DNA of 37,764 bases from assembly GCA_031364765.1 (NCBI GenBank), contig JANLWV010000190.1, forward strand, positions 1 through 37,764. The letters run 5' to 3'. How positions within the stretch are numbered: position 1 is the stretch's first letter; the number at the start of each line of letters is the position of its first letter. The stretch is from Vicinamibacteria bacterium. Lineage in GTDB: Bacteria; Acidobacteriota; Vicinamibacteria; Fen-336; JAGNNV01. The notes under the pieces were generated by a model. The model was not told where the DNA came from. It did no database searches and saw only the letters and a list, made by a program, of their open reading frames with translations. A program made the position numbers and the translations under genes. This document shows, one piece after another, positions 1 through 37,764 of this stretch.

Positions 1-150
1 GTTCTCGAGACGAGGCTGCGGTCGGAGTAGACGCGTTGCCTCCGATCCCGATCTCGGCCCCGATTCCGATTCCGGCCGGATTCGGAAATCGCCTTCCGAT
101 CTGTCCGGGAGCGGGGACACGTTACCGTGTGTCCGGGGTCGGGGAACCCC

Positions 151-1605
151 CTACGCTGCTCCGGGGTCGGGGGTCTCGGCGCCCTTCTTGGGAGCGATAA
201 GACCGAGCGCCTTCATCTTCTTGTAGAGATACGAGCGTTCGACGCCCAGCGCTTCGGCGGTGCGGCTCATGTTCCCGTGCCAGGCCTCGTGCTTGCTGGC
301 GATGTATCGACGCTCGAAATCCTCGCGCGCGAGGGCCAGCGTTTCGAAGGCGCCCAAGGTCGTAGGGGACGGGATGGGGGTCGCAGCCCCAGGAGGAGCA
401 CCGCTCGCCGGCGCCGACCCGGCCACGGGTTCTGCCGGGCCGAGGGGGGATCGCAGAACGCCGAGATCGCTCACTTCCACGACGTCGCCCTGGGCCATGA
501 TAACGAGGCGTTCGACCATGTTCCGAAGCTCGCGGACGTTGCCGGGCCAGTCATGGGCCACGAGCACCTCCATGGCCCCGGGCGAATAGTCCTTGATGTG
601 CCGCCCGTATTCCGCCGCATAGCCCTTGCTGAAATGCCTCACCAGCATCGGAATGTCTGAGCGGCGTTCCCGCAGGGGTATCACCTGGATCGGAATCACG
701 TTGAGCCGGAAGTACAGGTCATCGCGGAACGCGCCCTTGCGAATCTCGTCCTCGAGGTTCTTGTTGGTCGCGGCGATCACGCGCACATCGACGGTGACGC
801 TCGCGGACCCGCCGACGGGCTCGATCTTCTGCTCCTGCAGAACGCGGAGAACCTTCGCCTGGGTCTTGAGGGTCATATCGCCGATTTCGTCGAGAAACAG
901 CGTGCCGCCGTCCGCGATTTCAAACTTGCCCTTCCGCGAGGCGGTGGCGCCGGTAAACGAGCCCTTGGCATGACCGAAGAGCTCGCTCTCAATCAACTCC
1001 TCGGGAATCGCCGCACAGTTCACTTCGACGAATGGACCCCCGCTGCGCAAGCTCTGCTGGTGGATGCCACGCGCCACGAGCTCCTTCCCCGTGCCGTTTT
1101 CGCCGGTGATCAGAACACGCCCGTTGCTGGGAGCGGCCTGGGCGATCACCCGGAGAAGCTCCTTGATGGCTTCGCTTCCGCCCACAATCTGGTGCTTGTA
1201 CTCGGCCTCGGCCTTGAGGGCGCGGACCTCCTGTTCCAGTTTCCGGCGGCGCAGCGAGTTCGAAACCGCGAGCAGGATGCGCTCGAGCGAAAGAGGCTTC
1301 TCGATGAAGTCGGCCGCCCCCAGGCGAACGGCTTTGACCGCCGTTTCGACCGTGCCGTGACCGGAGATCACGACCACCGGAAGGTCGGGATCGATCGCCT
1401 GAATGCGCATCAGCGTTTCGATGCCGTCGATTCCGGGGAGCCAGACATCGAGAAGGGCCAGTTCATAGCGGTTCGATTCGACCGCCTTCACCCCAGCCTC
1501 GCCGGTCTCCACGGCGTCGACCCGATACCCCTCGTCGGACAGAATCCCCGAGAGTGAGGCCCGGACCCCGGCTTCGTCGTCAACGATCAGGATGCGTTCG
1601 CGCAT
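151..1605 (-). CDS. sigma-54-dependent two-component response regulator (NtrC/Fis family)
   Basis: 484-aa ORF. N-terminal receiver domain (ILIVDDE ... LLDVWLPGIDG). Central AAA+ sigma-54 activator domain (Walker A GENGTGKE, GAFTGA-type loop present as GSFTGA, Walker B TLFLDEIG). C-terminal Fis-type HTH (NMSRTAEALGVERSYLYKKMK). Confidence 0.93.
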   Translation of the reverse strand: MRERILIVDDEAGVRASLSGILSDEGYRVDAVETGEAGVKAVESNRYELALLDVWLPGIDGIETLMRIQAIDPDLPVVVISGHGTVETAVKAVRLGAADFIEKPLSLERILLAVSNSLRRRKLEQEVRALKAEAEYKHQIVGGSEAIKELLRVIAQAAPSNGRVLITGENGTGKELVARGIHQQSLRSGGPFVEVNCAAIPEELIESELFGHAKGSFTGATASRKGKFEIADGGTLFLDEIGDMTLKTQAKVLRVLQEQKIEPVGGSASVTVDVRVIAATNKNLEDEIRKGAFRDDLYFRLNVIPIQVIPLRERRSDIPMLVRHFSKGYAAEYGRHIKDYSPGAMEVLVAHDWPGNVRELRNMVERLVIMAQGDVVEVSDLGVLRSPLGPAEPVAGSAPASGAPPGAATPIPSPTTLGAFETLALAREDFERRYIASKHEAWHGNMSRTAEALGVERSYLYKKMKALGLIAPKKGAETPDPGAA

Positions 1606-1853
1606 GGAGTCCGGGATCCTACCAGCCAGAACGAGTCTGTGTCCGTTGCGCCACAGGCCGAACGTCCACGATGACTAATTTTGACGACTTGAACTGGGGC
1701 GGCGCCTCCCCAAGCGGTCGGTCCTTGGCGAGAGGCCATGCGAGCCGCTATTCTCACCCTCCGATCCGGCACGGAGGCGCGCGATGGATGGGCGTTCGAA
1801 ACTTCCGCATCAGGTTCGTAGCCGCGCAACCCGCCGGTTTCGGAGATGCCACG

Positions 1854-1882
1854 CTCAATTATGACGAGAGATGTCATATATG
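1854..1882. promoter_or_regulatory. 29-bp imperfect palindrome CTCAATTATGACG-agaga-TGTCATATATG (copy A), candidate operator upstream of the RND efflux operon
   Basis: Read directly from the sequence. Both arms (13 + 11 nt) are identical to a second copy at 10207-10235, while the 5-nt spacer differs (agaga vs cggac). The core is the inverted repeat TATGAC-N7-GTCATA. It lies 67 bp upstream of ATG 1949. Confidence 0.55.
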
Positions 1883-1948
1883 GAGGCGTAGCGTCTTCCG
1901 CATTGCATTTTCGAGGCGTCGTCCTCGTCAACTAAGGAAACCGCAGCC

Positions 1949-3136
1949 ATGACTTTCAGCGAAGAGGGCATCGACTCCATGGGGGAACCTGGTCAGCGAA
2001 CCATGGACCGAATGAGCAGAATCGGCGGGACATGGGTTCTCTTATGCCTCCTCCTCAGCGCGTGCAAGGGCGGCGGTCCCCAGGGCGGAGCGGGCGGGCC
2101 GGGTGGCGGCATGCCCCCAAGCGCCGTGGAGATCGTGAATCTGACGCTCAAGCCCGTCGAGCAGACGACCGAATTCGTGGCCACGCTGAAGTCGCGTCGC
2201 TCGAGCACGATTCAACCTCAGGTGGAGGGATTCATCACCCGCATTGCCGTTCGCAGCGGGGAGAGGGTGGCTCAAGGCGCCACGCTCTTCGAAGTGGACT
2301 CGGCGCCCCAGCAGGCGGTCCTCGCCGCGCAACAATCGATGCGGGCGATGCGCGCCGCGGAAGTGGAATACGCGCAGCAGCAAGCGAGGCGAACCCGAAA
2401 ACTGTTTGAAGCGGGCGCGGCCAGTCAGCGCGACGCCGAGGAGGCCGACACGGCCTTGCGCACAAGCGAGGCCCAATTGAAGGCGGTCGACGAACAGGTC
2501 CTCCAACAGCGCGCTGAACTCGGTTATTACAAGGTCACGGCGCCTTCGGCGGGTGTGGTGGGCGACATCCCGGTCCGCATCGGCGACCGGGTGACGAACT
2601 CCACGGTGCTCACGACGGTCGATGAGAACAACGCTCTCGAGGTCTATGTCAGCGTGCCGGTGGCGCAGGCCCCGGGCCTGAAGGCCGGACTTCCCGTGCG
2701 GATCATGGACGATTCGGGCCAGGTGCTCGCCACCAACGGGATCACATTCGTTTCGCCCAACGTGGATGACGCGACCCAGACCGTTCTGGCCAAGGCGACG
2801 CTCGTCGAGGGGCGCGGGATGTTCCGCGCCGACCAGTTCGTCAAGGTGCGCATCGTCTGGCGCTCCGATCTCGGACTCACCATTCCGGTGACCGCGGTCA
2901 TGCGCGTCAACGGCCAGTATTTTGCCTTCGTGGCCGAGAAGGACGACAAGGGCGGGCTCGTGGCCAAGCAACGGGCGGTGCAGCTCGGCGACATCATCGG
3001 AAACGACTACGTCGTGCGCGACGGCCTGAAGCCCGGCGACCAACTGATCGTCTCGGGCCTGCAAAAGATCGGCGACGGCGCGCCGGTGAGGGCCCAAGCA
3101 CCCGCCCCCGCCCCGGAACCGACGAAGGGTCTGTAG
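1949..3136 (+). CDS. efflux RND transporter periplasmic adaptor subunit (MFP, AcrA/HlyD_D23 family)
   Basis: 395-aa ORF with a lipoprotein-like signal (WVLLCLLLSAC), a coiled-coil hairpin segment (QQ..MRAAEVEYAQQQARR...AQLKAVDEQV) and C-terminal beta-barrel/MP domains typical of adaptors. An AAGGA SD lies ~8 nt before ATG 1949. ATGs at 2003/2012 are alternative starts. The gene ends with TAG TAG, 5 nt before the pump gene. Confidence 0.9.
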   Translation: MTFSEEGIDSMGEPGQRTMDRMSRIGGTWVLLCLLLSACKGGGPQGGAGGPGGGMPPSAVEIVNLTLKPVEQTTEFVATLKSRRSSTIQPQVEGFITRIAVRSGERVAQGATLFEVDSAPQQAVLAAQQSMRAMRAAEVEYAQQQARRTRKLFEAGAASQRDAEEADTALRTSEAQLKAVDEQVLQQRAELGYYKVTAPSAGVVGDIPVRIGDRVTNSTVLTTVDENNALEVYVSVPVAQAPGLKAGLPVRIMDDSGQVLATNGITFVSPNVDDATQTVLAKATLVEGRGMFRADQFVKVRIVWRSDLGLTIPVTAVMRVNGQYFAFVAEKDDKGGLVAKQRAVQLGDIIGNDYVVRDGLKPGDQLIVSGLQKIGDGAPVRAQAPAPAPEPTKGL

Positions 3137-3141
3137 TAGCC

Positions 3142-6100
3142 ATGCTCGCTGACGTCTTCATCCGCCGGCCCGTCCTGTCGACGGTCTGCTCCCTGCTGAT
3201 CATTCTCGCGGGCGCGGTGTCGATTCCGACCCTGCCGATCGCCCGCTACCCTGACCTCGCACCGCCCTCGCTCACCGTCTCCGCGGTCTACACCGGCGCC
3301 AACGCCCAGTCGGTGGAGAGCGCGGTGACCACACCACTCGAGCAGGCGATCAATGGCGTCGAGGGGATGACCTACATCACCTCGTCCAGCACCAACAGCG
3401 GCTTCTCCACCATCAACGTCACGTTCGACATCGACCGGGATATTGACCTCGCCGCCGTGGACGTGCAGAACCGCGTGAACCAGGCGCTCGGCCGGATGCC
3501 CGCCGATGTCCGAACCAACGGCATCTCGGTATTCAAGAACACCTCGGGTTGGATGGGCGGCATGGGCTTCTTTTCGAAGGACAACCGCTACAGCAGCCAG
3601 TTCATCAGCAACTACATCGATCTGTACGTGCGGGACGCGGTCAAACGCGTCAAGGGCGTGGGCGACGTCATCATCTTCGGCGAACGCAAGTTCGCCATGC
3701 GGCTGTGGCTCGACCCGGCGAAGCTCGCGGGGCGGCGCCTCACCGCGGGCGACGTGCTCGGCGCCCTGCGTGAACAGAACGTGCAGGTGGCGGCGGGCGC
3801 TTTGGGCGACGCCCCGTCATCGCCCCAACAGATGTTCACCATCAGCGTGCGGGCCATGGGCCGGCTGTCGGAAGCGAGTCAGTTCGAGGACGTCGTGATC
3901 AAGGCGGGCAAAGGTGGCGCGCTGGTGCGGGTCAAGGATGTCGGCCGGGTCGAACTGGGCGCCGAGACCTACTCGTCCAATCTCCGGTTCCTGGGCCTGG
4001 AGGCGCAGGGTATCGGCGTCACTCTCCTCCCCTCCGCCAACGCCATCGACGTGTTCCAGGGCGTCATGGCGGAGATGGCCGTGCTCGAGAAGAGTTTTCC
4101 GCCCGGGCTCGAATGGCGCATGGCGTTCGACAACGTCGTGGTCGTGCGGGAGTCCATCATTGAGGTGGTGAAGACTCTCGCCGAGGCGATCGCCCTGGTC
4201 ATCCTGGTGATGTTCCTGTTTCTCCAGAACTGGCGGAGCACCATCATTCCGGCCATCACCCTTCCGGTTTCGCTGATCGGCACCTTCTCGTTCATCAAGC
4301 TGTTCGGTTTCTCCATCAACACCCTGACCCTTTTCGGCATCGTTCTCGCCACCGGGATCGTGGTCGACGACGCCATCGTGGTGATCGAGAATATCGAACG
4401 CCACATGAGGGAGTTCAAGAAGTCGGCGCATCGGGCGTCGATCGACGCCATGCGCGAGGTCTTTGGCGCGGTGGTCGTGATTGGCCTTGTCCTGGTGGCG
4501 GTCTTCGTTCCGGTGGCTTTCTTCCCCGGTGTCACCGGCCGGCTGTATCAGCAGTTCTCCCTGACCATCGCCTTCGCCGTGGTTCTGTCGGTGTTCAACG
4601 CCGTCACCCTGACTCCCGCCCTTTCCGCCCTGCTTCTCGACAAGGAGAGTCACACCCACGGCCGGTTCTTCACCGCCTTCAACCGCGTGGTGGATAACGG
4701 TACTTCGGCTTACTCGCGCCTGGTCCGAAGGGTCCTTGGACTTCGCGCGGCCATGATCGTGCTGTTCGTGGGCGGCCTCCTGGCCACCTGGGGCGTCTAT
4801 CGCGTGGTTCCGTCGGCTTTCGTTCCCGACGAAGACGAGGGTTACTTCATGGTCCTGGTGCAAGCGCCTGCCGGCGCGTCGCTCGAGTACTCCACGAACA
4901 TCGCCAAAAAGGCCGAGGAGATCATCACAAAGGATCCCGACGTCCTGGCCGCGTTCTCGGTCATGGGCTTCAGCTTTTCGGGGGCCGCGCCCAACAACGG
5001 GATGATCTTTGCGCCGCTCAAGGAATACGCCCAGCGCCGAGGGCCTGAGCACTCGCTCAGCGCCGTCATCAACCGTCTGCGTGGTCCTCTGTTCGGCATT
5101 CCGGGCGCCTTCATCGTCGCCTTCCCCCCTCCGGCGATTCAGGGTCTGGGCGCCTTCGCCGGGTTCCAGTTCGAGCTGCTCGATCAGACCGGCGCCGAAA
5201 GCGTAGACGGCCTGGCCGCCGCGATGAACGGCTTGATCGGAGAGGCGAGCCAGGGCGCCCAGGTGCAGGGCCTCTTCAGCAGCTTCAGCGCAGCCGATCC
5301 GCAGTTGCTCGTCGACATCGACCGCGACAAGGCGCGCAGTCTCGGCCTGCCGCTTTCGGAAGTCACCGACGCCCTTCAGGTGTTCCTGGGGTCGCAGTAC
5401 GTGAATGACTTCGACTTCAACAACCGGGCCTACCGCGTCTATGTCCAGGCCGACCAGCAATTCCGGTCGAGCCCCTCCTCCCTCCGGCAGCTCTACGCGC
5501 GTGCTTCGAGCGGCGACATGGTCTCGCTGGACTCGGTGGTCAAGGTCAAGGAGACGACGGCTCCCTCGGTCATCAGCCATTTCAACCTGTTCCGCTCCGT
5601 GTCGATCTCCGGCAGCCCCGGTCCCGGCGTGAGCTCGGGTCAGGCCCTGGTCGCGATGGAGGATCTGGCGAGCAAGCTCCCGACCGGTTTCACGTTTGCC
5701 TGGTCCGGGCAGTCGCTCGAGGAGATCAAGGCGGGCGCTCAGGCCGGCGCCATCTTCGCCTTGAGCGTCATCCTCGTCTACCTCGTCCTGGCCGCCCAGT
5801 ACGAATCGTTCGTGCTGCCTTTTATCATTCTGCTCGGCGTGCCGCTCGCCATCTTCGGCGCCCTGTCGGCTCAGTGGGTCCGCGGTTTCACCAACGATGT
5901 TTTCTGCCAGGTGGGCCTGATCCTTCTGGTTGGACTCGCCGCGAAGAACTCGATTCTGATCGTGGAATTCGCGGAGCAGCTGCGCGAGCGCGGTCTGTCG
6001 ATTGTGGACGCCGCGGTGGAGTCTTCGCGTATCCGCCTCCGTCCGATCCTGATGACATCGTTCGCGTTCATTCTCGGCGTGCTGCCCCTGGCCTTCGCGA

Positions 6101-7575
6101 CGGGTGCTGGTGCTTCGGGGCGCAACTCGATCGGCACCACCGTCGCGGGCGGCATGCTGGCCTCCACCTTTTTGTCCATCGTTTTCATTCCCGTTCTCTA
6201 CGTGGTCATTCGGACACTCGCCCCCGGACGCGGGCGAAGGGCGCATGACGAGGGTGAAGGTGAAGGCGGGACCGGCACGCTGAGTTCGGGCAGGCCCGGC
6301 CCGGGAACCGCCGGCGTCGCGATCCTGATCATCCTCTCGCTGATAGCACCCGCGGGTGCTCAGACCGCGGTGGAATCGCCCAAGGAGTCCCTCAGCTTTG
6401 AACAAGCGGTCGCCCGCGCGGTCGAGAAGAACCCAACGGTGGCGATCGCCGCCACCAACATCCTGCGTTCGCAGGGCCTGCTCCAGCAGCTCCGCTCGTC
6501 TGGTCTTCCGCGCGTGACCGCGAGCATCAACAACACGACGCTCGACCAGGCTTTTGGCTTTGATGCCGGGATTGTCCAGCCCAAAAACCAGTCGGTGTTT
6601 GGCCTGTCCGTGTCGGTGCCGATTCTGGCCGCCGCGCAGTGGGCGGCGAACGCGCAGGCGAAGGATCGGGTCGAAGTCTCCCGCCTGTCGAGCGCCGATA
6701 TCCGCCGGCAGGTGGCGGTGAGTGCCGCCGCCGCGTACCTCTCCGTCATCACCCAGAGGCGTCTCGTGCAGATCGCCGAACGCTCCCTCGACACGGCGCG
6801 CGCCCAGTTCGACTACAACCGGACGCGCCGCGAGGGCGGCCTGGGCAGCCGGCTGAATGAACTGAGGTCCGGCCAGGTGGTCTCGACTGACGAGACCCTG
6901 GTCGAGACCTTCAAGCTGGGCCTGCGCCGATCGCAGGAAGCGCTCGGCATCCTGCTCGGCGAAGACGGGCCGGTCGACGCGACCGGCGAGCCCACGTTCG
7001 ATATCTCGTCCGCCGACATCACCGACGACTGGATGTCCTCCCGCTCGGACATGCTCCTGCTCGCGGCGGAGCAGCGCGCCGCCCAGAACGTCCTCAAAGG
7101 CAGCTCGAAAGACTGGTGGCCCACGGTCAAGATGTCGTTCGATCCGCAGTACCTGACGCCTTCCGGTCTCTTTCAGCGCTCGAAGAGCTGGCGCCTCTCG
7201 TTCGAACTCTCGCAAACTCTCTACAACGGCGGCGAGCGCGGCGGCGTCCAGCTTCAGCGTCAGGCGAACGCCCAGGCGGCGGACTTCGCTATCGCCCAGC
7301 GCCAGATTCAGGCCCGGGCGGAGATCCGGAATGCGCGCACCGCGGTTGAGGCCTATGGCCGCGTGCTGCTGAGCGCTCGGCTCGCCGCCGAACAGGCGAA
7401 CGAAGTTCTGAAGATCACGATCACCGCGTTCGACGCGGGCGCCTCCACCAATATCGAAGTCATCGAGGCCCAGCGCTCCGCTCGCGACGTTGAAACCGCC
7501 CTCGCACAATCGGAGGATGCGCTGCGACAGGCCCAGTTCGACCTGCTGGTGGCCCTCGGCCGGTTCCCGAAATAG
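3142..7575 (+). CDS. RND (AcrB/HAE1-type) inner-membrane efflux pump fused in frame to a TolC-like outer-membrane factor
   Basis: Single 1477-codon ORF. Residues 1 to ~1023 have the canonical RND layout (N-terminal TM, two large periplasmic loops, 12-TM pattern, motifs such as VVDDAIVVIENIERH and AAKNSILIVEFA). Residues ~1074-1477 look like an OEP/TolC family protein (LSFEQAVARAVEKNPTV..., two tandem coiled-coil/beta repeats, C-terminal QAQFDLLVALG). Between them is a charged linker and a hydrophobic stretch VAILIILSLIAPAGA (6316-6360). There is no stop and no in-frame ATG/GTG/TTG at the junction. Confidence 0.88.
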   Translation: MLADVFIRRPVLSTVCSLLIILAGAVSIPTLPIARYPDLAPPSLTVSAVYTGANAQSVESAVTTPLEQAINGVEGMTYITSSSTNSGFSTINVTFDIDRDIDLAAVDVQNRVNQALGRMPADVRTNGISVFKNTSGWMGGMGFFSKDNRYSSQFISNYIDLYVRDAVKRVKGVGDVIIFGERKFAMRLWLDPAKLAGRRLTAGDVLGALREQNVQVAAGALGDAPSSPQQMFTISVRAMGRLSEASQFEDVVIKAGKGGALVRVKDVGRVELGAETYSSNLRFLGLEAQGIGVTLLPSANAIDVFQGVMAEMAVLEKSFPPGLEWRMAFDNVVVVRESIIEVVKTLAEAIALVILVMFLFLQNWRSTIIPAITLPVSLIGTFSFIKLFGFSINTLTLFGIVLATGIVVDDAIVVIENIERHMREFKKSAHRASIDAMREVFGAVVVIGLVLVAVFVPVAFFPGVTGRLYQQFSLTIAFAVVLSVFNAVTLTPALSALLLDKESHTHGRFFTAFNRVVDNGTSAYSRLVRRVLGLRAAMIVLFVGGLLATWGVYRVVPSAFVPDEDEGYFMVLVQAPAGASLEYSTNIAKKAEEIITKDPDVLAAFSVMGFSFSGAAPNNGMIFAPLKEYAQRRGPEHSLSAVINRLRGPLFGIPGAFIVAFPPPAIQGLGAFAGFQFELLDQTGAESVDGLAAAMNGLIGEASQGAQVQGLFSSFSAADPQLLVDIDRDKARSLGLPLSEVTDALQVFLGSQYVNDFDFNNRAYRVYVQADQQFRSSPSSLRQLYARASSGDMVSLDSVVKVKETTAPSVISHFNLFRSVSISGSPGPGVSSGQALVAMEDLASKLPTGFTFAWSGQSLEEIKAGAQAGAIFALSVILVYLVLAAQYESFVLPFIILLGVPLAIFGALSAQWVRGFTNDVFCQVGLILLVGLAAKNSILIVEFAEQLRERGLSIVDAAVESSRIRLRPILMTSFAFILGVLPLAFATGAGASGRNSIGTTVAGGMLASTFLSIVFIPVLYVVIRTLAPGRGRRAHDEGEGEGGTGTLSSGRPGPGTAGVAILIILSLIAPAGAQTAVESPKESLSFEQAVARAVEKNPTVAIAATNILRSQGLLQQLRSSGLPRVTASINNTTLDQAFGFDAGIVQPKNQSVFGLSVSVPILAAAQWAANAQAKDRVEVSRLSSADIRRQVAVSAAAAYLSVITQRRLVQIAERSLDTARAQFDYNRTRREGGLGSRLNELRSGQVVSTDETLVETFKLGLRRSQEALGILLGEDGPVDATGEPTFDISSADITDDWMSSRSDMLLLAAEQRAAQNVLKGSSKDWWPTVKMSFDPQYLTPSGLFQRSKSWRLSFELSQTLYNGGERGGVQLQRQANAQAADFAIAQRQIQARAEIRNARTAVEAYGRVLLSARLAAEQANEVLKITITAFDAGASTNIEVIEAQRSARDVETALAQSEDALRQAQFDLLVALGRFPK

Positions 7576-7671
7576 GCGAGGTCAGGGGCCGGCGTCGCTG
7601 CGGCCGGGACCATGCGAAGATTGTCGACCCCGTTCGGGCAGACCGACCCATCCACATTCCGGAGAAAAACC

Positions 7672-8562
7672 ATGGAACCAAAAAACGCCGGCGACTTCGA
7701 TCAGGGCGTGTATGACCTCTTCGACAAATTCGTTCACGGCGACATCGATCGACGAGGCTTCATAGATGGCGCGGGCAAGTTCAGCGTTGCCGGCATGACC
7801 GGCGGCATGATCCTTGACGCCCTCACGCCTCGCTTCGCGGAGGCGCAGGTGGTCGCCAAGGACGACAAGCGGATCGTGACGGAGTTCGTCGAGTACCCCT
7901 CTCCGCAGGGCAATGTGAAGATGCGCGGATACCTGGTGCGGCCCGCCGACAAGAAGGGAAAGCTGCCCGGAGTTCTCGTGATTCACGAGAACCGCGGCCT
8001 CAACCCCCACATCGAGGACATCGCGCGTCGAGTCGCTCTCGAGGGCTACATGGCCTTCGCTCCCGACGCGCTCTTCCCCCTCGGCGGCTATCCCGACGAC
8101 GAGGACAAGGCTCGCGAACTGTTTCCGAAGCTCGAGCAGCCGAAGACGCGCGAAGACTTCGTGGCCGCGGTCGCCTGGCTCAAGGGCCGCGGCGACTGCA
8201 CGGGCAAAGTCGCGGCCGTCGGTTTCTGTTACGGCGGCGGCATTGCCAACATGCTGGCCACTCGTATTCCAGATCTCGCCGGCGCGGTCCCTTTCTACGG
8301 TGGGGCGCCGCCCGCTGACGACGTCAAGAGCATCAAGTGCCCGATGCTCATCCATCACGCTGAGAAAGACGAGCGACTGGTCGCCGCCTGGCCGGCCTAC
8401 GAGGAAGCTCTCAAGGCGAACAAAGTTCGATACGAGGGTTTCATCTACCCGGGCGCCCAGCACGGCTTCAACAACGACACCACGCCGCGCTATGACAAGG
8501 CCGCCGCTGATCTGGCCTGGAAGCGGACGGTCGAGTTCTTCCAGAAGAACCTGAAGGGCTAG
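7672..8562 (+). CDS. dienelactone hydrolase family protein with Tat-type signal
   Basis: The ORF is open from 7612. ATG 7672 is preceded by GGAG. A twin-arginine motif DRRGFIDGAG is followed by a hydrophobic stretch and AEA-Q. DLH fold motifs are present (VLVIHENRGL, nucleophile motif GFCYGG, C-terminal HGF). Confidence 0.85.
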   Translation: MEPKNAGDFDQGVYDLFDKFVHGDIDRRGFIDGAGKFSVAGMTGGMILDALTPRFAEAQVVAKDDKRIVTEFVEYPSPQGNVKMRGYLVRPADKKGKLPGVLVIHENRGLNPHIEDIARRVALEGYMAFAPDALFPLGGYPDDEDKARELFPKLEQPKTREDFVAAVAWLKGRGDCTGKVAAVGFCYGGGIANMLATRIPDLAGAVPFYGGAPPADDVKSIKCPMLIHHAEKDERLVAAWPAYEEALKANKVRYEGFIYPGAQHGFNNDTTPRYDKAAADLAWKRTVEFFQKNLKG

Positions 8563-8600
8563 CCCGTTGATCGCTGTTCCGTGAGGTACGCGGAACGGAG

Positions 8601-9200
8601 ATGAGCGAAGTCACGGCGTCGGCGTTCCTGGCCATGGTCGCGGGACGGCGCGGCCATTTCCAACTTGAATCCGGCCACCACGGCCGGCTCTGGCTCGATC
8701 TCGATGCTCTCTTCGCGGAGGCGAAGCGGATCGAGCCTTTCGTTGCCGCCCTGACCTCCGCAGTTCGCCCTTACGAAGTCACCGCGGTTTGCGGGCCTCT
8801 CCTCGGAGGCGCGTTCCTGGCTCAATGGGTGGCGCGGGAACTCAGCGTAACGTTCTGTTTCACCGAACGAGTGATGGGAGCGAAGACGAGTGGCTTGTAT
8901 CAGGCCAGCTATCGGTTGCCCAAGGCGTTCGTGGAACGGATTCGAGGCGCGCGGGTCGCCATCGTGGACGACGTGATGAGCGCCGGCTCGGCGCTCCGAG
9001 GAACCTACGAGGAACTCCAGTTGCACGGGGCCATTGTGGTGGTCGCCGGAACCCTGCTCTCCCTCGGGTCAACCGGAGCGGATTTTTTCGCCGAGGCTGG
9101 CGTTCCGGTCGAGGCTGTAACCCGGGATGAATATGAACTGTGGCCACCCCAAACCTGTCCGCTCTGCGTCGCGGGTCAGCCCCTCGAACCACGGCATTAG
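8601..9200 (+). CDS. type I phosphoribosyltransferase family protein (PyrE/orotate PRTase-like)
   Basis: 199-aa ORF with GGAG just upstream. N-terminal GHFQLESGHHG motif as in PyrE-like proteins. PRPP-binding loop VAIVDDVMSAGSA. Its stop overlaps the convergent yafY-like stop (TTAG at 9197-9200). Confidence 0.8.
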   Translation: MSEVTASAFLAMVAGRRGHFQLESGHHGRLWLDLDALFAEAKRIEPFVAALTSAVRPYEVTAVCGPLLGGAFLAQWVARELSVTFCFTERVMGAKTSGLYQASYRLPKAFVERIRGARVAIVDDVMSAGSALRGTYEELQLHGAIVVVAGTLLSLGSTGADFFAEAGVPVEAVTRDEYELWPPQTCPLCVAGQPLEPRH

Positions 9201-10180
9201 GGCGCCTTGCTTCTCTTCCTCGGCGCGAGTCGGCCGCGTTCAGCCAGGAGGGCCACATCTCCGGCCACCCGATGGCGAAGACGCTCGGGTGAGAGAACCT
9301 CTGCCCTGGGACCAAAACCGAGGGCCACGAAGCAGGCCTGATCCTCATCATCGAACTCCATGTCTCGCGTGACCCACCCGTCTTTCCGGGCGCGACCCGC
9401 GGCTCCGGGCGGCGACGTGCTACGCCACATGGCCAGTCGTTCCGCGGCCCGCGGCTCCACGCGGAAAGTAGCGGGGTAGCGCTTTCGCCCCTCGCGTAAC
9501 TGGTCCGTCGATGACTTCCAGTGAGCGGCGAGATCAAAACCCGGAGGACGGTCGCTCCGCGCGTCCAGGAGAAACGCCTGATCCATCCGGGAAACTCGGA
9601 AGGTGCGGAACCCCTCGTTCGTGTTGGCCACCAGGTACCAGACGCTGCCCTTGGCCACGAGCCCCAGGGGATCGACGGTGCGCTCGGTGCGCTCGCCATC
9701 CGGCTTGCGATAGTGAAAGGCGAGCTTTCGATCGCGCGCGACGGCCTCCTGGACGACCGGGAGGGCAAGGACGGTCTCGGTCAGTCCGCGCCAGCCGGTG
9801 GTGTCGATATGGAGGCGCTGCCGGATCGAGTTGGCCTGCGCGCGCATGGATATGGGGAGTGACGCCACGAGCTTCCCCAGGGCGCGCTCGGCGGCGGCAG
9901 CGAGTCGTGGATCGCCAAGCACCCGGGGTTGCGCCATGAGAAGCGCGCGCAGTTCCGCTTCGTCGAGACCGGGCACATGGGTGCGCCAGTCTTCGTCCAG
10001 CTGCCATCCTCCGCGCGAGCCGCGCAGCGCGTACACCGGAACACCAGCGGCGCTGAGCGCTTCCATGTCCCGATGCACGGTGCGGCCGGAAACCTCGAGA
10101 CGCTTCGCCATCTCGCGCCCGGTGACGCGGCCGCGAGACTGGAGGAGCAAAAGGGCGGAGAGAAGGCGATCGGCTTTCAT
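9197..10180 (-). CDS. YafY-family transcriptional regulator (wHTH + WYL + WCX domains)
   Basis: 327-aa ORF. N-terminal DeoR/HTH_11-type wHTH (RLLSALLLLQSRGRVTGREMAKRLEVSGRTVHRDMEAL). Central WYL domain including the literal WYL (KGSVWYLVAN). C-terminal extension typical of the family. Confidence 0.9.
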   Translation of the reverse strand: MKADRLLSALLLLQSRGRVTGREMAKRLEVSGRTVHRDMEALSAAGVPVYALRGSRGGWQLDEDWRTHVPGLDEAELRALLMAQPRVLGDPRLAAAAERALGKLVASLPISMRAQANSIRQRLHIDTTGWRGLTETVLALPVVQEAVARDRKLAFHYRKPDGERTERTVDPLGLVAKGSVWYLVANTNEGFRTFRVSRMDQAFLLDARSDRPPGFDLAAHWKSSTDQLREGRKRYPATFRVEPRAAERLAMWRSTSPPGAAGRARKDGWVTRDMEFDDEDQACFVALGFGPRAEVLSPERLRHRVAGDVALLAERGRLAPRKRSKAP

Positions 10181-10206
10181 GCTTTCCTGATTCCAGAGTC
10201 TGTGGC

Positions 10207-10235
10207 CTCAATTATGACGCGGACTGTCATATATG
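10207..10235. promoter_or_regulatory. 29-bp imperfect palindrome CTCAATTATGACG-cggac-TGTCATATATG (copy B), candidate autoregulatory operator of the WYL regulator
   Basis: The arms are identical to copy A at 1854-1882 and the spacer differs. It starts 27 bp upstream of the yafY-like ATG (10180, minus strand). On the minus strand it contains a CATAAT -10-like hexamer. It also abuts the 5' truncation point of the TonB-receptor remnant. Confidence 0.55.
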
Positions 10236-10481
10236 CGCATGATTGGCGCCCCCCTCCGCGCGGCCACGTTCACCTTCGATCCCGAGCTGCCGGCCTACAG
10301 CATCGTCAACGCCCGCGTCGGGGTCATCCGCGACAAATGGGACCTGGCTCTTTACGCCAGCAACCTGACCGACGAACGGGCGCTGCTGGCCCTCGACCAG
10401 GAACGCGGAACCCGGGCCCGCGTGGGCTACCTCGCCAACCCGCCCCGGTCGTTCGGCATCACCGCTCGCCTCAAGTTCTAA
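10233..10481 (+). pseudogene. 3'-terminal remnant of a TonB-dependent receptor gene
   Basis: 82-codon ORF whose product looks like only the last beta-strands of a TBDR barrel (YSIVNARVGV..DLALYASNLTDE..GYLANPPRSFGITARLKF, with a terminal aromatic residue). The frame is closed by TGA at 10215. There is no plug domain, signal peptide or upstream barrel, and the upstream DNA is the yafY-like promoter. Confidence 0.6.
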
Positions 10482-10487
10482 GTCTTT

Positions 10488-10532
10488 CCGCGGCGATGAC
10501 CGCGGGGGTTGTGACGGTCGAGGAACCGTCAC
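10488..10532 (+). terminator. two tandem GC-rich hairpins downstream of the TBDR remnant (possible terminator, no U-tract)
   Basis: CCGCGG-cgatga-CCGCGG (10488-10505) and GTGACGG-tcgaggaa-CCGTCAC (10511-10532), read directly. Neither is followed by a T-run, so the terminator function is weakly supported. Confidence 0.25.
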
Positions 10533-10590
10533 GAAGCATCGAGTGCGTCCCGCGACGGGTGACTAGCGTGTTCCCCGAAAGGAGGAACAC

Positions 10591-11175
10591 ATGAACCCGA
10601 TTAACGATGCTTCAATGTGCTCCCGTAAACAAAACACCACCCTCGCGCATCTCGCGCTTGCCCTTCTCTGCTCGCCCTTCTGGGCGTGCAGTGGAGGTTC
10701 GTCGTCGTCTCCATCGTCACCGACACCGGTGGCCGTCGCCCCCACTCCGCAACCCTGCGCCCAGTCCGTGTTGTTCCAGGGCTCGGGAGAGATGCCGGCC
10801 GGCACATTGATGACCTTGCCGCAAACCGTCGCGACATCGGGTCGACTGGACGTCACCGCCGACTGGACATTCACCTCGAACCTGGTCGGCCTCTACGTCG
10901 TTCAAGGGGCGTGCAGCCTCGAGCAATTCAACGCGCGATCCTGCACGTTCATCTTCCGCGGGGAACCTGGAGCCAAGCCGCTGAAAGGCTCTGGAAACGT
11001 GACGGCCGGCGTGGTCTACGGAGTCTTGCTGGCCAACTTCGGCAACCGGGATGACTCGGGAGCGCTGCAGGTCGTTCTCAGCACCGGCTCGTGTCCGGCG
11101 GCGGCCGTACCGTCCGCGTCGTCCGCGTCCGAGGTCGTCCTTTCGGTCGATCGGGCCGGGAGTTTCGGTCGTTAG
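10591..11175 (+). CDS. hypothetical lipoprotein
   Basis: 194-aa ORF preceded by a strong SD (AAAGGAGG, 6 nt before the ATG). Signal peptide with lipobox (LLCSPFWAC) followed by an S/P-rich tether. I recognise no family. Confidence 0.7.
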   Translation: MNPINDASMCSRKQNTTLAHLALALLCSPFWACSGGSSSSPSSPTPVAVAPTPQPCAQSVLFQGSGEMPAGTLMTLPQTVATSGRLDVTADWTFTSNLVGLYVVQGACSLEQFNARSCTFIFRGEPGAKPLKGSGNVTAGVVYGVLLANFGNRDDSGALQVVLSTGSCPAAAVPSASSASEVVLSVDRAGSFGR

Positions 11176-11178
11176 TTC

Positions 11179-11232
11179 AGGTGGGGGGCCGCAGATCCCT
11201 CTTCGTTCCGGAGGGCTCAGCCCCCACCCCCG
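11179..11232. repeat. REP-like extragenic palindromic element, copy 1
   Basis: AGGTGGGGGGCCGC ... CTCAGCCCCCACCCCCG. The G-run and C-run arms are complementary, and there is an inner hairpin CCCTC-ttcgttccg-GAGGG. The same arms recur at 19099-19151. It lies between the convergent stops at 11175 and 11240. Confidence 0.6.
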
Positions 11233-11239
11233 AAGCACC

Positions 11240-13831
11240 CTACTCCATGCGCATCACCGTGGTCGGATCCACCCGAACGGCGCGGAGCGCCGGCAACAGG
11301 CTGCCGAGGAGGGTCATGACGGCGGCGAGGCCTCCCGCGACGGCGTATGTGGGCAGGTCCGCTGCACTCAGGCCGGCGAGAAGATTCTGCATCCCGCGAC
11401 CGGCGGCGTAGGCGAACCCGAGGCCGAGCCCGAGTCCGATCGTGGCCATGCGCAACGTGTCGCGCAGAATCAACGAGAGGATGTCTTTGGAGCCCGCGCC
11501 GAGGGCCATCCGCACCCCGATTTCCTGGGTGCGACTCGTGACCGCGTACGAGAGCACGCCATGGAGGCCGACCGCGGCGAGCAGGAAGGCCACGGCCGCG
11601 AACGCGGCGAGGACGCGCACCTGGACCCGGCGCGGCGCGGTCTCGCCCAGGACGATGTCGTCGAGGAGACGCACGTCGGAGATCGGCTGTTGAGGATCCG
11701 CCTTTTGGATGATCGCGCGCAAGGACGGCATCAGGTCGAGCGGCTGGCCGGCCGCCCGAATGACCAGGTCCTTCGGCGTGTATCCGATGATGGAGTTGTC
11801 CGCCACCTGCTGGTAGGACAGGTACACCTGGGGCTCGCTGTTTCGTTCAAGCCCGCGCACCCTCACATGCCCAACGACGCCCACCACGGTGCGCTCCGCC
11901 GCCGGTCCGAACCGAAAACGCCGCCCGATCGGATCCTGCCCCGGCCAGTGACGCTTCGCGAGGGATTCGCTGACCACGGCCACGAATGGAGCCTCGCGTG
12001 TGTCCGACTCGCTGATATCGCGGCCAGAAACGAGGGGGATGCCAAGGGTCGCGAAAAAGCCCGGCGTGACGAAACGCGACGCGGCGGGCGGCAGAGCGCC
12101 CGGATCCTGCTCCTCACCCGGAACGGCAACTCCCCAAATCTGCCCCCGCGTGACCATCGGCAGGCCAGTCACGTATGCGGCAGATGAAACACCGGGAAGC
12201 GCGCGCACGTCGGAAAGGACGCGGTTGTAGAACTGCACGCGATTCGCGGTCGGCCCGTATCGGGGCAGGGGCAGGGCGGTGCGCAGGGTGAGGACGCCGG
12301 CGGTTCGAAATCCGGGATCGACGGTCTGAACACGCCAGAGCGCGCGCAAAAGCAGGCCGCAACAGACGAGCAGCACGACGGACGCTGTCACCTCCGCGAC
12401 CACCAACCCCGAACGCGCCCCCTCGCGACGGCCGCCGACCCCCGCGCGCGAGCCCTCCTGCAGGCCGTTCACGAAGGCGGCGCCGCAGGCCCGGACGGCC
12501 GGCAGCACGCCGAAGGCAATGCCGGTCGCGGCGGTGAGGACCAGCGCGAAAACCAGCAGGCGGAGATCCATGGGCGGTGTCTCCGCGATGGGCAGCGCGT
12601 TCGGTACGAGTCGGGCCAGCAGCGGAACCGCCGAGGCAGCGATGAGCACGCCCAACCCTCCTCCCGCGGCGGCGAGGAGGAGGCTCTCGGTAAGGAGTTG
12701 CCGGACGAGGCGCTCACGGCCGGCGCCGAGGGCCGCTCGAACTGCGAGCTCTTTCCGACGGACCATGGCGCGCGCGAGGAGAAGGTTCGTCAGGTTGGTG
12801 CACGCGATCAAGAGCACGCAGGCCGCGGCTCCGAGAAGAGCGAGGGGAAGCAGTCGCGCCTCGGCCGAAAGCCCGTCGCGGAGACGGTCGACGGTGGCGC
12901 CGGTGTTTGCATTCTCGTTCGGGAACGCTCGCTCCAGCTGGGCGGTCACGACGCTCATCTCCGAACGGGCCGCCGCGGCGGAGACGCTCTTCTTGAGTCG
13001 CGCGATGCCGTAGACGTAATTGTTGTCGCGTTCCTCGAAGTCTTCATCCTTGAATCGTTTTGAAATCCAGATCTGGGTGTCGCGGTTCGGGAAACGGAAC
13101 GTCGGAGGCATCACCCCCACGACAGTGTGCGGCGCTCCATCGAGAAACACCTTGCGTCCGAGCACCCTCTCATCGCCGCCAAAGCGGCCCTGCCAGAGTC
13201 CGTAGCTGAGCACCACGGTGTCCGGTGCTCCTGGTCCATCGTCCTGGGATGCGAACGCGCGGCCAAGGACGGGACCCACACCCAGAAGGTTCAACACCTC
13301 AGAGGTCACCCACACCCCCTCCAGACGCTGCGGCTCGCCGTCGCCGCCGAGGTTCACGGCCTGCGAGCCGAAGGCGCCCATGTCCTCGAACGACCGGCTC
13401 ATACGCTTCCAGTCGCGATAGTTTGCCGGCGAAAGCTCGGTGTGGCCGTAGCCGTTCTGGTTCTGCCAGAGTCTCACCAGCCGGTCCGGCTGCGAGAACG
13501 GGAGCGACCGGAAGAGCACGTGGTCGGTCACCGAGAACGCCGCGGTGGTGGCGCCGACGCCGAGTGCGGCCACCAGGATCGCGGTGATCGTGAAACCGGG
13601 AGCCCGACCGAGTGAACGGGCGGTGAAACGCAGGTCCTGGCGAAGGATGTCCCAGTGAACCATGACCGCGTTCGGAATCACGTCGAACAGCGTCGCGACC
13701 CAGAGGCTCAGCCGTTGGGCGTTTCCCTCAGCTTCTTGAAGGCGCCGGGCAAAGATGCGGCGCATTTCTTCGGCGTATTCAAGCCGGAATGATTTCGGAA
13801 AGAGGCGGAGCAGGGCGTCGTAGAGTTTCAT
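11240..13831 (-). CDS. ADOP-family (acidobacterial duplicated orphan permease) MacB/FtsX-type ABC permease
   Basis: 863-aa ORF with the characteristic N-terminus (LLRLFPKSFRLEYAEEMRRIF), two MacB periplasmic domains and two FtsX 4-TM modules. It overlaps the upstream PadR gene by 4 bp. Confidence 0.92.
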   Translation of the reverse strand: MKLYDALLRLFPKSFRLEYAEEMRRIFARRLQEAEGNAQRLSLWVATLFDVIPNAVMVHWDILRQDLRFTARSLGRAPGFTITAILVAALGVGATTAAFSVTDHVLFRSLPFSQPDRLVRLWQNQNGYGHTELSPANYRDWKRMSRSFEDMGAFGSQAVNLGGDGEPQRLEGVWVTSEVLNLLGVGPVLGRAFASQDDGPGAPDTVVLSYGLWQGRFGGDERVLGRKVFLDGAPHTVVGVMPPTFRFPNRDTQIWISKRFKDEDFEERDNNYVYGIARLKKSVSAAAARSEMSVVTAQLERAFPNENANTGATVDRLRDGLSAEARLLPLALLGAAACVLLIACTNLTNLLLARAMVRRKELAVRAALGAGRERLVRQLLTESLLLAAAGGGLGVLIAASAVPLLARLVPNALPIAETPPMDLRLLVFALVLTAATGIAFGVLPAVRACGAAFVNGLQEGSRAGVGGRREGARSGLVVAEVTASVVLLVCCGLLLRALWRVQTVDPGFRTAGVLTLRTALPLPRYGPTANRVQFYNRVLSDVRALPGVSSAAYVTGLPMVTRGQIWGVAVPGEEQDPGALPPAASRFVTPGFFATLGIPLVSGRDISESDTREAPFVAVVSESLAKRHWPGQDPIGRRFRFGPAAERTVVGVVGHVRVRGLERNSEPQVYLSYQQVADNSIIGYTPKDLVIRAAGQPLDLMPSLRAIIQKADPQQPISDVRLLDDIVLGETAPRRVQVRVLAAFAAVAFLLAAVGLHGVLSYAVTSRTQEIGVRMALGAGSKDILSLILRDTLRMATIGLGLGLGFAYAAGRGMQNLLAGLSAADLPTYAVAGGLAAVMTLLGSLLPALRAVRVDPTTVMRME

Positions 13832-14193
13832 GACGCGTTTTCCGGAGCGAGACCGGCGGCGCGGGCAAATTTCACCAGTTCAGTGAGACGGCGGGCTTCG
13901 GCGCGAACGGCTGCGCTGCCGAGCCCGGTGATACGGTAGTACCGTCGCCGCTCATCGTCGAGTTCCGGAGCGGGGCGCTCGCGCATTTCTTCGATCAGGC
14001 CGTCCTCGAGCATCCGTTGGATCGATCGATACAGCGTGCCCGCGCTCAAGCGGAGCGCTCCGCCGGTTCGAGTCTCAACGTCCTGGATGATCGCGTAGCC
14101 GTGCCGCCCTTCTTCCGCCACCGCCACCAATATGTGGAAGGAAGCGAGGGGTAGCGGAAGAAATGGCGTCGGGTCCGGAGGTTGCGCCGTCAT
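13828..14193 (-). CDS. PadR family transcriptional regulator
   Basis: 121-aa ORF with a PadR wHTH (HILVAVAEEGRHGYAIIQDVETRTGGALRLSAGTLYRSIQRMLEDGLIEE) and a C-terminal coiled-coil. ATGA overlap with the ADOP permease gene. Confidence 0.92.
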   Translation of the reverse strand: MTAQPPDPTPFLPLPLASFHILVAVAEEGRHGYAIIQDVETRTGGALRLSAGTLYRSIQRMLEDGLIEEMRERPAPELDDERRRYYRITGLGSAAVRAEARRLTELVKFARAAGLAPENAS

Positions 14194-14377
14194 CGGCCTA
14201 CTATATCCATGTTGGGTATAACGGAGAAGGCTATATTTTGTTCGAAGGAAATATTTTTCACGTCTAAGTCAATATTTTTAAATAGCTTGAACAGCTTGAA
14301 TGAAGAATTCCACTTGACTCGATAGAACATTGTATTGATACTTAACGTCGTTCATAATTGCAACGGAGTTATTTCGA
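14194..14377. promoter_or_regulatory. AT-rich divergent promoter/operator region between the PadR-ADOP and TetR-ABC operons
   Basis: I counted 38 G+C in the 120 nt at 14221-14340 (~32%), against strongly GC-rich flanks. TTGACT (14314-14319)-17 nt-GATACT (14337-14342) is a candidate promoter for the TetR operon. AGTCAA (14267-14272) gives TTGACT on the minus strand. Direct repeats: ATATTTTT x2 (21-nt spacing) and AGCTTGAA x2 (9-nt spacing). Small palindrome GTAT-tg-ATAC (14332-14341). Confidence 0.5.
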
Positions 14378-15004
14378 ATGGGAATCGCGGAACGAAAAGA
14401 GAGGGAAAAAGAGGATGTGAGGCGTCAGATCCTCGATGCCGCGCACGACCTCTTCGAAACCCAGGGTTACGAGAACGTCACGATGCGCGCCGTCGCCGAT
14501 GCCATCGAGTACTCCCCGGCCACGATCTATCTTCATTTCGCTAGCAAGGACGCGCTGGTCGAAGCCCTCTGCTTCGAGGACTTCGGCCGGTTGTCGGCGG
14601 CCATGAACCGGGCGCCCCTGCCCAGAAATCCGGTCGATCGAATTCGCGCGCTCGGCCGGGCCTACGCCGCCTTCGGGCTGGCGAATCCGAATCACTACCG
14701 GTTCATGTTCATGACCGCGGGCGATTGGAAGAAGCACGCCAATGAAGTCGACTCACCTCCCGCGCGTTCGTACGCGGTGTTGAGGCAGGCGGTTGTGGAG
14801 GCGATCGACCAGGGCTTCTTCGCGAAGAACGATGTGGACCTCGTCTCGCAGATCCTCTGGTCGGCCATCCACGGCGTCGTCTCCCTGGTGATCACGTTCA
14901 AGCCCGAGCAATTCCCGCGCGCACCCCCGCGCCCCGGCCTCGTCGAAGCCTCGATCGAGGCGACACTTCAGGGCCTGCTGGTCGGCCGAGAGGACAAGGC
15001 GTAG
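14378..15004 (+). CDS. TetR/AcrR family transcriptional regulator
   Basis: 208-aa ORF with GGAG 9 nt upstream and the TetR_N HTH (RRQILDAAHDLFETQGYENVTMRAVADAIEYSPATIYLHFASKDALV). Confidence 0.93.
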   Translation: MGIAERKEREKEDVRRQILDAAHDLFETQGYENVTMRAVADAIEYSPATIYLHFASKDALVEALCFEDFGRLSAAMNRAPLPRNPVDRIRALGRAYAAFGLANPNHYRFMFMTAGDWKKHANEVDSPPARSYAVLRQAVVEAIDQGFFAKNDVDLVSQILWSAIHGVVSLVITFKPEQFPRAPPRPGLVEASIEATLQGLLVGREDKA

Positions 15005-15006
15005 TC

Positions 15007-16131
15007 ATGGTTTCGCTCGCTCGAAAGAATCTCCTGCACGACCGGATTCGATTCGCGATCACGCTCGCCGGCGTTGGCTTCGCGGTGACGCTGGTCCTCG
15101 TTCAAGTCGGTCTCTTCCTTGGCCTCCTCGACAAGGCGACGGTGTCCATCCGGCGTTCGAACGCGGATATCTGGATCGTGGGCAAGAACACGCCGAATAT
15201 CGACTTCGGCAAGCCCTTTCCGGAAACCACCGTCCTCCGCGCCCGCGGCATCCCCGGCGTGGAGCGAGCCGACAACGTGAGTGTTCAATTCATCAATACC
15301 CAGCTTCCGACCGGCGCCACCGAGAACTCGGAGGTCTTCGCGCTAAACGATCCCGGCTTCTGGGGTCTGCCCTGGAAGCTCGAATCCGGGCGTGCGGACG
15401 ACCTCTCGCGCGGGTACAACCTTGTGATGGATCGCTCCGCAACTCGACGGTTTGGAGCCTTCGCGGTCGGCGAATATCGGGAACTCGGAGGCCGCCGGTT
15501 CCGAATCGTCGGTCGAAGCGCCGAAGCGGAGTCGTTCACCACGACGCCCGTCGTCTTCATGGACTTCGCCAACGCTCAAAGCCTCCTCGAACAGCTTCGC
15601 GGGCAGACGACGTACGTGCTGGTCAAAGTGGCGCGGGGGTTCGATCCCGCCGAGGTTGCGGCGCGTCTTCGGCCGATGCTCCCGTACAACGATGTCCACA
15701 CCCGCGATGCCTGGGCGGCGCAATCGCGCGGTTACTGGATCAAGTCGACCGGCCTCGGAATGAGCATGGGGGTCACGGTGTTCCTCGGGATCCTCGTCGG
15801 CGTGGTCATCGTCGCCCAGACGCTCTACACCTCGGCGGTGGAGAACATCCGGCAATTCGGCACCGTCAAGGCCATCGGCGGATCGAACTGGGACATCTAC
15901 AAGATTCTCGGCGAGCAGGCGCTGATCGCCGCGGTCTTTGGTTTCCTCCTCGGCGCCGGAGCTTCGTACGCGGTGCGCCCAGCCATGGCCAGCCTTCATC
16001 TGACCGTTCACCTGACCCCGCAGTTTTCCGGAATCGTCTTCGTCGGCACCGTGGCCATGTGCCTGGCCGCCGCTCTTTTCTCCTTCCGTCGCGTGGCTCT
16101 GATCGACCCCGCGCTCGTCTTCCGAGGGTAA
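15007..16131 (+). CDS. ABC transporter permease (FtsX/MacB/DevC-like)
   Basis: 374-aa ORF with an N-terminal TM (RFAITLAGVGFAVTLVLVQVGLF), a periplasmic MacB_PCD-like domain and a C-terminal FtsX 3-TM bundle. It starts 3 nt after the TetR stop. Confidence 0.88.
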   Translation: MVSLARKNLLHDRIRFAITLAGVGFAVTLVLVQVGLFLGLLDKATVSIRRSNADIWIVGKNTPNIDFGKPFPETTVLRARGIPGVERADNVSVQFINTQLPTGATENSEVFALNDPGFWGLPWKLESGRADDLSRGYNLVMDRSATRRFGAFAVGEYRELGGRRFRIVGRSAEAESFTTTPVVFMDFANAQSLLEQLRGQTTYVLVKVARGFDPAEVAARLRPMLPYNDVHTRDAWAAQSRGYWIKSTGLGMSMGVTVFLGILVGVVIVAQTLYTSAVENIRQFGTVKAIGGSNWDIYKILGEQALIAAVFGFLLGAGASYAVRPAMASLHLTVHLTPQFSGIVFVGTVAMCLAAALFSFRRVALIDPALVFRG

Positions 16132-16136
16132 GGCCC

Positions 16137-16823
16137 TTGAAAAAAGTCCTGGAAGCCCGCGCCATTCGAAAGACTTTCGAGGAAGGCTCGCAGCGCGTGG
16201 AGGTTCTGCGCGGCGTGAGCCTCGACATAAGAGCCGGCGAGATCGTCGCGCTGGAAGGCCCGTCGGGTTCGGGCAAGACCACCCTGCTCTCGATCATGGG
16301 CTGCATCCTCACCCCCAGCGCGGGTGAGATCCACATCGGGGGTCAAAGGATCAGCGGGAACGACAACGCCCTGCGCGACGCCCGTCGAAAATCGATCGGC
16401 TTTGTCTTCCAGCAATTCAACCTCTTCCCCGCCCTCACCGCCCGCGAAAACATCATCTATGCGCTTGGGATCAAGGGAAACAAGGGCGCGCGCGCTTTGG
16501 TCGAGGCGGATCGCGTCCTCGACGCCGTCGGACTGACCGACCGGAAGAGCTTCCTCCCTCGCGATCTGACCGGCGGCCAGAAACAGCGTGTGGCCATCGC
16601 GAGGGCCCTCGCCGGTTCGCCCGATGTGATCCTCGCCGACGAACCGACCGCCAATCTCGACTCCGCGGTGGGCGTGCAGATCCTCGATCTGTTCCGCGAC
16701 CTCGCCAAGAGCGAGAACAAGGGGCTCATCATCGTGACCCACGACCCCAAGGTCCGCCGGATCGCGGACCGGGCGGTGGGCATCGCAGACGGCCTCCTGC
16801 TTCAAGAGGCCCACGCGGCCTGA
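16137..16823 (+). CDS. ABC transporter ATP-binding protein (MacB/LolD-type)
   Basis: TTG 16137 is in frame 6 nt after the permease stop; the ORF is open from 16059, but that part overlaps the permease gene. Walker A GPSGSGKTT, Q-loop, signature LTGGQKQRVAIARAL, Walker B ILADEPT, H-loop THD. Confidence 0.92.
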   Translation: MKKVLEARAIRKTFEEGSQRVEVLRGVSLDIRAGEIVALEGPSGSGKTTLLSIMGCILTPSAGEIHIGGQRISGNDNALRDARRKSIGFVFQQFNLFPALTARENIIYALGIKGNKGARALVEADRVLDAVGLTDRKSFLPRDLTGGQKQRVAIARALAGSPDVILADEPTANLDSAVGVQILDLFRDLAKSENKGLIIVTHDPKVRRIADRAVGIADGLLLQEAHAA

Positions 16824-16855
16824 TCCGATTCTTCAGAAAAAAGGACCAAACCACC

Positions 16856-17737
16856 ATGCGTTCAAGTCTTGTCTTGCTTTCACTGTCTGGAATCGGCCTC
16901 GCCCTTCTCGCCGGGACCGTACTGCAGGCGCGCCCTCAGGGAGTCGAGGCGTCGCCGACCGTCACCACCGGGCTCGTTCCGCGCGCCGGTGTGGCCGCCG
17001 AGGGCCGCGTGGTCGCGTACCCCGGCGCTGAGGTCACCATTGGAGCCGATGCGATCGGCCGACTGCTGCGCGTGAACGTGGAGGAGGGTGACACCGTGCG
17101 GACGGGCCAGGTTCTCGCCGAGATCGACGCCAGCGATTTGACGGCGAGCCGCGACGAAGCGAAGGCCCGGCTTGAGGAGGCGGTCGCGGAAAGGCATCTC
17201 GCGCAATTGAACGCCGATCGCAAGGTTCGTCTCTTCTCCGAAGGGGTCCTCCCCGCCCACGACCGCGACGCCGCGGCCCGCGACGTGGAGATCACGCAGG
17301 CGCGGATCGAAACCGCCAATGCTTCGATCCGGCGTCTCGAGGCCACGATCGCAAAGACGCGGATGATCGCTCCGATCGGCGGCACCGTGACCTCAAGGAT
17401 CGTCAATGCCGGACAGATGGTCGATCGTGGCGACCCCGCGTTCGTCATCGCGGATTTGGACCGCCTGCGCATCGAGGGCGAGGCCCATGAGGCCGACGCC
17501 TCGCGCGTGGGGATCGGCGCCGAAGTCGAGATCCGCGCGGATGGTTTCCCGGGCCAGACCTTCCGCGGCCGCGTCGAGGAAATCCCCGGCAGCGTGACCC
17601 TGCGTCGGATCAAGCCGCAGGACCCGGCACGGCCCACGGATGTTCGCGTGTTGGCGTTGAAGGTCGCGTTCGACGGGAAAACGCCGCTCAAGCTCGGGAG
17701 CACCGTCGACCTGGTGGTCAGCGCTTCCCTGAGGTAG
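16856..17737 (+). CDS. HlyD/MFP family efflux periplasmic adaptor subunit
   Basis: 293-aa ORF with a signal/anchor (LVLLSLSGIGLALLAG), a lipoyl-like/barrel-sandwich motif (GDTVRTGQVLAEID), a coiled-coil and a beta-barrel (IAPIGGTVTSR). It is the fourth gene of the TetR-permease-ATPase-adaptor cluster. Confidence 0.88.
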   Translation: MRSSLVLLSLSGIGLALLAGTVLQARPQGVEASPTVTTGLVPRAGVAAEGRVVAYPGAEVTIGADAIGRLLRVNVEEGDTVRTGQVLAEIDASDLTASRDEAKARLEEAVAERHLAQLNADRKVRLFSEGVLPAHDRDAAARDVEITQARIETANASIRRLEATIAKTRMIAPIGGTVTSRIVNAGQMVDRGDPAFVIADLDRLRIEGEAHEADASRVGIGAEVEIRADGFPGQTFRGRVEEIPGSVTLRRIKPQDPARPTDVRVLALKVAFDGKTPLKLGSTVDLVVSASLR

Positions 17738-17760
17738 GGCGCCAGTTCGGGTGGCCGACC

Positions 17761-18525
17761 TTGACGGGTATGTTCTCACCCGTGGGACTCTTCCGGTCGA
17801 GGACGGTGGTGGCGCCACTTTCGGAGACGGATCTCGCCTTCCTTCGAGACTGGTCGCATCCCTACTCGGAAATGACCGGCGCCCTCAGGGCAGAGTTCGA
17901 GACCCAGGCCGCCCACTTCCTCGCGACCAGACGGATCACCGGCGTGAGCCTGAAGGGCGAGGCCCTGCGCGAGGACAAACTGCTGGTCGCCGCCTCGGCC
18001 TGCACTCTCTCAAGCGGCTGGCCCGGATATCGGTGGACGGACGTCTCGGAAGTCCTCCTGTATCCGGATGATTTTGATCGCGACTACCAGATCGCGGACG
18101 GGGACGAGGACACCGCAGGGGAGCTCTCGGGCGAAGCGCATCCGTGGGGTACGGTCATCCTCTCGCTTCCCACTCTTGAAGAGAGCTTCGAGGACCCGCA
18201 AGACGGGTATCACGTCGGGTATCACGAATTCGCCCACGTCCTGGACCGCGACACCGCGTCGGGCGTCGGTTCTGACGGTGACGGCGGCCTTCCATCGAAT
18301 ATCGACGGGAAGTTTGCCGCCCTCTTGGGAAAGGCGCTTCTGACCACCCGGGCTGCGCTTGAGCAGGAAGAGTCCCCCCTTGATCCATACGGCCTCAAGT
18401 CCCCGGCCGAGCTGTGGGCGGTGGCCGTCGAAGGGTTCTTCGAAACTTCAAGTGCTATGGCGGACGCGCACCCGGAGCTGCATCAGCTTCTGGATCTGTA
18501 CTTCAACCAGCGTTCGCGGAATTAG
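17761..18525 (+). CDS. MtfA-like zinc-dependent peptidase (M90 / DUF980 family)
   Basis: 254-aa ORF (TTG 17761; ATG 17770 is an alternative start). HExxH motif HEFAH followed by the family-typical C-terminus (ELWAVAVEGFFE...HPELHQLLDLYF). Confidence 0.8.
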   Translation: MTGMFSPVGLFRSRTVVAPLSETDLAFLRDWSHPYSEMTGALRAEFETQAAHFLATRRITGVSLKGEALREDKLLVAASACTLSSGWPGYRWTDVSEVLLYPDDFDRDYQIADGDEDTAGELSGEAHPWGTVILSLPTLEESFEDPQDGYHVGYHEFAHVLDRDTASGVGSDGDGGLPSNIDGKFAALLGKALLTTRAALEQEESPLDPYGLKSPAELWAVAVEGFFETSSAMADAHPELHQLLDLYFNQRSRN

Positions 18526-18529
18526 TTGG

Positions 18530-18925
18530 TCAAGAGGCGGCGGGCGGCGGTTCTGGGATGCCGGGTCGCACCTTCAAGGTCGTTTCCTTCCGGATCTGAA
18601 CGGTGCCCACTCTGGCGCCTCGCGGTTTGGAGACGTTCCGGGCCTGCGTGCAACTGACGGGAACGACACCTCCCCCTCGCGCCTTGCTGTGATACGCGGC
18701 GATCCCGGCCGCGCGTTTCAGGGTTTCACGGTCAGGCTCTTCGCCCTCCGGCCCTTGAAGCACAACGTGGGATCCCGGAAGCCCATGAGCGTGAAACCAG
18801 TAGTCATCGGGGCGGGCGATCCTGAGGCTCAGGCACTCGTTGTCCTCATCCGTCTTCCCGGCAAGGACCGTCCATCCGCCGGGCAGCGTGTACTCGAAAA
18901 CTCGAACGTGCTCGCGGAAAATCAT
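18530..18925 (-). CDS. small NFACT-R_1 / DUF814 domain protein
   Basis: Motif DYWFHAHGLPGSHVVL...AAYHSKAR is typical of DUF814. The longest ORF runs to 19054 but would overlap tRNA-Ala on the other strand, so ATG 18925 (MIFREHVRVFEY...) is the more likely start. Confidence 0.72.
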   Translation of the reverse strand: MIFREHVRVFEYTLPGGWTVLAGKTDEDNECLSLRIARPDDYWFHAHGLPGSHVVLQGPEGEEPDRETLKRAAGIAAYHSKARGGGVVPVSCTQARNVSKPRGARVGTVQIRKETTLKVRPGIPEPPPAAS

Positions 18926-19012
18926 CGGGCGACGATATTCCAACCGCTCCACGGCGCGGACGCGCGAAGAACGGGTGAGGTCTGGTATCGTTCGCGTCCT
19001 TTCGAAAGACGT

Positions 19013-19088
<76 letters not shown>

Positions 19089-19098
19089 ATTCTTCTTT

Positions 19099-19151
19099 AG
19101 GTGGGGGGCCGCCATGTATCCCGTTCGCCTGCTCAGCCCCCCACGCCCCCG
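19099..19151. repeat. REP-like extragenic palindromic element, copy 2
   Basis: AGGTGGGGGGCCGC (identical 14-mer to 11179-11192) ... CTCAGCCCCCCACGCCCCCG. GTGGGGGGC pairs with GCCCCCCAC. It starts 11 nt after the tRNA-Ala CCA end. A further hairpin GGCCCGA-gtgaa-TCGGGCC lies at 19160-19178. Confidence 0.6.
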
Positions 19152-19248
19152 GGCGCTACGGCCCGAGTGAATCGGGCCTCCGCTTGGCTCAGGCAGGGCG
19201 GTCCGCCACCCTCGGCTCCTCTTCGTTCACCTGCGAAAATCGGCTGAC

Positions 19249-19800
19249 ATGGCAAACCTCAAATCGATCTGCGTGTACTGCGGCTCGTCGGTCGGTGTGA
19301 AACCCGAGTACGCGCGCGCCGCTCGGGAGATGGGGCGCCTGATCGCGACTTCAGGACGCACGCTCGTCTACGGCGGCGGCGGCGTAGGACTCATGGGTGA
19401 GATGGCCCGCGCCGCCATGGCAGCGGGCGGACACGTGATCGGCGTGATCCCCGCTCACCTCAACACCGCCGAGCGGGCTTACCAGGACGTGGAATTGCGT
19501 GTAGTCAAGACCATGCATGAACGCAAGCAGATGATGGCTGATCTGGCCGAGGGTTTCATCGCCCTGCCCGGCGGCCTGGGCACGTTCGAAGAACTGTTCG
19601 AAATCCTGACCTGGAACCAGATCGGGCTCCACGGAAAGCCCGTGGGACTGCTGAACGTCGCGGGCTACTTCGATGCTCTTCTCGGCGTGATCGAACTGTC
19701 GGTTCGGGAAGGCTTCGCAAAAGGCTCGGCGAGATCAAGGATCCTGGTCAGGGAGTCGCCTTCGGATCTTCTGGACTCCATGGAAGGTAACCCGGGCTAG
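19249..19800 (+). CDS. LOG family protein (TIGR00730; cytokinin riboside 5'-monophosphate phosphoribohydrolase-like)
   Basis: 183-aa ORF with motifs VYCGSS, LVYGGGGVGLMG, PGGLGTFEE and a family-typical length. Confidence 0.92.
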   Translation: MANLKSICVYCGSSVGVKPEYARAAREMGRLIATSGRTLVYGGGGVGLMGEMARAAMAAGGHVIGVIPAHLNTAERAYQDVELRVVKTMHERKQMMADLAEGFIALPGGLGTFEELFEILTWNQIGLHGKPVGLLNVAGYFDALLGVIELSVREGFAKGSARSRILVRESPSDLLDSMEGNPG

Positions 19801-19804
19801 GACA

Positions 19805-20038
19805 CTACGATTTGGGCTGCATGGGAGGCAGGGTTCGGGCTTCGATCGCCGAGGTAAAGCCGCACTTGGCGTGGGAGCCGTCGCAAAAGGGCTTGTTCGC
19901 GGACTGGCCGCAGCGGCAAAGGCCGATGGCCACGCGACCGGCGAGATCAAAGGTCTTCCCGGTTTCGTCCTGAATTTCGAAGTCGCCTTCGACGCGGATG
20001 GAACCGTTGCTCTTGACGATGATCTTGGTGGCGGCCAT
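19805..20038 (-). CDS. CDGSH iron-sulfur domain-containing protein
   Basis: 77-aa ORF with the signature CRCGQSANKPFCDGSH. Confidence 0.9.
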   Translation of the reverse strand: MAATKIIVKSNGSIRVEGDFEIQDETGKTFDLAGRVAIGLCRCGQSANKPFCDGSHAKCGFTSAIEARTLPPMQPKS

Positions 20039-20110
20039 GGAAAGTTTCCTTGCTTAAACTGGGAACGAGCCCAAGGATGATATCGGACCGCGCCCGTTAG
20101 ACTCGCTCGC

Positions 20111-21067
20111 TTGAACCTTGGAGAAGCCGTCACCAGAGTGCGTCTGAAGGCCGGGTGGATCCAACTCGATCGCCTCAGCCTGATCAAGGTCTTCGGTCCT
20201 CAGCGGGTGAAGTTCCTCCACAGCCTGCTCTCGAACGACATCGCCGGACTCGTGCCCGGAAACAGCCGGCTGGCTGCTCTCATGAATCTCAAGGGCCAGC
20301 AGGTCGCCTGGATGCGTGTCCTGGCCGAAGCCGACGCTCTCTTCTGCGAGACGTCTTCGGCGGTGCGCGAGACCGTGGTGGAGACCTTCATCCACTACAA
20401 GGTGGGAGCGCCGGTTCGGTTCGAGAAGCCGGACGCGAGGGTTTTCGGCCTCCTCGGACCCGCGGCGCCTGACGCCATCCTTGCCCTCGGCTTCGAGGCG
20501 CCCCCGGTGAGAGCCGAGACTTTCTCGACCGCTCAGGGCTCCTTCGGCGTGCTGCGGGCGAGTCGCGGCCTCGACATGCCGGCGTCGGGATTCACGCTTC
20601 ACGTCGGGACGACCGCGGCGGCGGCGGTCGAGGAGAAGCTCCGCTCTCTGCTCGGCGAGCCCTTAAGCCAGCCGACACTCGAAACGCTTCGCGTCGAGGA
20701 AGGCATCCCGTGGCACGGAATCGACGTGAAGGAAGAGAACCTCCTGCACGAGACGGGTCAACTCGAGGTTTACCACTCGCCCTCGAAGGGGTGTTATCTG
20801 GGCCAGGAAGTTGTGGCGCGGCTCGAGGGTCGAGGGGGCAACGTCAACAAGAGGTTCCGTGGCTTGAGGGGCTCGCGGCTGGCATCGGCTGGAGACGAGA
20901 TCATGGCCGACGAGAAGGTCATCGGTCGAGTGACCAGCGCCGGCCTTTCGCCGGAGTTCGGCGCCATCGCGATGGGGTTTGTGCATCGCTCGCATGCCGA
21001 AGCGGGAACACGGGTGAGCCTTGCCGGACTTGAGGCGGAGATCGTGTCGCTTCCCTTCAAAGCCTGA
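20111..21067 (+). CDS. ygfZ: YgfZ/GcvT-family folate-binding protein (Fe-S cluster assembly/repair factor)
   Basis: 318-aa ORF (TTG start) with an aminomethyltransferase-like fold and the YgfZ signature KGCYLGQE. Its stop TGA overlaps the ATG of the next gene by 1 nt. Confidence 0.82.
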   Translation: MNLGEAVTRVRLKAGWIQLDRLSLIKVFGPQRVKFLHSLLSNDIAGLVPGNSRLAALMNLKGQQVAWMRVLAEADALFCETSSAVRETVVETFIHYKVGAPVRFEKPDARVFGLLGPAAPDAILALGFEAPPVRAETFSTAQGSFGVLRASRGLDMPASGFTLHVGTTAAAAVEEKLRSLLGEPLSQPTLETLRVEEGIPWHGIDVKEENLLHETGQLEVYHSPSKGCYLGQEVVARLEGRGGNVNKRFRGLRGSRLASAGDEIMADEKVIGRVTSAGLSPEFGAIAMGFVHRSHAEAGTRVSLAGLEAEIVSLPFKA

Positions 21068-22314
21068 TGCCGACAGGAGCGGCGGCGCGCAAGCTGAAGT
21101 GGACGCTCTTCGGAGCGCAGGCGATGGGATCGGCCGGCTTCCTCGTGGCCGCAACCGTCACACCGATTGTGGGCGCGGAACTCTCGGGCCGGCCTTCGTT
21201 CGCGGGGGTTCCGACGGCTTTTTACTGGGCGGGCGGTGCTCTGGCGACACTCGTCTGGGGCCGCCTGATGGATCCCATCGGACGTCGAAAGACGCTCTCG
21301 CTGGGCCTCCTGGTGGGCGTCTTTGGCGCCATCATCGCGTCCCTATTCGTGGTCCGGCATTCGTTCCCGGGCTTCGTCCTCGGACTCGCTCTCATGGGGG
21401 CGGCCAATTCCGCCCTCCAACTCGCGAGGTTCATGGCGGGCGAGGTTCACCGAGTTGAGGAGCGGGGGCGGGCCATTTCGACGGTGGTTCTCGGCGGAAC
21501 CGTCGGAGCGGTTCTCGGCCCGGCGCTGGTGGCCCCCATGTCGGCGCTGGCGGCCGCCTTTAGAGGGCCGCCCCTCGCCGGCCCCTATGCGGCAAGCGCC
21601 GCGTTTTTCTCCATCGGTGCTGTGGTCGTGGCCGTCCTCCTGCGGCCGGACCCTCGCGATCTGGCCCGGGAGGTTCAGGGCGCAACCGCGGCCCCTCTGA
21701 CCGCGATTCGGCCGGTGCGGGAGATCCTGAGCGATCGTGGGATTCAGATTGCCGGTCTCACCATGGCCCTGTCGCAGCTCGTCATGGTCATGCTGATGGT
21801 CATCACTTCCCTGCACATGTCGCACCACCATCACGCGCTTTCGAGCATCGCGGCGGTCATGTCGTCTCATGTCTTCGGGATGTACGCGTTCTCGGTGGTG
21901 TCCGGACGCTTTGCCGACAGGTGGGGAAGGGGCCCGCTGATCGGGGTCGGGGCCCTGGTTCTCGTCGCTTCCTGTTTGACGGCGACGATCTCCACGGACG
22001 TGGCGGCGCTCGCCTTCGCTCTCTTCCTTCTGGGACTTGGCTGGAACTTCTGCTACGTGGGCGGTTCGACGCTTCTCTCGGACAGCCTGACCCAGGGTGA
22101 GCGGGCGCGGATTCAGAGCATCAATGACTTCGTGCTGACCAGTCTCGCCGGCGCGGGAAGCGCGCTGTCGGGTTTCGTCTTCTCCACAGTCGGCTACGCG
22201 ATGATGGGGTACGTGAGCGCATTTGTGTCACTCGTCCTCGTCTGGTTGAGTGCCCAGGTCCATAAACACGGTGACGCACCGAGAATGCCGGGGCGCCCGT
22301 ATCGCAAGGCGTGA
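21067..22314 (+). CDS. MFS transporter
   Basis: 415-aa ORF with ~12 hydrophobic segments and an MFS motif A-like loop (GRLMDPIGRRKT, and RFADRWGRG in the second half). Confidence 0.88.
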   Translation: MPTGAAARKLKWTLFGAQAMGSAGFLVAATVTPIVGAELSGRPSFAGVPTAFYWAGGALATLVWGRLMDPIGRRKTLSLGLLVGVFGAIIASLFVVRHSFPGFVLGLALMGAANSALQLARFMAGEVHRVEERGRAISTVVLGGTVGAVLGPALVAPMSALAAAFRGPPLAGPYAASAAFFSIGAVVVAVLLRPDPRDLAREVQGATAAPLTAIRPVREILSDRGIQIAGLTMALSQLVMVMLMVITSLHMSHHHHALSSIAAVMSSHVFGMYAFSVVSGRFADRWGRGPLIGVGALVLVASCLTATISTDVAALAFALFLLGLGWNFCYVGGSTLLSDSLTQGERARIQSINDFVLTSLAGAGSALSGFVFSTVGYAMMGYVSAFVSLVLVWLSAQVHKHGDAPRMPGRPYRKA

Positions 22315-22460
22315 GGAGCGGCGCATAGAGGGGCTTATGCAACCGACGAGCCACACACGGGATGCTTGGGCGTTCGAATGCCACCGCATTTGTGGATCGG
22401 GGCACTAAGCCGCAGGGTGTCGAGACGCGCGGCGTTGTAAGGCAACCCCGAGGGTCGGTC

Positions 22461-23141
22461 CTACGCGCCAAGTTTCGTGGCCAGATCGTCCAGCGAACGC
22501 ACACGCACGCAATCGCGATCGTGGTTCAGGCCGGTGGGGTCGAGCAGGATTGCCTCAAGTCCAGCACGACGTGCGCCGACCACGTCGATCTCATAGAAGT
22601 CGCCCACGTGAACCGTCGTCTCCTTCCGCGATCCGCTTCGTTCCAGGGCGATCTCGAAGAAGCGAGGGTCGGGCTTCTCGACTTTCTCCACATGCGAATC
22701 GAAGACGGCGTCGAAATACGGGGTGAGACCCAGACGATCGAAATGAGCGTGAAGGGTGCCGTTCGCGTTGGAGACGACCACGCGCCTCAGACCGCGCGCG
22801 CGCAAGCGGCCGAGAAACGGGATCAACTCTTCGGGGACGGTCTCCCAGAGGTTGTTCGCGGCGTGATACGCGCGAAGTTCCGTGAGCGCGTCTCGAACCG
22901 GGTCGTCGATCTCGATTCCCGCGCGCCGCAAGACCGTCGCGAAATACACGAGGCCCCGGCTGTCGTCGTCGGAACTCCTGATGAAGGAAGGATCCTCGAG
23001 GTCGCGTTTTGCGAGAGGCTCAACCAGGCGGAGAGCCTCGCCGCTTGTCTTCACGCCGTGACCCCCAAGAGTTAGGGCGACCCGATCGAAGTTCGGGTGA
23101 ACGAGGACCCCGCCCGCGTCAAGAAAGACAGTTTCGATCAC
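22461..23141 (-). CDS. HAD-superfamily hydrolase (subfamily IA)
   Basis: 226-aa ORF. Motif I FLDAGGVL, motif II VVSN, motif III/IV K...VGD..EIDVVGA. Confidence 0.87.
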   Translation of the reverse strand: MIETVFLDAGGVLVHPNFDRVALTLGGHGVKTSGEALRLVEPLAKRDLEDPSFIRSSDDDSRGLVYFATVLRRAGIEIDDPVRDALTELRAYHAANNLWETVPEELIPFLGRLRARGLRRVVVSNANGTLHAHFDRLGLTPYFDAVFDSHVEKVEKPDPRFFEIALERSGSRKETTVHVGDFYEIDVVGARRAGLEAILLDPTGLNHDRDCVRVRSLDDLATKLGA

Positions 23142-23194
23142 GGGCTCATTCTCGCAAGTTACGGTCCAGGGGCCACGGGTAGAATCCCCGCCCC

Positions 23195-24244
23195 GTGACT
23201 TCGGACAAACCTTCCGCAGATCGCCTCGCCCCAGGACAGCTGATTGAGCTCTACTACTTCCTCAAGCTCAATCGAGGTCTCGAAGAGAAGCTCTCGAATC
23301 TCTACCGCCAGGGCAAGGTGGTGGGAGGTCTCTATCGAAGCCTAGGCCAGGAGGCCTGCTCGATCGGAAGCGCCTACGCCCTGGAGCGAGGCGACATCTT
23401 CACACCTCTGATTCGCAATCTGGGCGCCATTCTGGTTCGCGGCGGTTCGCCGCACGACATCTTCTGCCAGTACATGGCCAAGGCCGATTCACCCACGCGC
23501 GGGCGCGACTTGAACGTGCACTTCGGCTGGCTGTCCCCCGAGGGTTCGATGCCTTCGGTGATCTCGATGCTCGGCGACATGATCCCGATCCTTACCGGCG
23601 CGGTTATGGCCGAACGAATGAACGGCCGGCGTACGGTCGCGCTCACCTGGATCGGCGATGGAGGAACCTCGACCGGGGCATTTCATGAGGGTTTGAATCT
23701 GGCCTGCGTTCAGAAAGCCCCGCTCGTGCTCATCGTCGAAAACAATGGCTGGGCCTATTCGACGCCGACCGCGCGGCAGACCGCCAACACGAGGTTTGTG
23801 GATCGGGCCAAGGCTTACGGATGTTTCGGAGATCAGGTGGACGGCAACGACGTCCTCGCCGTGTATGACGCGACCCGGACGGCCATCCAGAAAGCGCGCC
23901 AGGGGCTCGGACCGACGCTGATCGAGGCGTTGACCATGAGGATGAAAGGCCACGCCGAGCACGACGTCATGAAGTACGTGCCCCAGGAGCAGTTGGACAT
24001 ATGGGCGCCACGTGACCCCATCGCTCGCTTCGAGAAGTTTCTGCTCACAAACGGCCTGGCCGCGAGCGATCTTCAGGCCATCGCAACCCGGGTGGACGAG
24101 GAACTCGTCACGGAGCTCGCCAGCGCTGAGGCGTCCCCAATGCCCTTAGGCAGCACGGCCAGCACCGACGTGTACTTCGGATCCACGGCCGAAGACGCGA
24201 CGCCCGAAATTGTGCGGGAATCAAAGCTGGCGCGGAAACGATAG
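23195..24244 (+). CDS. 2-oxoacid (pyruvate/branched-chain/acetoin type) dehydrogenase E1 component, alpha subunit (TPP-dependent)
   Basis: 349-aa ORF (GTG start) with the TPP-binding motif IGDGGTSTGAFHEGLNLA...LVLIVENNGWAYSTP and the phospho-loop-like MRMKGHAEHD. Confidence 0.92.
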   Translation: MTSDKPSADRLAPGQLIELYYFLKLNRGLEEKLSNLYRQGKVVGGLYRSLGQEACSIGSAYALERGDIFTPLIRNLGAILVRGGSPHDIFCQYMAKADSPTRGRDLNVHFGWLSPEGSMPSVISMLGDMIPILTGAVMAERMNGRRTVALTWIGDGGTSTGAFHEGLNLACVQKAPLVLIVENNGWAYSTPTARQTANTRFVDRAKAYGCFGDQVDGNDVLAVYDATRTAIQKARQGLGPTLIEALTMRMKGHAEHDVMKYVPQEQLDIWAPRDPIARFEKFLLTNGLAASDLQAIATRVDEELVTELASAEASPMPLGSTASTDVYFGSTAEDATPEIVRESKLARKR

Positions 24245-24248
24245 CGCC

Positions 24249-25223
24249 ATGGCCCAACTCACGTACCTCGAAGCCATAAGGCAGGCCATGGACGAGGAGA
24301 TGTCCCGAGATCCGCGTGTTTTCATTCTTGGTGAAGACGTGGGCGCCTACGGCGGCGCCTTCCGGGTCACCCAGGGGTTCCTGGAAAAGTTCGGTCCCGA
24401 GCGGATCATCGACACGCCCATCTCCGAAACCGGCCTCATCGGCGCGGCGATCGGCGCTTCGCTCTTCGGCATGAGACCCATTGCGGAGTTGCAGTTCATC
24501 GACTTCATCGCCTGCGGTTTCAATCAGATCGTGAACTACGCGGCGAAAAGCCGGTATCGCTGGGGCGGCGGCGTGCCTATCGTGATCCGTGGGCCGGCCG
24601 GCGCCGGGGTCCACGGCGGACCCTTCCACTCGCAGAGTCCCGAGTCGTACTTTATGAACGTCCCCGGTCTGAAGATTGTCGTCCCCGCCACCCCCACCGA
24701 CGCGAAGGGCTTGATGATCGCGGCGATTCGCGACCCCGATCCCGTTATTTTTCTCGAGCACAAGTTCCTCTAACGGCGGCTGAAGGAGGACGTGCCCGAA
24801 GGCGACTACACAACACCGATCGGCGAGGCCCGGGTGGCCCTTGCGGGCGAGGATGTTTCGATCATCACGTATGGGGCGATGGTCCACGCCTCCCTTGAGG
24901 CCGCGGAGATCGTGGCTCTTGAAGGCCTCAGCGTCGAGATCCTCGATCTCCGGACGCTGCTGCCCATGGACCGTCCTCGGATTCTGGAGACGGTGAAGAA
25001 GACGGGGCGGGCTCTGATCGTCCACGAAGCCACCAAGACCGGTGGTCCGGGCGGCGAAATCGCGGCTCTCATCGCCGAGTTTGCCTTCCTTCACCTCGAC
25101 GCCCCGATTGTCCGTGTGGCCCCGCCGGATACCCCGGTTCCGTACTCGCCGCCGCTCGAAGAGTTCTTCCTGCCGAACGCTTCGAAGATCGCCGATGCGA
25201 TCCGCGCCCTCGCTGAGTACTGA
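24249..25223 (+). pseudogene. 2-oxoacid dehydrogenase E1 component beta subunit, interrupted by one in-frame TAA (24771-24773)
   Basis: ATG 24249 (MAQLTYLEAIRQAMDEEM...) lies 5 nt after the E1alpha stop. The ORF pieces 24249-24773 and 24792-25223 are in the same frame and together give a normal ~323-aa E1beta. The stop interrupts the motif FLEHKFL*RRLKEDVPEGDY, where homologues carry Tyr (TAY). Confidence 0.88.
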
Positions 25224-25331
25224 AGGACGATCCACTCTTCAAAGCTAGACTATGTGTTCGTTTCCAGGCGGCGACAAAAGCTTCGGTTCCGATCTTCGTG
25301 GCTACGCCCTTCTTCTTCGTGTGAGGTAACA

Positions 25332-27098
25332 ATGACCGACGTGATCATGCCGCAGATGGGCGAATCCATCGCGGAAGGCACCGTCACAAAGTGGCTCAAA
25401 AAGGTCGGCGACGCGGTCAAACGGGATGAACCGCTCTTTGAGATATCCACCGACAAAGTCGACGCGGAGATTCCGGCGCCCATTGCCGGCGTGCTCACGG
25501 AGATCCTGATTCAGCCGGGCACCACGGTCGAAGTCGGCAGCGTGGTGGGAAGAATCGGCGGCGCCGGCGCTGCGGTCGCGTCCCCGGCTCCGACGGCGGC
25601 CGCCCCGGCTGCCCGTCCCCAGACACCCCCGGCCGTCCCGGCCACGGCTCCGATTCCCACATACGCACCCGCTCCGCCTAAACCTCCGGTCGTGGCCGCG
25701 GCGCCTGTAGCTCCGTTTCCCGCGCCCGCCCCCGCTCCGCCTAAGCCTCCGGTCGTGGCCGCGGCGCCTGCAGCTCTGTTTCCCGCGCCCGCACCCGCTC
25801 CACCGAAACTTCCCGCCGTTGCTGCAGCCCCCGCTGCCGCGCCAGCCGACGACAGTTCTTCGGCTGTCAACTCCGTTGCCGAGCCCTCTCGCGAAGGTAT
25901 GACTTCCAGCGAGCTCCGAATGGCGCGGAGTTCTCCGGTCGTCCGGAAGATTGCGCTCGAGTACGGAGTCGACATCAACGAGGTACGCGGAACGGGTCTC
26001 GGTGGCCGGGTCACTCGCGAAGACATCCTGTCCTATGTTGAGACGCGGACGCACGCCACGATCCGCCAAGACGCGCCGGCGGCGGCGCCCGCGGCCGCCG
26101 CTTCCCATGCACCTCCGCCCCCCGTGGCCGCGCGCACGCCGGAAGCCCCGCCTCCCGTCCCGGCCGTCGCCCCTCCTCCCGTCCCGGTCGTAGCCCCGGT
26201 CCCGGTCCCGGCAGCAGCCCCTCCTCCCGTCCCGGCCGCAGCCACGCTTCCGGTCCGAGCCGTAGCCCCACCCCCGGTTCCCAGAGTTCCCCCGGTGGCT
26301 CCGCCCCCGATGCCCGCCCTCCGTTCGGCCGCAGTGGCGATCGGCGTGCCGGACGCGCCGCCATCGACAAACACTGGGCAAACCCCGGCGCCCAGGTCCA
26401 CCGGGCCGCGAGTGGACGTGGTCCCGATGTCGCCCATCCGGAAGAAGACGGCCGACCACATGGTCCTCTCGAAGCGGACCTCGGCTCATGTCTCGACGGT
26501 CTGGGAAGTCGACATGACCCAGGTGGCCATGCTTCGGGCGAAGTACAAGCCAGCCTACCTGGAGCGCAGCAACGTGAATCTCACGTATACGCCGTTCATC
26601 GTGAAGGCGGCGACCGATGCCCTCAAGATATTCAAGGTCCTCAACGCGAGTGTGGAAGGCGACTCCATCGTCTACCGCAGGGACATCAATATCGGCATAG
26701 CCGTGGCCCTCGACTGGGGCCTCATTGTGCCGGTGATCTCCGCAGCGGACGAGAAGAACATCCTCGGTCTCGCCCGGGCGGTGAACGATCTTGGTGAACG
26801 GGCGCGCACCAAGAAACTAAGAGTCGAGGAAGTCCAGGGTGGGACCTTCACGATCACGAATCCGGGAGTCTTTGGTTCCCTTTTCGGCACGCCCATCATC
26901 TCTCAGCCGCAGGTTGCCATCCTCGGCGTGGGCACCATAGAGAAGCGTCCGGTGGTTCGTGAAGACGCCATCGCCATTCGGACCATGGCCTACTTCTGTC
27001 TGACCTTCGACCATCGCATCGTGGACGGATCGGAAGCCGACAAGTTCATGGCCCACTTCAAGAACAGCCTCCAGAACTTCGACGAATCGGCACTCTAG
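25332..27098 (+). CDS. dihydrolipoamide acyltransferase (E2) of the 2-oxoacid dehydrogenase complex, with unusually long repetitive Pro/Ala linkers
   Basis: ATG 25332 is preceded by GAGG. Lipoyl domain (MPQMGESIAEGTVTKWLKKVGD...EISTDKVDAEIPAP), E3/E1-binding domain (SSPVVRKIALEYGVDINEVRGTGLGGRVTREDI) and catalytic domain with DHRIVDG. The ORF is open from 25254, but the N-terminal homology starts at 25332. Confidence 0.92.
   Translation: MTDVIMPQMGESIAEGTVTKWLKKVGDAVKRDEPLFEISTDKVDAEIPAPIAGVLTEILIQPGTTVEVGSVVGRIGGAGAAVASPAPTAAAPAARPQTPPAVPATAPIPTYAPAPPKPPVVAAAPVAPFPAPAPAPPKPPVVAAAPAALFPAPAPAPPKLPAVAAAPAAAPADDSSSAVNSVAEPSREGMTSSELRMARSSPVVRKIALEYGVDINEVRGTGLGGRVTREDILSYVETRTHATIRQDAPAAAPAAAASHAPPPPVAARTPEAPPPVPAVAPPPVPVVAPVPVPAAAPPPVPAAATLPVRAVAPPPVPRVPPVAPPPMPALRSAAVAIGVPDAPPSTNTGQTPAPRSTGPRVDVVPMSPIRKKTADHMVLSKRTSAHVSTVWEVDMTQVAMLRAKYKPAYLERSNVNLTYTPFIVKAATDALKIFKVLNASVEGDSIVYRRDINIGIAVALDWGLIVPVISAADEKNILGLARAVNDLGERARTKKLRVEEVQGGTFTITNPGVFGSLFGTPIISQPQVAILGVGTIEKRPVVREDAIAIRTMAYFCLTFDHRIVDGSEADKFMAHFKNSLQNFDESAL
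25688..25850 (+). repeat. 63-bp (21-codon) tandem repeat, ~2.6 copies, inside E2 linker 1
   Basis: Units start at 25688, 25751 and 25814. Units 1 and 2 differ at 4 of 63 positions by my alignment. They encode PAPPKPPVVAAAPxAxFPAPA. Confidence 0.85.
26145..26288 (+). repeat. degenerate 24-bp (8-codon, APPPVPxx) tandem repeat inside E2 linker 2
   Basis: GCCCC(T/G)CCTCCCGTCCCGG-type units at 26145, 26169, 26193 and 26217, with more degenerate units following. Confidence 0.6.
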
Positions 27099-27274
27099 TT
27101 ACGACCTCGGACGCAAGTCAGGCCAAGGCGGCGGGCGGTGAGAAAACACCGCTCGACATCCGCCACCTCGGTCGGGTCTCCTACGCTAAAGGCCTCGCCC
27201 TTCAGGAGCAACTCGTCGAGGAGCGGAAACGTGGCGTCGTCTTCGACACTCTGCTGCTTCTGGAGCACGACCCC

Positions 27275-27793
27275 GTGGTCACGCTCGGTCGTAACGCTCG
27301 GGCCGAAAACCTCCTCACCTCCGAAGCCCTTCTGCGAGTGTTTGGGGTGGACCTTTTTGAAGCGGGGCGGGGCGGTGACGTGACGTACCACGGTCCCGGG
27401 CAGGTGGTGGGATACCCGATCATCGAGATTCCGGAAGGACGGAGGGACGTCCATCGGTACGTGCGCGATCTCGAGGAAGTGATGATCCGCGTCAGCGGTG
27501 ACTACGGTTTCACCGCGAGGCGGATCGCCGGGAAGAGCGGCACATTTGTTGGAGATGACAAGATCGGGGCGGTCGGCGTCCGGATTTCGCGCTGGGTAAC
27601 GTCCCATGGCTTCGCCTTCAACGCAAACACGAATCTGTCCGGGTTCGACCTCATCGTTCCCTGCGGTCTTCGCGACCAGGGCGTCACCTCGCTACAGAAG
27701 TTACTCGGAGGCGAGGTCGATCAGCACGAGGTCGAGGAACGACTCGGCGCCCGCTTCAGAGAGGTTTTTGGCTATGAGGTCAAACACCCGTAG
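27275..27793 (+). CDS. lipB: lipoyl(octanoyl) transferase LipB (uninterrupted ORF only; homology continues upstream without an in-frame start, see findings)
   Basis: Motifs RGGDVTYHGPGQVVGYPI, KIGAVGVRISRWVTSHGFAFN and catalytic LIVPCGL. The same frame upstream (27140-27274) encodes the conserved LipB N-terminus (LDIRHLGRVSYAKGLALQEQL...LLLLEHDPV) but holds no ATG/GTG/TTG. Confidence 0.88.
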   Translation: MVTLGRNARAENLLTSEALLRVFGVDLFEAGRGGDVTYHGPGQVVGYPIIEIPEGRRDVHRYVRDLEEVMIRVSGDYGFTARRIAGKSGTFVGDDKIGAVGVRISRWVTSHGFAFNANTNLSGFDLIVPCGLRDQGVTSLQKLLGGEVDQHEVEERLGARFREVFGYEVKHP

Positions 27794-28208
27794 CCAGCAG
27801 GTAGATCCAGTTGATCGCAGCGAGGATGACACCAGCGATCAGGATAAACCGCGACGCCCTCCCTTCCATTCGGACGACGGTTCGTTTCGAAGCAAGGAGA
27901 AGGAGAGCATCGAACGCCCCCCAGGTCAGGAGGCCGAGCGTCCCCACGGTCACCAGGGGCTGGATGGCAAGGGCACTCGGCAGGTCAAATCGCGAGAGGT
28001 GGCCGAAGGCCCGGGTAGCGCCACAGGTCAGGCATGCGTGACCGGTCAAGGCCTTGAAATAGCAGAACGAGAAGCCCGCGTGGTCGAGTCCGGAGAGCCG
28101 GATGACGGCGCACGCGAGCAGCACCACACCGGCCAGCGTCATGGGCCCGGTAGGGGTCCGTTCGCCCATCCTCGGACCGACGGAAACCCGAAACGACCTC
28201 TCCAGCAT
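27780..28208 (-). CDS. DUF2752 domain-containing membrane protein
   Basis: 142-aa ORF with the motif CYFKALTGHACLTCGATRA and flanking TM segments. It overlaps the lipB 3' end by 14 bp (convergent). Confidence 0.72.
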   Translation of the reverse strand: MLERSFRVSVGPRMGERTPTGPMTLAGVVLLACAVIRLSGLDHAGFSFCYFKALTGHACLTCGATRAFGHLSRFDLPSALAIQPLVTVGTLGLLTWGAFDALLLLASKRTVVRMEGRASRFILIAGVILAAINWIYLLATGV

Positions 28209-28232
28209 GGGCCGCTATAGTACGCGGGCTCT

Positions 28233-28523
28233 ATGGTTGAGATCGAAGACAAACTCCTCACCCACATCGCGACCCTGGCGCGACTTTCCCTCTCGAAGGA
28301 GGAAACCCGGTCGCTCGCCCAGGACCTCCGAGAGATCCTGAAGTATGCGGAGTCGCTCGAGGCCATCGACCTCGTGGGTGTGCCACCGATGAGCCATGGA
28401 ACCGAAGGCGAACGCTTCCGGCCCGACGAGGCGAAACACGATTTGACGCGTGATGACGCGCTTCGGAATGCTCCCGACAAAGAAGCGGGCCTGTTCCGCG
28501 TCCCCCAGGTGCTTGGCGGATGA
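28233..28523 (+). CDS. gatC: Asp-tRNA(Asn)/Glu-tRNA(Gln) amidotransferase subunit C
   Basis: 96-aa ORF with a GatC-typical sequence ([13 protein letters not shown]...[24 protein letters not shown]). ATGA overlap with gatA. Confidence 0.92.
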
Positions 28524-29989
28524 GCGCCCTCACGTCCATGGGCGTGGGCGAGCTCGCGGCGGCGATCAGAGGAAAGAAGGCTTCGGCGAGCGAGGTCGTG
28601 GAGGCGCATCTTTCGCGCATCGCCAAGAAGGATGGCGGGATCGGAGCGTTTCTAGCCCTCTCCGACGACGCGGCTCGGGCGGAGGCGAGAACCATCGACG
28701 CGCGGCTCGCTCAAGGCGAAGACCTCGGACCGCTGGCCGGCGTGCCCATCGCGGTCAAGGATGTGATGCATGTCCGCGGACTCCCCACGACCTGCGGTTC
28801 AAAGATTCTCAAGGGCTTCCAGCCGCCCTATGAAGCGACGGCGATCACGAGACTGAAGAGCGCGGGCGCCATCGTTCTCGGGAAACTCAACATGGATGAG
28901 TTCGCGATGGGTTCCTCCAACGAGAACAGCGCCTTTGGGCCGGTTCGGAATCCCTGGGACGTGACGCGGGTGCCCGGAGGGTCGTCGGGAGGGTCGGCGG
29001 CGGCGGTCTCCGCAGGCTTCGCCGCCCTGGCTTTAGGGTCGGATACCGGCGGATCGATTCGGCAGCCGGCGGCTTTTTGCGGTGTCGTCGGTCTCAAGCC
29101 CACCTACGGTCGCGTCAGTCGATATGGCCTGGTCGCGTTTGCGTCCTCGCTCGACCAGATTGGTCCTCTGACAAGGTCCTGCGGTGACGCGGCCCTGGCG
29201 CTGTCGGTCATCGCCGGGCAGGACGTGCACGACGCTACGAGCAGTCCGCGAGCCACGGACGACTACGGTGCTTCGCTGTCTCAACCGACAAGGGGACTCC
29301 GAGTGGGCGTCCCCCGCGCCTTCCTCAAAACCGGGGTCGACGCCGGCGTCCTTGCGGAGTTCGACCGGACGATCGCCGCGCTCCAGGCGGACGGAGCGGA
29401 GGTTGTCGACATAGCGCTGCCGAACGCGCCCCACGCCATTGCCACCTACTACCTGGTGGCCACGGCGGAGGCCTCGTCGAATCTCGCGAGATTTGACGGC
29501 GTGAGGTACGGTCTGCGGGTCGATTCCGAGGCCGCCCGCGCGACCCTCAAGGACATGTACGGAGAAACCCGGGATGCGGGGTTTGGCCCCGAGGTCAAGC
29601 GCCGGATCATTCTCGGGACTTTCGTCCTCTCCTCGGGCTACTACGATGCCTACTATCTCCGGGCTCAAAAGGTCCGGACCCTCATCCGTCGCGACTTCGA
29701 GACCGCGTTTGCCTCGTGTGACGTGATCGCAACGCCCACCACACCGTCGACCGCGTTCAAGCTCGGAGAGAAGACGGCGAACCCGCTTGAGATGTACCTC
29801 GCGGATGTCTTCACGGTACCCGCCAATCTCGCTGGCGTGCCGGGGATCTCGGTGCCGTGCGGCGTCTCGAATAGCCTTCCGGTAGGGATGCAGTTCGTGG
29901 GTCCGGCATTCGCGGAAGCCACACTCCTCCGAGCAGGTGGCGCGGTGGAACGGCTGATGGGCGTCGGCGCGAACCGTCCGCCGCTCTAG
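28520..29989 (+). CDS. gatA: Asp-tRNA(Asn)/Glu-tRNA(Gln) amidotransferase subunit A
   Basis: 489-aa ORF with the amidase signature ([42 protein letters not shown]) and typical GatA N- and C-termini. Confidence 0.95.
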
Positions 29990-30195
29990 TGTCCCGCCTC
30001 GTAAGTACGCGACACATGGGAGCGCCGATGCATCCCGGATCGCTGCGTTGCTCGTGGCCCAAGGCCAGGCTTGCGCTTCCCCAAGGGGAAGCTTCGCGCT
30101 CGTTGCATATGCTGGATATGCGGCCTCCTCGACGCCTTGCCCTCCAGGCGCCTCGACACTCGCATGTGCCACGTACCTACGAGGCGGGACACTAG
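29986..30195. repeat. 210-bp intergenic palindromic (MITE-like / long-hairpin) element bounded by CTAG
   Basis: 29986-30028 pairs with 30195-30153. The first 18 bp are perfect. Across 43 positions there are 37 Watson-Crick pairs, 5 A.C/C.A and 1 G.G. A central perfect hairpin GCTTCCCC-aa-GGGGAAGC lies at 30075-30092. The termini CTAG contain the stop codons of gatA (29987-29989) and of the minus-strand DUF2062 gene (30192-30194). Confidence 0.8.
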
Positions 30196-30650
30196 CCGCC
30201 AGCCTGGGCGTCTTCGGTCTTCCCTTTCAACCGCTGGGCCCGGGCCTCCAGGAACTTACGGCACAAAACGTAAGCGGGTGCGGCGACGACGAGACCCAGC
30301 ACCGTGTTCCCCAGCAAAATCGGCCAAAAGAGCGTGCTCAGCGTGGAGCTTAGAGCTCCGATCCCCTGACTCCAGTCGACGGCCTTCAGGTCCCCCGCGT
30401 CGACTCCGAGCAGCAACGCTCCAATGAAAGTACCAAAGGCATAACAGGGCGCCAGGGCCCACGCGTTGATCCAGGCCCCCGCGAGAACGGCCAAGCGATT
30501 CAGTCGGAAGAGGAAGGCGATGGCAATCGCTATCAGGGTATGGAGACCGAGCCAAGGCGAGAAGGCGATGAAAACCCCGACGCCGAACGCGAGTGCGGTG
30601 CGGTGCGGTGGGTCCTTCAGATGAAGAAGACTCTTCAGGGCGTCATGCAT
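30192..30650 (-). CDS. DUF2062 domain-containing membrane protein
   Basis: 152-aa ORF with a family-like N-terminus (PPHRTALAFGVGVFIAFSPWLGLHTLIAIAIAFLFRLNR) and 3-4 TM segments. Confidence 0.78.
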   Translation of the reverse strand: MHDALKSLLHLKDPPHRTALAFGVGVFIAFSPWLGLHTLIAIAIAFLFRLNRLAVLAGAWINAWALAPCYAFGTFIGALLLGVDAGDLKAVDWSQGIGALSSTLSTLFWPILLGNTVLGLVVAAPAYVLCRKFLEARAQRLKGKTEDAQAGG

Positions 30651-30703
30651 CAGGTTCTACGCGGCAATGAGGGCGACGTCGGATCACCGGGCGGTGCGGC
30701 CGG

Positions 30704-31795
30704 TTAGGTGACCGAGGAGACGTTCGAGCGCTGGGCCTCTTTGAAACCGAAGTGGTCGTAGCCCTGGGACTTGAGCGGCTCGATCCACTCGCCCACCTGG
30801 ATGGAAACCACCGGCGCTCCCACGACGAACTGACCGATGACCGTGATCGGCAGGTCCCAGACGAACGCCATATCCCTCACCGCATCGATGCTTTCGGGTG
30901 AAACCGCCATCAGCAGCTGGTAGTCCTCGCCCCCATGAAGCGCGAGCGGCAGAGGATCTCCTCCCCGGGCGCGTTCGATCATGGCGACCGCGGGATCCAC
31001 CGGAACCGCCAGGGGGTCGATGAGGGCGCCGATCGAGTTCTCCGCGCAAAGCCGGATCAGATCGATCGAGAGGCCATCGGAGAGATCCATCATGGCGCGC
31101 ACCGTGCCGGAGATTTCAGACATGGCGCGAGCAAAGGCGAGAGGCGGCGTTGGATCCAGCTGAGCGCGGACGCAGCGGGCGAGGGGAGCTTCGGAAGACG
31201 GCGTCCAGATTCCGGTATCAATGACCACGCCGTCGTCGGCGAGCCGCACACCCTCGCGAAGCAGCCGCAGTCCCTCGGCCGCGGCGCCCAGGCCGCCGGT
31301 GATAACGACCAGGTCGCCCACCTGCGCCCCCTGACGGAGAATCGGCCGATCGCCCGTGCCGAGAAGCGTGACGGCAATCGTGATAGGCCCGGTCGTGGCG
31401 GATAGGTTCCCGCCCACGATCCCCACGCCCACTTCGGCCGCGCGTTCGATGAGGCCCTCGTAGAGCCGGTCAAAAAAATCGACGGAGCAGGACGGCGGAA
31501 GACAAAGACTGATGAGGGCGTAACGAGGGACGCCCGACATGGCGCCGATGTCCGAGAGATTGACCGAAAGAGCCTTGCGCCCCAGAAGCCGCGCGGGGGT
31601 CAGGGCGCGATCAAAGTGAATTCCCTCCACCAAGGCGTCCGTGGTGAGAAGCGAGGCCGAGGTTGTATCGACAAGGGCGCAATCATCGCCAATTCCGACC
31701 TTCACACCCGGTGTTGCGGCGATACGGGAGCGCAAACGCGCGATGAGGGCACGCTCCCCCACGGAGGAAACAGTTTCGGTGTTTTCGTCGCTCAA
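30704..31795 (-). CDS. thiL: thiamine-monophosphate kinase
   Basis: 363-aa ORF with an AIR-synthase-related fold and ThiL motifs (GERALIARL, GIGDDCALV, TTDALVEGIHF, GGNLS, DLSDGL). Confidence 0.9.
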   Translation of the reverse strand: MSDENTETVSSVGERALIARLRSRIAATPGVKVGIGDDCALVDTTSASLLTTDALVEGIHFDRALTPARLLGRKALSVNLSDIGAMSGVPRYALISLCLPPSCSVDFFDRLYEGLIERAAEVGVGIVGGNLSATTGPITIAVTLLGTGDRPILRQGAQVGDLVVITGGLGAAAEGLRLLREGVRLADDGVVIDTGIWTPSSEAPLARCVRAQLDPTPPLAFARAMSEISGTVRAMMDLSDGLSIDLIRLCAENSIGALIDPLAVPVDPAVAMIERARGGDPLPLALHGGEDYQLLMAVSPESIDAVRDMAFVWDLPITVIGQFVVGAPVVSIQVGEWIEPLKSQGYDHFGFKEAQRSNVSSVT

Positions 31796-31953
31796 GAAGG
31801 GGTAACTCGCCCGGGACTTTACCAGCGTCTATGACCTCACAAGGCGCGGGGACAGGGTGAACAGATGTGCAGCGCTGGTCGACACCGCCGTTCGCCCGTG
31901 CGGCGAGCGGTGTATCCTGCCTCGAACACCCGCCCCGGCAAGAAGTTCAAGTA

Positions 31954-33405
31954 ATGGTCCACGCGACTTTCCAGAAGAGATTCTCCGCGGTCTCCGTGGC
32001 CGCAGCCGTTCTCGGATCCGGAGCCCTGGAGGCGAGAGGTCAGGACTTCGCCCGGGTCAATCAGGATGAGCTCGCGTCCTTCTACGGACGCATGAACGTG
32101 GTGGTGGGCTCAGGCGCCCGGGCCTTCGGCATGGGCGGAGCTTTTCTGGCCCGGGCCGATGACGCGACCGCCGCTTCCTGGAACCCCGCGGGCCTGAGCT
32201 ACCTGCGGCGCTCTGAACTCTCTCTGGTCGGAGCTCAAAACGATTTCTCTCAAAGAATCCCAAGGCTCGACGAGTCCACGGCGCCCTCGCAGCCGATCAC
32301 CAGCACGGACCAGCTTCGAGGTTCCGTAGCCGATTTCATCGGAGCCGCCTATCCCCTGCGGGTCGGGGGACGAACCGGGGCCATTCAGCTTTCGTATCAG
32401 CGCAGCTTCTCCTTCTCTGGAAGCAGACGAAGCGAGGGAACCATGCTGAAGAGCGGGTTCCTTCCGAACGGAGAGAAGATTCTCCCCACCGAGTTCACGG
32501 TTGAGGGAAGAGGCGGCTTCGACACCCTCTCCCTCTCGTCCGGTTTCGAGGTTCACCACCGTCTGCGCGTCGGGGTGAGCGTGAACCGATGGATCAACGG
32601 ATTTTCACAGGAAGTGATCCGGCCGGACCGGAAGATCGAGAGCGACTGGTTCATCGCGGGAACAAACTTCAATTTCGGGCTGCTCTTCACACCCGCACCG
32701 AAGCTCAATCTGGGGGCGGTTTTGAAGACCCCCTTTGGCGCCAACATCTTTCTCACCAAGGACCGGACAGACGTCGGGACGGCCCTCGACGGGACCACGG
32801 GTCAAGTCCCGACCCCAACCATCAATCATGAAGAGGGGGATGTGCGAATCCGGTTTCCCAGCGTCTATGGCCTGGGCGCTTCGTACCGCGTCACCAACAC
32901 GATCACTCTTTCCGCTGACTTCACGCGCACCGCCTGGTCGAACGCGACAATCGCGGGCTTTTTTTCACTGCCACAGAGGGACGTGACCCCCCGAGTGGAT
33001 CTCTATCAAACACTGCCCTTCCCGGCCGTTGAAGAAGGGAGGAATGGCCAGGCCGATACCAGCCAGTTACGAATTGGCGCCGAATGGGTCCTGCGTCTGG
33101 GCCCGTCGGGAAATGTCCTGCTTCCGGTGCGGGCAGGCTTCTTTCGAGACGGTCAGCCCGTGATCATCAGACTCAACAGTCCGGTGGGCGCATTGCCCCT
33201 TCCCGACGTAAAGCCCTCGTTCTCCGGAGTCACGGCCGGCCTTGGCGTCACGGTCGGGAGGGTTCTCTTCGACGTTGCGTACATTCGCGAAAGCGGGAAA
33301 GTACCGGCCTCCAGAAAGAACGACGGAATCGCCGACTCGGAGAGAGAGATCCGCTACCACCGACTCTTCGCGTCCATGATGATCCGGTTCGGTGAGCGGC
33401 GTTAG
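31954..33405 (+). CDS. outer-membrane beta-barrel protein (PorV/FadL-like family)
   Basis: ATG 31954 gives a signal peptide (FSAVSVAAAVLGSGALEARGQ). The N-terminal motif GARAFGMGGAFLARADDATAASWNPAGL is typical of PorV/PorQ/FadL-like barrels. There is an alternating beta-strand pattern and an aromatic-rich C-terminus (YHRLFASMMIRF). The ORF is open from 31867. Confidence 0.72.
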   Translation: MVHATFQKRFSAVSVAAAVLGSGALEARGQDFARVNQDELASFYGRMNVVVGSGARAFGMGGAFLARADDATAASWNPAGLSYLRRSELSLVGAQNDFSQRIPRLDESTAPSQPITSTDQLRGSVADFIGAAYPLRVGGRTGAIQLSYQRSFSFSGSRRSEGTMLKSGFLPNGEKILPTEFTVEGRGGFDTLSLSSGFEVHHRLRVGVSVNRWINGFSQEVIRPDRKIESDWFIAGTNFNFGLLFTPAPKLNLGAVLKTPFGANIFLTKDRTDVGTALDGTTGQVPTPTINHEEGDVRIRFPSVYGLGASYRVTNTITLSADFTRTAWSNATIAGFFSLPQRDVTPRVDLYQTLPFPAVEEGRNGQADTSQLRIGAEWVLRLGPSGNVLLPVRAGFFRDGQPVIIRLNSPVGALPLPDVKPSFSGVTAGLGVTVGRVLFDVAYIRESGKVPASRKNDGIADSEREIRYHRLFASMMIRFGERR

Positions 33406-33580
33406 GAGCCCGCCTTCCCCTGCTTGAGACGGTCGCGTCCTCGCTAGGCTTCGAAGACTGGGTCGCCAGCGTCGGCTCATACGGTCCAACTCTCTGTTGA
33501 TGTTTGATTTAGCCTTTCGAACCCCCTGGGCACGATCGTTGCTTCGCTCTTTCGATACCAACCTCGGGAGATTGCTGATC

Positions 33581-35542
33581 ATGCCAAGACTCACCCCGCC
33601 GATTCGAATGGCCGCAGTGGCGCTGGGCCTCACCGTCACTTCTCTCGTTTCCCTCGCTTCAGCGCAGGACTTTCGGTACCGGGATGGGCGATTCCTCGAG
33701 ACGATGGGTGGAGTAACGATCCAGCGAGCCGACGAAGCCGGTTCCGATGAGGCCGTACTCAACATGCCATTCCTTCCGGGCGACCGGGTCTGGACCGACG
33801 ATTCGGGCCGGGCCGAGATCGTCTTCGCCGAAGGCGAGGTCCTCTGGATTGCCGAGCGCAGCAAGGTGGACTCTCTCGGGAGGGGCGGCCACGATCAGGA
33901 CGAACGACTGGGCCTGCGCGTCTTCGCGGGTTCATTCGGCGCGCGTGTGCGTTCCGGGGGTCCGGGCTTCGAGTTCCGCGCCCCGGGGGGCAGCGTCACC
34001 ACCACCGGAGCGGCCGCGTTCAGAGTCGACGTGCGAGCCTTTGAGACCGTGATCTCCGTGAGCGAGGGCGAGGTTCTTGCCGATTTTGCGGGCGAGCGAC
34101 TGAGCCTGCGCGACGGCGAGCGCGTGATCTACGCCGATCAGAGGGTCTCTGGCCCTTTCCGATATCAGCGGGCCCATGCCGACGATTTTGACCGCTGGTG
34201 CGACGAGCGTTCCGCAGAACTGAACCGGATAGCCCGCAATCACGATCGACTCCCGGACGAACTCGACGGCTACGGAGATGAGCTCGACCGAAATGGGGAA
34301 TGGGTCTACGACGAACCCCAGGGCTACGTCTACGTGCCCCGGGTCGCCTACGACTGGGCGCCCTACACCTACGGCCGCTGGGTTTACACGCTCTACGGCT
34401 GGACCTGGGTGGCCGACGAACCCTGGGGCTTTGTGACGTCGCACTATGGCCGCTGGGGCTATTCGTCAGGAATTGGCTGGCACTGGATGCCGCGGCTTGG
34501 TTTTTCGGCCGCGTGGGTCTCGTGGTCATCGCCGGTCGGGAGGTGGAGCAACACCATCGGGTGGTGCGCCCTCGGCTTCAACGATCGTCCGGTGGGTTCA
34601 TTAGCCTACGGAACGGGCGGACGCGCGTTTGGGCACGGCGATGCCCGCTCGCCTACTTCGGGTCGCGGTTGGTCGTTTACCAATCGCTCCGACATGGGCC
34701 GCGCCCAAATCCACCGTCGTCGCGTGGACGTGCCGGTGGATGAGGCGCAGCGCGCCGTCGTCTGGAATCCGGGCGTCGCTCCGGATCGGGAGTTTCGCGA
34801 AACCAGAAGGGCCTCGGAAGGCCGCGCGGGCCAAGGCTCCGGACTGGCCGAGGCCGCCTCGGCGGTAAGGCGTGGCGGGGGCCGCTCGGGTGGAGGGTCC
34901 GACGGCGCGCCACGGATCTACGTCCGCCCTTCCCCGGGCGACAGCACGCCGGAGCTTCGGTCTGACCCGACCACAACCATACCAACCCCCGAGTCCCGGA
35001 GGCGTCGGGGAATCGGCCAGGACGGTTTCAAGGACGAACAGGATAATGCTCGCAGCCGGGCGAGACCCAGTGACTTAAGCTCCTCGATCGGCGCATCGGC
35101 TTCATCGCCGGCCGCCGATTCGGCCCGGCCGCGTCAGGCCGACCGTTTGACCCCCGAGTCCCAGCTCGGACCCAGAAACGACTCGGCACGGCCAGAGAGC
35201 AGCCGCGAGCGTCCGGCCAGCGATCCGTTGCTGAACCGCTTCTTCCGGTCGATCACTCGTCCAAACTCCACGGAAGGTGAGCCCGCGCCCCCACGGGGCG
35301 ATGCCGCTTCGGCCCGCAGGAGAGACCCCCCGCCGCGCGACGACCCACAAGCCCGGGAAAGCAGCCCGCCACCCGAGCGGTCGAGACCCGCGCCAGTGAG
35401 ACCCGGCGCCGAGGGCCGGGAGAGATCTCGCCCCGAAGGAGTCGAGAGATCGCAGCCGAAAAACCCGCCGCCGAGCACCTCTCCTCAGGGCGGATCATCG
35501 GACGATCGCGCGACCAGGCGTCGGCCTCCGCAGGAGCACTGA
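33581..35542 (+). CDS. FecR-domain / DUF6600-like secreted protein with a long Arg/Pro/Ser-rich disordered C-terminus
   Basis: ATG 33581 (GGGAG 10 nt upstream) gives the signal peptide MPRLTPPIRMAAVALGLTVTSLVSLASAQ. FecR-like beta segments are present (VTIQRADE...LPGDRVWTDDSGRAEIVFAEGEVLWI). The Trp/Tyr-rich module (GEWVYDEPQGYVYVPRVAYDWAPYTYGRWVYTLYGWTWVADEPWGFVTSHYGRWGY) matches my memory of DUF6600. The last ~250 aa are low-complexity. The ORF is open from 33497. Confidence 0.72.
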   Translation: MPRLTPPIRMAAVALGLTVTSLVSLASAQDFRYRDGRFLETMGGVTIQRADEAGSDEAVLNMPFLPGDRVWTDDSGRAEIVFAEGEVLWIAERSKVDSLGRGGHDQDERLGLRVFAGSFGARVRSGGPGFEFRAPGGSVTTTGAAAFRVDVRAFETVISVSEGEVLADFAGERLSLRDGERVIYADQRVSGPFRYQRAHADDFDRWCDERSAELNRIARNHDRLPDELDGYGDELDRNGEWVYDEPQGYVYVPRVAYDWAPYTYGRWVYTLYGWTWVADEPWGFVTSHYGRWGYSSGIGWHWMPRLGFSAAWVSWSSPVGRWSNTIGWCALGFNDRPVGSLAYGTGGRAFGHGDARSPTSGRGWSFTNRSDMGRAQIHRRRVDVPVDEAQRAVVWNPGVAPDREFRETRRASEGRAGQGSGLAEAASAVRRGGGRSGGGSDGAPRIYVRPSPGDSTPELRSDPTTTIPTPESRRRRGIGQDGFKDEQDNARSRARPSDLSSSIGASASSPAADSARPRQADRLTPESQLGPRNDSARPESSRERPASDPLLNRFFRSITRPNSTEGEPAPPRGDAASARRRDPPPRDDPQARESSPPPERSRPAPVRPGAEGRERSRPEGVERSQPKNPPPSTSPQGGSSDDRATRRRPPQEH

Positions 35543-35576
35543 GCAAACACTCCCGCCGCCGTAGAGTAGCGGGCGA

Positions 35577-37764
35577 ATGACCCTCGGCTTCAGGCAACTC
35601 CAGACGCTCGTCTGGCAGAATCGCGCGCCCCTTCTGGTGGCGGGATGCATCGTGGTCGGCTCGTTTGTGGGTGCGCTGATGGCGGTCGGCGGCGATCTGC
35701 CCCAAGTCGAGCAGCTCGAGGAACTGAAACCCAACATCGTCACGCAGGTCTTCGCGGGCGATGGATCGATTCTGGGCGAGTTCGCGATCGAGAAACGCGT
35801 TCTCATCAGATACGAAGAGATCCCTGAAGTTCTGCGCAACGCGATCATCGCCACCGAAGACGAAAACTTCTTCAATCACATCGGCATCAATCTCTGGCGA
35901 ATCCCCGGCGCGCTCTGGGCGAACGTCAGATCGGGTCGCAAGAACCAGGGATTCTCCACCCTCACTATGCAGTTGTCCCGTCTGCTCTTCCTGTCTCCCC
36001 AAAAGACCTACGAGCGGAAGCTGCGGGAGATTCTTCTGGCTCTCGAGATCGAACGCCGTTTCACCAAGAAAGAGATCTTCACTCTGTATTGCAACCTGGT
36101 GAATTTCGGGCACGGCAACTACGGTGTCGAGGCGGCGAGTCGTTTTTATTTCGGAAAGTCAGCAAAGGATCTGAACCTCGAAGAAGCGGCCCTCATTGCC
36201 GGCGTCCCTCAGAGTCCAACCCGGCTCTCACCCCTCGACCACCCTGAAGCAGCACTCCGGCGCCGGAATCACGCCCTGGATCGGATGGCGGCGGAGAACT
36301 ACATCACGCCCGCAAAGGCTCAGGTCGCCCAGTATCAGCCGCTGGGCGTCACCGCACGTCGTTCTCCTTCATCCATTGCCCCGTACTTCCTTGAAGAGGT
36401 GCGCAAGACGCTGGAGCGAGACTACGGGTTCTCCGGGATCTACCGCGCCGGCCTCAAGGTCTACACCACCCTTGATCCCAAGCTACAGGAGGCCGCGAAT
36501 CGCGCCGTTCGGGACGGAATCCTGAGGAACGACCGGGCCGCCCGCGGCTTCAGACCGGTTCGCGAATCCGCGTTGAAGGACGGGGCAATTCCCCCTGGAT
36601 TCAGTCTCGCCGACTGGCGTCAACCCGTGGGTGCGGGTGAAGTGGTGCGAGGCGTGGTCACGTCGGCGGGCAAGGACATGGCCATCCTCAGGATCGGTGA
36701 AACCGAAGGCCGGCTCCCCGCGAAGGCGGTTTCGTGGACGGGCCGATCGCGCGTGTCCGATGTAGTCAAGACCGGCGACATCGTGCTGGTGCGAATCGTC
36801 AAGCTCGAGGGCACGAGCGAAAGGCGCGTGGCGGAGGTGGCGCTCGAGCAGGAACCGGAGGCCGAATCCGCCTTCCTGGCCATGGAGACAAGATCCGGAG
36901 CGGTTCGAGCGATGGTGGGAGGGTTCGACTTCGAACGCAGCAAGTTCAACCGGGCGGTTCAGGCTCATCGCCAGACGGGCTCCATTTTCAAGGCGATCGT
37001 CTATTCCGCCGCGGTCGAGAGTCTCGGCTGGGGACCAGACACTCTCATTGTCGATTCACCTATCACCTTCACCTCGGCCGGTTCGCCGACCTGGTCGCCC
37101 CACAACTACGATATGAAATTTGTGGGCTCGATGACGGTTCAGGAGGCGGTGGAAGGGAGTCGAAACATTCCGGCGATCAAGACACTCCAGGCCATCGGGA
37201 TCGAGAAAGGCATTGAGTTCGCGAGGAAGCTCGGGCTCAAGGACGAACTGCCGCCCTACTTGCCTATCGCCATTGGGGCCGGGGAAGCGACGCTCGACGA
37301 GATGGTCGCCGCCTTCGGCGCGATCGCGAATGAAGGCCTGCGCATGACCCCCATGCTGATCACCAGGATCACCGACAGCGAAGGCAACGTCCTCGAAGAG
37401 TCCCTGCCCGAGGCCCACGATGCGCTGAGACCCGAAACCGCGGCCACGATGGCCAACATCCTGCGCGGGGTGGTCGAGCGCGGCACCGCGGTGAGAGCCA
37501 AGTCGCTCGGCCGCCCCCTGTGCGGGAAGACGGGCACGACCGACAACTGGAGTGACACCTGGTTCGTGGGTTTCGAGCGGGAGCTGGTGGCGGGCGTTTG
37601 GAGCGGTTTCGACGACAAAAGGAAGTCGTTGGGTCGAGGGCAGGATGGCGCGCGGACCTCGCTGCCCATCTTCATCGACTTCTGGAAAGAAGCGATCAAA
37701 CAGCTTCCAAAGGAGCAGGCCTTCCCCCCGCCTGGTCGACGAGGGCGTTCGGCAGAGGCGGGGG
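35577..37764 (+). CDS. class A penicillin-binding protein (bifunctional glycosyltransferase/transpeptidase, PBP1A family), 3'-truncated by the window edge
   Basis: Not in the ORF track because it has no stop in the window. My translation from ATG 35577 (first start after the in-frame TAG at 35562) gives a TM anchor, GT51 motifs (ATEDENFFNHIG, GFSTLTMQL, RKLREILLALEIE, KKEIFTLYCN) and transpeptidase motifs (QTGSIFK, SRN, KTGTTDN). Confidence 0.93.
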   Translation, partial: MTLGFRQLQTLVWQNRAPLLVAGCIVVGSFVGALMAVGGDLPQVEQLEELKPNIVTQVFAGDGSILGEFAIEKRVLIRYEEIPEVLRNAIIATEDENFFNHIGINLWRIPGALWANVRSGRKNQGFSTLTMQLSRLLFLSPQKTYERKLREILLALEIERRFTKKEIFTLYCNLVNFGHGNYGVEAASRFYFGKSAKDLNLEEAALIAGVPQSPTRLSPLDHPEAALRRRNHALDRMAAENYITPAKAQVAQYQPLGVTARRSPSSIAPYFLEEVRKTLERDYGFSGIYRAGLKVYTTLDPKLQEAANRAVRDGILRNDRAARGFRPVRESALKDGAIPPGFSLADWRQPVGAGEVVRGVVTSAGKDMAILRIGETEGRLPAKAVSWTGRSRVSDVVKTGDIVLVRIVKLEGTSERRVAEVALEQEPEAESAFLAMETRSGAVRAMVGGFDFERSKFNRAVQAHRQTGSIFKAIVYSAAVESLGWGPDTLIVDSPITFTSAGSPTWSPHNYDMKFVGSMTVQEAVEGSRNIPAIKTLQAIGIEKGIEFARKLGLKDELPPYLPIAIGAGEATLDEMVAAFGAIANEGLRMTPMLITRITDSEGNVLEESLPEAHDALRPETAATMANILRGVVERGTAVRAKSLGRPLCGKTGTTDNWSDTWFVGFERELVAGVWSGFDDKRKSLGRGQDGARTSLPIFIDFWKEAIKQLPKEQAFPPPGRRGRSAEAG

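Follow-up and report, generated by a model that had tools for sequence, protein, structure and literature searches.

WYL regulators are widespread, and an operator is known for few of them. To our knowledge, those with a known operator or target act in DNA-damage responses, in phage defence and, in one case, in c-di-GMP-dependent colonisation. Likewise, we know of almost no characterised transcription factors from Acidobacteriota, a phylum that is dominant in soil and difficult to culture. DriD already provides precedents for the class of protein, the geometry of the operator and the logic of the promoters discussed here, and the association with DinB-family genes is known from SiwR. The DriD consensus is ATACGAC-N7-GTCGTAT with the conserved core CGxC-N7-GxCG; within this core, the two arginines Arg37 and Arg41 read G2 and the G pairing with C4, respectively, and Glu40 contacts C1 (PMC10853764). 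DriD sites overlap the -35 position at a fixed distance to the -10 hexamer of promoters without a -35 element, and driD itself is located at a bidirectional promoter (PMC13004042). According to our own reading of the published oligonucleotide and its -35-optimised variant, which is not a statement of that paper, the centre of the didA box would lie near -31. SiwR (Mycobacterium smegmatis MSMEG_1359) is a WYL activator of divergent DinB-superfamily genes and acts via a 19-bp imperfect palindrome (PMC10693628). This palindrome lies between the -35 and -10 regions.

The window, i.e. the whole stretch of 37,764 nt analysed here, comes from an organism that is represented by metagenome assemblies only; its homologues assign it to Vicinamibacteria within the Acidobacteriota. 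The features relevant for the comparison are listed below; labels of the type L005 denote individual loci that were compared with the window.

151–1605, minus strand: sigma-54 NtrC-type response regulator
1854–1882, plus strand: predicted operator copy A; core 1857–1881, AATTATGACG AGAGA TGTCATATAT on the plus strand, ATAT side towards the efflux operon
1889–1894, plus strand: predicted -10 hexamer TAGCGT of the efflux-operon promoter, 7 nt past the core after GGAGGCG; TAGCCT at the same offset in L005 and L189
1949–3136, plus strand: RND periplasmic adaptor (MFP), first gene of the predicted target operon (Pfam HlyD_D23/HlyD_3, TIGR01730)
3142–7575, plus strand: HAE1-type RND permease fused to a TolC-like outer-membrane factor (RND-OMF), 1477 aa; ACR_tran over residues 3–1024, OEP to residue 1473 (NF000282, TIGR01844)
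7612–8562, plus strand: dienelactone-hydrolase/YghX-family hydrolase, same direction as the pump genes; syntenic in L005, L006, L007 and L189
8601–9200, plus strand: phosphoribosyltransferase-domain protein, last co-directional gene; 4-nt overlap with the 3' end of the WYL gene
9197–10180, minus strand: wHTH-WYL-WCX regulator, 327 aa, predicted binder of both copies (Pfam HTH_11, WYL, WCX)
10197–10202, minus strand: predicted -10 hexamer CAGACT of the WYL promoter, 7 nt past the core; CAGACT also in L002, L003, L005 and L006
10207–10235, plus strand: predicted operator copy B; core 10210–10234, AATT side towards the WYL gene
10236–10481, plus strand: C-terminal remnant (last ~80 residues) of a TonB-dependent receptor, abutting copy B; no -10 hexamer on that side

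The remaining genes of the window encode transporters and metabolic enzymes. The fusion of permease and outer-membrane factor is kept in L005, L006 and L189. Since the phosphoribosyltransferase gene is missing from the syntenic locus L005, its membership in the operon is uncertain. The receptor remnant shares 87% identity with the end of a truncated receptor ORF of 398 aa in L006 and marks the rearrangement that removed the ancestral divergent gene.

A search of the window with up to three mismatches found two copies only of the motif CTCAATTATGACG-N5-TGTCATATATG, both on the plus strand, at the positions that a preliminary description of this DNA had given for two copies of the same orientation. 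No match to the 29-bp motif occurred in 100 dinucleotide-preserving shuffles, and the core TATGAC-N7-GTCATA, allowing up to two mismatches, was found at the same two sites and nowhere else in the window. Copies A and B agree at all 24 positions of the arms, and four of the five spacer positions differ (AGAGA versus CGGAC), again as described before. Four random differences among 29 positions would all fall within the 5-bp spacer with a probability of 5/23751, i.e. about 2e-4. The conserved unit comprises 25 bp and reads ATATATGACA-N5-CGTCATAATT on the minus strand of the window; the outer C and GAG, which stretch the identity to 29 bp, are not kept across the family. Copy A is separated from the ATG at 1949 by 66 nt and copy B from the ATG at 10180 (minus strand) by 26 nt, in agreement with the earlier statement that they lie 67 and 27 bp upstream of the respective starts. 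Both starts are backed by conserved N-termini of the orthologues. The two copies share bases that are clade-specific or unconstrained, namely C at position 16, the flanking C and the flanking GAG. More generally, unconstrained flanking bases are common to both copies in the two-copy genomes (GAG in the window, CG in L005).

For the comparison, 80 loci with WYL orthologues (55–86% identity) were taken from species-representative genomes with flanks of up to 10 kb, and a total of 1.27 Mb was scanned. Nearly all of these loci belong to Acidobacteriota (Vicinamibacteria, Thermoanaerobaculia, Terriglobales and Bryobacterales); one bin is labelled Gemmatimonadaceae. A 25-bp site, ATATATGACA-N5-TGTCATAATT, is found no more than 300 nt upstream of the WYL start in 73 of the 80 loci, and its AATT end always points towards the WYL gene. 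Positions 1–10 and 16–25 are near-invariant, and positions 11–15 carry almost no information. The near-invariance of the arms and the free positions 11–15 in these 73 of 80 loci bear out the earlier view that conserved arms with a free spacer fit a dimeric DNA-binding protein. The flanks of the site are asymmetric throughout: ATAT is found towards the target and AATT towards the WYL gene.

A PWM scan of the 1.27 Mb yielded 79 matches, compared with none in shuffled loci. The majority (73 of 79) have the standard orientation and precede the WYL gene by at most 330 nt. Two more are located approximately 400 nt upstream in the same orientation (L032, L036), and two are upstream but inverted (L010, L015). 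The last two are not upstream of a WYL gene, namely a weak second site in L053 and the efflux-operon site in L005, 8.7 kb downstream. Within the window, copy A scores 37.5 bits and copy B 40.3 bits (training median 42.8). The exact pattern was also found in metagenome contigs, at at least 121 sites on at least 120 stretches. Among the metagenome matches listed, 11 have no recognised gene on either side, nine of them in AT-rich contigs (GC 0.30–0.42), and these AT-rich matches are read as chance matches. Because the PWM matches concentrate upstream of the WYL gene and are absent from the shuffles, the 25-bp motif is, judged from these sequence comparisons, a constant companion of the WYL gene and not a generic repeat. 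The preliminary description had named two findings that would count against a regulatory site, a motif common in non-promoter contexts and the absence of the copies from relatives. Neither was observed; what we found is that 77 of the 79 PWM matches in the orthologous loci are upstream of the WYL gene, that the WYL-gene copy is present in 73 of 80 loci, with a WYL gene on the AATT side in 103 of the 121 metagenome sites among the matches listed, and that the efflux copy is present in L005 and L189.

Two close relatives with the same downstream hydrolase deviate from this pattern. The operator at the WYL gene is lost in L006, and only the proximal half-site is left in L007, which suggests that autoregulation is dispensable in some lineages. 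The gene divergent from the WYL gene was assigned in the 73 motif-bearing loci, where it encodes a DinB-family protein in 54, an MFP-RND system in seven, a DJ-1/PfpI protein in four and other products in eight. A DinB-type neighbour is present in the nearest relatives of the window (L002 and L040, WYL identity 84–86%). In the window itself it is gone and the receptor remnant abuts the operator. Taken together with the operator loss in L006 and L007, the loss of this neighbour indicates that the region upstream of the WYL gene is unstable in this clade. The operator of the window is preserved right up to its edge despite its unstable surroundings. The ORF upstream of the WYL gene in L007 is co-directional with the WYL gene.

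For the analysis of the flanks, 72 loci were aligned on the motif. In 65 of 72 loci the ATAT side carries the sequence TAnnnT, read on the outward strand, with its start exactly 7 nt past the site; its three specified positions are 83–91% conserved. On the AATT side nAnnnT is found at the mirror 7-nt offset in 51 of 72 loci. A -35 hexamer at 16–18 bp upstream of either -10 hexamer is not possible, since that stretch is the free spacer. Consistently, a promoter scan detected no sigma-70 -35/-10 consensus pair in either of the two intergenic regions of the window, and the 72-locus alignment contains no TGn extension on the target side. If the hexamers are taken as -12 to -7, the operator would span approximately -44 to -20, with its centre near -32 for both outward promoters. 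For the efflux operon this predicts a transcription start near 1901. A good -10 hexamer is absent on the non-operon side of copy A and on the remnant side of copy B; thus, each copy appears to have kept only the promoter that is needed. The 'classic autoregulation position' assigned to copy B before is better described as the -35 location of two outward-facing promoters.

Several other elements were considered in these regions. A -10 hexamer inside the half-site (CATAAT within TGTCATAATT), which would mean simple occlusion, was set aside because the TAnnnT and nAnnnT signals 7 nt outside the site are far sharper. The distal half-site ATGACA was rejected as a -35 hexamer, since its spacer to the -10 hexamer would be 22 bp. 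Neither in the window nor in L005 did reading by eye reveal a GG-N10-GC element of a sigma-54 promoter ahead of the MFP gene. The inverted repeat CGAGG-N6-CCTCG in the predicted 5'UTR was examined as an RNA hairpin, but its fold is no better than that of shuffles (z 0.5) and it has no Rfam match.

The connection to the efflux operon can be followed in two arrangements. In seven loci (L008, L009, L012, L019, L024, L029 and L037) MFP-RND-OMF orthologues are located divergently from the WYL gene over a single operator, with TAnnnT at the 7-nt offset in each. The MFP and RND proteins of these loci are 55–61% and 71–75% identical to those of the window, respectively. In a rough NJ tree their WYL proteins form one clade and the window belongs to another. 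The second arrangement is that of the window. L005 (WYL 81% identical) is syntenic with it and contains the response regulator, the operator, MFP, RND-OMF, the hydrolase and a convergent WYL gene with its own operator. L189 contains the response regulator, the operator, MFP, RND-OMF and the hydrolase, and has no WYL gene within its 13.9-kb locus. In an alignment of the three MFP upstream regions (window, L005, L189) the arms, TAGCnT 7 nt past the site, CGAGG-N6-CCTCG and the ribosome-binding site are conserved, whereas the spacer and the flank towards the response regulator have diverged. Arms and -10 hexamer that are kept while the spacer and the far flank diverge represent a phylogenetic footprint rather than a neutral duplicate. 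The asymmetry of the flanks persists at these three stand-alone MFP sites, where there is no AATT-side promoter. The stand-alone sites of L005 and L189, the seven divergent loci and the conserved site at the WYL gene lend support, by sequence comparison, to the earlier proposal that the WYL regulator controls itself and the efflux operon. A full-text literature search returned no paper on a WYL regulator linked to RND efflux or on a characterised WYL regulator from Acidobacteria.

All three domains of the WYL protein, HTH_11 (residues 5–59), WYL (140–202) and WCX (234–309), score above the Pfam cut-offs. A profile of the family aligns with DriD over the full length (E 1.8e-15); a phmmer search of the PDB with the WYL protein alone did not find DriD. 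The structure model has a pLDDT of 72.7 overall and of 30–64 over residues 1–100, which include the wHTH, so that the ranking of its fold matches alone was used. PafBC and DriD are the best of these matches (E 1e-12 to 1e-14, 20–26% identity), and BrxR and CapW follow at about 1e-7 with 13–15% identity. Neither BrxR nor CapW is matched by the family profile at E < 0.01.

Arg33 and Arg37, which are invariant in the family alignment, align with Arg37 and Arg41 of DriD, and G2 and C4 are retained in TGAC-N7-GTCA. The position of DriD Glu40 is occupied by an invariant His36, and position 1 of the operator is T where DriD has C. A symmetric change of the operator from GAC to GCC (TATGCCA..CGGCATA) is found in L020, L021 and L033, and these three loci alone have the recognition helix RTAYRD instead of RTVHRD. 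The change in the helix falls where a base-contacting residue of DriD aligns. Since the three loci form one clade, this covariation of helix and operator represents a single evolutionary event. Six of the nine mapped ssDNA contacts of DriD are conserved (Tyr157, Arg167, Tyr182, Arg192, Phe194 and Arg195), and three are changed (Ser172 to Asp161, Arg189 to Ser179 and Tyr240 to Leu228); the tenth contact, Arg288, lies outside the mapping.

The resemblance to DriD thus comprises a homodimer-type wHTH-linker-WYL-WCX protein of 327 aa in both cases, the equivalents of Arg37 and Arg41, an operator over the -35 position of promoters without a -35 element, and a regulator gene at a bidirectional promoter, the starts of which are predicted here. 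The operator likewise keeps GAC-N7-GTC with the G and C of the half-site spaced alike (ATACGAC-N7-GTCGTAT versus ATATGAC-N7-GTCATAA), and its predicted centre is within 1 bp of that of the didA box. The likeness to a DriD palindrome centred on GAC-N7-GTC, which the preliminary description had pointed out, is correct (PMC10853764). In contrast to DriD, core position 1 is T, Glu40 is replaced by His, the spacer is not AT-rich, the similarity in sequence is distant and the phylum is a different one. The regulon of DriD contains didA, recA, recJ, bapE and dnaG, whereas the operator-adjacent genes here, as seen in the loci only, are of the DinB-family, DJ-1 and RND-efflux types.

With SiwR the family shares the divergent DinB-family gene in 54 of 73 motif-bearing loci, a likeness of gene arrangement. 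As in the window, a convergent neighbour overlaps the stop codon of the SiwR gene. The window differs from SiwR in that the DinB-type neighbour is missing, the divergent side is taken by the receptor remnant and the operator is reused before an efflux operon. PafBC is the best match in sequence and fold and also acts at promoters without a -35 element, but it is a heterodimer or fused pair with a non-palindromic motif and binds only together with RNA polymerase (PMC10853764). BrxR and CapW are likewise wHTH-WYL-WCX proteins whose own promoters contain a palindromic operator, and ssDNA sensing has been shown for CapW. Their structural and sequence similarity is weaker, and here the operator is rigidly spaced from the -10 hexamers of promoters without a -35 element. 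Furthermore, the window contains no phage-defence genes (BREX, CBASS or other), and PADLOC reported only generic WYL models.

From the motif, its conservation, the promoter geometry, the association with WYL and efflux genes and the DNA-reading residues, all of which were computed directly, we infer with a probability of about 0.8 that the WYL protein, as a dimer, binds copy A as well as copy B and regulates both its own gene and the efflux-hydrolase operon. Each wHTH of the homodimer would read one TATGAC(A) half-site, and the 5 bp in the centre would remain unread. The operator would take the place of the -35 element, with its centre near -32, at promoters whose sole hexamer is the -10, located 7 nt past the site. 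A single operator would, in most Acidobacteriota, serve two back-to-back promoters. The one on the AATT side would belong to the WYL gene and the one on the ATAT side to a gene for stress or detoxification, usually DinB-family and sometimes MFP-RND-OMF or DJ-1/PfpI. The window presumably contains this module twice, with copy B having kept only the WYL-side promoter and copy A only the target-side promoter, which would drive the MFP, RND-OMF and hydrolase genes. If the protein does bind these sites, activation is somewhat favoured over repression because of the missing -35 element, the rigid spacing between operator and -10 hexamer, the closer similarity to known activators than to known repressors and the precedent of SiwR. 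By analogy with DriD and SiwR, the regulator would most likely be an activator that binds or activates once its WYL domain is loaded, plausibly with ssDNA. An ssDNA-loaded regulator would couple genotoxic or xenobiotic stress to efflux. As to the effector, we infer ssDNA as the default expectation from DriD, SiwR, PafBC and CapW, and the detoxification and efflux targets leave room for another ligand.

Alternatively, the WYL protein could be a repressor, as BrxR and CapW are, which occludes the -35 region of both promoters and is released by a ligand on its WYL domain. We regard this as the less probable mode, yet as the main alternative. At both promoters the footprint of RNA polymerase includes the operator, and a single dimer could easily repress two back-to-back promoters, for which dual activation is harder to picture. 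Moreover, ssDNA sensing and binding to palindromes in the promoter of the own gene are also found in well-studied WYL repressors (PMC11662680). Promoters with no -35 hexamer at 16–18 bp from the -10 hexamer and no TGn on the target side should, however, be weak unaided. Activators that must contact the polymerase typically show a rigid spacing such as the 7 nt of 65 of 72 loci. The sequence and fold matches likewise favour the activators DriD and PafBC over BrxR and CapW; SiwR, the functional analogue with DinB targets, is an activator, and no defence genes are near. Activation by the WYL protein is thus the mode that we prefer.

The remaining explanations deny regulation by the WYL protein at one or both copies. 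If a recent local duplication or rearrangement had left the copies behind as a neutral relic, copy B alone would be functional and copy A would not control efflux. The shared C at position 16, the flanking C and the GAG suggest common descent or concerted change, and the surroundings of the WYL gene have been rearranged repeatedly in relatives. Nevertheless, such a relic is quite improbable in view of the pattern of selection upstream of MFP in L005 and L189, where the arms and the -10 hexamer at 7 nt are kept while spacer and flank have diverged. In addition, the same operon stands directly under the shared operator in seven further loci, and the confinement of all differences to the spacer has a chance of only about 2e-4. 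Another protein could bind the palindrome and merely co-occur with WYL genes, for example a TetR or PadR protein or the sigma-54 response regulator, the gene of which is syntenic with copy A in the window, L005 and L189. This is very improbable: the response regulator is absent from about 170 other motif loci (including the metagenome matches listed), in which the WYL gene is the constant neighbour, the operator variant tracks the change of the WYL recognition helix, and no sigma-54 -24/-12 element was seen upstream of the MFP gene. Least credible of all is that the palindrome serves in recombination or forms the terminal repeats of a mobile element bracketing the 8.3-kb efflux-WYL segment, even though two direct copies do flank a block of genes and a truncated receptor gene directly adjoins copy B. 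Partner sites in recombination have to agree in their spacers, and those of copies A and B differ at four of five positions. The window contains no integrase, recombinase or transposase gene, and the GC content does not shift across the segment. Some 170 other loci, again including the metagenome matches listed, have a single site by the WYL gene at a fixed distance to the -10 hexamers.

The present analysis provides a large Acidobacteriota WYL clade with a precise predicted operator and promoter architecture. The new elements are the newly defined operator, its phylum-wide distribution and a new class of targets, as the clade is predicted to control DinB-family, DJ-1 and RND-efflux genes. The pair of His36 and T1, together with the variant of Tyr36 and the GCC operator, represents a small natural experiment on the specificity of DriD-type helices. 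As a tentative extension, which is possible but in our view rather unlikely in its full breadth, these loci could form a phylum-wide stress regulon of Acidobacteriota. In it a DriD-like WYL sensor, with one dimer at about -32 of two mirror promoters, would switch on export and detoxification (RND-OMF with hydrolase, DinB-family, DJ-1/PfpI) and not DNA repair. Either ssDNA sensing would then be coupled to the efflux of genotoxins, or the WYL domain would have been retuned to a xenobiotic that is not a nucleic acid. If the regulator senses ssDNA like DriD and SiwR, genotoxic stress would be tied directly to the efflux of drugs or toxins.

A single open reading frame of 1477 amino acids (3142-7575) combines the RND permease with a TolC-like outer-membrane factor (OMF). 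The linker of this fusion retains a hydrophobic stretch that resembles a signal peptide. The fusion is kept in three relatives (L005, L006 and L189), with 73-77% identity over the linker and OMF. At the seven loci with a divergent gene for the periplasmic adaptor (MFP), i.e. L008, L009, L012, L019, L024, L029 and L037, permease and OMF are separate, overlapping reading frames.

The operator, the predicted target of the WYL regulator, has consistently asymmetric flanks: in over 90% of loci, the end facing the target reads ATAT and the end facing the WYL gene reads AATT. Stand-alone MFP operators likewise keep this asymmetry. The flanks in the window and two operators inverted relative to the WYL gene are located as follows:

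Window 1857-1860 and 1878-1881, flanks of operator copy A (upstream of the MFP gene)
Window 10210-10213 and 10231-10234, flanks of operator copy B (upstream of the WYL gene)
L010 9598-9630, inverted operator
L015 9914-9946, inverted operator

As a result of the inversion, the WYL gene lies on the ATAT (target) side in L010 and L015. A TAACCT hexamer is found 6 nt beyond the inverted operator of L015.

Copy B is directly adjoined by the remnant of a TonB-dependent-receptor gene (10236-10481). A longer receptor remnant of 398 amino acids is present in L006 (440-1636), where the operator is absent, and in L007 (about 1780-1842) the proximal operator half-site alone is retained, behind a co-directional gene. 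The region upstream of the WYL gene has thus undergone repeated rearrangement in the window's clade. At four further loci (L032, L036, L038 and L047), long tandem arrays of 7-nt units immediately precede the WYL start. The units are GAGAACT or GAGACCT, with other units in L047, and the arrays displace the operator to 137-150 nt ahead of the start codon in L038 and L047 and to about 400 nt ahead of it in L032 and L036.

Elsewhere in the window, three further features were recorded:

19013-19085, + strand, tRNA gene (Rfam RF00005, 61.7 bits)
25647-26293, tandem 63-nt and 24-nt repeats within the gene for 2-oxoacid dehydrogenase E2; they probably code for Pro/Ala-rich linkers
29986-30031 and 30150-30195, 46-nt inverted repeat downstream of the amidase gene, arms 85% complementary and 118 nt apart

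In what is predicted to be the MFP 5'UTR lies CGAGG-N6-CCTCG (1912-1927), which recurs at equivalent positions in L005 and L189; the three genomes share the stem and differ in the loop. Its predicted RNA fold was not better than that of shuffled sequences (z 0.5). The element could be a second protein-binding site. In L009 and L024, AT-rich palindromes resembling Fur boxes (e.g. AATAATGATTCTAATCCGTAATTATT) and a conserved TATAGTAGAAGGTTG element are located in the stretch that separates the operator from the MFP start. These elements hint that the efflux operon is under further control, which is possibly iron-dependent.

Follow-up and report, generated by a model that had tools for sequence, protein, structure and literature searches.

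Among described tripartite RND efflux systems, the closest to the locus analyzed here are MexAB-OprM of Pseudomonas aeruginosa, which has the same three components in the same order (periplasmic adaptor or MFP, RND pump, and outer-membrane factor or OMF), and AcrAB-TolC of E. coli. AcrB and MexB can be aligned with the pump of this locus over its full length, and the fold of TolC and OprM is predicted to be common to its OMF. In both of these systems the pump and the channel are separate, whereas here RND and OMF form one ORF that has no stop and no internal start between them, and the putative signal peptide of the OMF is internal. Unfused pairs of Vicinamibacterales/Acidobacteriota are closer still, as they share the MFP-RND-OMF order, an OMF that is 45-51% identical, a pump alignable over its full length, the pump tail APGR..H and the AxA/Q site (the slash marking the predicted cut), but they differ in that pump and OMF occupy two frames with an 8-nt overlap and that the OMF signal peptide is N-terminal, with a Met and a basic n-region. 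While tripartite RND efflux itself is thus already known, a pump and an outer-membrane channel as one ORF appears to be new. The first-pass annotation of this DNA was aware of no characterized pump-OMF fusion, and no published one turned up when the full-text literature was searched for such a fusion, nor is one mentioned in the excerpted part of a review on tripartite RND systems (PMC8277102).

Results

A single 1477-codon ORF containing both a pump and an OMF had been described in the first-pass annotation of the window (the whole stretch of DNA analyzed, 37,764 nt), and this ORF is confirmed, with the positions given for the linker, the hydrophobic segment and the 404-residue OMF proving to be exact (Table 1). 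Its frame has a GC3 of 85%, and the OMF moiety starts with QTAVESPKE at nt 6361 and is followed by the stop codon at 7573-7575. The ORF is preceded by the adaptor gene, the first of a two-gene operon, which stops 5 nt before it and whose product matches TIGR01730 RND_mfp with 209.6 bits (5.4e-62, cutoff 94.9). All testable loci, fused (40/40) and unfused (19/19) alike, have an MFP gene immediately upstream. As context only, an NtrC-type regulator is oriented divergently from the efflux operon; a search of 1606-1948 gave no match to the sigma-54 promoter consensus.

Table 1. Features of the efflux locus and of the fused ORF (positions in the window).
Feature	Position	Strand	Details	Basis
Sigma-54-dependent response regulator (NtrC type)	151..1605	-		Response_reg + Sigma54_activat + HTH_8
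Periplasmic adaptor (MFP)	1949..3136	+	395 aa	TIGR01730 RND_mfp, HlyD_D23
Fused RND::OMF ORF	3142..7575	+	ATG start, 1477 aa, 158 kDa precursor	Stop-free translation
RND pump domain (HAE1, AcrB-type)	3142..6210	+	aa 1-1023, 12 TMs	ACR_tran, NCBIfam, hydropathy
Cytoplasmic linker	6211..6315	+	aa 1024-1058, RTLAPGRGRRAHDEGEGEGGTGTLSSGRPGPGTAG	Alignment with unfused pump tails
Internal signal peptide (predicted)	6316..6360	+	aa 1059-1073, VAILIILSLIAPAGA	Hydropathy, alignment with unfused OMFs
Mature OMF (TolC fold)	6361..7572	+	aa 1074-1477, 404 aa, 43.9 kDa	OEP, AF2, Foldseek

The pump half matches Pfam ACR_tran on aa 3-1024 (E=0, profile 2-1021/1021), scores 1275 with NCBIfam RND_permease_1 (cutoff 1250), is above the respective cutoffs of NF000282 and TIGR00915, and aligns with AcrB and MexB at an E-value of ~1e-254. 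Its proton-relay motifs are intact; VVDDAIVV and GLAAKNSILIVEFA match their counterparts in an alignment with 7wlv, the closest solved RND pump, and RIRLRPILMTS can be read from the translation. The hydropathy profile has 12 peaks at AcrB-like positions and a 13th at 1059-1077.

The OMF half matches Pfam OEP in two stretches that reach aa 1473 (1.5e-37), the TolC/NodT NCBIfam models match aa 1083-1474 with scores far under their cutoffs, and there are sequence matches to OprJ and OprM. In the AF2 model (pLDDT ~90) the order of helices and strands is that of the doubled TolC repeat, and Foldseek comparisons with TolC, OprJ, CusC and TOprJ1 give target-normalized TM scores of 0.74-0.82 (E ~1e-17), which indicates that the complete TolC fold is kept, including the 4-strand beta-barrel part. 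OprM is a lipoprotein, whereas no lipobox Cys is present in the translation of the OMF in the window, the sequence of which is divergent. The OMF would appear to be a TolC-fold protein and not a lipoprotein.

Pump and OMF lie in one stop-free frame in 54 of the 80 species-representative loci retrieved (species-level genomes, Vicinamibacteria/Acidobacteriota MAGs), ~40 of which are complete ORFs (1456-1920 codons, stop to stop) while the remainder are cut by contig ends, and on one contig of 5.9 Mb gene calling gives the fusion as one gene of 1490 aa with the MFP gene before it. The domain architecture (ACR_tran plus OEP) recurs among proteins, as the best 120 matches in a database of 5.8 billion are all fused (PF00873 + PF02321), with lengths of 1298-1508 aa (at least 1460 in 116 of them) and, excluding the query itself, 69-86% identity. 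Taken together, the fused relatives in the 54 assemblies and in >100 metagenome proteins (NCBI, ENA, JGI, Logan) are 48-86% identical. Chance is far exceeded because the same in-frame junction recurs in these 54 other species-level genomes and >100 metagenome proteins, and the fusion extends across an entire lineage of soil Acidobacteria (Vicinamibacteria).

A stop lost or a frame shifted in sequencing or assembly, or a decaying pseudogene fusion, might also give rise to a single ORF, and frameshifts are indeed seen in this gene in a few nanopore-based MAG relatives (L060, L073, L077 and L079). However, the recurrence of the junction in independent assemblies and the dN/dS values effectively refute an assembly artefact. 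In ten fused pairs dN/dS is 0.025-0.13 in the pump half and 0.04-0.165 in the OMF half (0.03-0.17 over both), such that strong purifying selection acts on each of the halves, and the fused frame has no stops across ~1470 codons. The probability of an artefact or a pseudogene is therefore negligible.

The first-pass annotation had also considered that orthologues might uniformly consist of two genes, which is not the case, since only ~16 more distant relatives keep pump and OMF as two intact genes in different frames (L059, L063, L065-L067, L069-L072, L074-L078 and L080 are examples, all Vicinamibacterales/Acidobacteriota MAGs). In 15 of these relatives, out of 20 unfused loci, the OMF gene begins with an ATG that precedes the pump stop by 5 nt (cATGnnTAG). 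Such an 8-nt gene overlap is normally read as translational coupling, and the ancestral overlap of pump and OMF fits the earlier argument that a polyprotein makes sense for a 1:1 stoichiometry. A His-Gly relic (CAT GGx) can be seen in many fused linkers. The fusion probably evolved when indels that changed the frame, at the overlap or shortly behind it, joined neighboring RND and OMF genes with this stop/start arrangement. It appears to have arisen at least twice; in simple NJ trees, calculated with no support values, the fused sequences form separate clades for the OMF as well as for the pump.

The linker consists of a basic cluster and then an acidic/Gly/Pro tail, its counterpart in unfused pumps, with which it aligns, is the C-terminal tail (APGRG..H..[AV]*), and it is predicted to be disordered because its AF2 pLDDT is <50. 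Its length (18 to 63 aa across junctions) and its sequence are freely variable, and it seems to derive from the pump C-terminal tail and a remnant of the n-region of the OMF signal peptide. The hydrophobic segment that follows is made up of an h-region (VAILIILSLIA) and a c-region (PAGA), with a predicted signal peptidase I site after Ala1073 (AGA/QT), between nt 6360 and 6361. The first-pass annotation had likened this segment, with its AxA-like motif, to a signal peptide, and it does align column by column, at AxA/Q, with the N-terminal signal peptide of unfused OMFs (M, basic n-region, h-region, AxA/Q), of which it is, judged by this alignment, the homologue. The hydrophobic core is kept in 171/171 distinct fused junctions (best 9-residue Kyte-Doolittle mean 2.2-3.6), as is a signal peptidase site according to the (-3,-1) rule, with A-x-A in 158 and [AVSTGCIL]-x-A-Q in 164 of them (for the -3/-1 Ala-X-Ala rule, see PMC9360617). 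In many members the region before the h-region is atypical for an n-region because it has few or no basic residues and an acidic stretch, the basic cluster being 20-30 residues upstream.

It could be argued that the fusion is never cleaved and that the segment is a permanent 13th TM by which an OMF-like domain stays attached to the pump and extends it into the periplasm, as its hydropathy peak in a 19-residue window is comparable to those of the pump TMs. The h-region, however, is only ~11 residues long and is followed by Pro, in a canonical c-region (P-A-G-A/Q) that is conserved in all of the junctions, and this argues against a lack of cleavage because nothing would maintain the motif if it were uncut. 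A short h-region with a following Pro is typical of cleaved signal peptides, not of stable TMs. Furthermore, the OMF keeps its full fold and barrel part under purifying selection. The predicted site is separated by 12 residues (family median 17) from the first OMF helix, which the AF2 model places ~23 helical residues beneath the beta-barrel and a long way above the tip of the 68-residue helices, and, based on the dimensions of TolC and AcrB, a tether of 12 aa would be too short to reach from the inner membrane to the OMF equatorial region in an assembled pump. Hence an uncleaved fusion, the junction-spanning tryptic peptide of which would contain ...GPGTAGVAILIILSLIAPAGAQTAVESPK, is very unlikely.

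Equally improbable is that internal initiation in the linker yields the OMF as a separate product, with the read-through fusion being minor or irrelevant. A GAAGG repeat lies upstream of CTG 6280, the product of which would have a plausible signal peptide (LSSGRPGPGTAG plus the h-region), and the ancestral state would be coupled re-initiation at the overlapping ATG. CTG initiation is, however, very inefficient in bacteria, and the closest relatives do not share the Leu/CTG of 6280, which the first-pass annotation had put forward as an alternative start. The absence of a stop and of any in-frame ATG/GTG/TTG between the two parts holds up in both the codon list and a census of relatives, as the window gene and nine relatives lack such a start from the end of TM12 up to the h-region, other junctions have only scattered Val GTG codons, and the large clade has neither a positionally conserved start codon nor an SD-like motif. 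In a small short-linker fused clade an in-frame ATG is conserved just before the h-region (..SHM[ED]K..), and internal initiation could contribute there. Even with internal initiation the fused precursor would be made because, with no stop, the ribosomes that translate the pump would read through.

Discussion

The interpretation of the first-pass annotation is supported, and we consider it highly probable that pump and channel are made as a polyprotein in which an internal signal peptide forms the 13th membrane-crossing segment and is cut by signal peptidase I. An operon of MFP and then RND::OMF would be translated to give pump and channel as one 158-kDa precursor. The topology is coherent, as had been proposed, in that the 12 TMs are followed by an Arg/Lys cluster on the cytoplasmic side and then by a segment that would be N-in/C-out: the chain would be cytoplasmic after TM12, anchored by the RGRR cluster, and the retained OMF signal peptide would insert via SecYEG, thereby starting the translocation of the ~400-aa OMF moiety much like the export of the two large periplasmic loops of the pump. 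Because the channel is joined to the pump by a retained signal peptide, it is most probably released in the periplasm, where cleavage after AGA would generate the 43.9-kDa OMF. The freed OMF would trimerize and enter the outer membrane by the usual route, while the pump would retain a C-terminal tail and the spent signal peptide as its 13th segment. If this is true, the product is an ordinary tripartite pump with an obligatory 1:1 ratio of pump to channel, and the OMF is delivered co-translationally where the pump inserts.

In SecDF of Thermus thermophilus, as described in the same review excerpt (PMC8277102), two neighboring genes related to the RND superfamily are naturally fused and encode one polypeptide. 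Both halves of SecDF, however, stay unseparated in the inner membrane, and neither cleavage of an internal signal peptide nor a second membrane is involved. Few bacterial cases are known in which signal peptidase I cuts a polytopic protein behind an internal segment. One is FbcH of Bradyrhizobium japonicum (Thony-Meyer et al., 1989-1991), which is reportedly a cytochrome b/c1 polyprotein that is separated by signal peptidase-type cleavage into two subunits in a 1:1 ratio, and is said to comprise, in one ORF, a polytopic inner-membrane protein that ends in the cytoplasm, followed by an internal signal peptide and then by a partner that faces the periplasm. The mechanism is the same as that proposed here even though the protein families are unrelated, but the partner in FbcH remains in the inner membrane, whereas the OMF encoded in the window must move on to the outer membrane, where it has to fold into a beta-barrel trimer.

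One reading frame for a pump and a channel

The 1,477-residue open reading frame (ORF) joins an RND inner membrane pump (residues 1–1023) to an outer membrane factor (OMF), the TolC-type channel, by way of a linker and a short hydrophobic segment. Recomputation returned exactly the positions that the first-pass annotation had assigned to the linker, the hydrophobic segment and the OMF start, translation confirmed its claim of a single ORF without an internal stop, and a census of in-frame codons bore out its statement that ATG, GTG and TTG are all absent from the junction. A 19-residue hydropathy scan gave 13 peaks, 12 of them at the positions of the transmembrane (TM) helices of AcrB and the 13th at residues 1059–1077. 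An antisense ORF of 1,230 residues (3817–7509, − strand) also lies inside the fused gene; it was dismissed as almost certainly a high-GC3 artefact, given that GC3 in the sense frame is 85% and that this frame gives family matches over its full length.

Features of the window, with coordinates in nucleotides
Feature	Position	Strand	Remarks
Sigma-54-dependent NtrC-type response regulator	151–1605	−	Response_reg + Sigma54_activat + HTH_8; divergent from efflux operon
MFP gene (RND periplasmic adaptor)	1949–3136	+	TIGR01730, 5.4e-62; ends 5 nt before fused ORF
Fused RND::OMF ORF	3142–7575	+	ATG start; 1477 aa
Linker	6211–6315	+	aa 1024–1058
Hydrophobic segment	6316–6360	+	aa 1059–1073; VAILIILSLIAPAGA
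OMF part	from 6361	+	404 aa; N-terminus QTAVESPKE
Dienelactone hydrolase	7612–8562	+	N-terminal YqhI-like segment; immediately downstream of fused ORF
WYL-domain HTH regulator	9197–10180	−	next after dienelactone hydrolase
Permease	11240–13831	−	863 aa; duplicated MacB_PCD + FtsX modules
Second, MacAB-like efflux locus	14378–17737	+
TetR regulator	14378–15004	+	part of MacAB-like locus
FtsX/MacB_PCD permease	15007–16131	+	part of MacAB-like locus
ORF	16059–16823	+	within MacAB-like locus
HlyD-type adaptor	16856–17737	+	part of MacAB-like locus

Residues 3–1024 match PF00873 (ACR_tran) over profile positions 2–1021 of 1021 (E = 0), and the pump part exceeds the cutoffs of two NCBIfam models for multidrug RND permeases (NF000282, 1275.4 versus 1250; TIGR00915, 1243 versus 940). 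Its hydropathy peaks at residues 11–29 (one), 342–549 (six) and 866–1023 (five) provide the 12 TM helices of an HAE1 (AcrB/MexB-type) pump, in which TM1 and TM7 are each followed by a large periplasmic loop, and residues 4–1025 are colinear with solved RND pumps, AcrB and MexB among them (E ∼1e-254 to 1e-267). When aligned with 7wlv, the closest solved RND pump, GIVVDDAIVV (the Asp-Asp of TM4) and GLAAKNSILIVEFA (the Lys of TM10) match their counterparts, while RIRLRPILMTS, the Arg/Thr motif of TM11, can be read off the translation; the proton-relay residues are taken here to be D407, D408, K940, R971 and T978 in AcrB numbering. Whereas an HAE1 pump ends in the cytoplasm soon after TM12, this protein continues for a further 454 residues comprising the linker, the 13th segment and the OMF.

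The OMF half contains two tandem stretches of PF02321 (OEP) reaching residue 1473 (1.5e-37). The TolC/NodT models also match residues 1083–1474, with scores (TIGR01844, 76.5 bits versus 225; TIGR01845, 68.2 versus 210) that fall far short of the curated cutoffs; it is a divergent OMF (TolC/OprM, TC 1.B.17), assignable at the superfamily level only. An AlphaFold2 model of residues 961–1477, built on an alignment of 24 sequences, has a pLDDT of ∼90 in the OMF and the order helix, helix, strand, strand, 68-residue helix, helix, twice over, so that the protomer is predicted to have the four β-strands and long α-helical hairpins of the TolC fold; the linker has a pLDDT below 50 and the hydrophobic segment is modeled as a short helix. 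A Foldseek search of the PDB with the OMF model returned TolC, ST50, OprJ, OprM, VceC, CmeC, CusC and TOprJ1 with target-normalized TM scores of 0.69–0.82 (E ∼1e-17), those to TolC (1ek9), OprJ (5azs), CusC (3pik) and TOprJ1 (9j3d) being 0.74–0.82, and OprJ and OprM are the nearest solved relatives by sequence. The N-terminal signal peptide that an OMF carries of its own is replaced by the internal segment at residues 1059–1073, which contains neither a Met nor a lipobox Cys. Both the pump and the OMF halves are complete.

Distribution of the fusion among relatives

The first-pass annotation had proposed a search for the same PF00873 plus PF02321 architecture in relatives, and it was found at 54 of 80 loci and in all of the best 120 database proteins. 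The loci come from a scan that took a single genome for each GTDB species and detected a relative in 242 species; the best 80 loci, nearly all from Vicinamibacteria, Vicinamibacterales or Acidobacteriota metagenome-assembled genomes (MAGs), were called fused or unfused by tblastn and stop-to-stop ORF analysis. The 54 fused loci have the pump and the OMF in one frame with no stop between them, and about 40 are complete ORFs of 1456–1920 codons from stop to stop, with pump residues 1–1023 and the whole OMF, the rest being cut by contig ends. Some 20 of the 80 loci have two separate genes, and six are too short to reach the junction. The best 120 matches in a full-length search, all fused, are 1298–1508 residues long (116 are at least 1460) and, the query itself aside, 69–86% identical, and are annotated only as "HAE1 exporter" or "RND permease." One homolog lies on a contig of 5.9 Mb, in the order MFP (391 aa), a single called gene of 1490 aa and then a gene on the opposite strand.

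A collection of 5.8 billion proteins was also queried with the last 477 residues (pump end, linker and OMF), which gave many matches at 100% coverage and 49–74% identity that contain PF00873 and PF02321 together. These stem from separate projects (NCBI, ENA and JGI), and most are shortened only by short contigs. The aligned matches follow one plan. The end of the pump is conserved (…FIPVLYVVIRTLAPGR..R) and leads into a linker of variable length and sequence in which acidic residues, Gly and Pro abound; a hydrophobic stretch comes next, then P-A-x-A-Q and a conserved OMF start (VTFDEAIARALEKNPTVAIA…). In ten fused pairs, dN/dS (Nei–Gojobori) was 0.025–0.13 for the pump half and 0.04–0.165 for the OMF half. 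These low ratios, together with fused genes at 54 independent loci and in 120 database proteins, rule out an assembly artefact or pseudogene decay. The fusion is genuine and old, has recurred and is under selection.

Two features of the data set concern the quality of individual MAGs. Four loci from "MFD" long-read MAGs (L060, L073, L077 and L079) have frameshifts or stops in the pump or the junction, and their OMF is then without a signal peptide; these breaks are probably indel errors and not real gene splits. Furthermore, 12 Vicinamibacteria-type gene loci (L015, L032, L037, L039, L048, L053, L054, L056, L060, L061, L066 and L073) have records titled Bifidobacteriaceae, Cyanobacteriota/cyanobacterium or Acidimicrobiia, which look like taxonomic mislabels of the MAGs.

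The junction segment as a probable internal signal peptide

The junction was analyzed in 171 distinct fused sequences, drawn from the 54 loci, the window and the full-length matches. The best nine-residue hydropathy window is strongly hydrophobic in every one (mean Kyte–Doolittle value 2.2–3.6), and the core is followed by A-x-A in 158, by [small]-x-A-Q in 164, and in all 171 by a site that obeys the (−3,−1) rule of small residues before the cut (the remainder having V/S/T/L-x-A), which is the rule for recognition by signal peptidase I (PMC9360617). The linker preceding the core is 18 to 63 residues long and not conserved in sequence, and the mature N-terminus past the site is a hypervariable spacer of about 0–79 residues. 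Given that core and site are present in all 171 junctions despite this variation, the signal peptidase I recognition pattern has been kept while its surroundings drifted. Tandem peptide repeats occur after the predicted site or in the linker of some homologs, such as APLYGVPPVTQAAQSSQTRR in the homologous protein P0019, five copies of ESATAEAVALRTQ in the junction region of locus L056, and RRGGSLDPPA in the linker of locus L052.

In the window, an 11-residue core (VAILIILSLIA) is followed by Pro-Ala-Gly-Ala before Gln, and hence falls within the usual h-region length (∼7–15) with a c-region; this is the usual make-up of a cleaved signal peptide, and the core is short for a permanent TM helix. 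The segment departs from the classical type in being internal and in having no adjoining basic n-region: the window has one Arg 12 residues before the h-region, relatives often have none, and the basic cluster lies directly after TM12. A lipoprotein signal was rejected because the predicted site in the window has no Cys or lipobox, and a Cys occurs near the site in just 5 of the 171 junctions. The identification of the junction segment as a putative signal peptide is well supported by homology and conservation.

Origin of the fusion

The unfused relatives, in which the OMF is 45–51% identical, have the gene order MFP-RND-OMF, as in the fused loci, and wherever this could be tested the MFP gene is directly upstream (19 of 19 unfused and 40 of 40 fused loci). 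Their pumps terminate in …H-[A/V]-stop, and in 15 of the 20 unfused loci the OMF gene overlaps the pump gene by 8 nt, with its ATG 5 nt upstream of the stop (cATGnnTAG), an arrangement usually taken as a sign of translational coupling; four of the other five are nanopore MAGs with frameshifts. The unfused OMFs open with a signal peptide of the usual kind (MRKRVLPAGAVLMATILAAAAPAQA|QT is one), and its h-region and AxA|Q can be aligned to the internal segment of the fusions. Many fused linkers retain a Gly-His-Gly (..CAT GGx..) left over from the old end of the pump and the old ATG.

Simple neighbor-joining (NJ) trees, one for the OMF part and one for the C-terminal 520 residues of the pump, both contain one large fused clade, which includes the window, and a separate small fused clade (L042, L043, L045, L047, L049 and L050) nested among unfused lineages. 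The latter has a distinct junction with a linker of 18–21 residues, …SRSH-M-[ED]-K, in which the old ATG is now in frame before the h-region. From the nested position of the small clade in these simple trees and its junction anatomy, it is concluded that the fusion arose at least twice, through indels that changed the frame in the overlap or immediately past it. Two apparently unfused members of the large clade (L060 and L073) lack any signal peptide, and their splits are probably sequencing errors, as both are nanopore MAGs in which the pump is frameshifted too.

Proposed biogenesis and cleavage

Both termini of AcrB-type pumps are cytoplasmic, and the fused junctions have a median of four Lys plus Arg in the first 16 residues after TM12. 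The segment after TM12 is expected to be oriented N-in/C-out because the pump C-terminus is cytoplasmic and this Arg/Lys cluster fits the positive-inside rule. The hydrophobic segment would insert in this orientation and start export of the OMF through SecYEG, much like the two ∼300-residue periplasmic loops of the pump, and a cut after Ala1073 would free an OMF of 43.9 kDa, leaving a 114-kDa pump that keeps the spent signal peptide. From the sequence, cleavage by signal peptidase I is probably the mechanism. Only 12 residues separate the predicted site from the first OMF helix, which in the model is one 23-residue helix below the β-strands, a long way up from the tip of the 68-residue helices. 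In an assembled pump, given the dimensions of TolC and AcrB, that point is well over 100 Å from the inner membrane. Since an uncut chain of 12 residues could not span to the first helix of the modeled OMF, cleavage seems necessary on geometric grounds.

Initiation within the linker would be another means of making a separate OMF, and in the small fused clade, with its old ATG in frame, read-through and internal initiation are both conceivable. It cannot be the general route, however, because canonical start codons are absent between TM12 and the h-region in the window and in nine relatives, and in the large clade the only ones are scattered GTG codons for Val, among which neither a position nor a Shine–Dalgarno sequence is conserved; the CTG at 6280, put forward by the first-pass annotation as an alternative start, is not conserved in relatives. 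Its overall interpretation, a pump–OMF polyprotein with an internal signal peptide, is supported, with cleavage a prediction. It is possible, if rather doubtful, that the fusion is an adaptive biogenesis device and not a neutral accident, in which the OMF is delivered co-translationally on the targeting of its own pump, is cut loose internally by signal peptidase just above the nascent trimer and assembles in cis at 1:1, with a 13th helix that is structural in the pump and at least two origins from overlapping, presumably coupled genes. If so, each pump trimer would seed its own dedicated OMF trimer.

Genomic neighborhood

A pattern search of the intergenic region 1606–1948 found no sigma-54 promoter (TGGCAC-N5-TTGC), and the number of matches across the window is at chance level. 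Control of the efflux operon by the divergent NtrC-type regulator is therefore not supported. The domain annotation of the dienelactone hydrolase and the WYL regulator gives no evident link to the pump. The permease with duplicated MacB_PCD and FtsX modules is of a type common in Acidobacteria. The MacAB-like locus is without an OMF gene of its own, and it may be speculated that the fused OMF, if released, could also serve this system.

Significance and comparison with known systems

Intrinsic drug efflux in Gram-negative bacteria depends mainly on tripartite RND pumps. To our knowledge, every account of these pumps treats the three parts as separate polypeptides, and one OMF often serves several pumps. 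The first-pass annotation was aware of no characterized pump–OMF fusion, and full-text searches of PMC (7.7 million papers) and bioRxiv (0.34 million preprints) for RND–OMF or AcrB–TolC fusions (including Vicinamibacter efflux and PF00873 + PF02321) and for internal-signal-peptide polyproteins likewise found no description of the fusion. Term searches found no RND–OMF fusion in a survey of fused outer membrane proteins or in the searched part of a large efflux review (PMC8277102). The domain combination is presumably listed implicitly in domain-architecture databases, as precomputed Pfam annotations on the protein matches show both domains; the fusion itself appears so far to have been neither described nor interpreted. 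Because pipelines name the fused genes just "RND permease" or "HAE1 exporter," the OMF complement of such genomes is undercounted by current annotation.

In an abundant soil lineage, a single gene encodes both a complete pump and a complete channel; it is stable over deep divergence and has at least two origins. If the predicted cleavage is correct, this would be a rare bacterial case of signal peptidase I processing a polyprotein that contains a polytopic protein, and a natural case in which an outer membrane protein, made as the tail of an inner membrane protein, enters the Sec pathway co-translationally, providing a ready system in which to study how outer membrane protein targeting, stoichiometry and pump assembly are coupled. 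The nearest mechanistic analog that we are aware of comes from Bradyrhizobium japonicum, whose FbcH cytochrome b/c1 polyprotein, like the fusion, has a polytopic membrane protein and an exported partner in one ORF; in the fusion, the two would likewise be parted at a signal peptide that is predicted to be cleaved. The likeness is one of mechanism only, as the families are not homologous. Functionally, the assembled product is expected to be a conventional tripartite RND pump of the MexAB-OprM operon type, and the differences lie in the gene architecture and the route of biogenesis. The finished machine would be ordinary, while the making of an outer membrane channel as the tail of an inner membrane pump is unexpected and experimentally tractable.

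Follow-up and report, generated by a model that had tools for sequence, protein, structure and literature searches.

A CTAG-bounded palindromic repeat between the convergent gatA and DUF2062 genes of a Vicinamibacteria bacterium, very probably a MITE-like mobile element

The gatA–DUF2062 junction

The stretch of DNA analysed here (the window, 37,764 nucleotides) carries gatA, the gene for the Glu-tRNA(Gln) amidotransferase subunit A, on the plus strand at positions 28520–29989 (Pfam Amidase, E 4e-159, 530 bits), with GatC upstream of it at 28233–28523. The following gene is convergent with gatA. It is a DUF2062 gene on the minus strand (30192–30650; Pfam DUF2062, E 1.4e-27), located downstream of a ThiL-like gene of the same strand (30704–31795). 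At the junction of the two, a complete repeat element of 210 bp in minus-strand orientation occupies positions 29986–30195, both terminal CTAG tetranucleotides included. Both genes stop at TAG codons inside these ends: in the left CTAG (29986–29989) the TAG at 29987–29989 is the gatA stop, and in the right CTAG (30192–30195) the CTA at 30192–30194 is the minus-strand TAG stop of the DUF2062 gene. A preliminary description of this DNA had reported the palindrome with its inverted-repeat termini and the position of the two stops, and both observations were confirmed; the terminal arms (29986–30031 and 30150–30195) are 46 nt long and 85% complementary. The only open reading frames within the element, two of 68 codons that mirror each other, are artefacts of the palindrome.

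The "sense" strand of the element is the minus strand of the window. It bears the G.U/G.T wobbles and the asymmetric core, and covariance model R1 scored 167.5 bits on it vs. 67.2 bits on the plus strand. The left arm, comprising the terminal and outer stem (29990–30019), pairs with the right arm (30162–30191). In the left arm, the first ~7 nt past the CTAG (TGTCCCG; 5'-CTAGTGTCCCG with the CTAG included) are conserved in the family; beyond them the arm is variable, and its changes are compensatory. The termini CTAGTGTCCCG and CGGGACACTAG are kept across copies. Inside the arms lies a conserved core, the left half of which (30020–30054, GAGCGCCGATGCATCCCGGATCGCTGCGTTGCTCG) contains the 19-mer with which the metagenomes were scanned and pairs via bulges with the right half (30122–30161, ..CCTCCTCGACGCCTTGCCCTCCAGGCGCCTCGACACTC). 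Three conserved wobble positions, G.U on the minus strand, also take part in the pairing of the two halves (columns 42/193, 44/191, and 51/184). Above the core, a conserved apical hairpin at 30105–30121 (GCATAT-GCTGG-ATATGC) covaries across the family. The apical part also holds a 45-nt insert (30055–30099), which occurs in this copy and a few others and is not part of the common ~165-nt form; metagenomic contigs joining position 30054 directly to 30100, with the 45 nt skipped, were detected. The insert forms two small hairpins, 30056–30066 and 30075–30092. The second of them is the perfect inner hairpin reported previously (30075–30082/30085–30092), which is indeed present, though it lies within an insert missing from most family members.

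A repeat family bounded by CTAG

The element was not unique. About 22 further copies were found at unrelated loci, one of them in an Acidobacteriota genome (L005; 80% identical, in another gene context) and about 21 in soil and sediment metagenomes. The copies were retrieved with the exact 19-mer of the core, and the conservation of the core is therefore partly an effect of retrieval; the core half not used for retrieval (30122–30161) was still ~95% conserved. A 15-mer scan of a 596 Gb genome collection returned 120 loci, nearly all of them chance matches (a pattern of this length is too short for specificity in 596 Gb), and the only true match was L005. Core patterns had no match in viral contigs (two scans), and a plasmid search was likewise negative. 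Short R1 matches in Streptomyces and other taxa were rejected as generic hairpins.

The basic unit of the family is ~165 nt, and copies range from 164 to 222 bp. Similarity between copies, including that of L005, breaks off exactly at CTAG. The tetranucleotide was intact at 32 of 39 scored ends (19 of 21 for the left ends alone), and in at least 14 cases a gene stop abuts the element, on either side. At two loci (L134 and L130) units stand in tandem with one common CTAG. In eight metagenomes, the contig depth of the element was 45–270 vs. 4–8 for its flanks, i.e., 10–50 times higher. The window itself contains a second copy, divergent or decayed, at 22247–22408 with its sense on the plus strand and the ends TGAG...CTAA (R1 63.2 bits, E 1.1e-11, full model length). 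Its neighbours are two convergent genes assigned by Pfam, one for an MFS transporter and one for a HAD hydrolase; the final 22 codons and the stop of the transporter gene lie within the copy.

CTAG is scarce in the window, with 11 occurrences vs. 124 expected from composition and 28 by a Markov estimate. It is thus about tenfold under-represented and is located largely at TAG stops; several of the sites are stops of Pfam-confirmed genes. The position of the element at gene ends, where it "supplies" stops, results from this rarity of CTAG and its confinement largely to TAG stops. Minus-strand ORFs at CTAG 8559 and 27095 were considered as real convergent genes and rejected, having no Pfam match, and the ORF at 27095 overlaps the LplA/B gene; the further stop overlaps that had been listed for the window are not established.

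In syntenic relatives (L161/L162 and L163), the gene order ThiL-DUF2062 / GatA-GatC-DUF2752-LplA is kept and the element is absent; in L161, a CTAG at the gatA stop is unoccupied. The spacer in the syntenic relatives is 17–21 nt long, and the DUF2062 stop is TGA. In L160, which has the most similar DUF2062 (93% identity), the downstream region is different. Contigs skipping the element, i.e., empty alleles of exactly this locus, were not seen in the eight metagenomes. Removal in silico of the element and one TA yielded ...CCGCTCTAGCCGCC..., in which a single CTAG stops both genes. This agrees with the earlier proposal that both genes once ended at one CTAG; the ancestral overlap is inferred, the syntenic relatives having the spacers and TGA stops just described.

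The 210-bp palindrome is very probably a non-autonomous MITE-like mobile repeat of Vicinamibacteria-type Acidobacteriota, inserted in the CTAG at the end of gatA. It is small and non-coding, has terminal inverted repeats, occurs at many unrelated loci, and shows CTAG/TA at its ends and an empty site. A mobile insertion with a CTAG target had already been proposed, with a MITE among the candidates; the more than 20 unrelated loci, the sharp CTAG boundaries, the relatives without the element, and the unoccupied CTAG of L161 bear this out. Insertion into the CTAG tetranucleotide would have duplicated the central TA (C-TA-[GTGTCCC...GGGACAC]-TA-G), the TA at 29987–29988 being one target copy and that at 30193–30194 the second. 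This duplication would leave a CTAG on either side and so preserve the TAG stop of each convergent gene. On the simplest reading, the duplicated target would be TA rather than CTAG; at a palindromic target, a 4-bp CTAG duplication, or insertion beside a CTAG, yields the same junction. CTAG is strongly avoided in this genome and persists largely as C followed by a TAG stop, and the preference of the element for CTAG therefore steers it toward the ends of genes, where an insertion causes little harm.

Fold, covariation, and strand bias

Folding of 29986–30195 as RNA gave a minimum free energy of −133.8 kcal/mol for the minus strand (z −11.2) and −114.5 kcal/mol for the plus strand (z −8.0); none of 200 shuffled sequences folded as well. 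The ranking of the strands was the same with ssDNA parameters (−68.2 for the minus strand vs. −60.8 for the plus strand), and across the family the sense strand had the better fold in 11 of 15 copies. Covariation was strong: 26 of 59 pairs had changed on both sides, compared to 13.0 ± 2.1 in shuffles, and 93.4% of cells were paired vs. 25–45% when the partners were slid. Two-sided changes were found in 22 of the 32 pairs of helix 1 and in 4 of the 6 pairs of helix 4. The unit is built of a conserved foot of ~10 nt (CTAGTGTCCC), followed by a stem of ~25 bp, in which the sequence is free and the pairing kept; above the stem there is a highly conserved bulged core and then an apex tolerating extra hairpins.

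The preliminary description had noted an excess of G.U wobbles on the minus strand and had read it as a hint of selection for RNA structure in the 3' UTR of the thiL–DUF2062 transcript. The asymmetry is real. In the consensus structure, the window copy has seven G.U pairs on the minus strand (the five positions listed earlier among them), none on the plus strand, and one G.G, and across the family, G.U cells are divided 70 vs. 12 between the sense and the antisense strand. It is not specific to this locus, however. Four of the five wobbles (30171, 30169, 30158, and 30156) recur at other loci and hence were inherited with the element instead of arising as five independent events. Of the genes whose stop abuts a copy, 7 read the "G.U strand" and 7–9 the other one, and with such unbiased orientation, selection in the 3' UTR is unsupported.

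Wobble columns common to at least two copies split 12:1 by strand, whereas single-copy wobbles split 13:10, a contrast based on 15 sequences. The shared wobbles are nearly all G.U/G.T on one strand, and the private mismatches are unbiased. From this we infer that the fold of one strand, as DNA or RNA, matters during propagation, presumably via its recognition by the mobilising enzyme; which strand folds at the resident locus does not appear to be important. The strand specificity of the hairpin is a hint of a single-stranded step in mobilisation.

Possible mobilising enzymes, related repeats, and implications

The repeat family itself is previously undescribed; its kind is familiar from MITE, ERIC, and Correia repeats. 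ERIC/IRU elements of enterobacteria (also YPAL) are non-coding imperfect palindromes of ~130 bp in transcribed intergenic regions adjoining gene ends. Longer variants have formed by insertion at fixed internal sites, and the stability of the hairpin depends on the strand; no transposase partner is known for them. The present family resembles them as a non-coding imperfect palindrome beside gene ends with internal-insert variants and a strand-unequal hairpin. It has no sequence similarity to them and differs in host group (Acidobacteriota), unit size (~165 nt), and the strict CTAG target, as well as in the conserved bulged core and the freely covarying outer stem. The Correia/NEMIS repeats of Neisseria are likewise small palindromes that form a long hairpin; they show TA duplication and are often co-transcribed with their neighbours. 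The conserved terminal repeats of Correia elements measure 26 bp, and an IHF site is present; in the present family, conservation of the termini covers only ~10 nt, and CTAG is the target. Both ERIC and Correia are listed among bacterial MITEs (PMC3733652).

Mobilisation by a DDE transposase of the IS630/Tc1-mariner type is a serious possibility, though short of a probable one. Double-stranded DNA would be cut and pasted with duplication of the TA in CTAG, and the hairpin would be a by-product of long terminal inverted repeats. The junctions C-TA-[G...C]-TA-G match this mode of insertion exactly; IS630 itself is described, in a reference cited in PMC2170065 (Tenzen & Ohtsubo, 1991), as preferring and duplicating the TA within 5'-CTAG-3', and insertion at TA with TA duplication is also the mode of IS630/Tc1-mariner-type MITEs such as RUP of S. 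pneumoniae. The non-canonical ends of L125 and of the copy at 22247–22408 suit a T-TA-A target with one mutation better than a 4-bp direct repeat. The two copies in the window, 8 kb apart, are opposite in orientation, as a double-stranded mechanism predicts. The conserved terminus is a difficulty, being only ~10 nt long where a transposase site of ~20–30 bp is expected. Columns 11–38 vary in a compensatory manner, and copies with a nearly identical core differ at up to half of positions 12–38; a variable stem with a constant core is the opposite of what is predicted for an inverted repeat bound by a transposase. Nor would double-stranded cut-and-paste account for the 12:1 split of the shared wobbles between the strands. 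Neither a matching transposase nor an autonomous partner or IS with the same ends turned up in the window or in the 1.08 Mb of DNA searched, and contigs placed on the terminus alone revealed, instead of a parent IS, only other insertion sites and MITE copies.

The strand bias would be better accommodated by an HUH tyrosine transposase of the RAYT or "TIRYT" type, which we consider conceivable but rather doubtful. A folded single strand would move in a REPIN-like manner, beside a CTAG that would be the cleavage site of the enzyme. Strand-specific wobbles, a stem with conserved pairing and free sequence, a bulged and conserved core like that of structure-recognised hairpins, and the better fold of the minus strand as ssDNA all fit. 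REPIN/REP–RAYT repeats and the TIRYT "TIR families" are, like this family, extragenic hairpins, mostly after genes or between convergent genes, in which pairing is maintained and ssDNA handling is presumed. A separate group of RAYT-like genes with long inverted repeats on either side is described for Acidobacteria, and some of these flanking repeats have the motif GGGGWSAS in common and make up families (PMC3733652). The motif resembles the GGGACAC ends of the present element: CGGGACAC at the ends matches it at 7 of 8 positions and GGGGACAC of the L134 mini-unit at 8 of 8, a short match and a lead taken from PMC3733652. On the other hand, by definition one end of a REP hairpin bears a GTAG (or CGTC) tag that stays unpaired (PMC3733652). 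No such tag is present here; the CTAG ends pair with each other and look like a target duplication, the arms are not REP-like hairpins, and the unit is larger, with one long stem. The opposite orientations within 8 kb also speak against insertion strictly into one replication strand. A search with a RayT consensus, used only as bait, returned RayT-like proteins of any taxon, the family of which was confirmed by Pfam PF01797 and by names; the two RayT-like loci inspected from this taxonomically unfiltered search had no flanking repeats, and no RayT-like gene was detected in the 1.08 Mb of DNA.

A broader proposal is that the element, rather than being an ordinary decayed insertion sequence, is recognised by its fold, through the bulged core and the foot (CTAGTGTCC) with a free-sequence stem between them, and that one strand must fold for copying; in this full form it is unlikely. 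If true, it would point to an undescribed mode of mobilising hairpins at CTAG, with ssDNA or RNA as the substrate of an HUH-type or another enzyme. It would also provide a built-in "safe landing" rule, with insertion only at stop codons and the stops rebuilt.

That the hairpin is kept as a host RNA, i.e., a 3'-end stabiliser or bidirectional terminator of the convergent gatCA and thiL–DUF2062 transcripts as suggested earlier, is quite improbable. The hairpin is highly stable whichever strand is folded, it lies exactly between convergent genes both here and at 22247–22408, and pieces of the family are present in metatranscriptome assemblies; ERIC, Correia, and REP repeats are known to affect mRNA stability (PMC3733652). 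However, these metatranscriptome contigs are unstranded, of low depth, and may include DNA. The relatives do with a 17–21-nt spacer, copies show no preferred orientation towards the gene they abut, and the wobble pattern was inherited with the element, not gained at this locus. The flanks past the stem (CTAGCCGCC; on the other strand CTAGAGCGG) have no T run, and neither an intrinsic terminator (G + C-rich hairpin with a U run) nor a promoter-like site was found in 29800–30400. A free-standing structured ncRNA gene is hardly credible, and so is a palindromic spacer that is unique or due to chance: the strong covariation and conserved core would suit the former, but the hairpin is the whole unit and leaves no room for a promoter of its own (none was found), copies at unrelated loci end at target-site CTAGs, Rfam gave only a tRNA-Ala for the whole window at the gathering threshold and only noise matches for 29900–30280 at E up to 10, and the further copies exclude uniqueness.

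For annotation, the two stops "supplied" by the palindrome are a direct result of the CTAG target preference. For assembly, the element explains why contigs of these Acidobacteriota, which abound in soil and sediment, break at such sites. Setting shared against private wobbles offers an inexpensive test of whether a structure is selected in propagation or at the resident locus. With both stops in the foot of a ~100-bp hairpin, the element could affect translation termination, 3'-end stability, and convergent transcription of the two genes. For transposon biology, a CTAG-specific element in a CTAG-avoiding genome is directed to the ends of genes; the damage there is small, and the stop is rebuilt on both sides.

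A palindromic repeat between gatA and the DUF2062 gene

The palindrome at 29986–30195 was present as described, with inverted-repeat arms (29986–30031 and 30150–30195) of 46 nt that are 85% complementary and a perfect 8-bp inner hairpin (30075–30092) inside a 45-nt apical insert (30055–30099). It separates the amidase-family GatA ORF (28520–29989, plus strand), preceded by GatC, from a DUF2062 protein ORF (30192–30650, minus strand) located downstream of a ThiL-like gene. The terminal CTAGs contain the two stop codons: the gatA TAG is in the left one and the DUF2062 TAG in the right one. Folding of both strands, as the preliminary description proposed, gave structures far more stable than those of shuffled sequence. 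The minus strand was the better folder both as RNA (−133.8 vs. −114.5 kcal/mol for the plus strand) and as DNA (−68.2 vs. −60.8).

Further copies, for which the same description advised a search, were found in genomes, in metagenomes, and in the window itself. A genome scan with a 15-mer returned mostly noise, from which one copy with 80% identity, in the reverse orientation, was recovered in an Acidobacteriota MAG (locus L005). Its neighbours are a carboxyltransferase gene and an unrelated ORF of 444 codons, and its similarity to the window vanishes exactly at the CTAGs. A metagenome scan with a 19-mer pattern from the left core half (30020–30054) yielded 38 loci, approximately 21 of them true copies. 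Contig depth in the sediment metagenomes of the window itself rose from ~5–8 in the flanks to 45–270 over the element; depth was likewise raised over the element at locus L134 in four other metagenomes. Terminus-only contigs had differing flanks, each beginning precisely at CTAG. A covariance model of 15 full copies detected one more copy in the window, divergent and decayed (22247–22408; 63 bits, E 1e-11), with the ends TGAG...CTAA, between convergent genes for an MFS transporter and a HAD hydrolase. The MFS ORF (21067–22314) extends 68 nt into this copy, its last 22 codons and stop being element-encoded. The two window copies are 8 kb apart and oppositely oriented. Elsewhere in the window, 3142–7575 is one 1477-codon ORF comprising a full AcrB-type RND transporter (residues 3–1024) and an outer-membrane efflux protein (OEP) domain (residues ~1300–1473), an unusual fusion, or possibly an assembly artefact through a missed stop or a frameshift.

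The stretch 29986–30195 is a repeat, not spacer, and the earlier suggestion of a MITE holds: the family is a bacterial MITE-like palindromic repeat, with copies at unrelated loci and similarity ending at CTAGs. No description of it was found in Rfam or by literature search. The closest known elements are ERIC/IRU and Correia elements in behaviour and IS630 in target, and REPIN-like features are also present; the family shares sequence with none of these.

Architecture and covariation of the family

The usual form is 164–168 nt long, compared to 210 nt in the window copy. From the outside inward, it consists of a conserved foot (CTAGTGTCCCG/CGGGACACTAG), a stem of ~25 bp in which up to half of the sequence differs between copies with pairing kept, a near-invariant, bulged core of ~2 × 35 nt, and a small covarying apical hairpin. 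Pairing on the consensus structure held in 93.4% of cells vs. 25–45% with the partners slid. Changes on both sides occurred in 26 of 59 pairs vs. 13.0 ± 2.1 in shuffles, and the observed values were reached in none of 500. Copies were recruited via the core 19-mer, so the conservation of that stretch is by construction; the opposite core arm, outside the selection, is equally conserved, and therefore the contrast between core and outer stem is real.

The window copy, L005, L129, and L139 carry different additional hairpins at one apical site. The 45-nt insert of the window, which holds the inner hairpin, is skipped by contigs of the same metagenomes. It was also found alone: RNA runs from sludge and soil (X24 and X23) gave contigs that match 30053/30055–30100/30102 at 98–100% with unrelated flanks. 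Judging from these sequences, the insert may represent a small hairpin module with a mobility of its own. The copy at L129 (8731–8921) is a chimera with arms from two subfamilies and a poorly pairing outer stem, pointing to recombination between copies. A 75-nt internal-deletion derivative (L128, 1350–1424) has the foot joined straight to the 3′ half. Two side features were noted at L130 (596–650), L134 (2360–2418), L005 (6408–6423), and L132 (2157–2176). Short hairpin units ending GGGACACTAG adjoin the full element, with one CTAG in common, and the motif TAG(C/G)AGTCCGTGG(T/C)GAAAG was found again at three loci beside CTAG/TTAG sites. The motif could be the terminus of a different repeat family that targets CTAG.

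Insertion at CTAG and at gene ends

CTAG was found at 32 of 39 scored ends of family copies, and in at least 14 cases the TAG of a long ORF lies within the element-end CTAG, on either side of the element. The window has 11 CTAG sites in 37.7 kb vs. 124 expected from base composition and 28 from a Markov estimate; two of them are the termini of the element, and at several of the others a Pfam-confirmed gene stops. Since CTAG is strongly avoided and often located at gene stops, a CTAG-specific element lands at gene ends and rebuilds TAG on both sides. CTAG targeting is the simple explanation of a palindrome "supplying both stop codons". One CTAG common to a short hairpin unit and the adjoining full element, as at L134 and L130, is expected if new insertions reuse the CTAG rebuilt by an earlier one. 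TTAA and TATA were also low in the window, and GATC and TCGA were over-represented 2.5–3 times.

Empty sites, which the preliminary description proposed to look for, were found in relatives retrieved via the DUF2062 protein (Vicinamibacteria in some database records), where the gene order is the same and the element is absent. In two of them (L161 and L162, 87% protein identity), the DUF2062 TGA is followed by 17 nt and an unoccupied CTAG, the gatA stop; in L163, the spacer is 21 nt long and the stop is TAA. When the element plus one TA is deleted in silico, the remaining window sequence reads CCGCTCTAGCCGCC, with one CTAG terminating both genes. The proposed single ancestral CTAG is what the insertion model yields; no relative directly displays such an overlap. 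In the closest DUF2062 relative (L160, 2986–3137; 93% identity), the C-terminal tail is longer, the downstream region is a different one, and gatA is missing; the gene junction is thus rearranged among close relatives.

Strand asymmetry and mobilisation

The reported G.U asymmetry of the minus strand (hereafter the sense strand) is real in the window copy, with seven pairs vs. zero on the opposite strand. Of the five listed positions, four also occur in copies at other loci and arrived with the element, so the neutral chance of "1 in 16" does not apply. Over all pairs and copies, 70 G.U cells were on the sense strand vs. 12 on the other (27 vs. 7 in the outer stem only), and three core wobble positions were common to 6, 11, and 15 of 15 copies. 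Of 15 copies, 11 had the more stable fold on the sense strand and two on the other. Columns with a wobble common to at least two copies numbered 12 vs. 1 in favour of the sense strand, whereas wobbles private to single copies numbered 13 vs. 10.

A locus-specific RNA role in the thiL-DUF2062 transcript was not supported. The stem is not followed by a T run, no site resembling a promoter was detected at the element, and Rfam gave no match. Genes with a stop abutting the element read along the sense strand in seven cases and along the antisense strand in 7–9, and relatives do without the element. Selection for 3′ UTR structure, a terminator, and a structured RNA, all suggested previously, are therefore unsupported. 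Family pieces were present in metatranscriptome assemblies, the contigs of which are unstranded, low-depth, and may include DNA.

A DDE/IS630-like enzyme is a possible, still tentative, mobiliser. According to Tenzen and Ohtsubo (1991), as cited in PMC2170065, IS630 yields a C-TA-[G...C]-TA-G-type junction at its preferred target 5′-CTAG-3′, the junction of the family. Odd-ended copies (L125 and 22247–22408) also fit T-TA-A plus one mutation better than a 4-bp direct repeat. The short conserved terminus, the subterminal stem free in sequence, and the strand bias argue against a classical DDE partner and better fit an enzyme acting on a folded single strand. Such an HUH enzyme we consider rather unlikely. 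RAYT-like "TIRYT" genes, among which there is a distinct acidobacterial group, have been described with long inverted repeats on either side, and some of these repeats have GGGGWSAS in common and constitute repeat families (Di Nocera et al., PMC3733652); the family ends, compared with this motif, read CGGGACAC. A bait search returned thousands of RayT-like proteins, none taxon-labelled; none was encoded in the DNA examined, and flanking repeats were absent at two RayT-like loci inspected. The opposite orientations of the window copies are a weak argument against insertion confined to one replication strand. The remaining probability falls to something else.

Less ordinary for the family are the strict use of CTAG and stop codons, the inverse conservation (core above termini), and a strand bias confined to wobbles shared between copies. 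These leave some room for a new fold-dependent mobilisation mechanism, which we regard as improbable. Side effects on the host are plausible, with both stop codons placed at the foot of a highly stable stem. The split between shared and private wobbles, from a small sample, suggests that multiplying lineages of the element would have to fold on the sense strand, and that resident copies would then decay regardless of strand.
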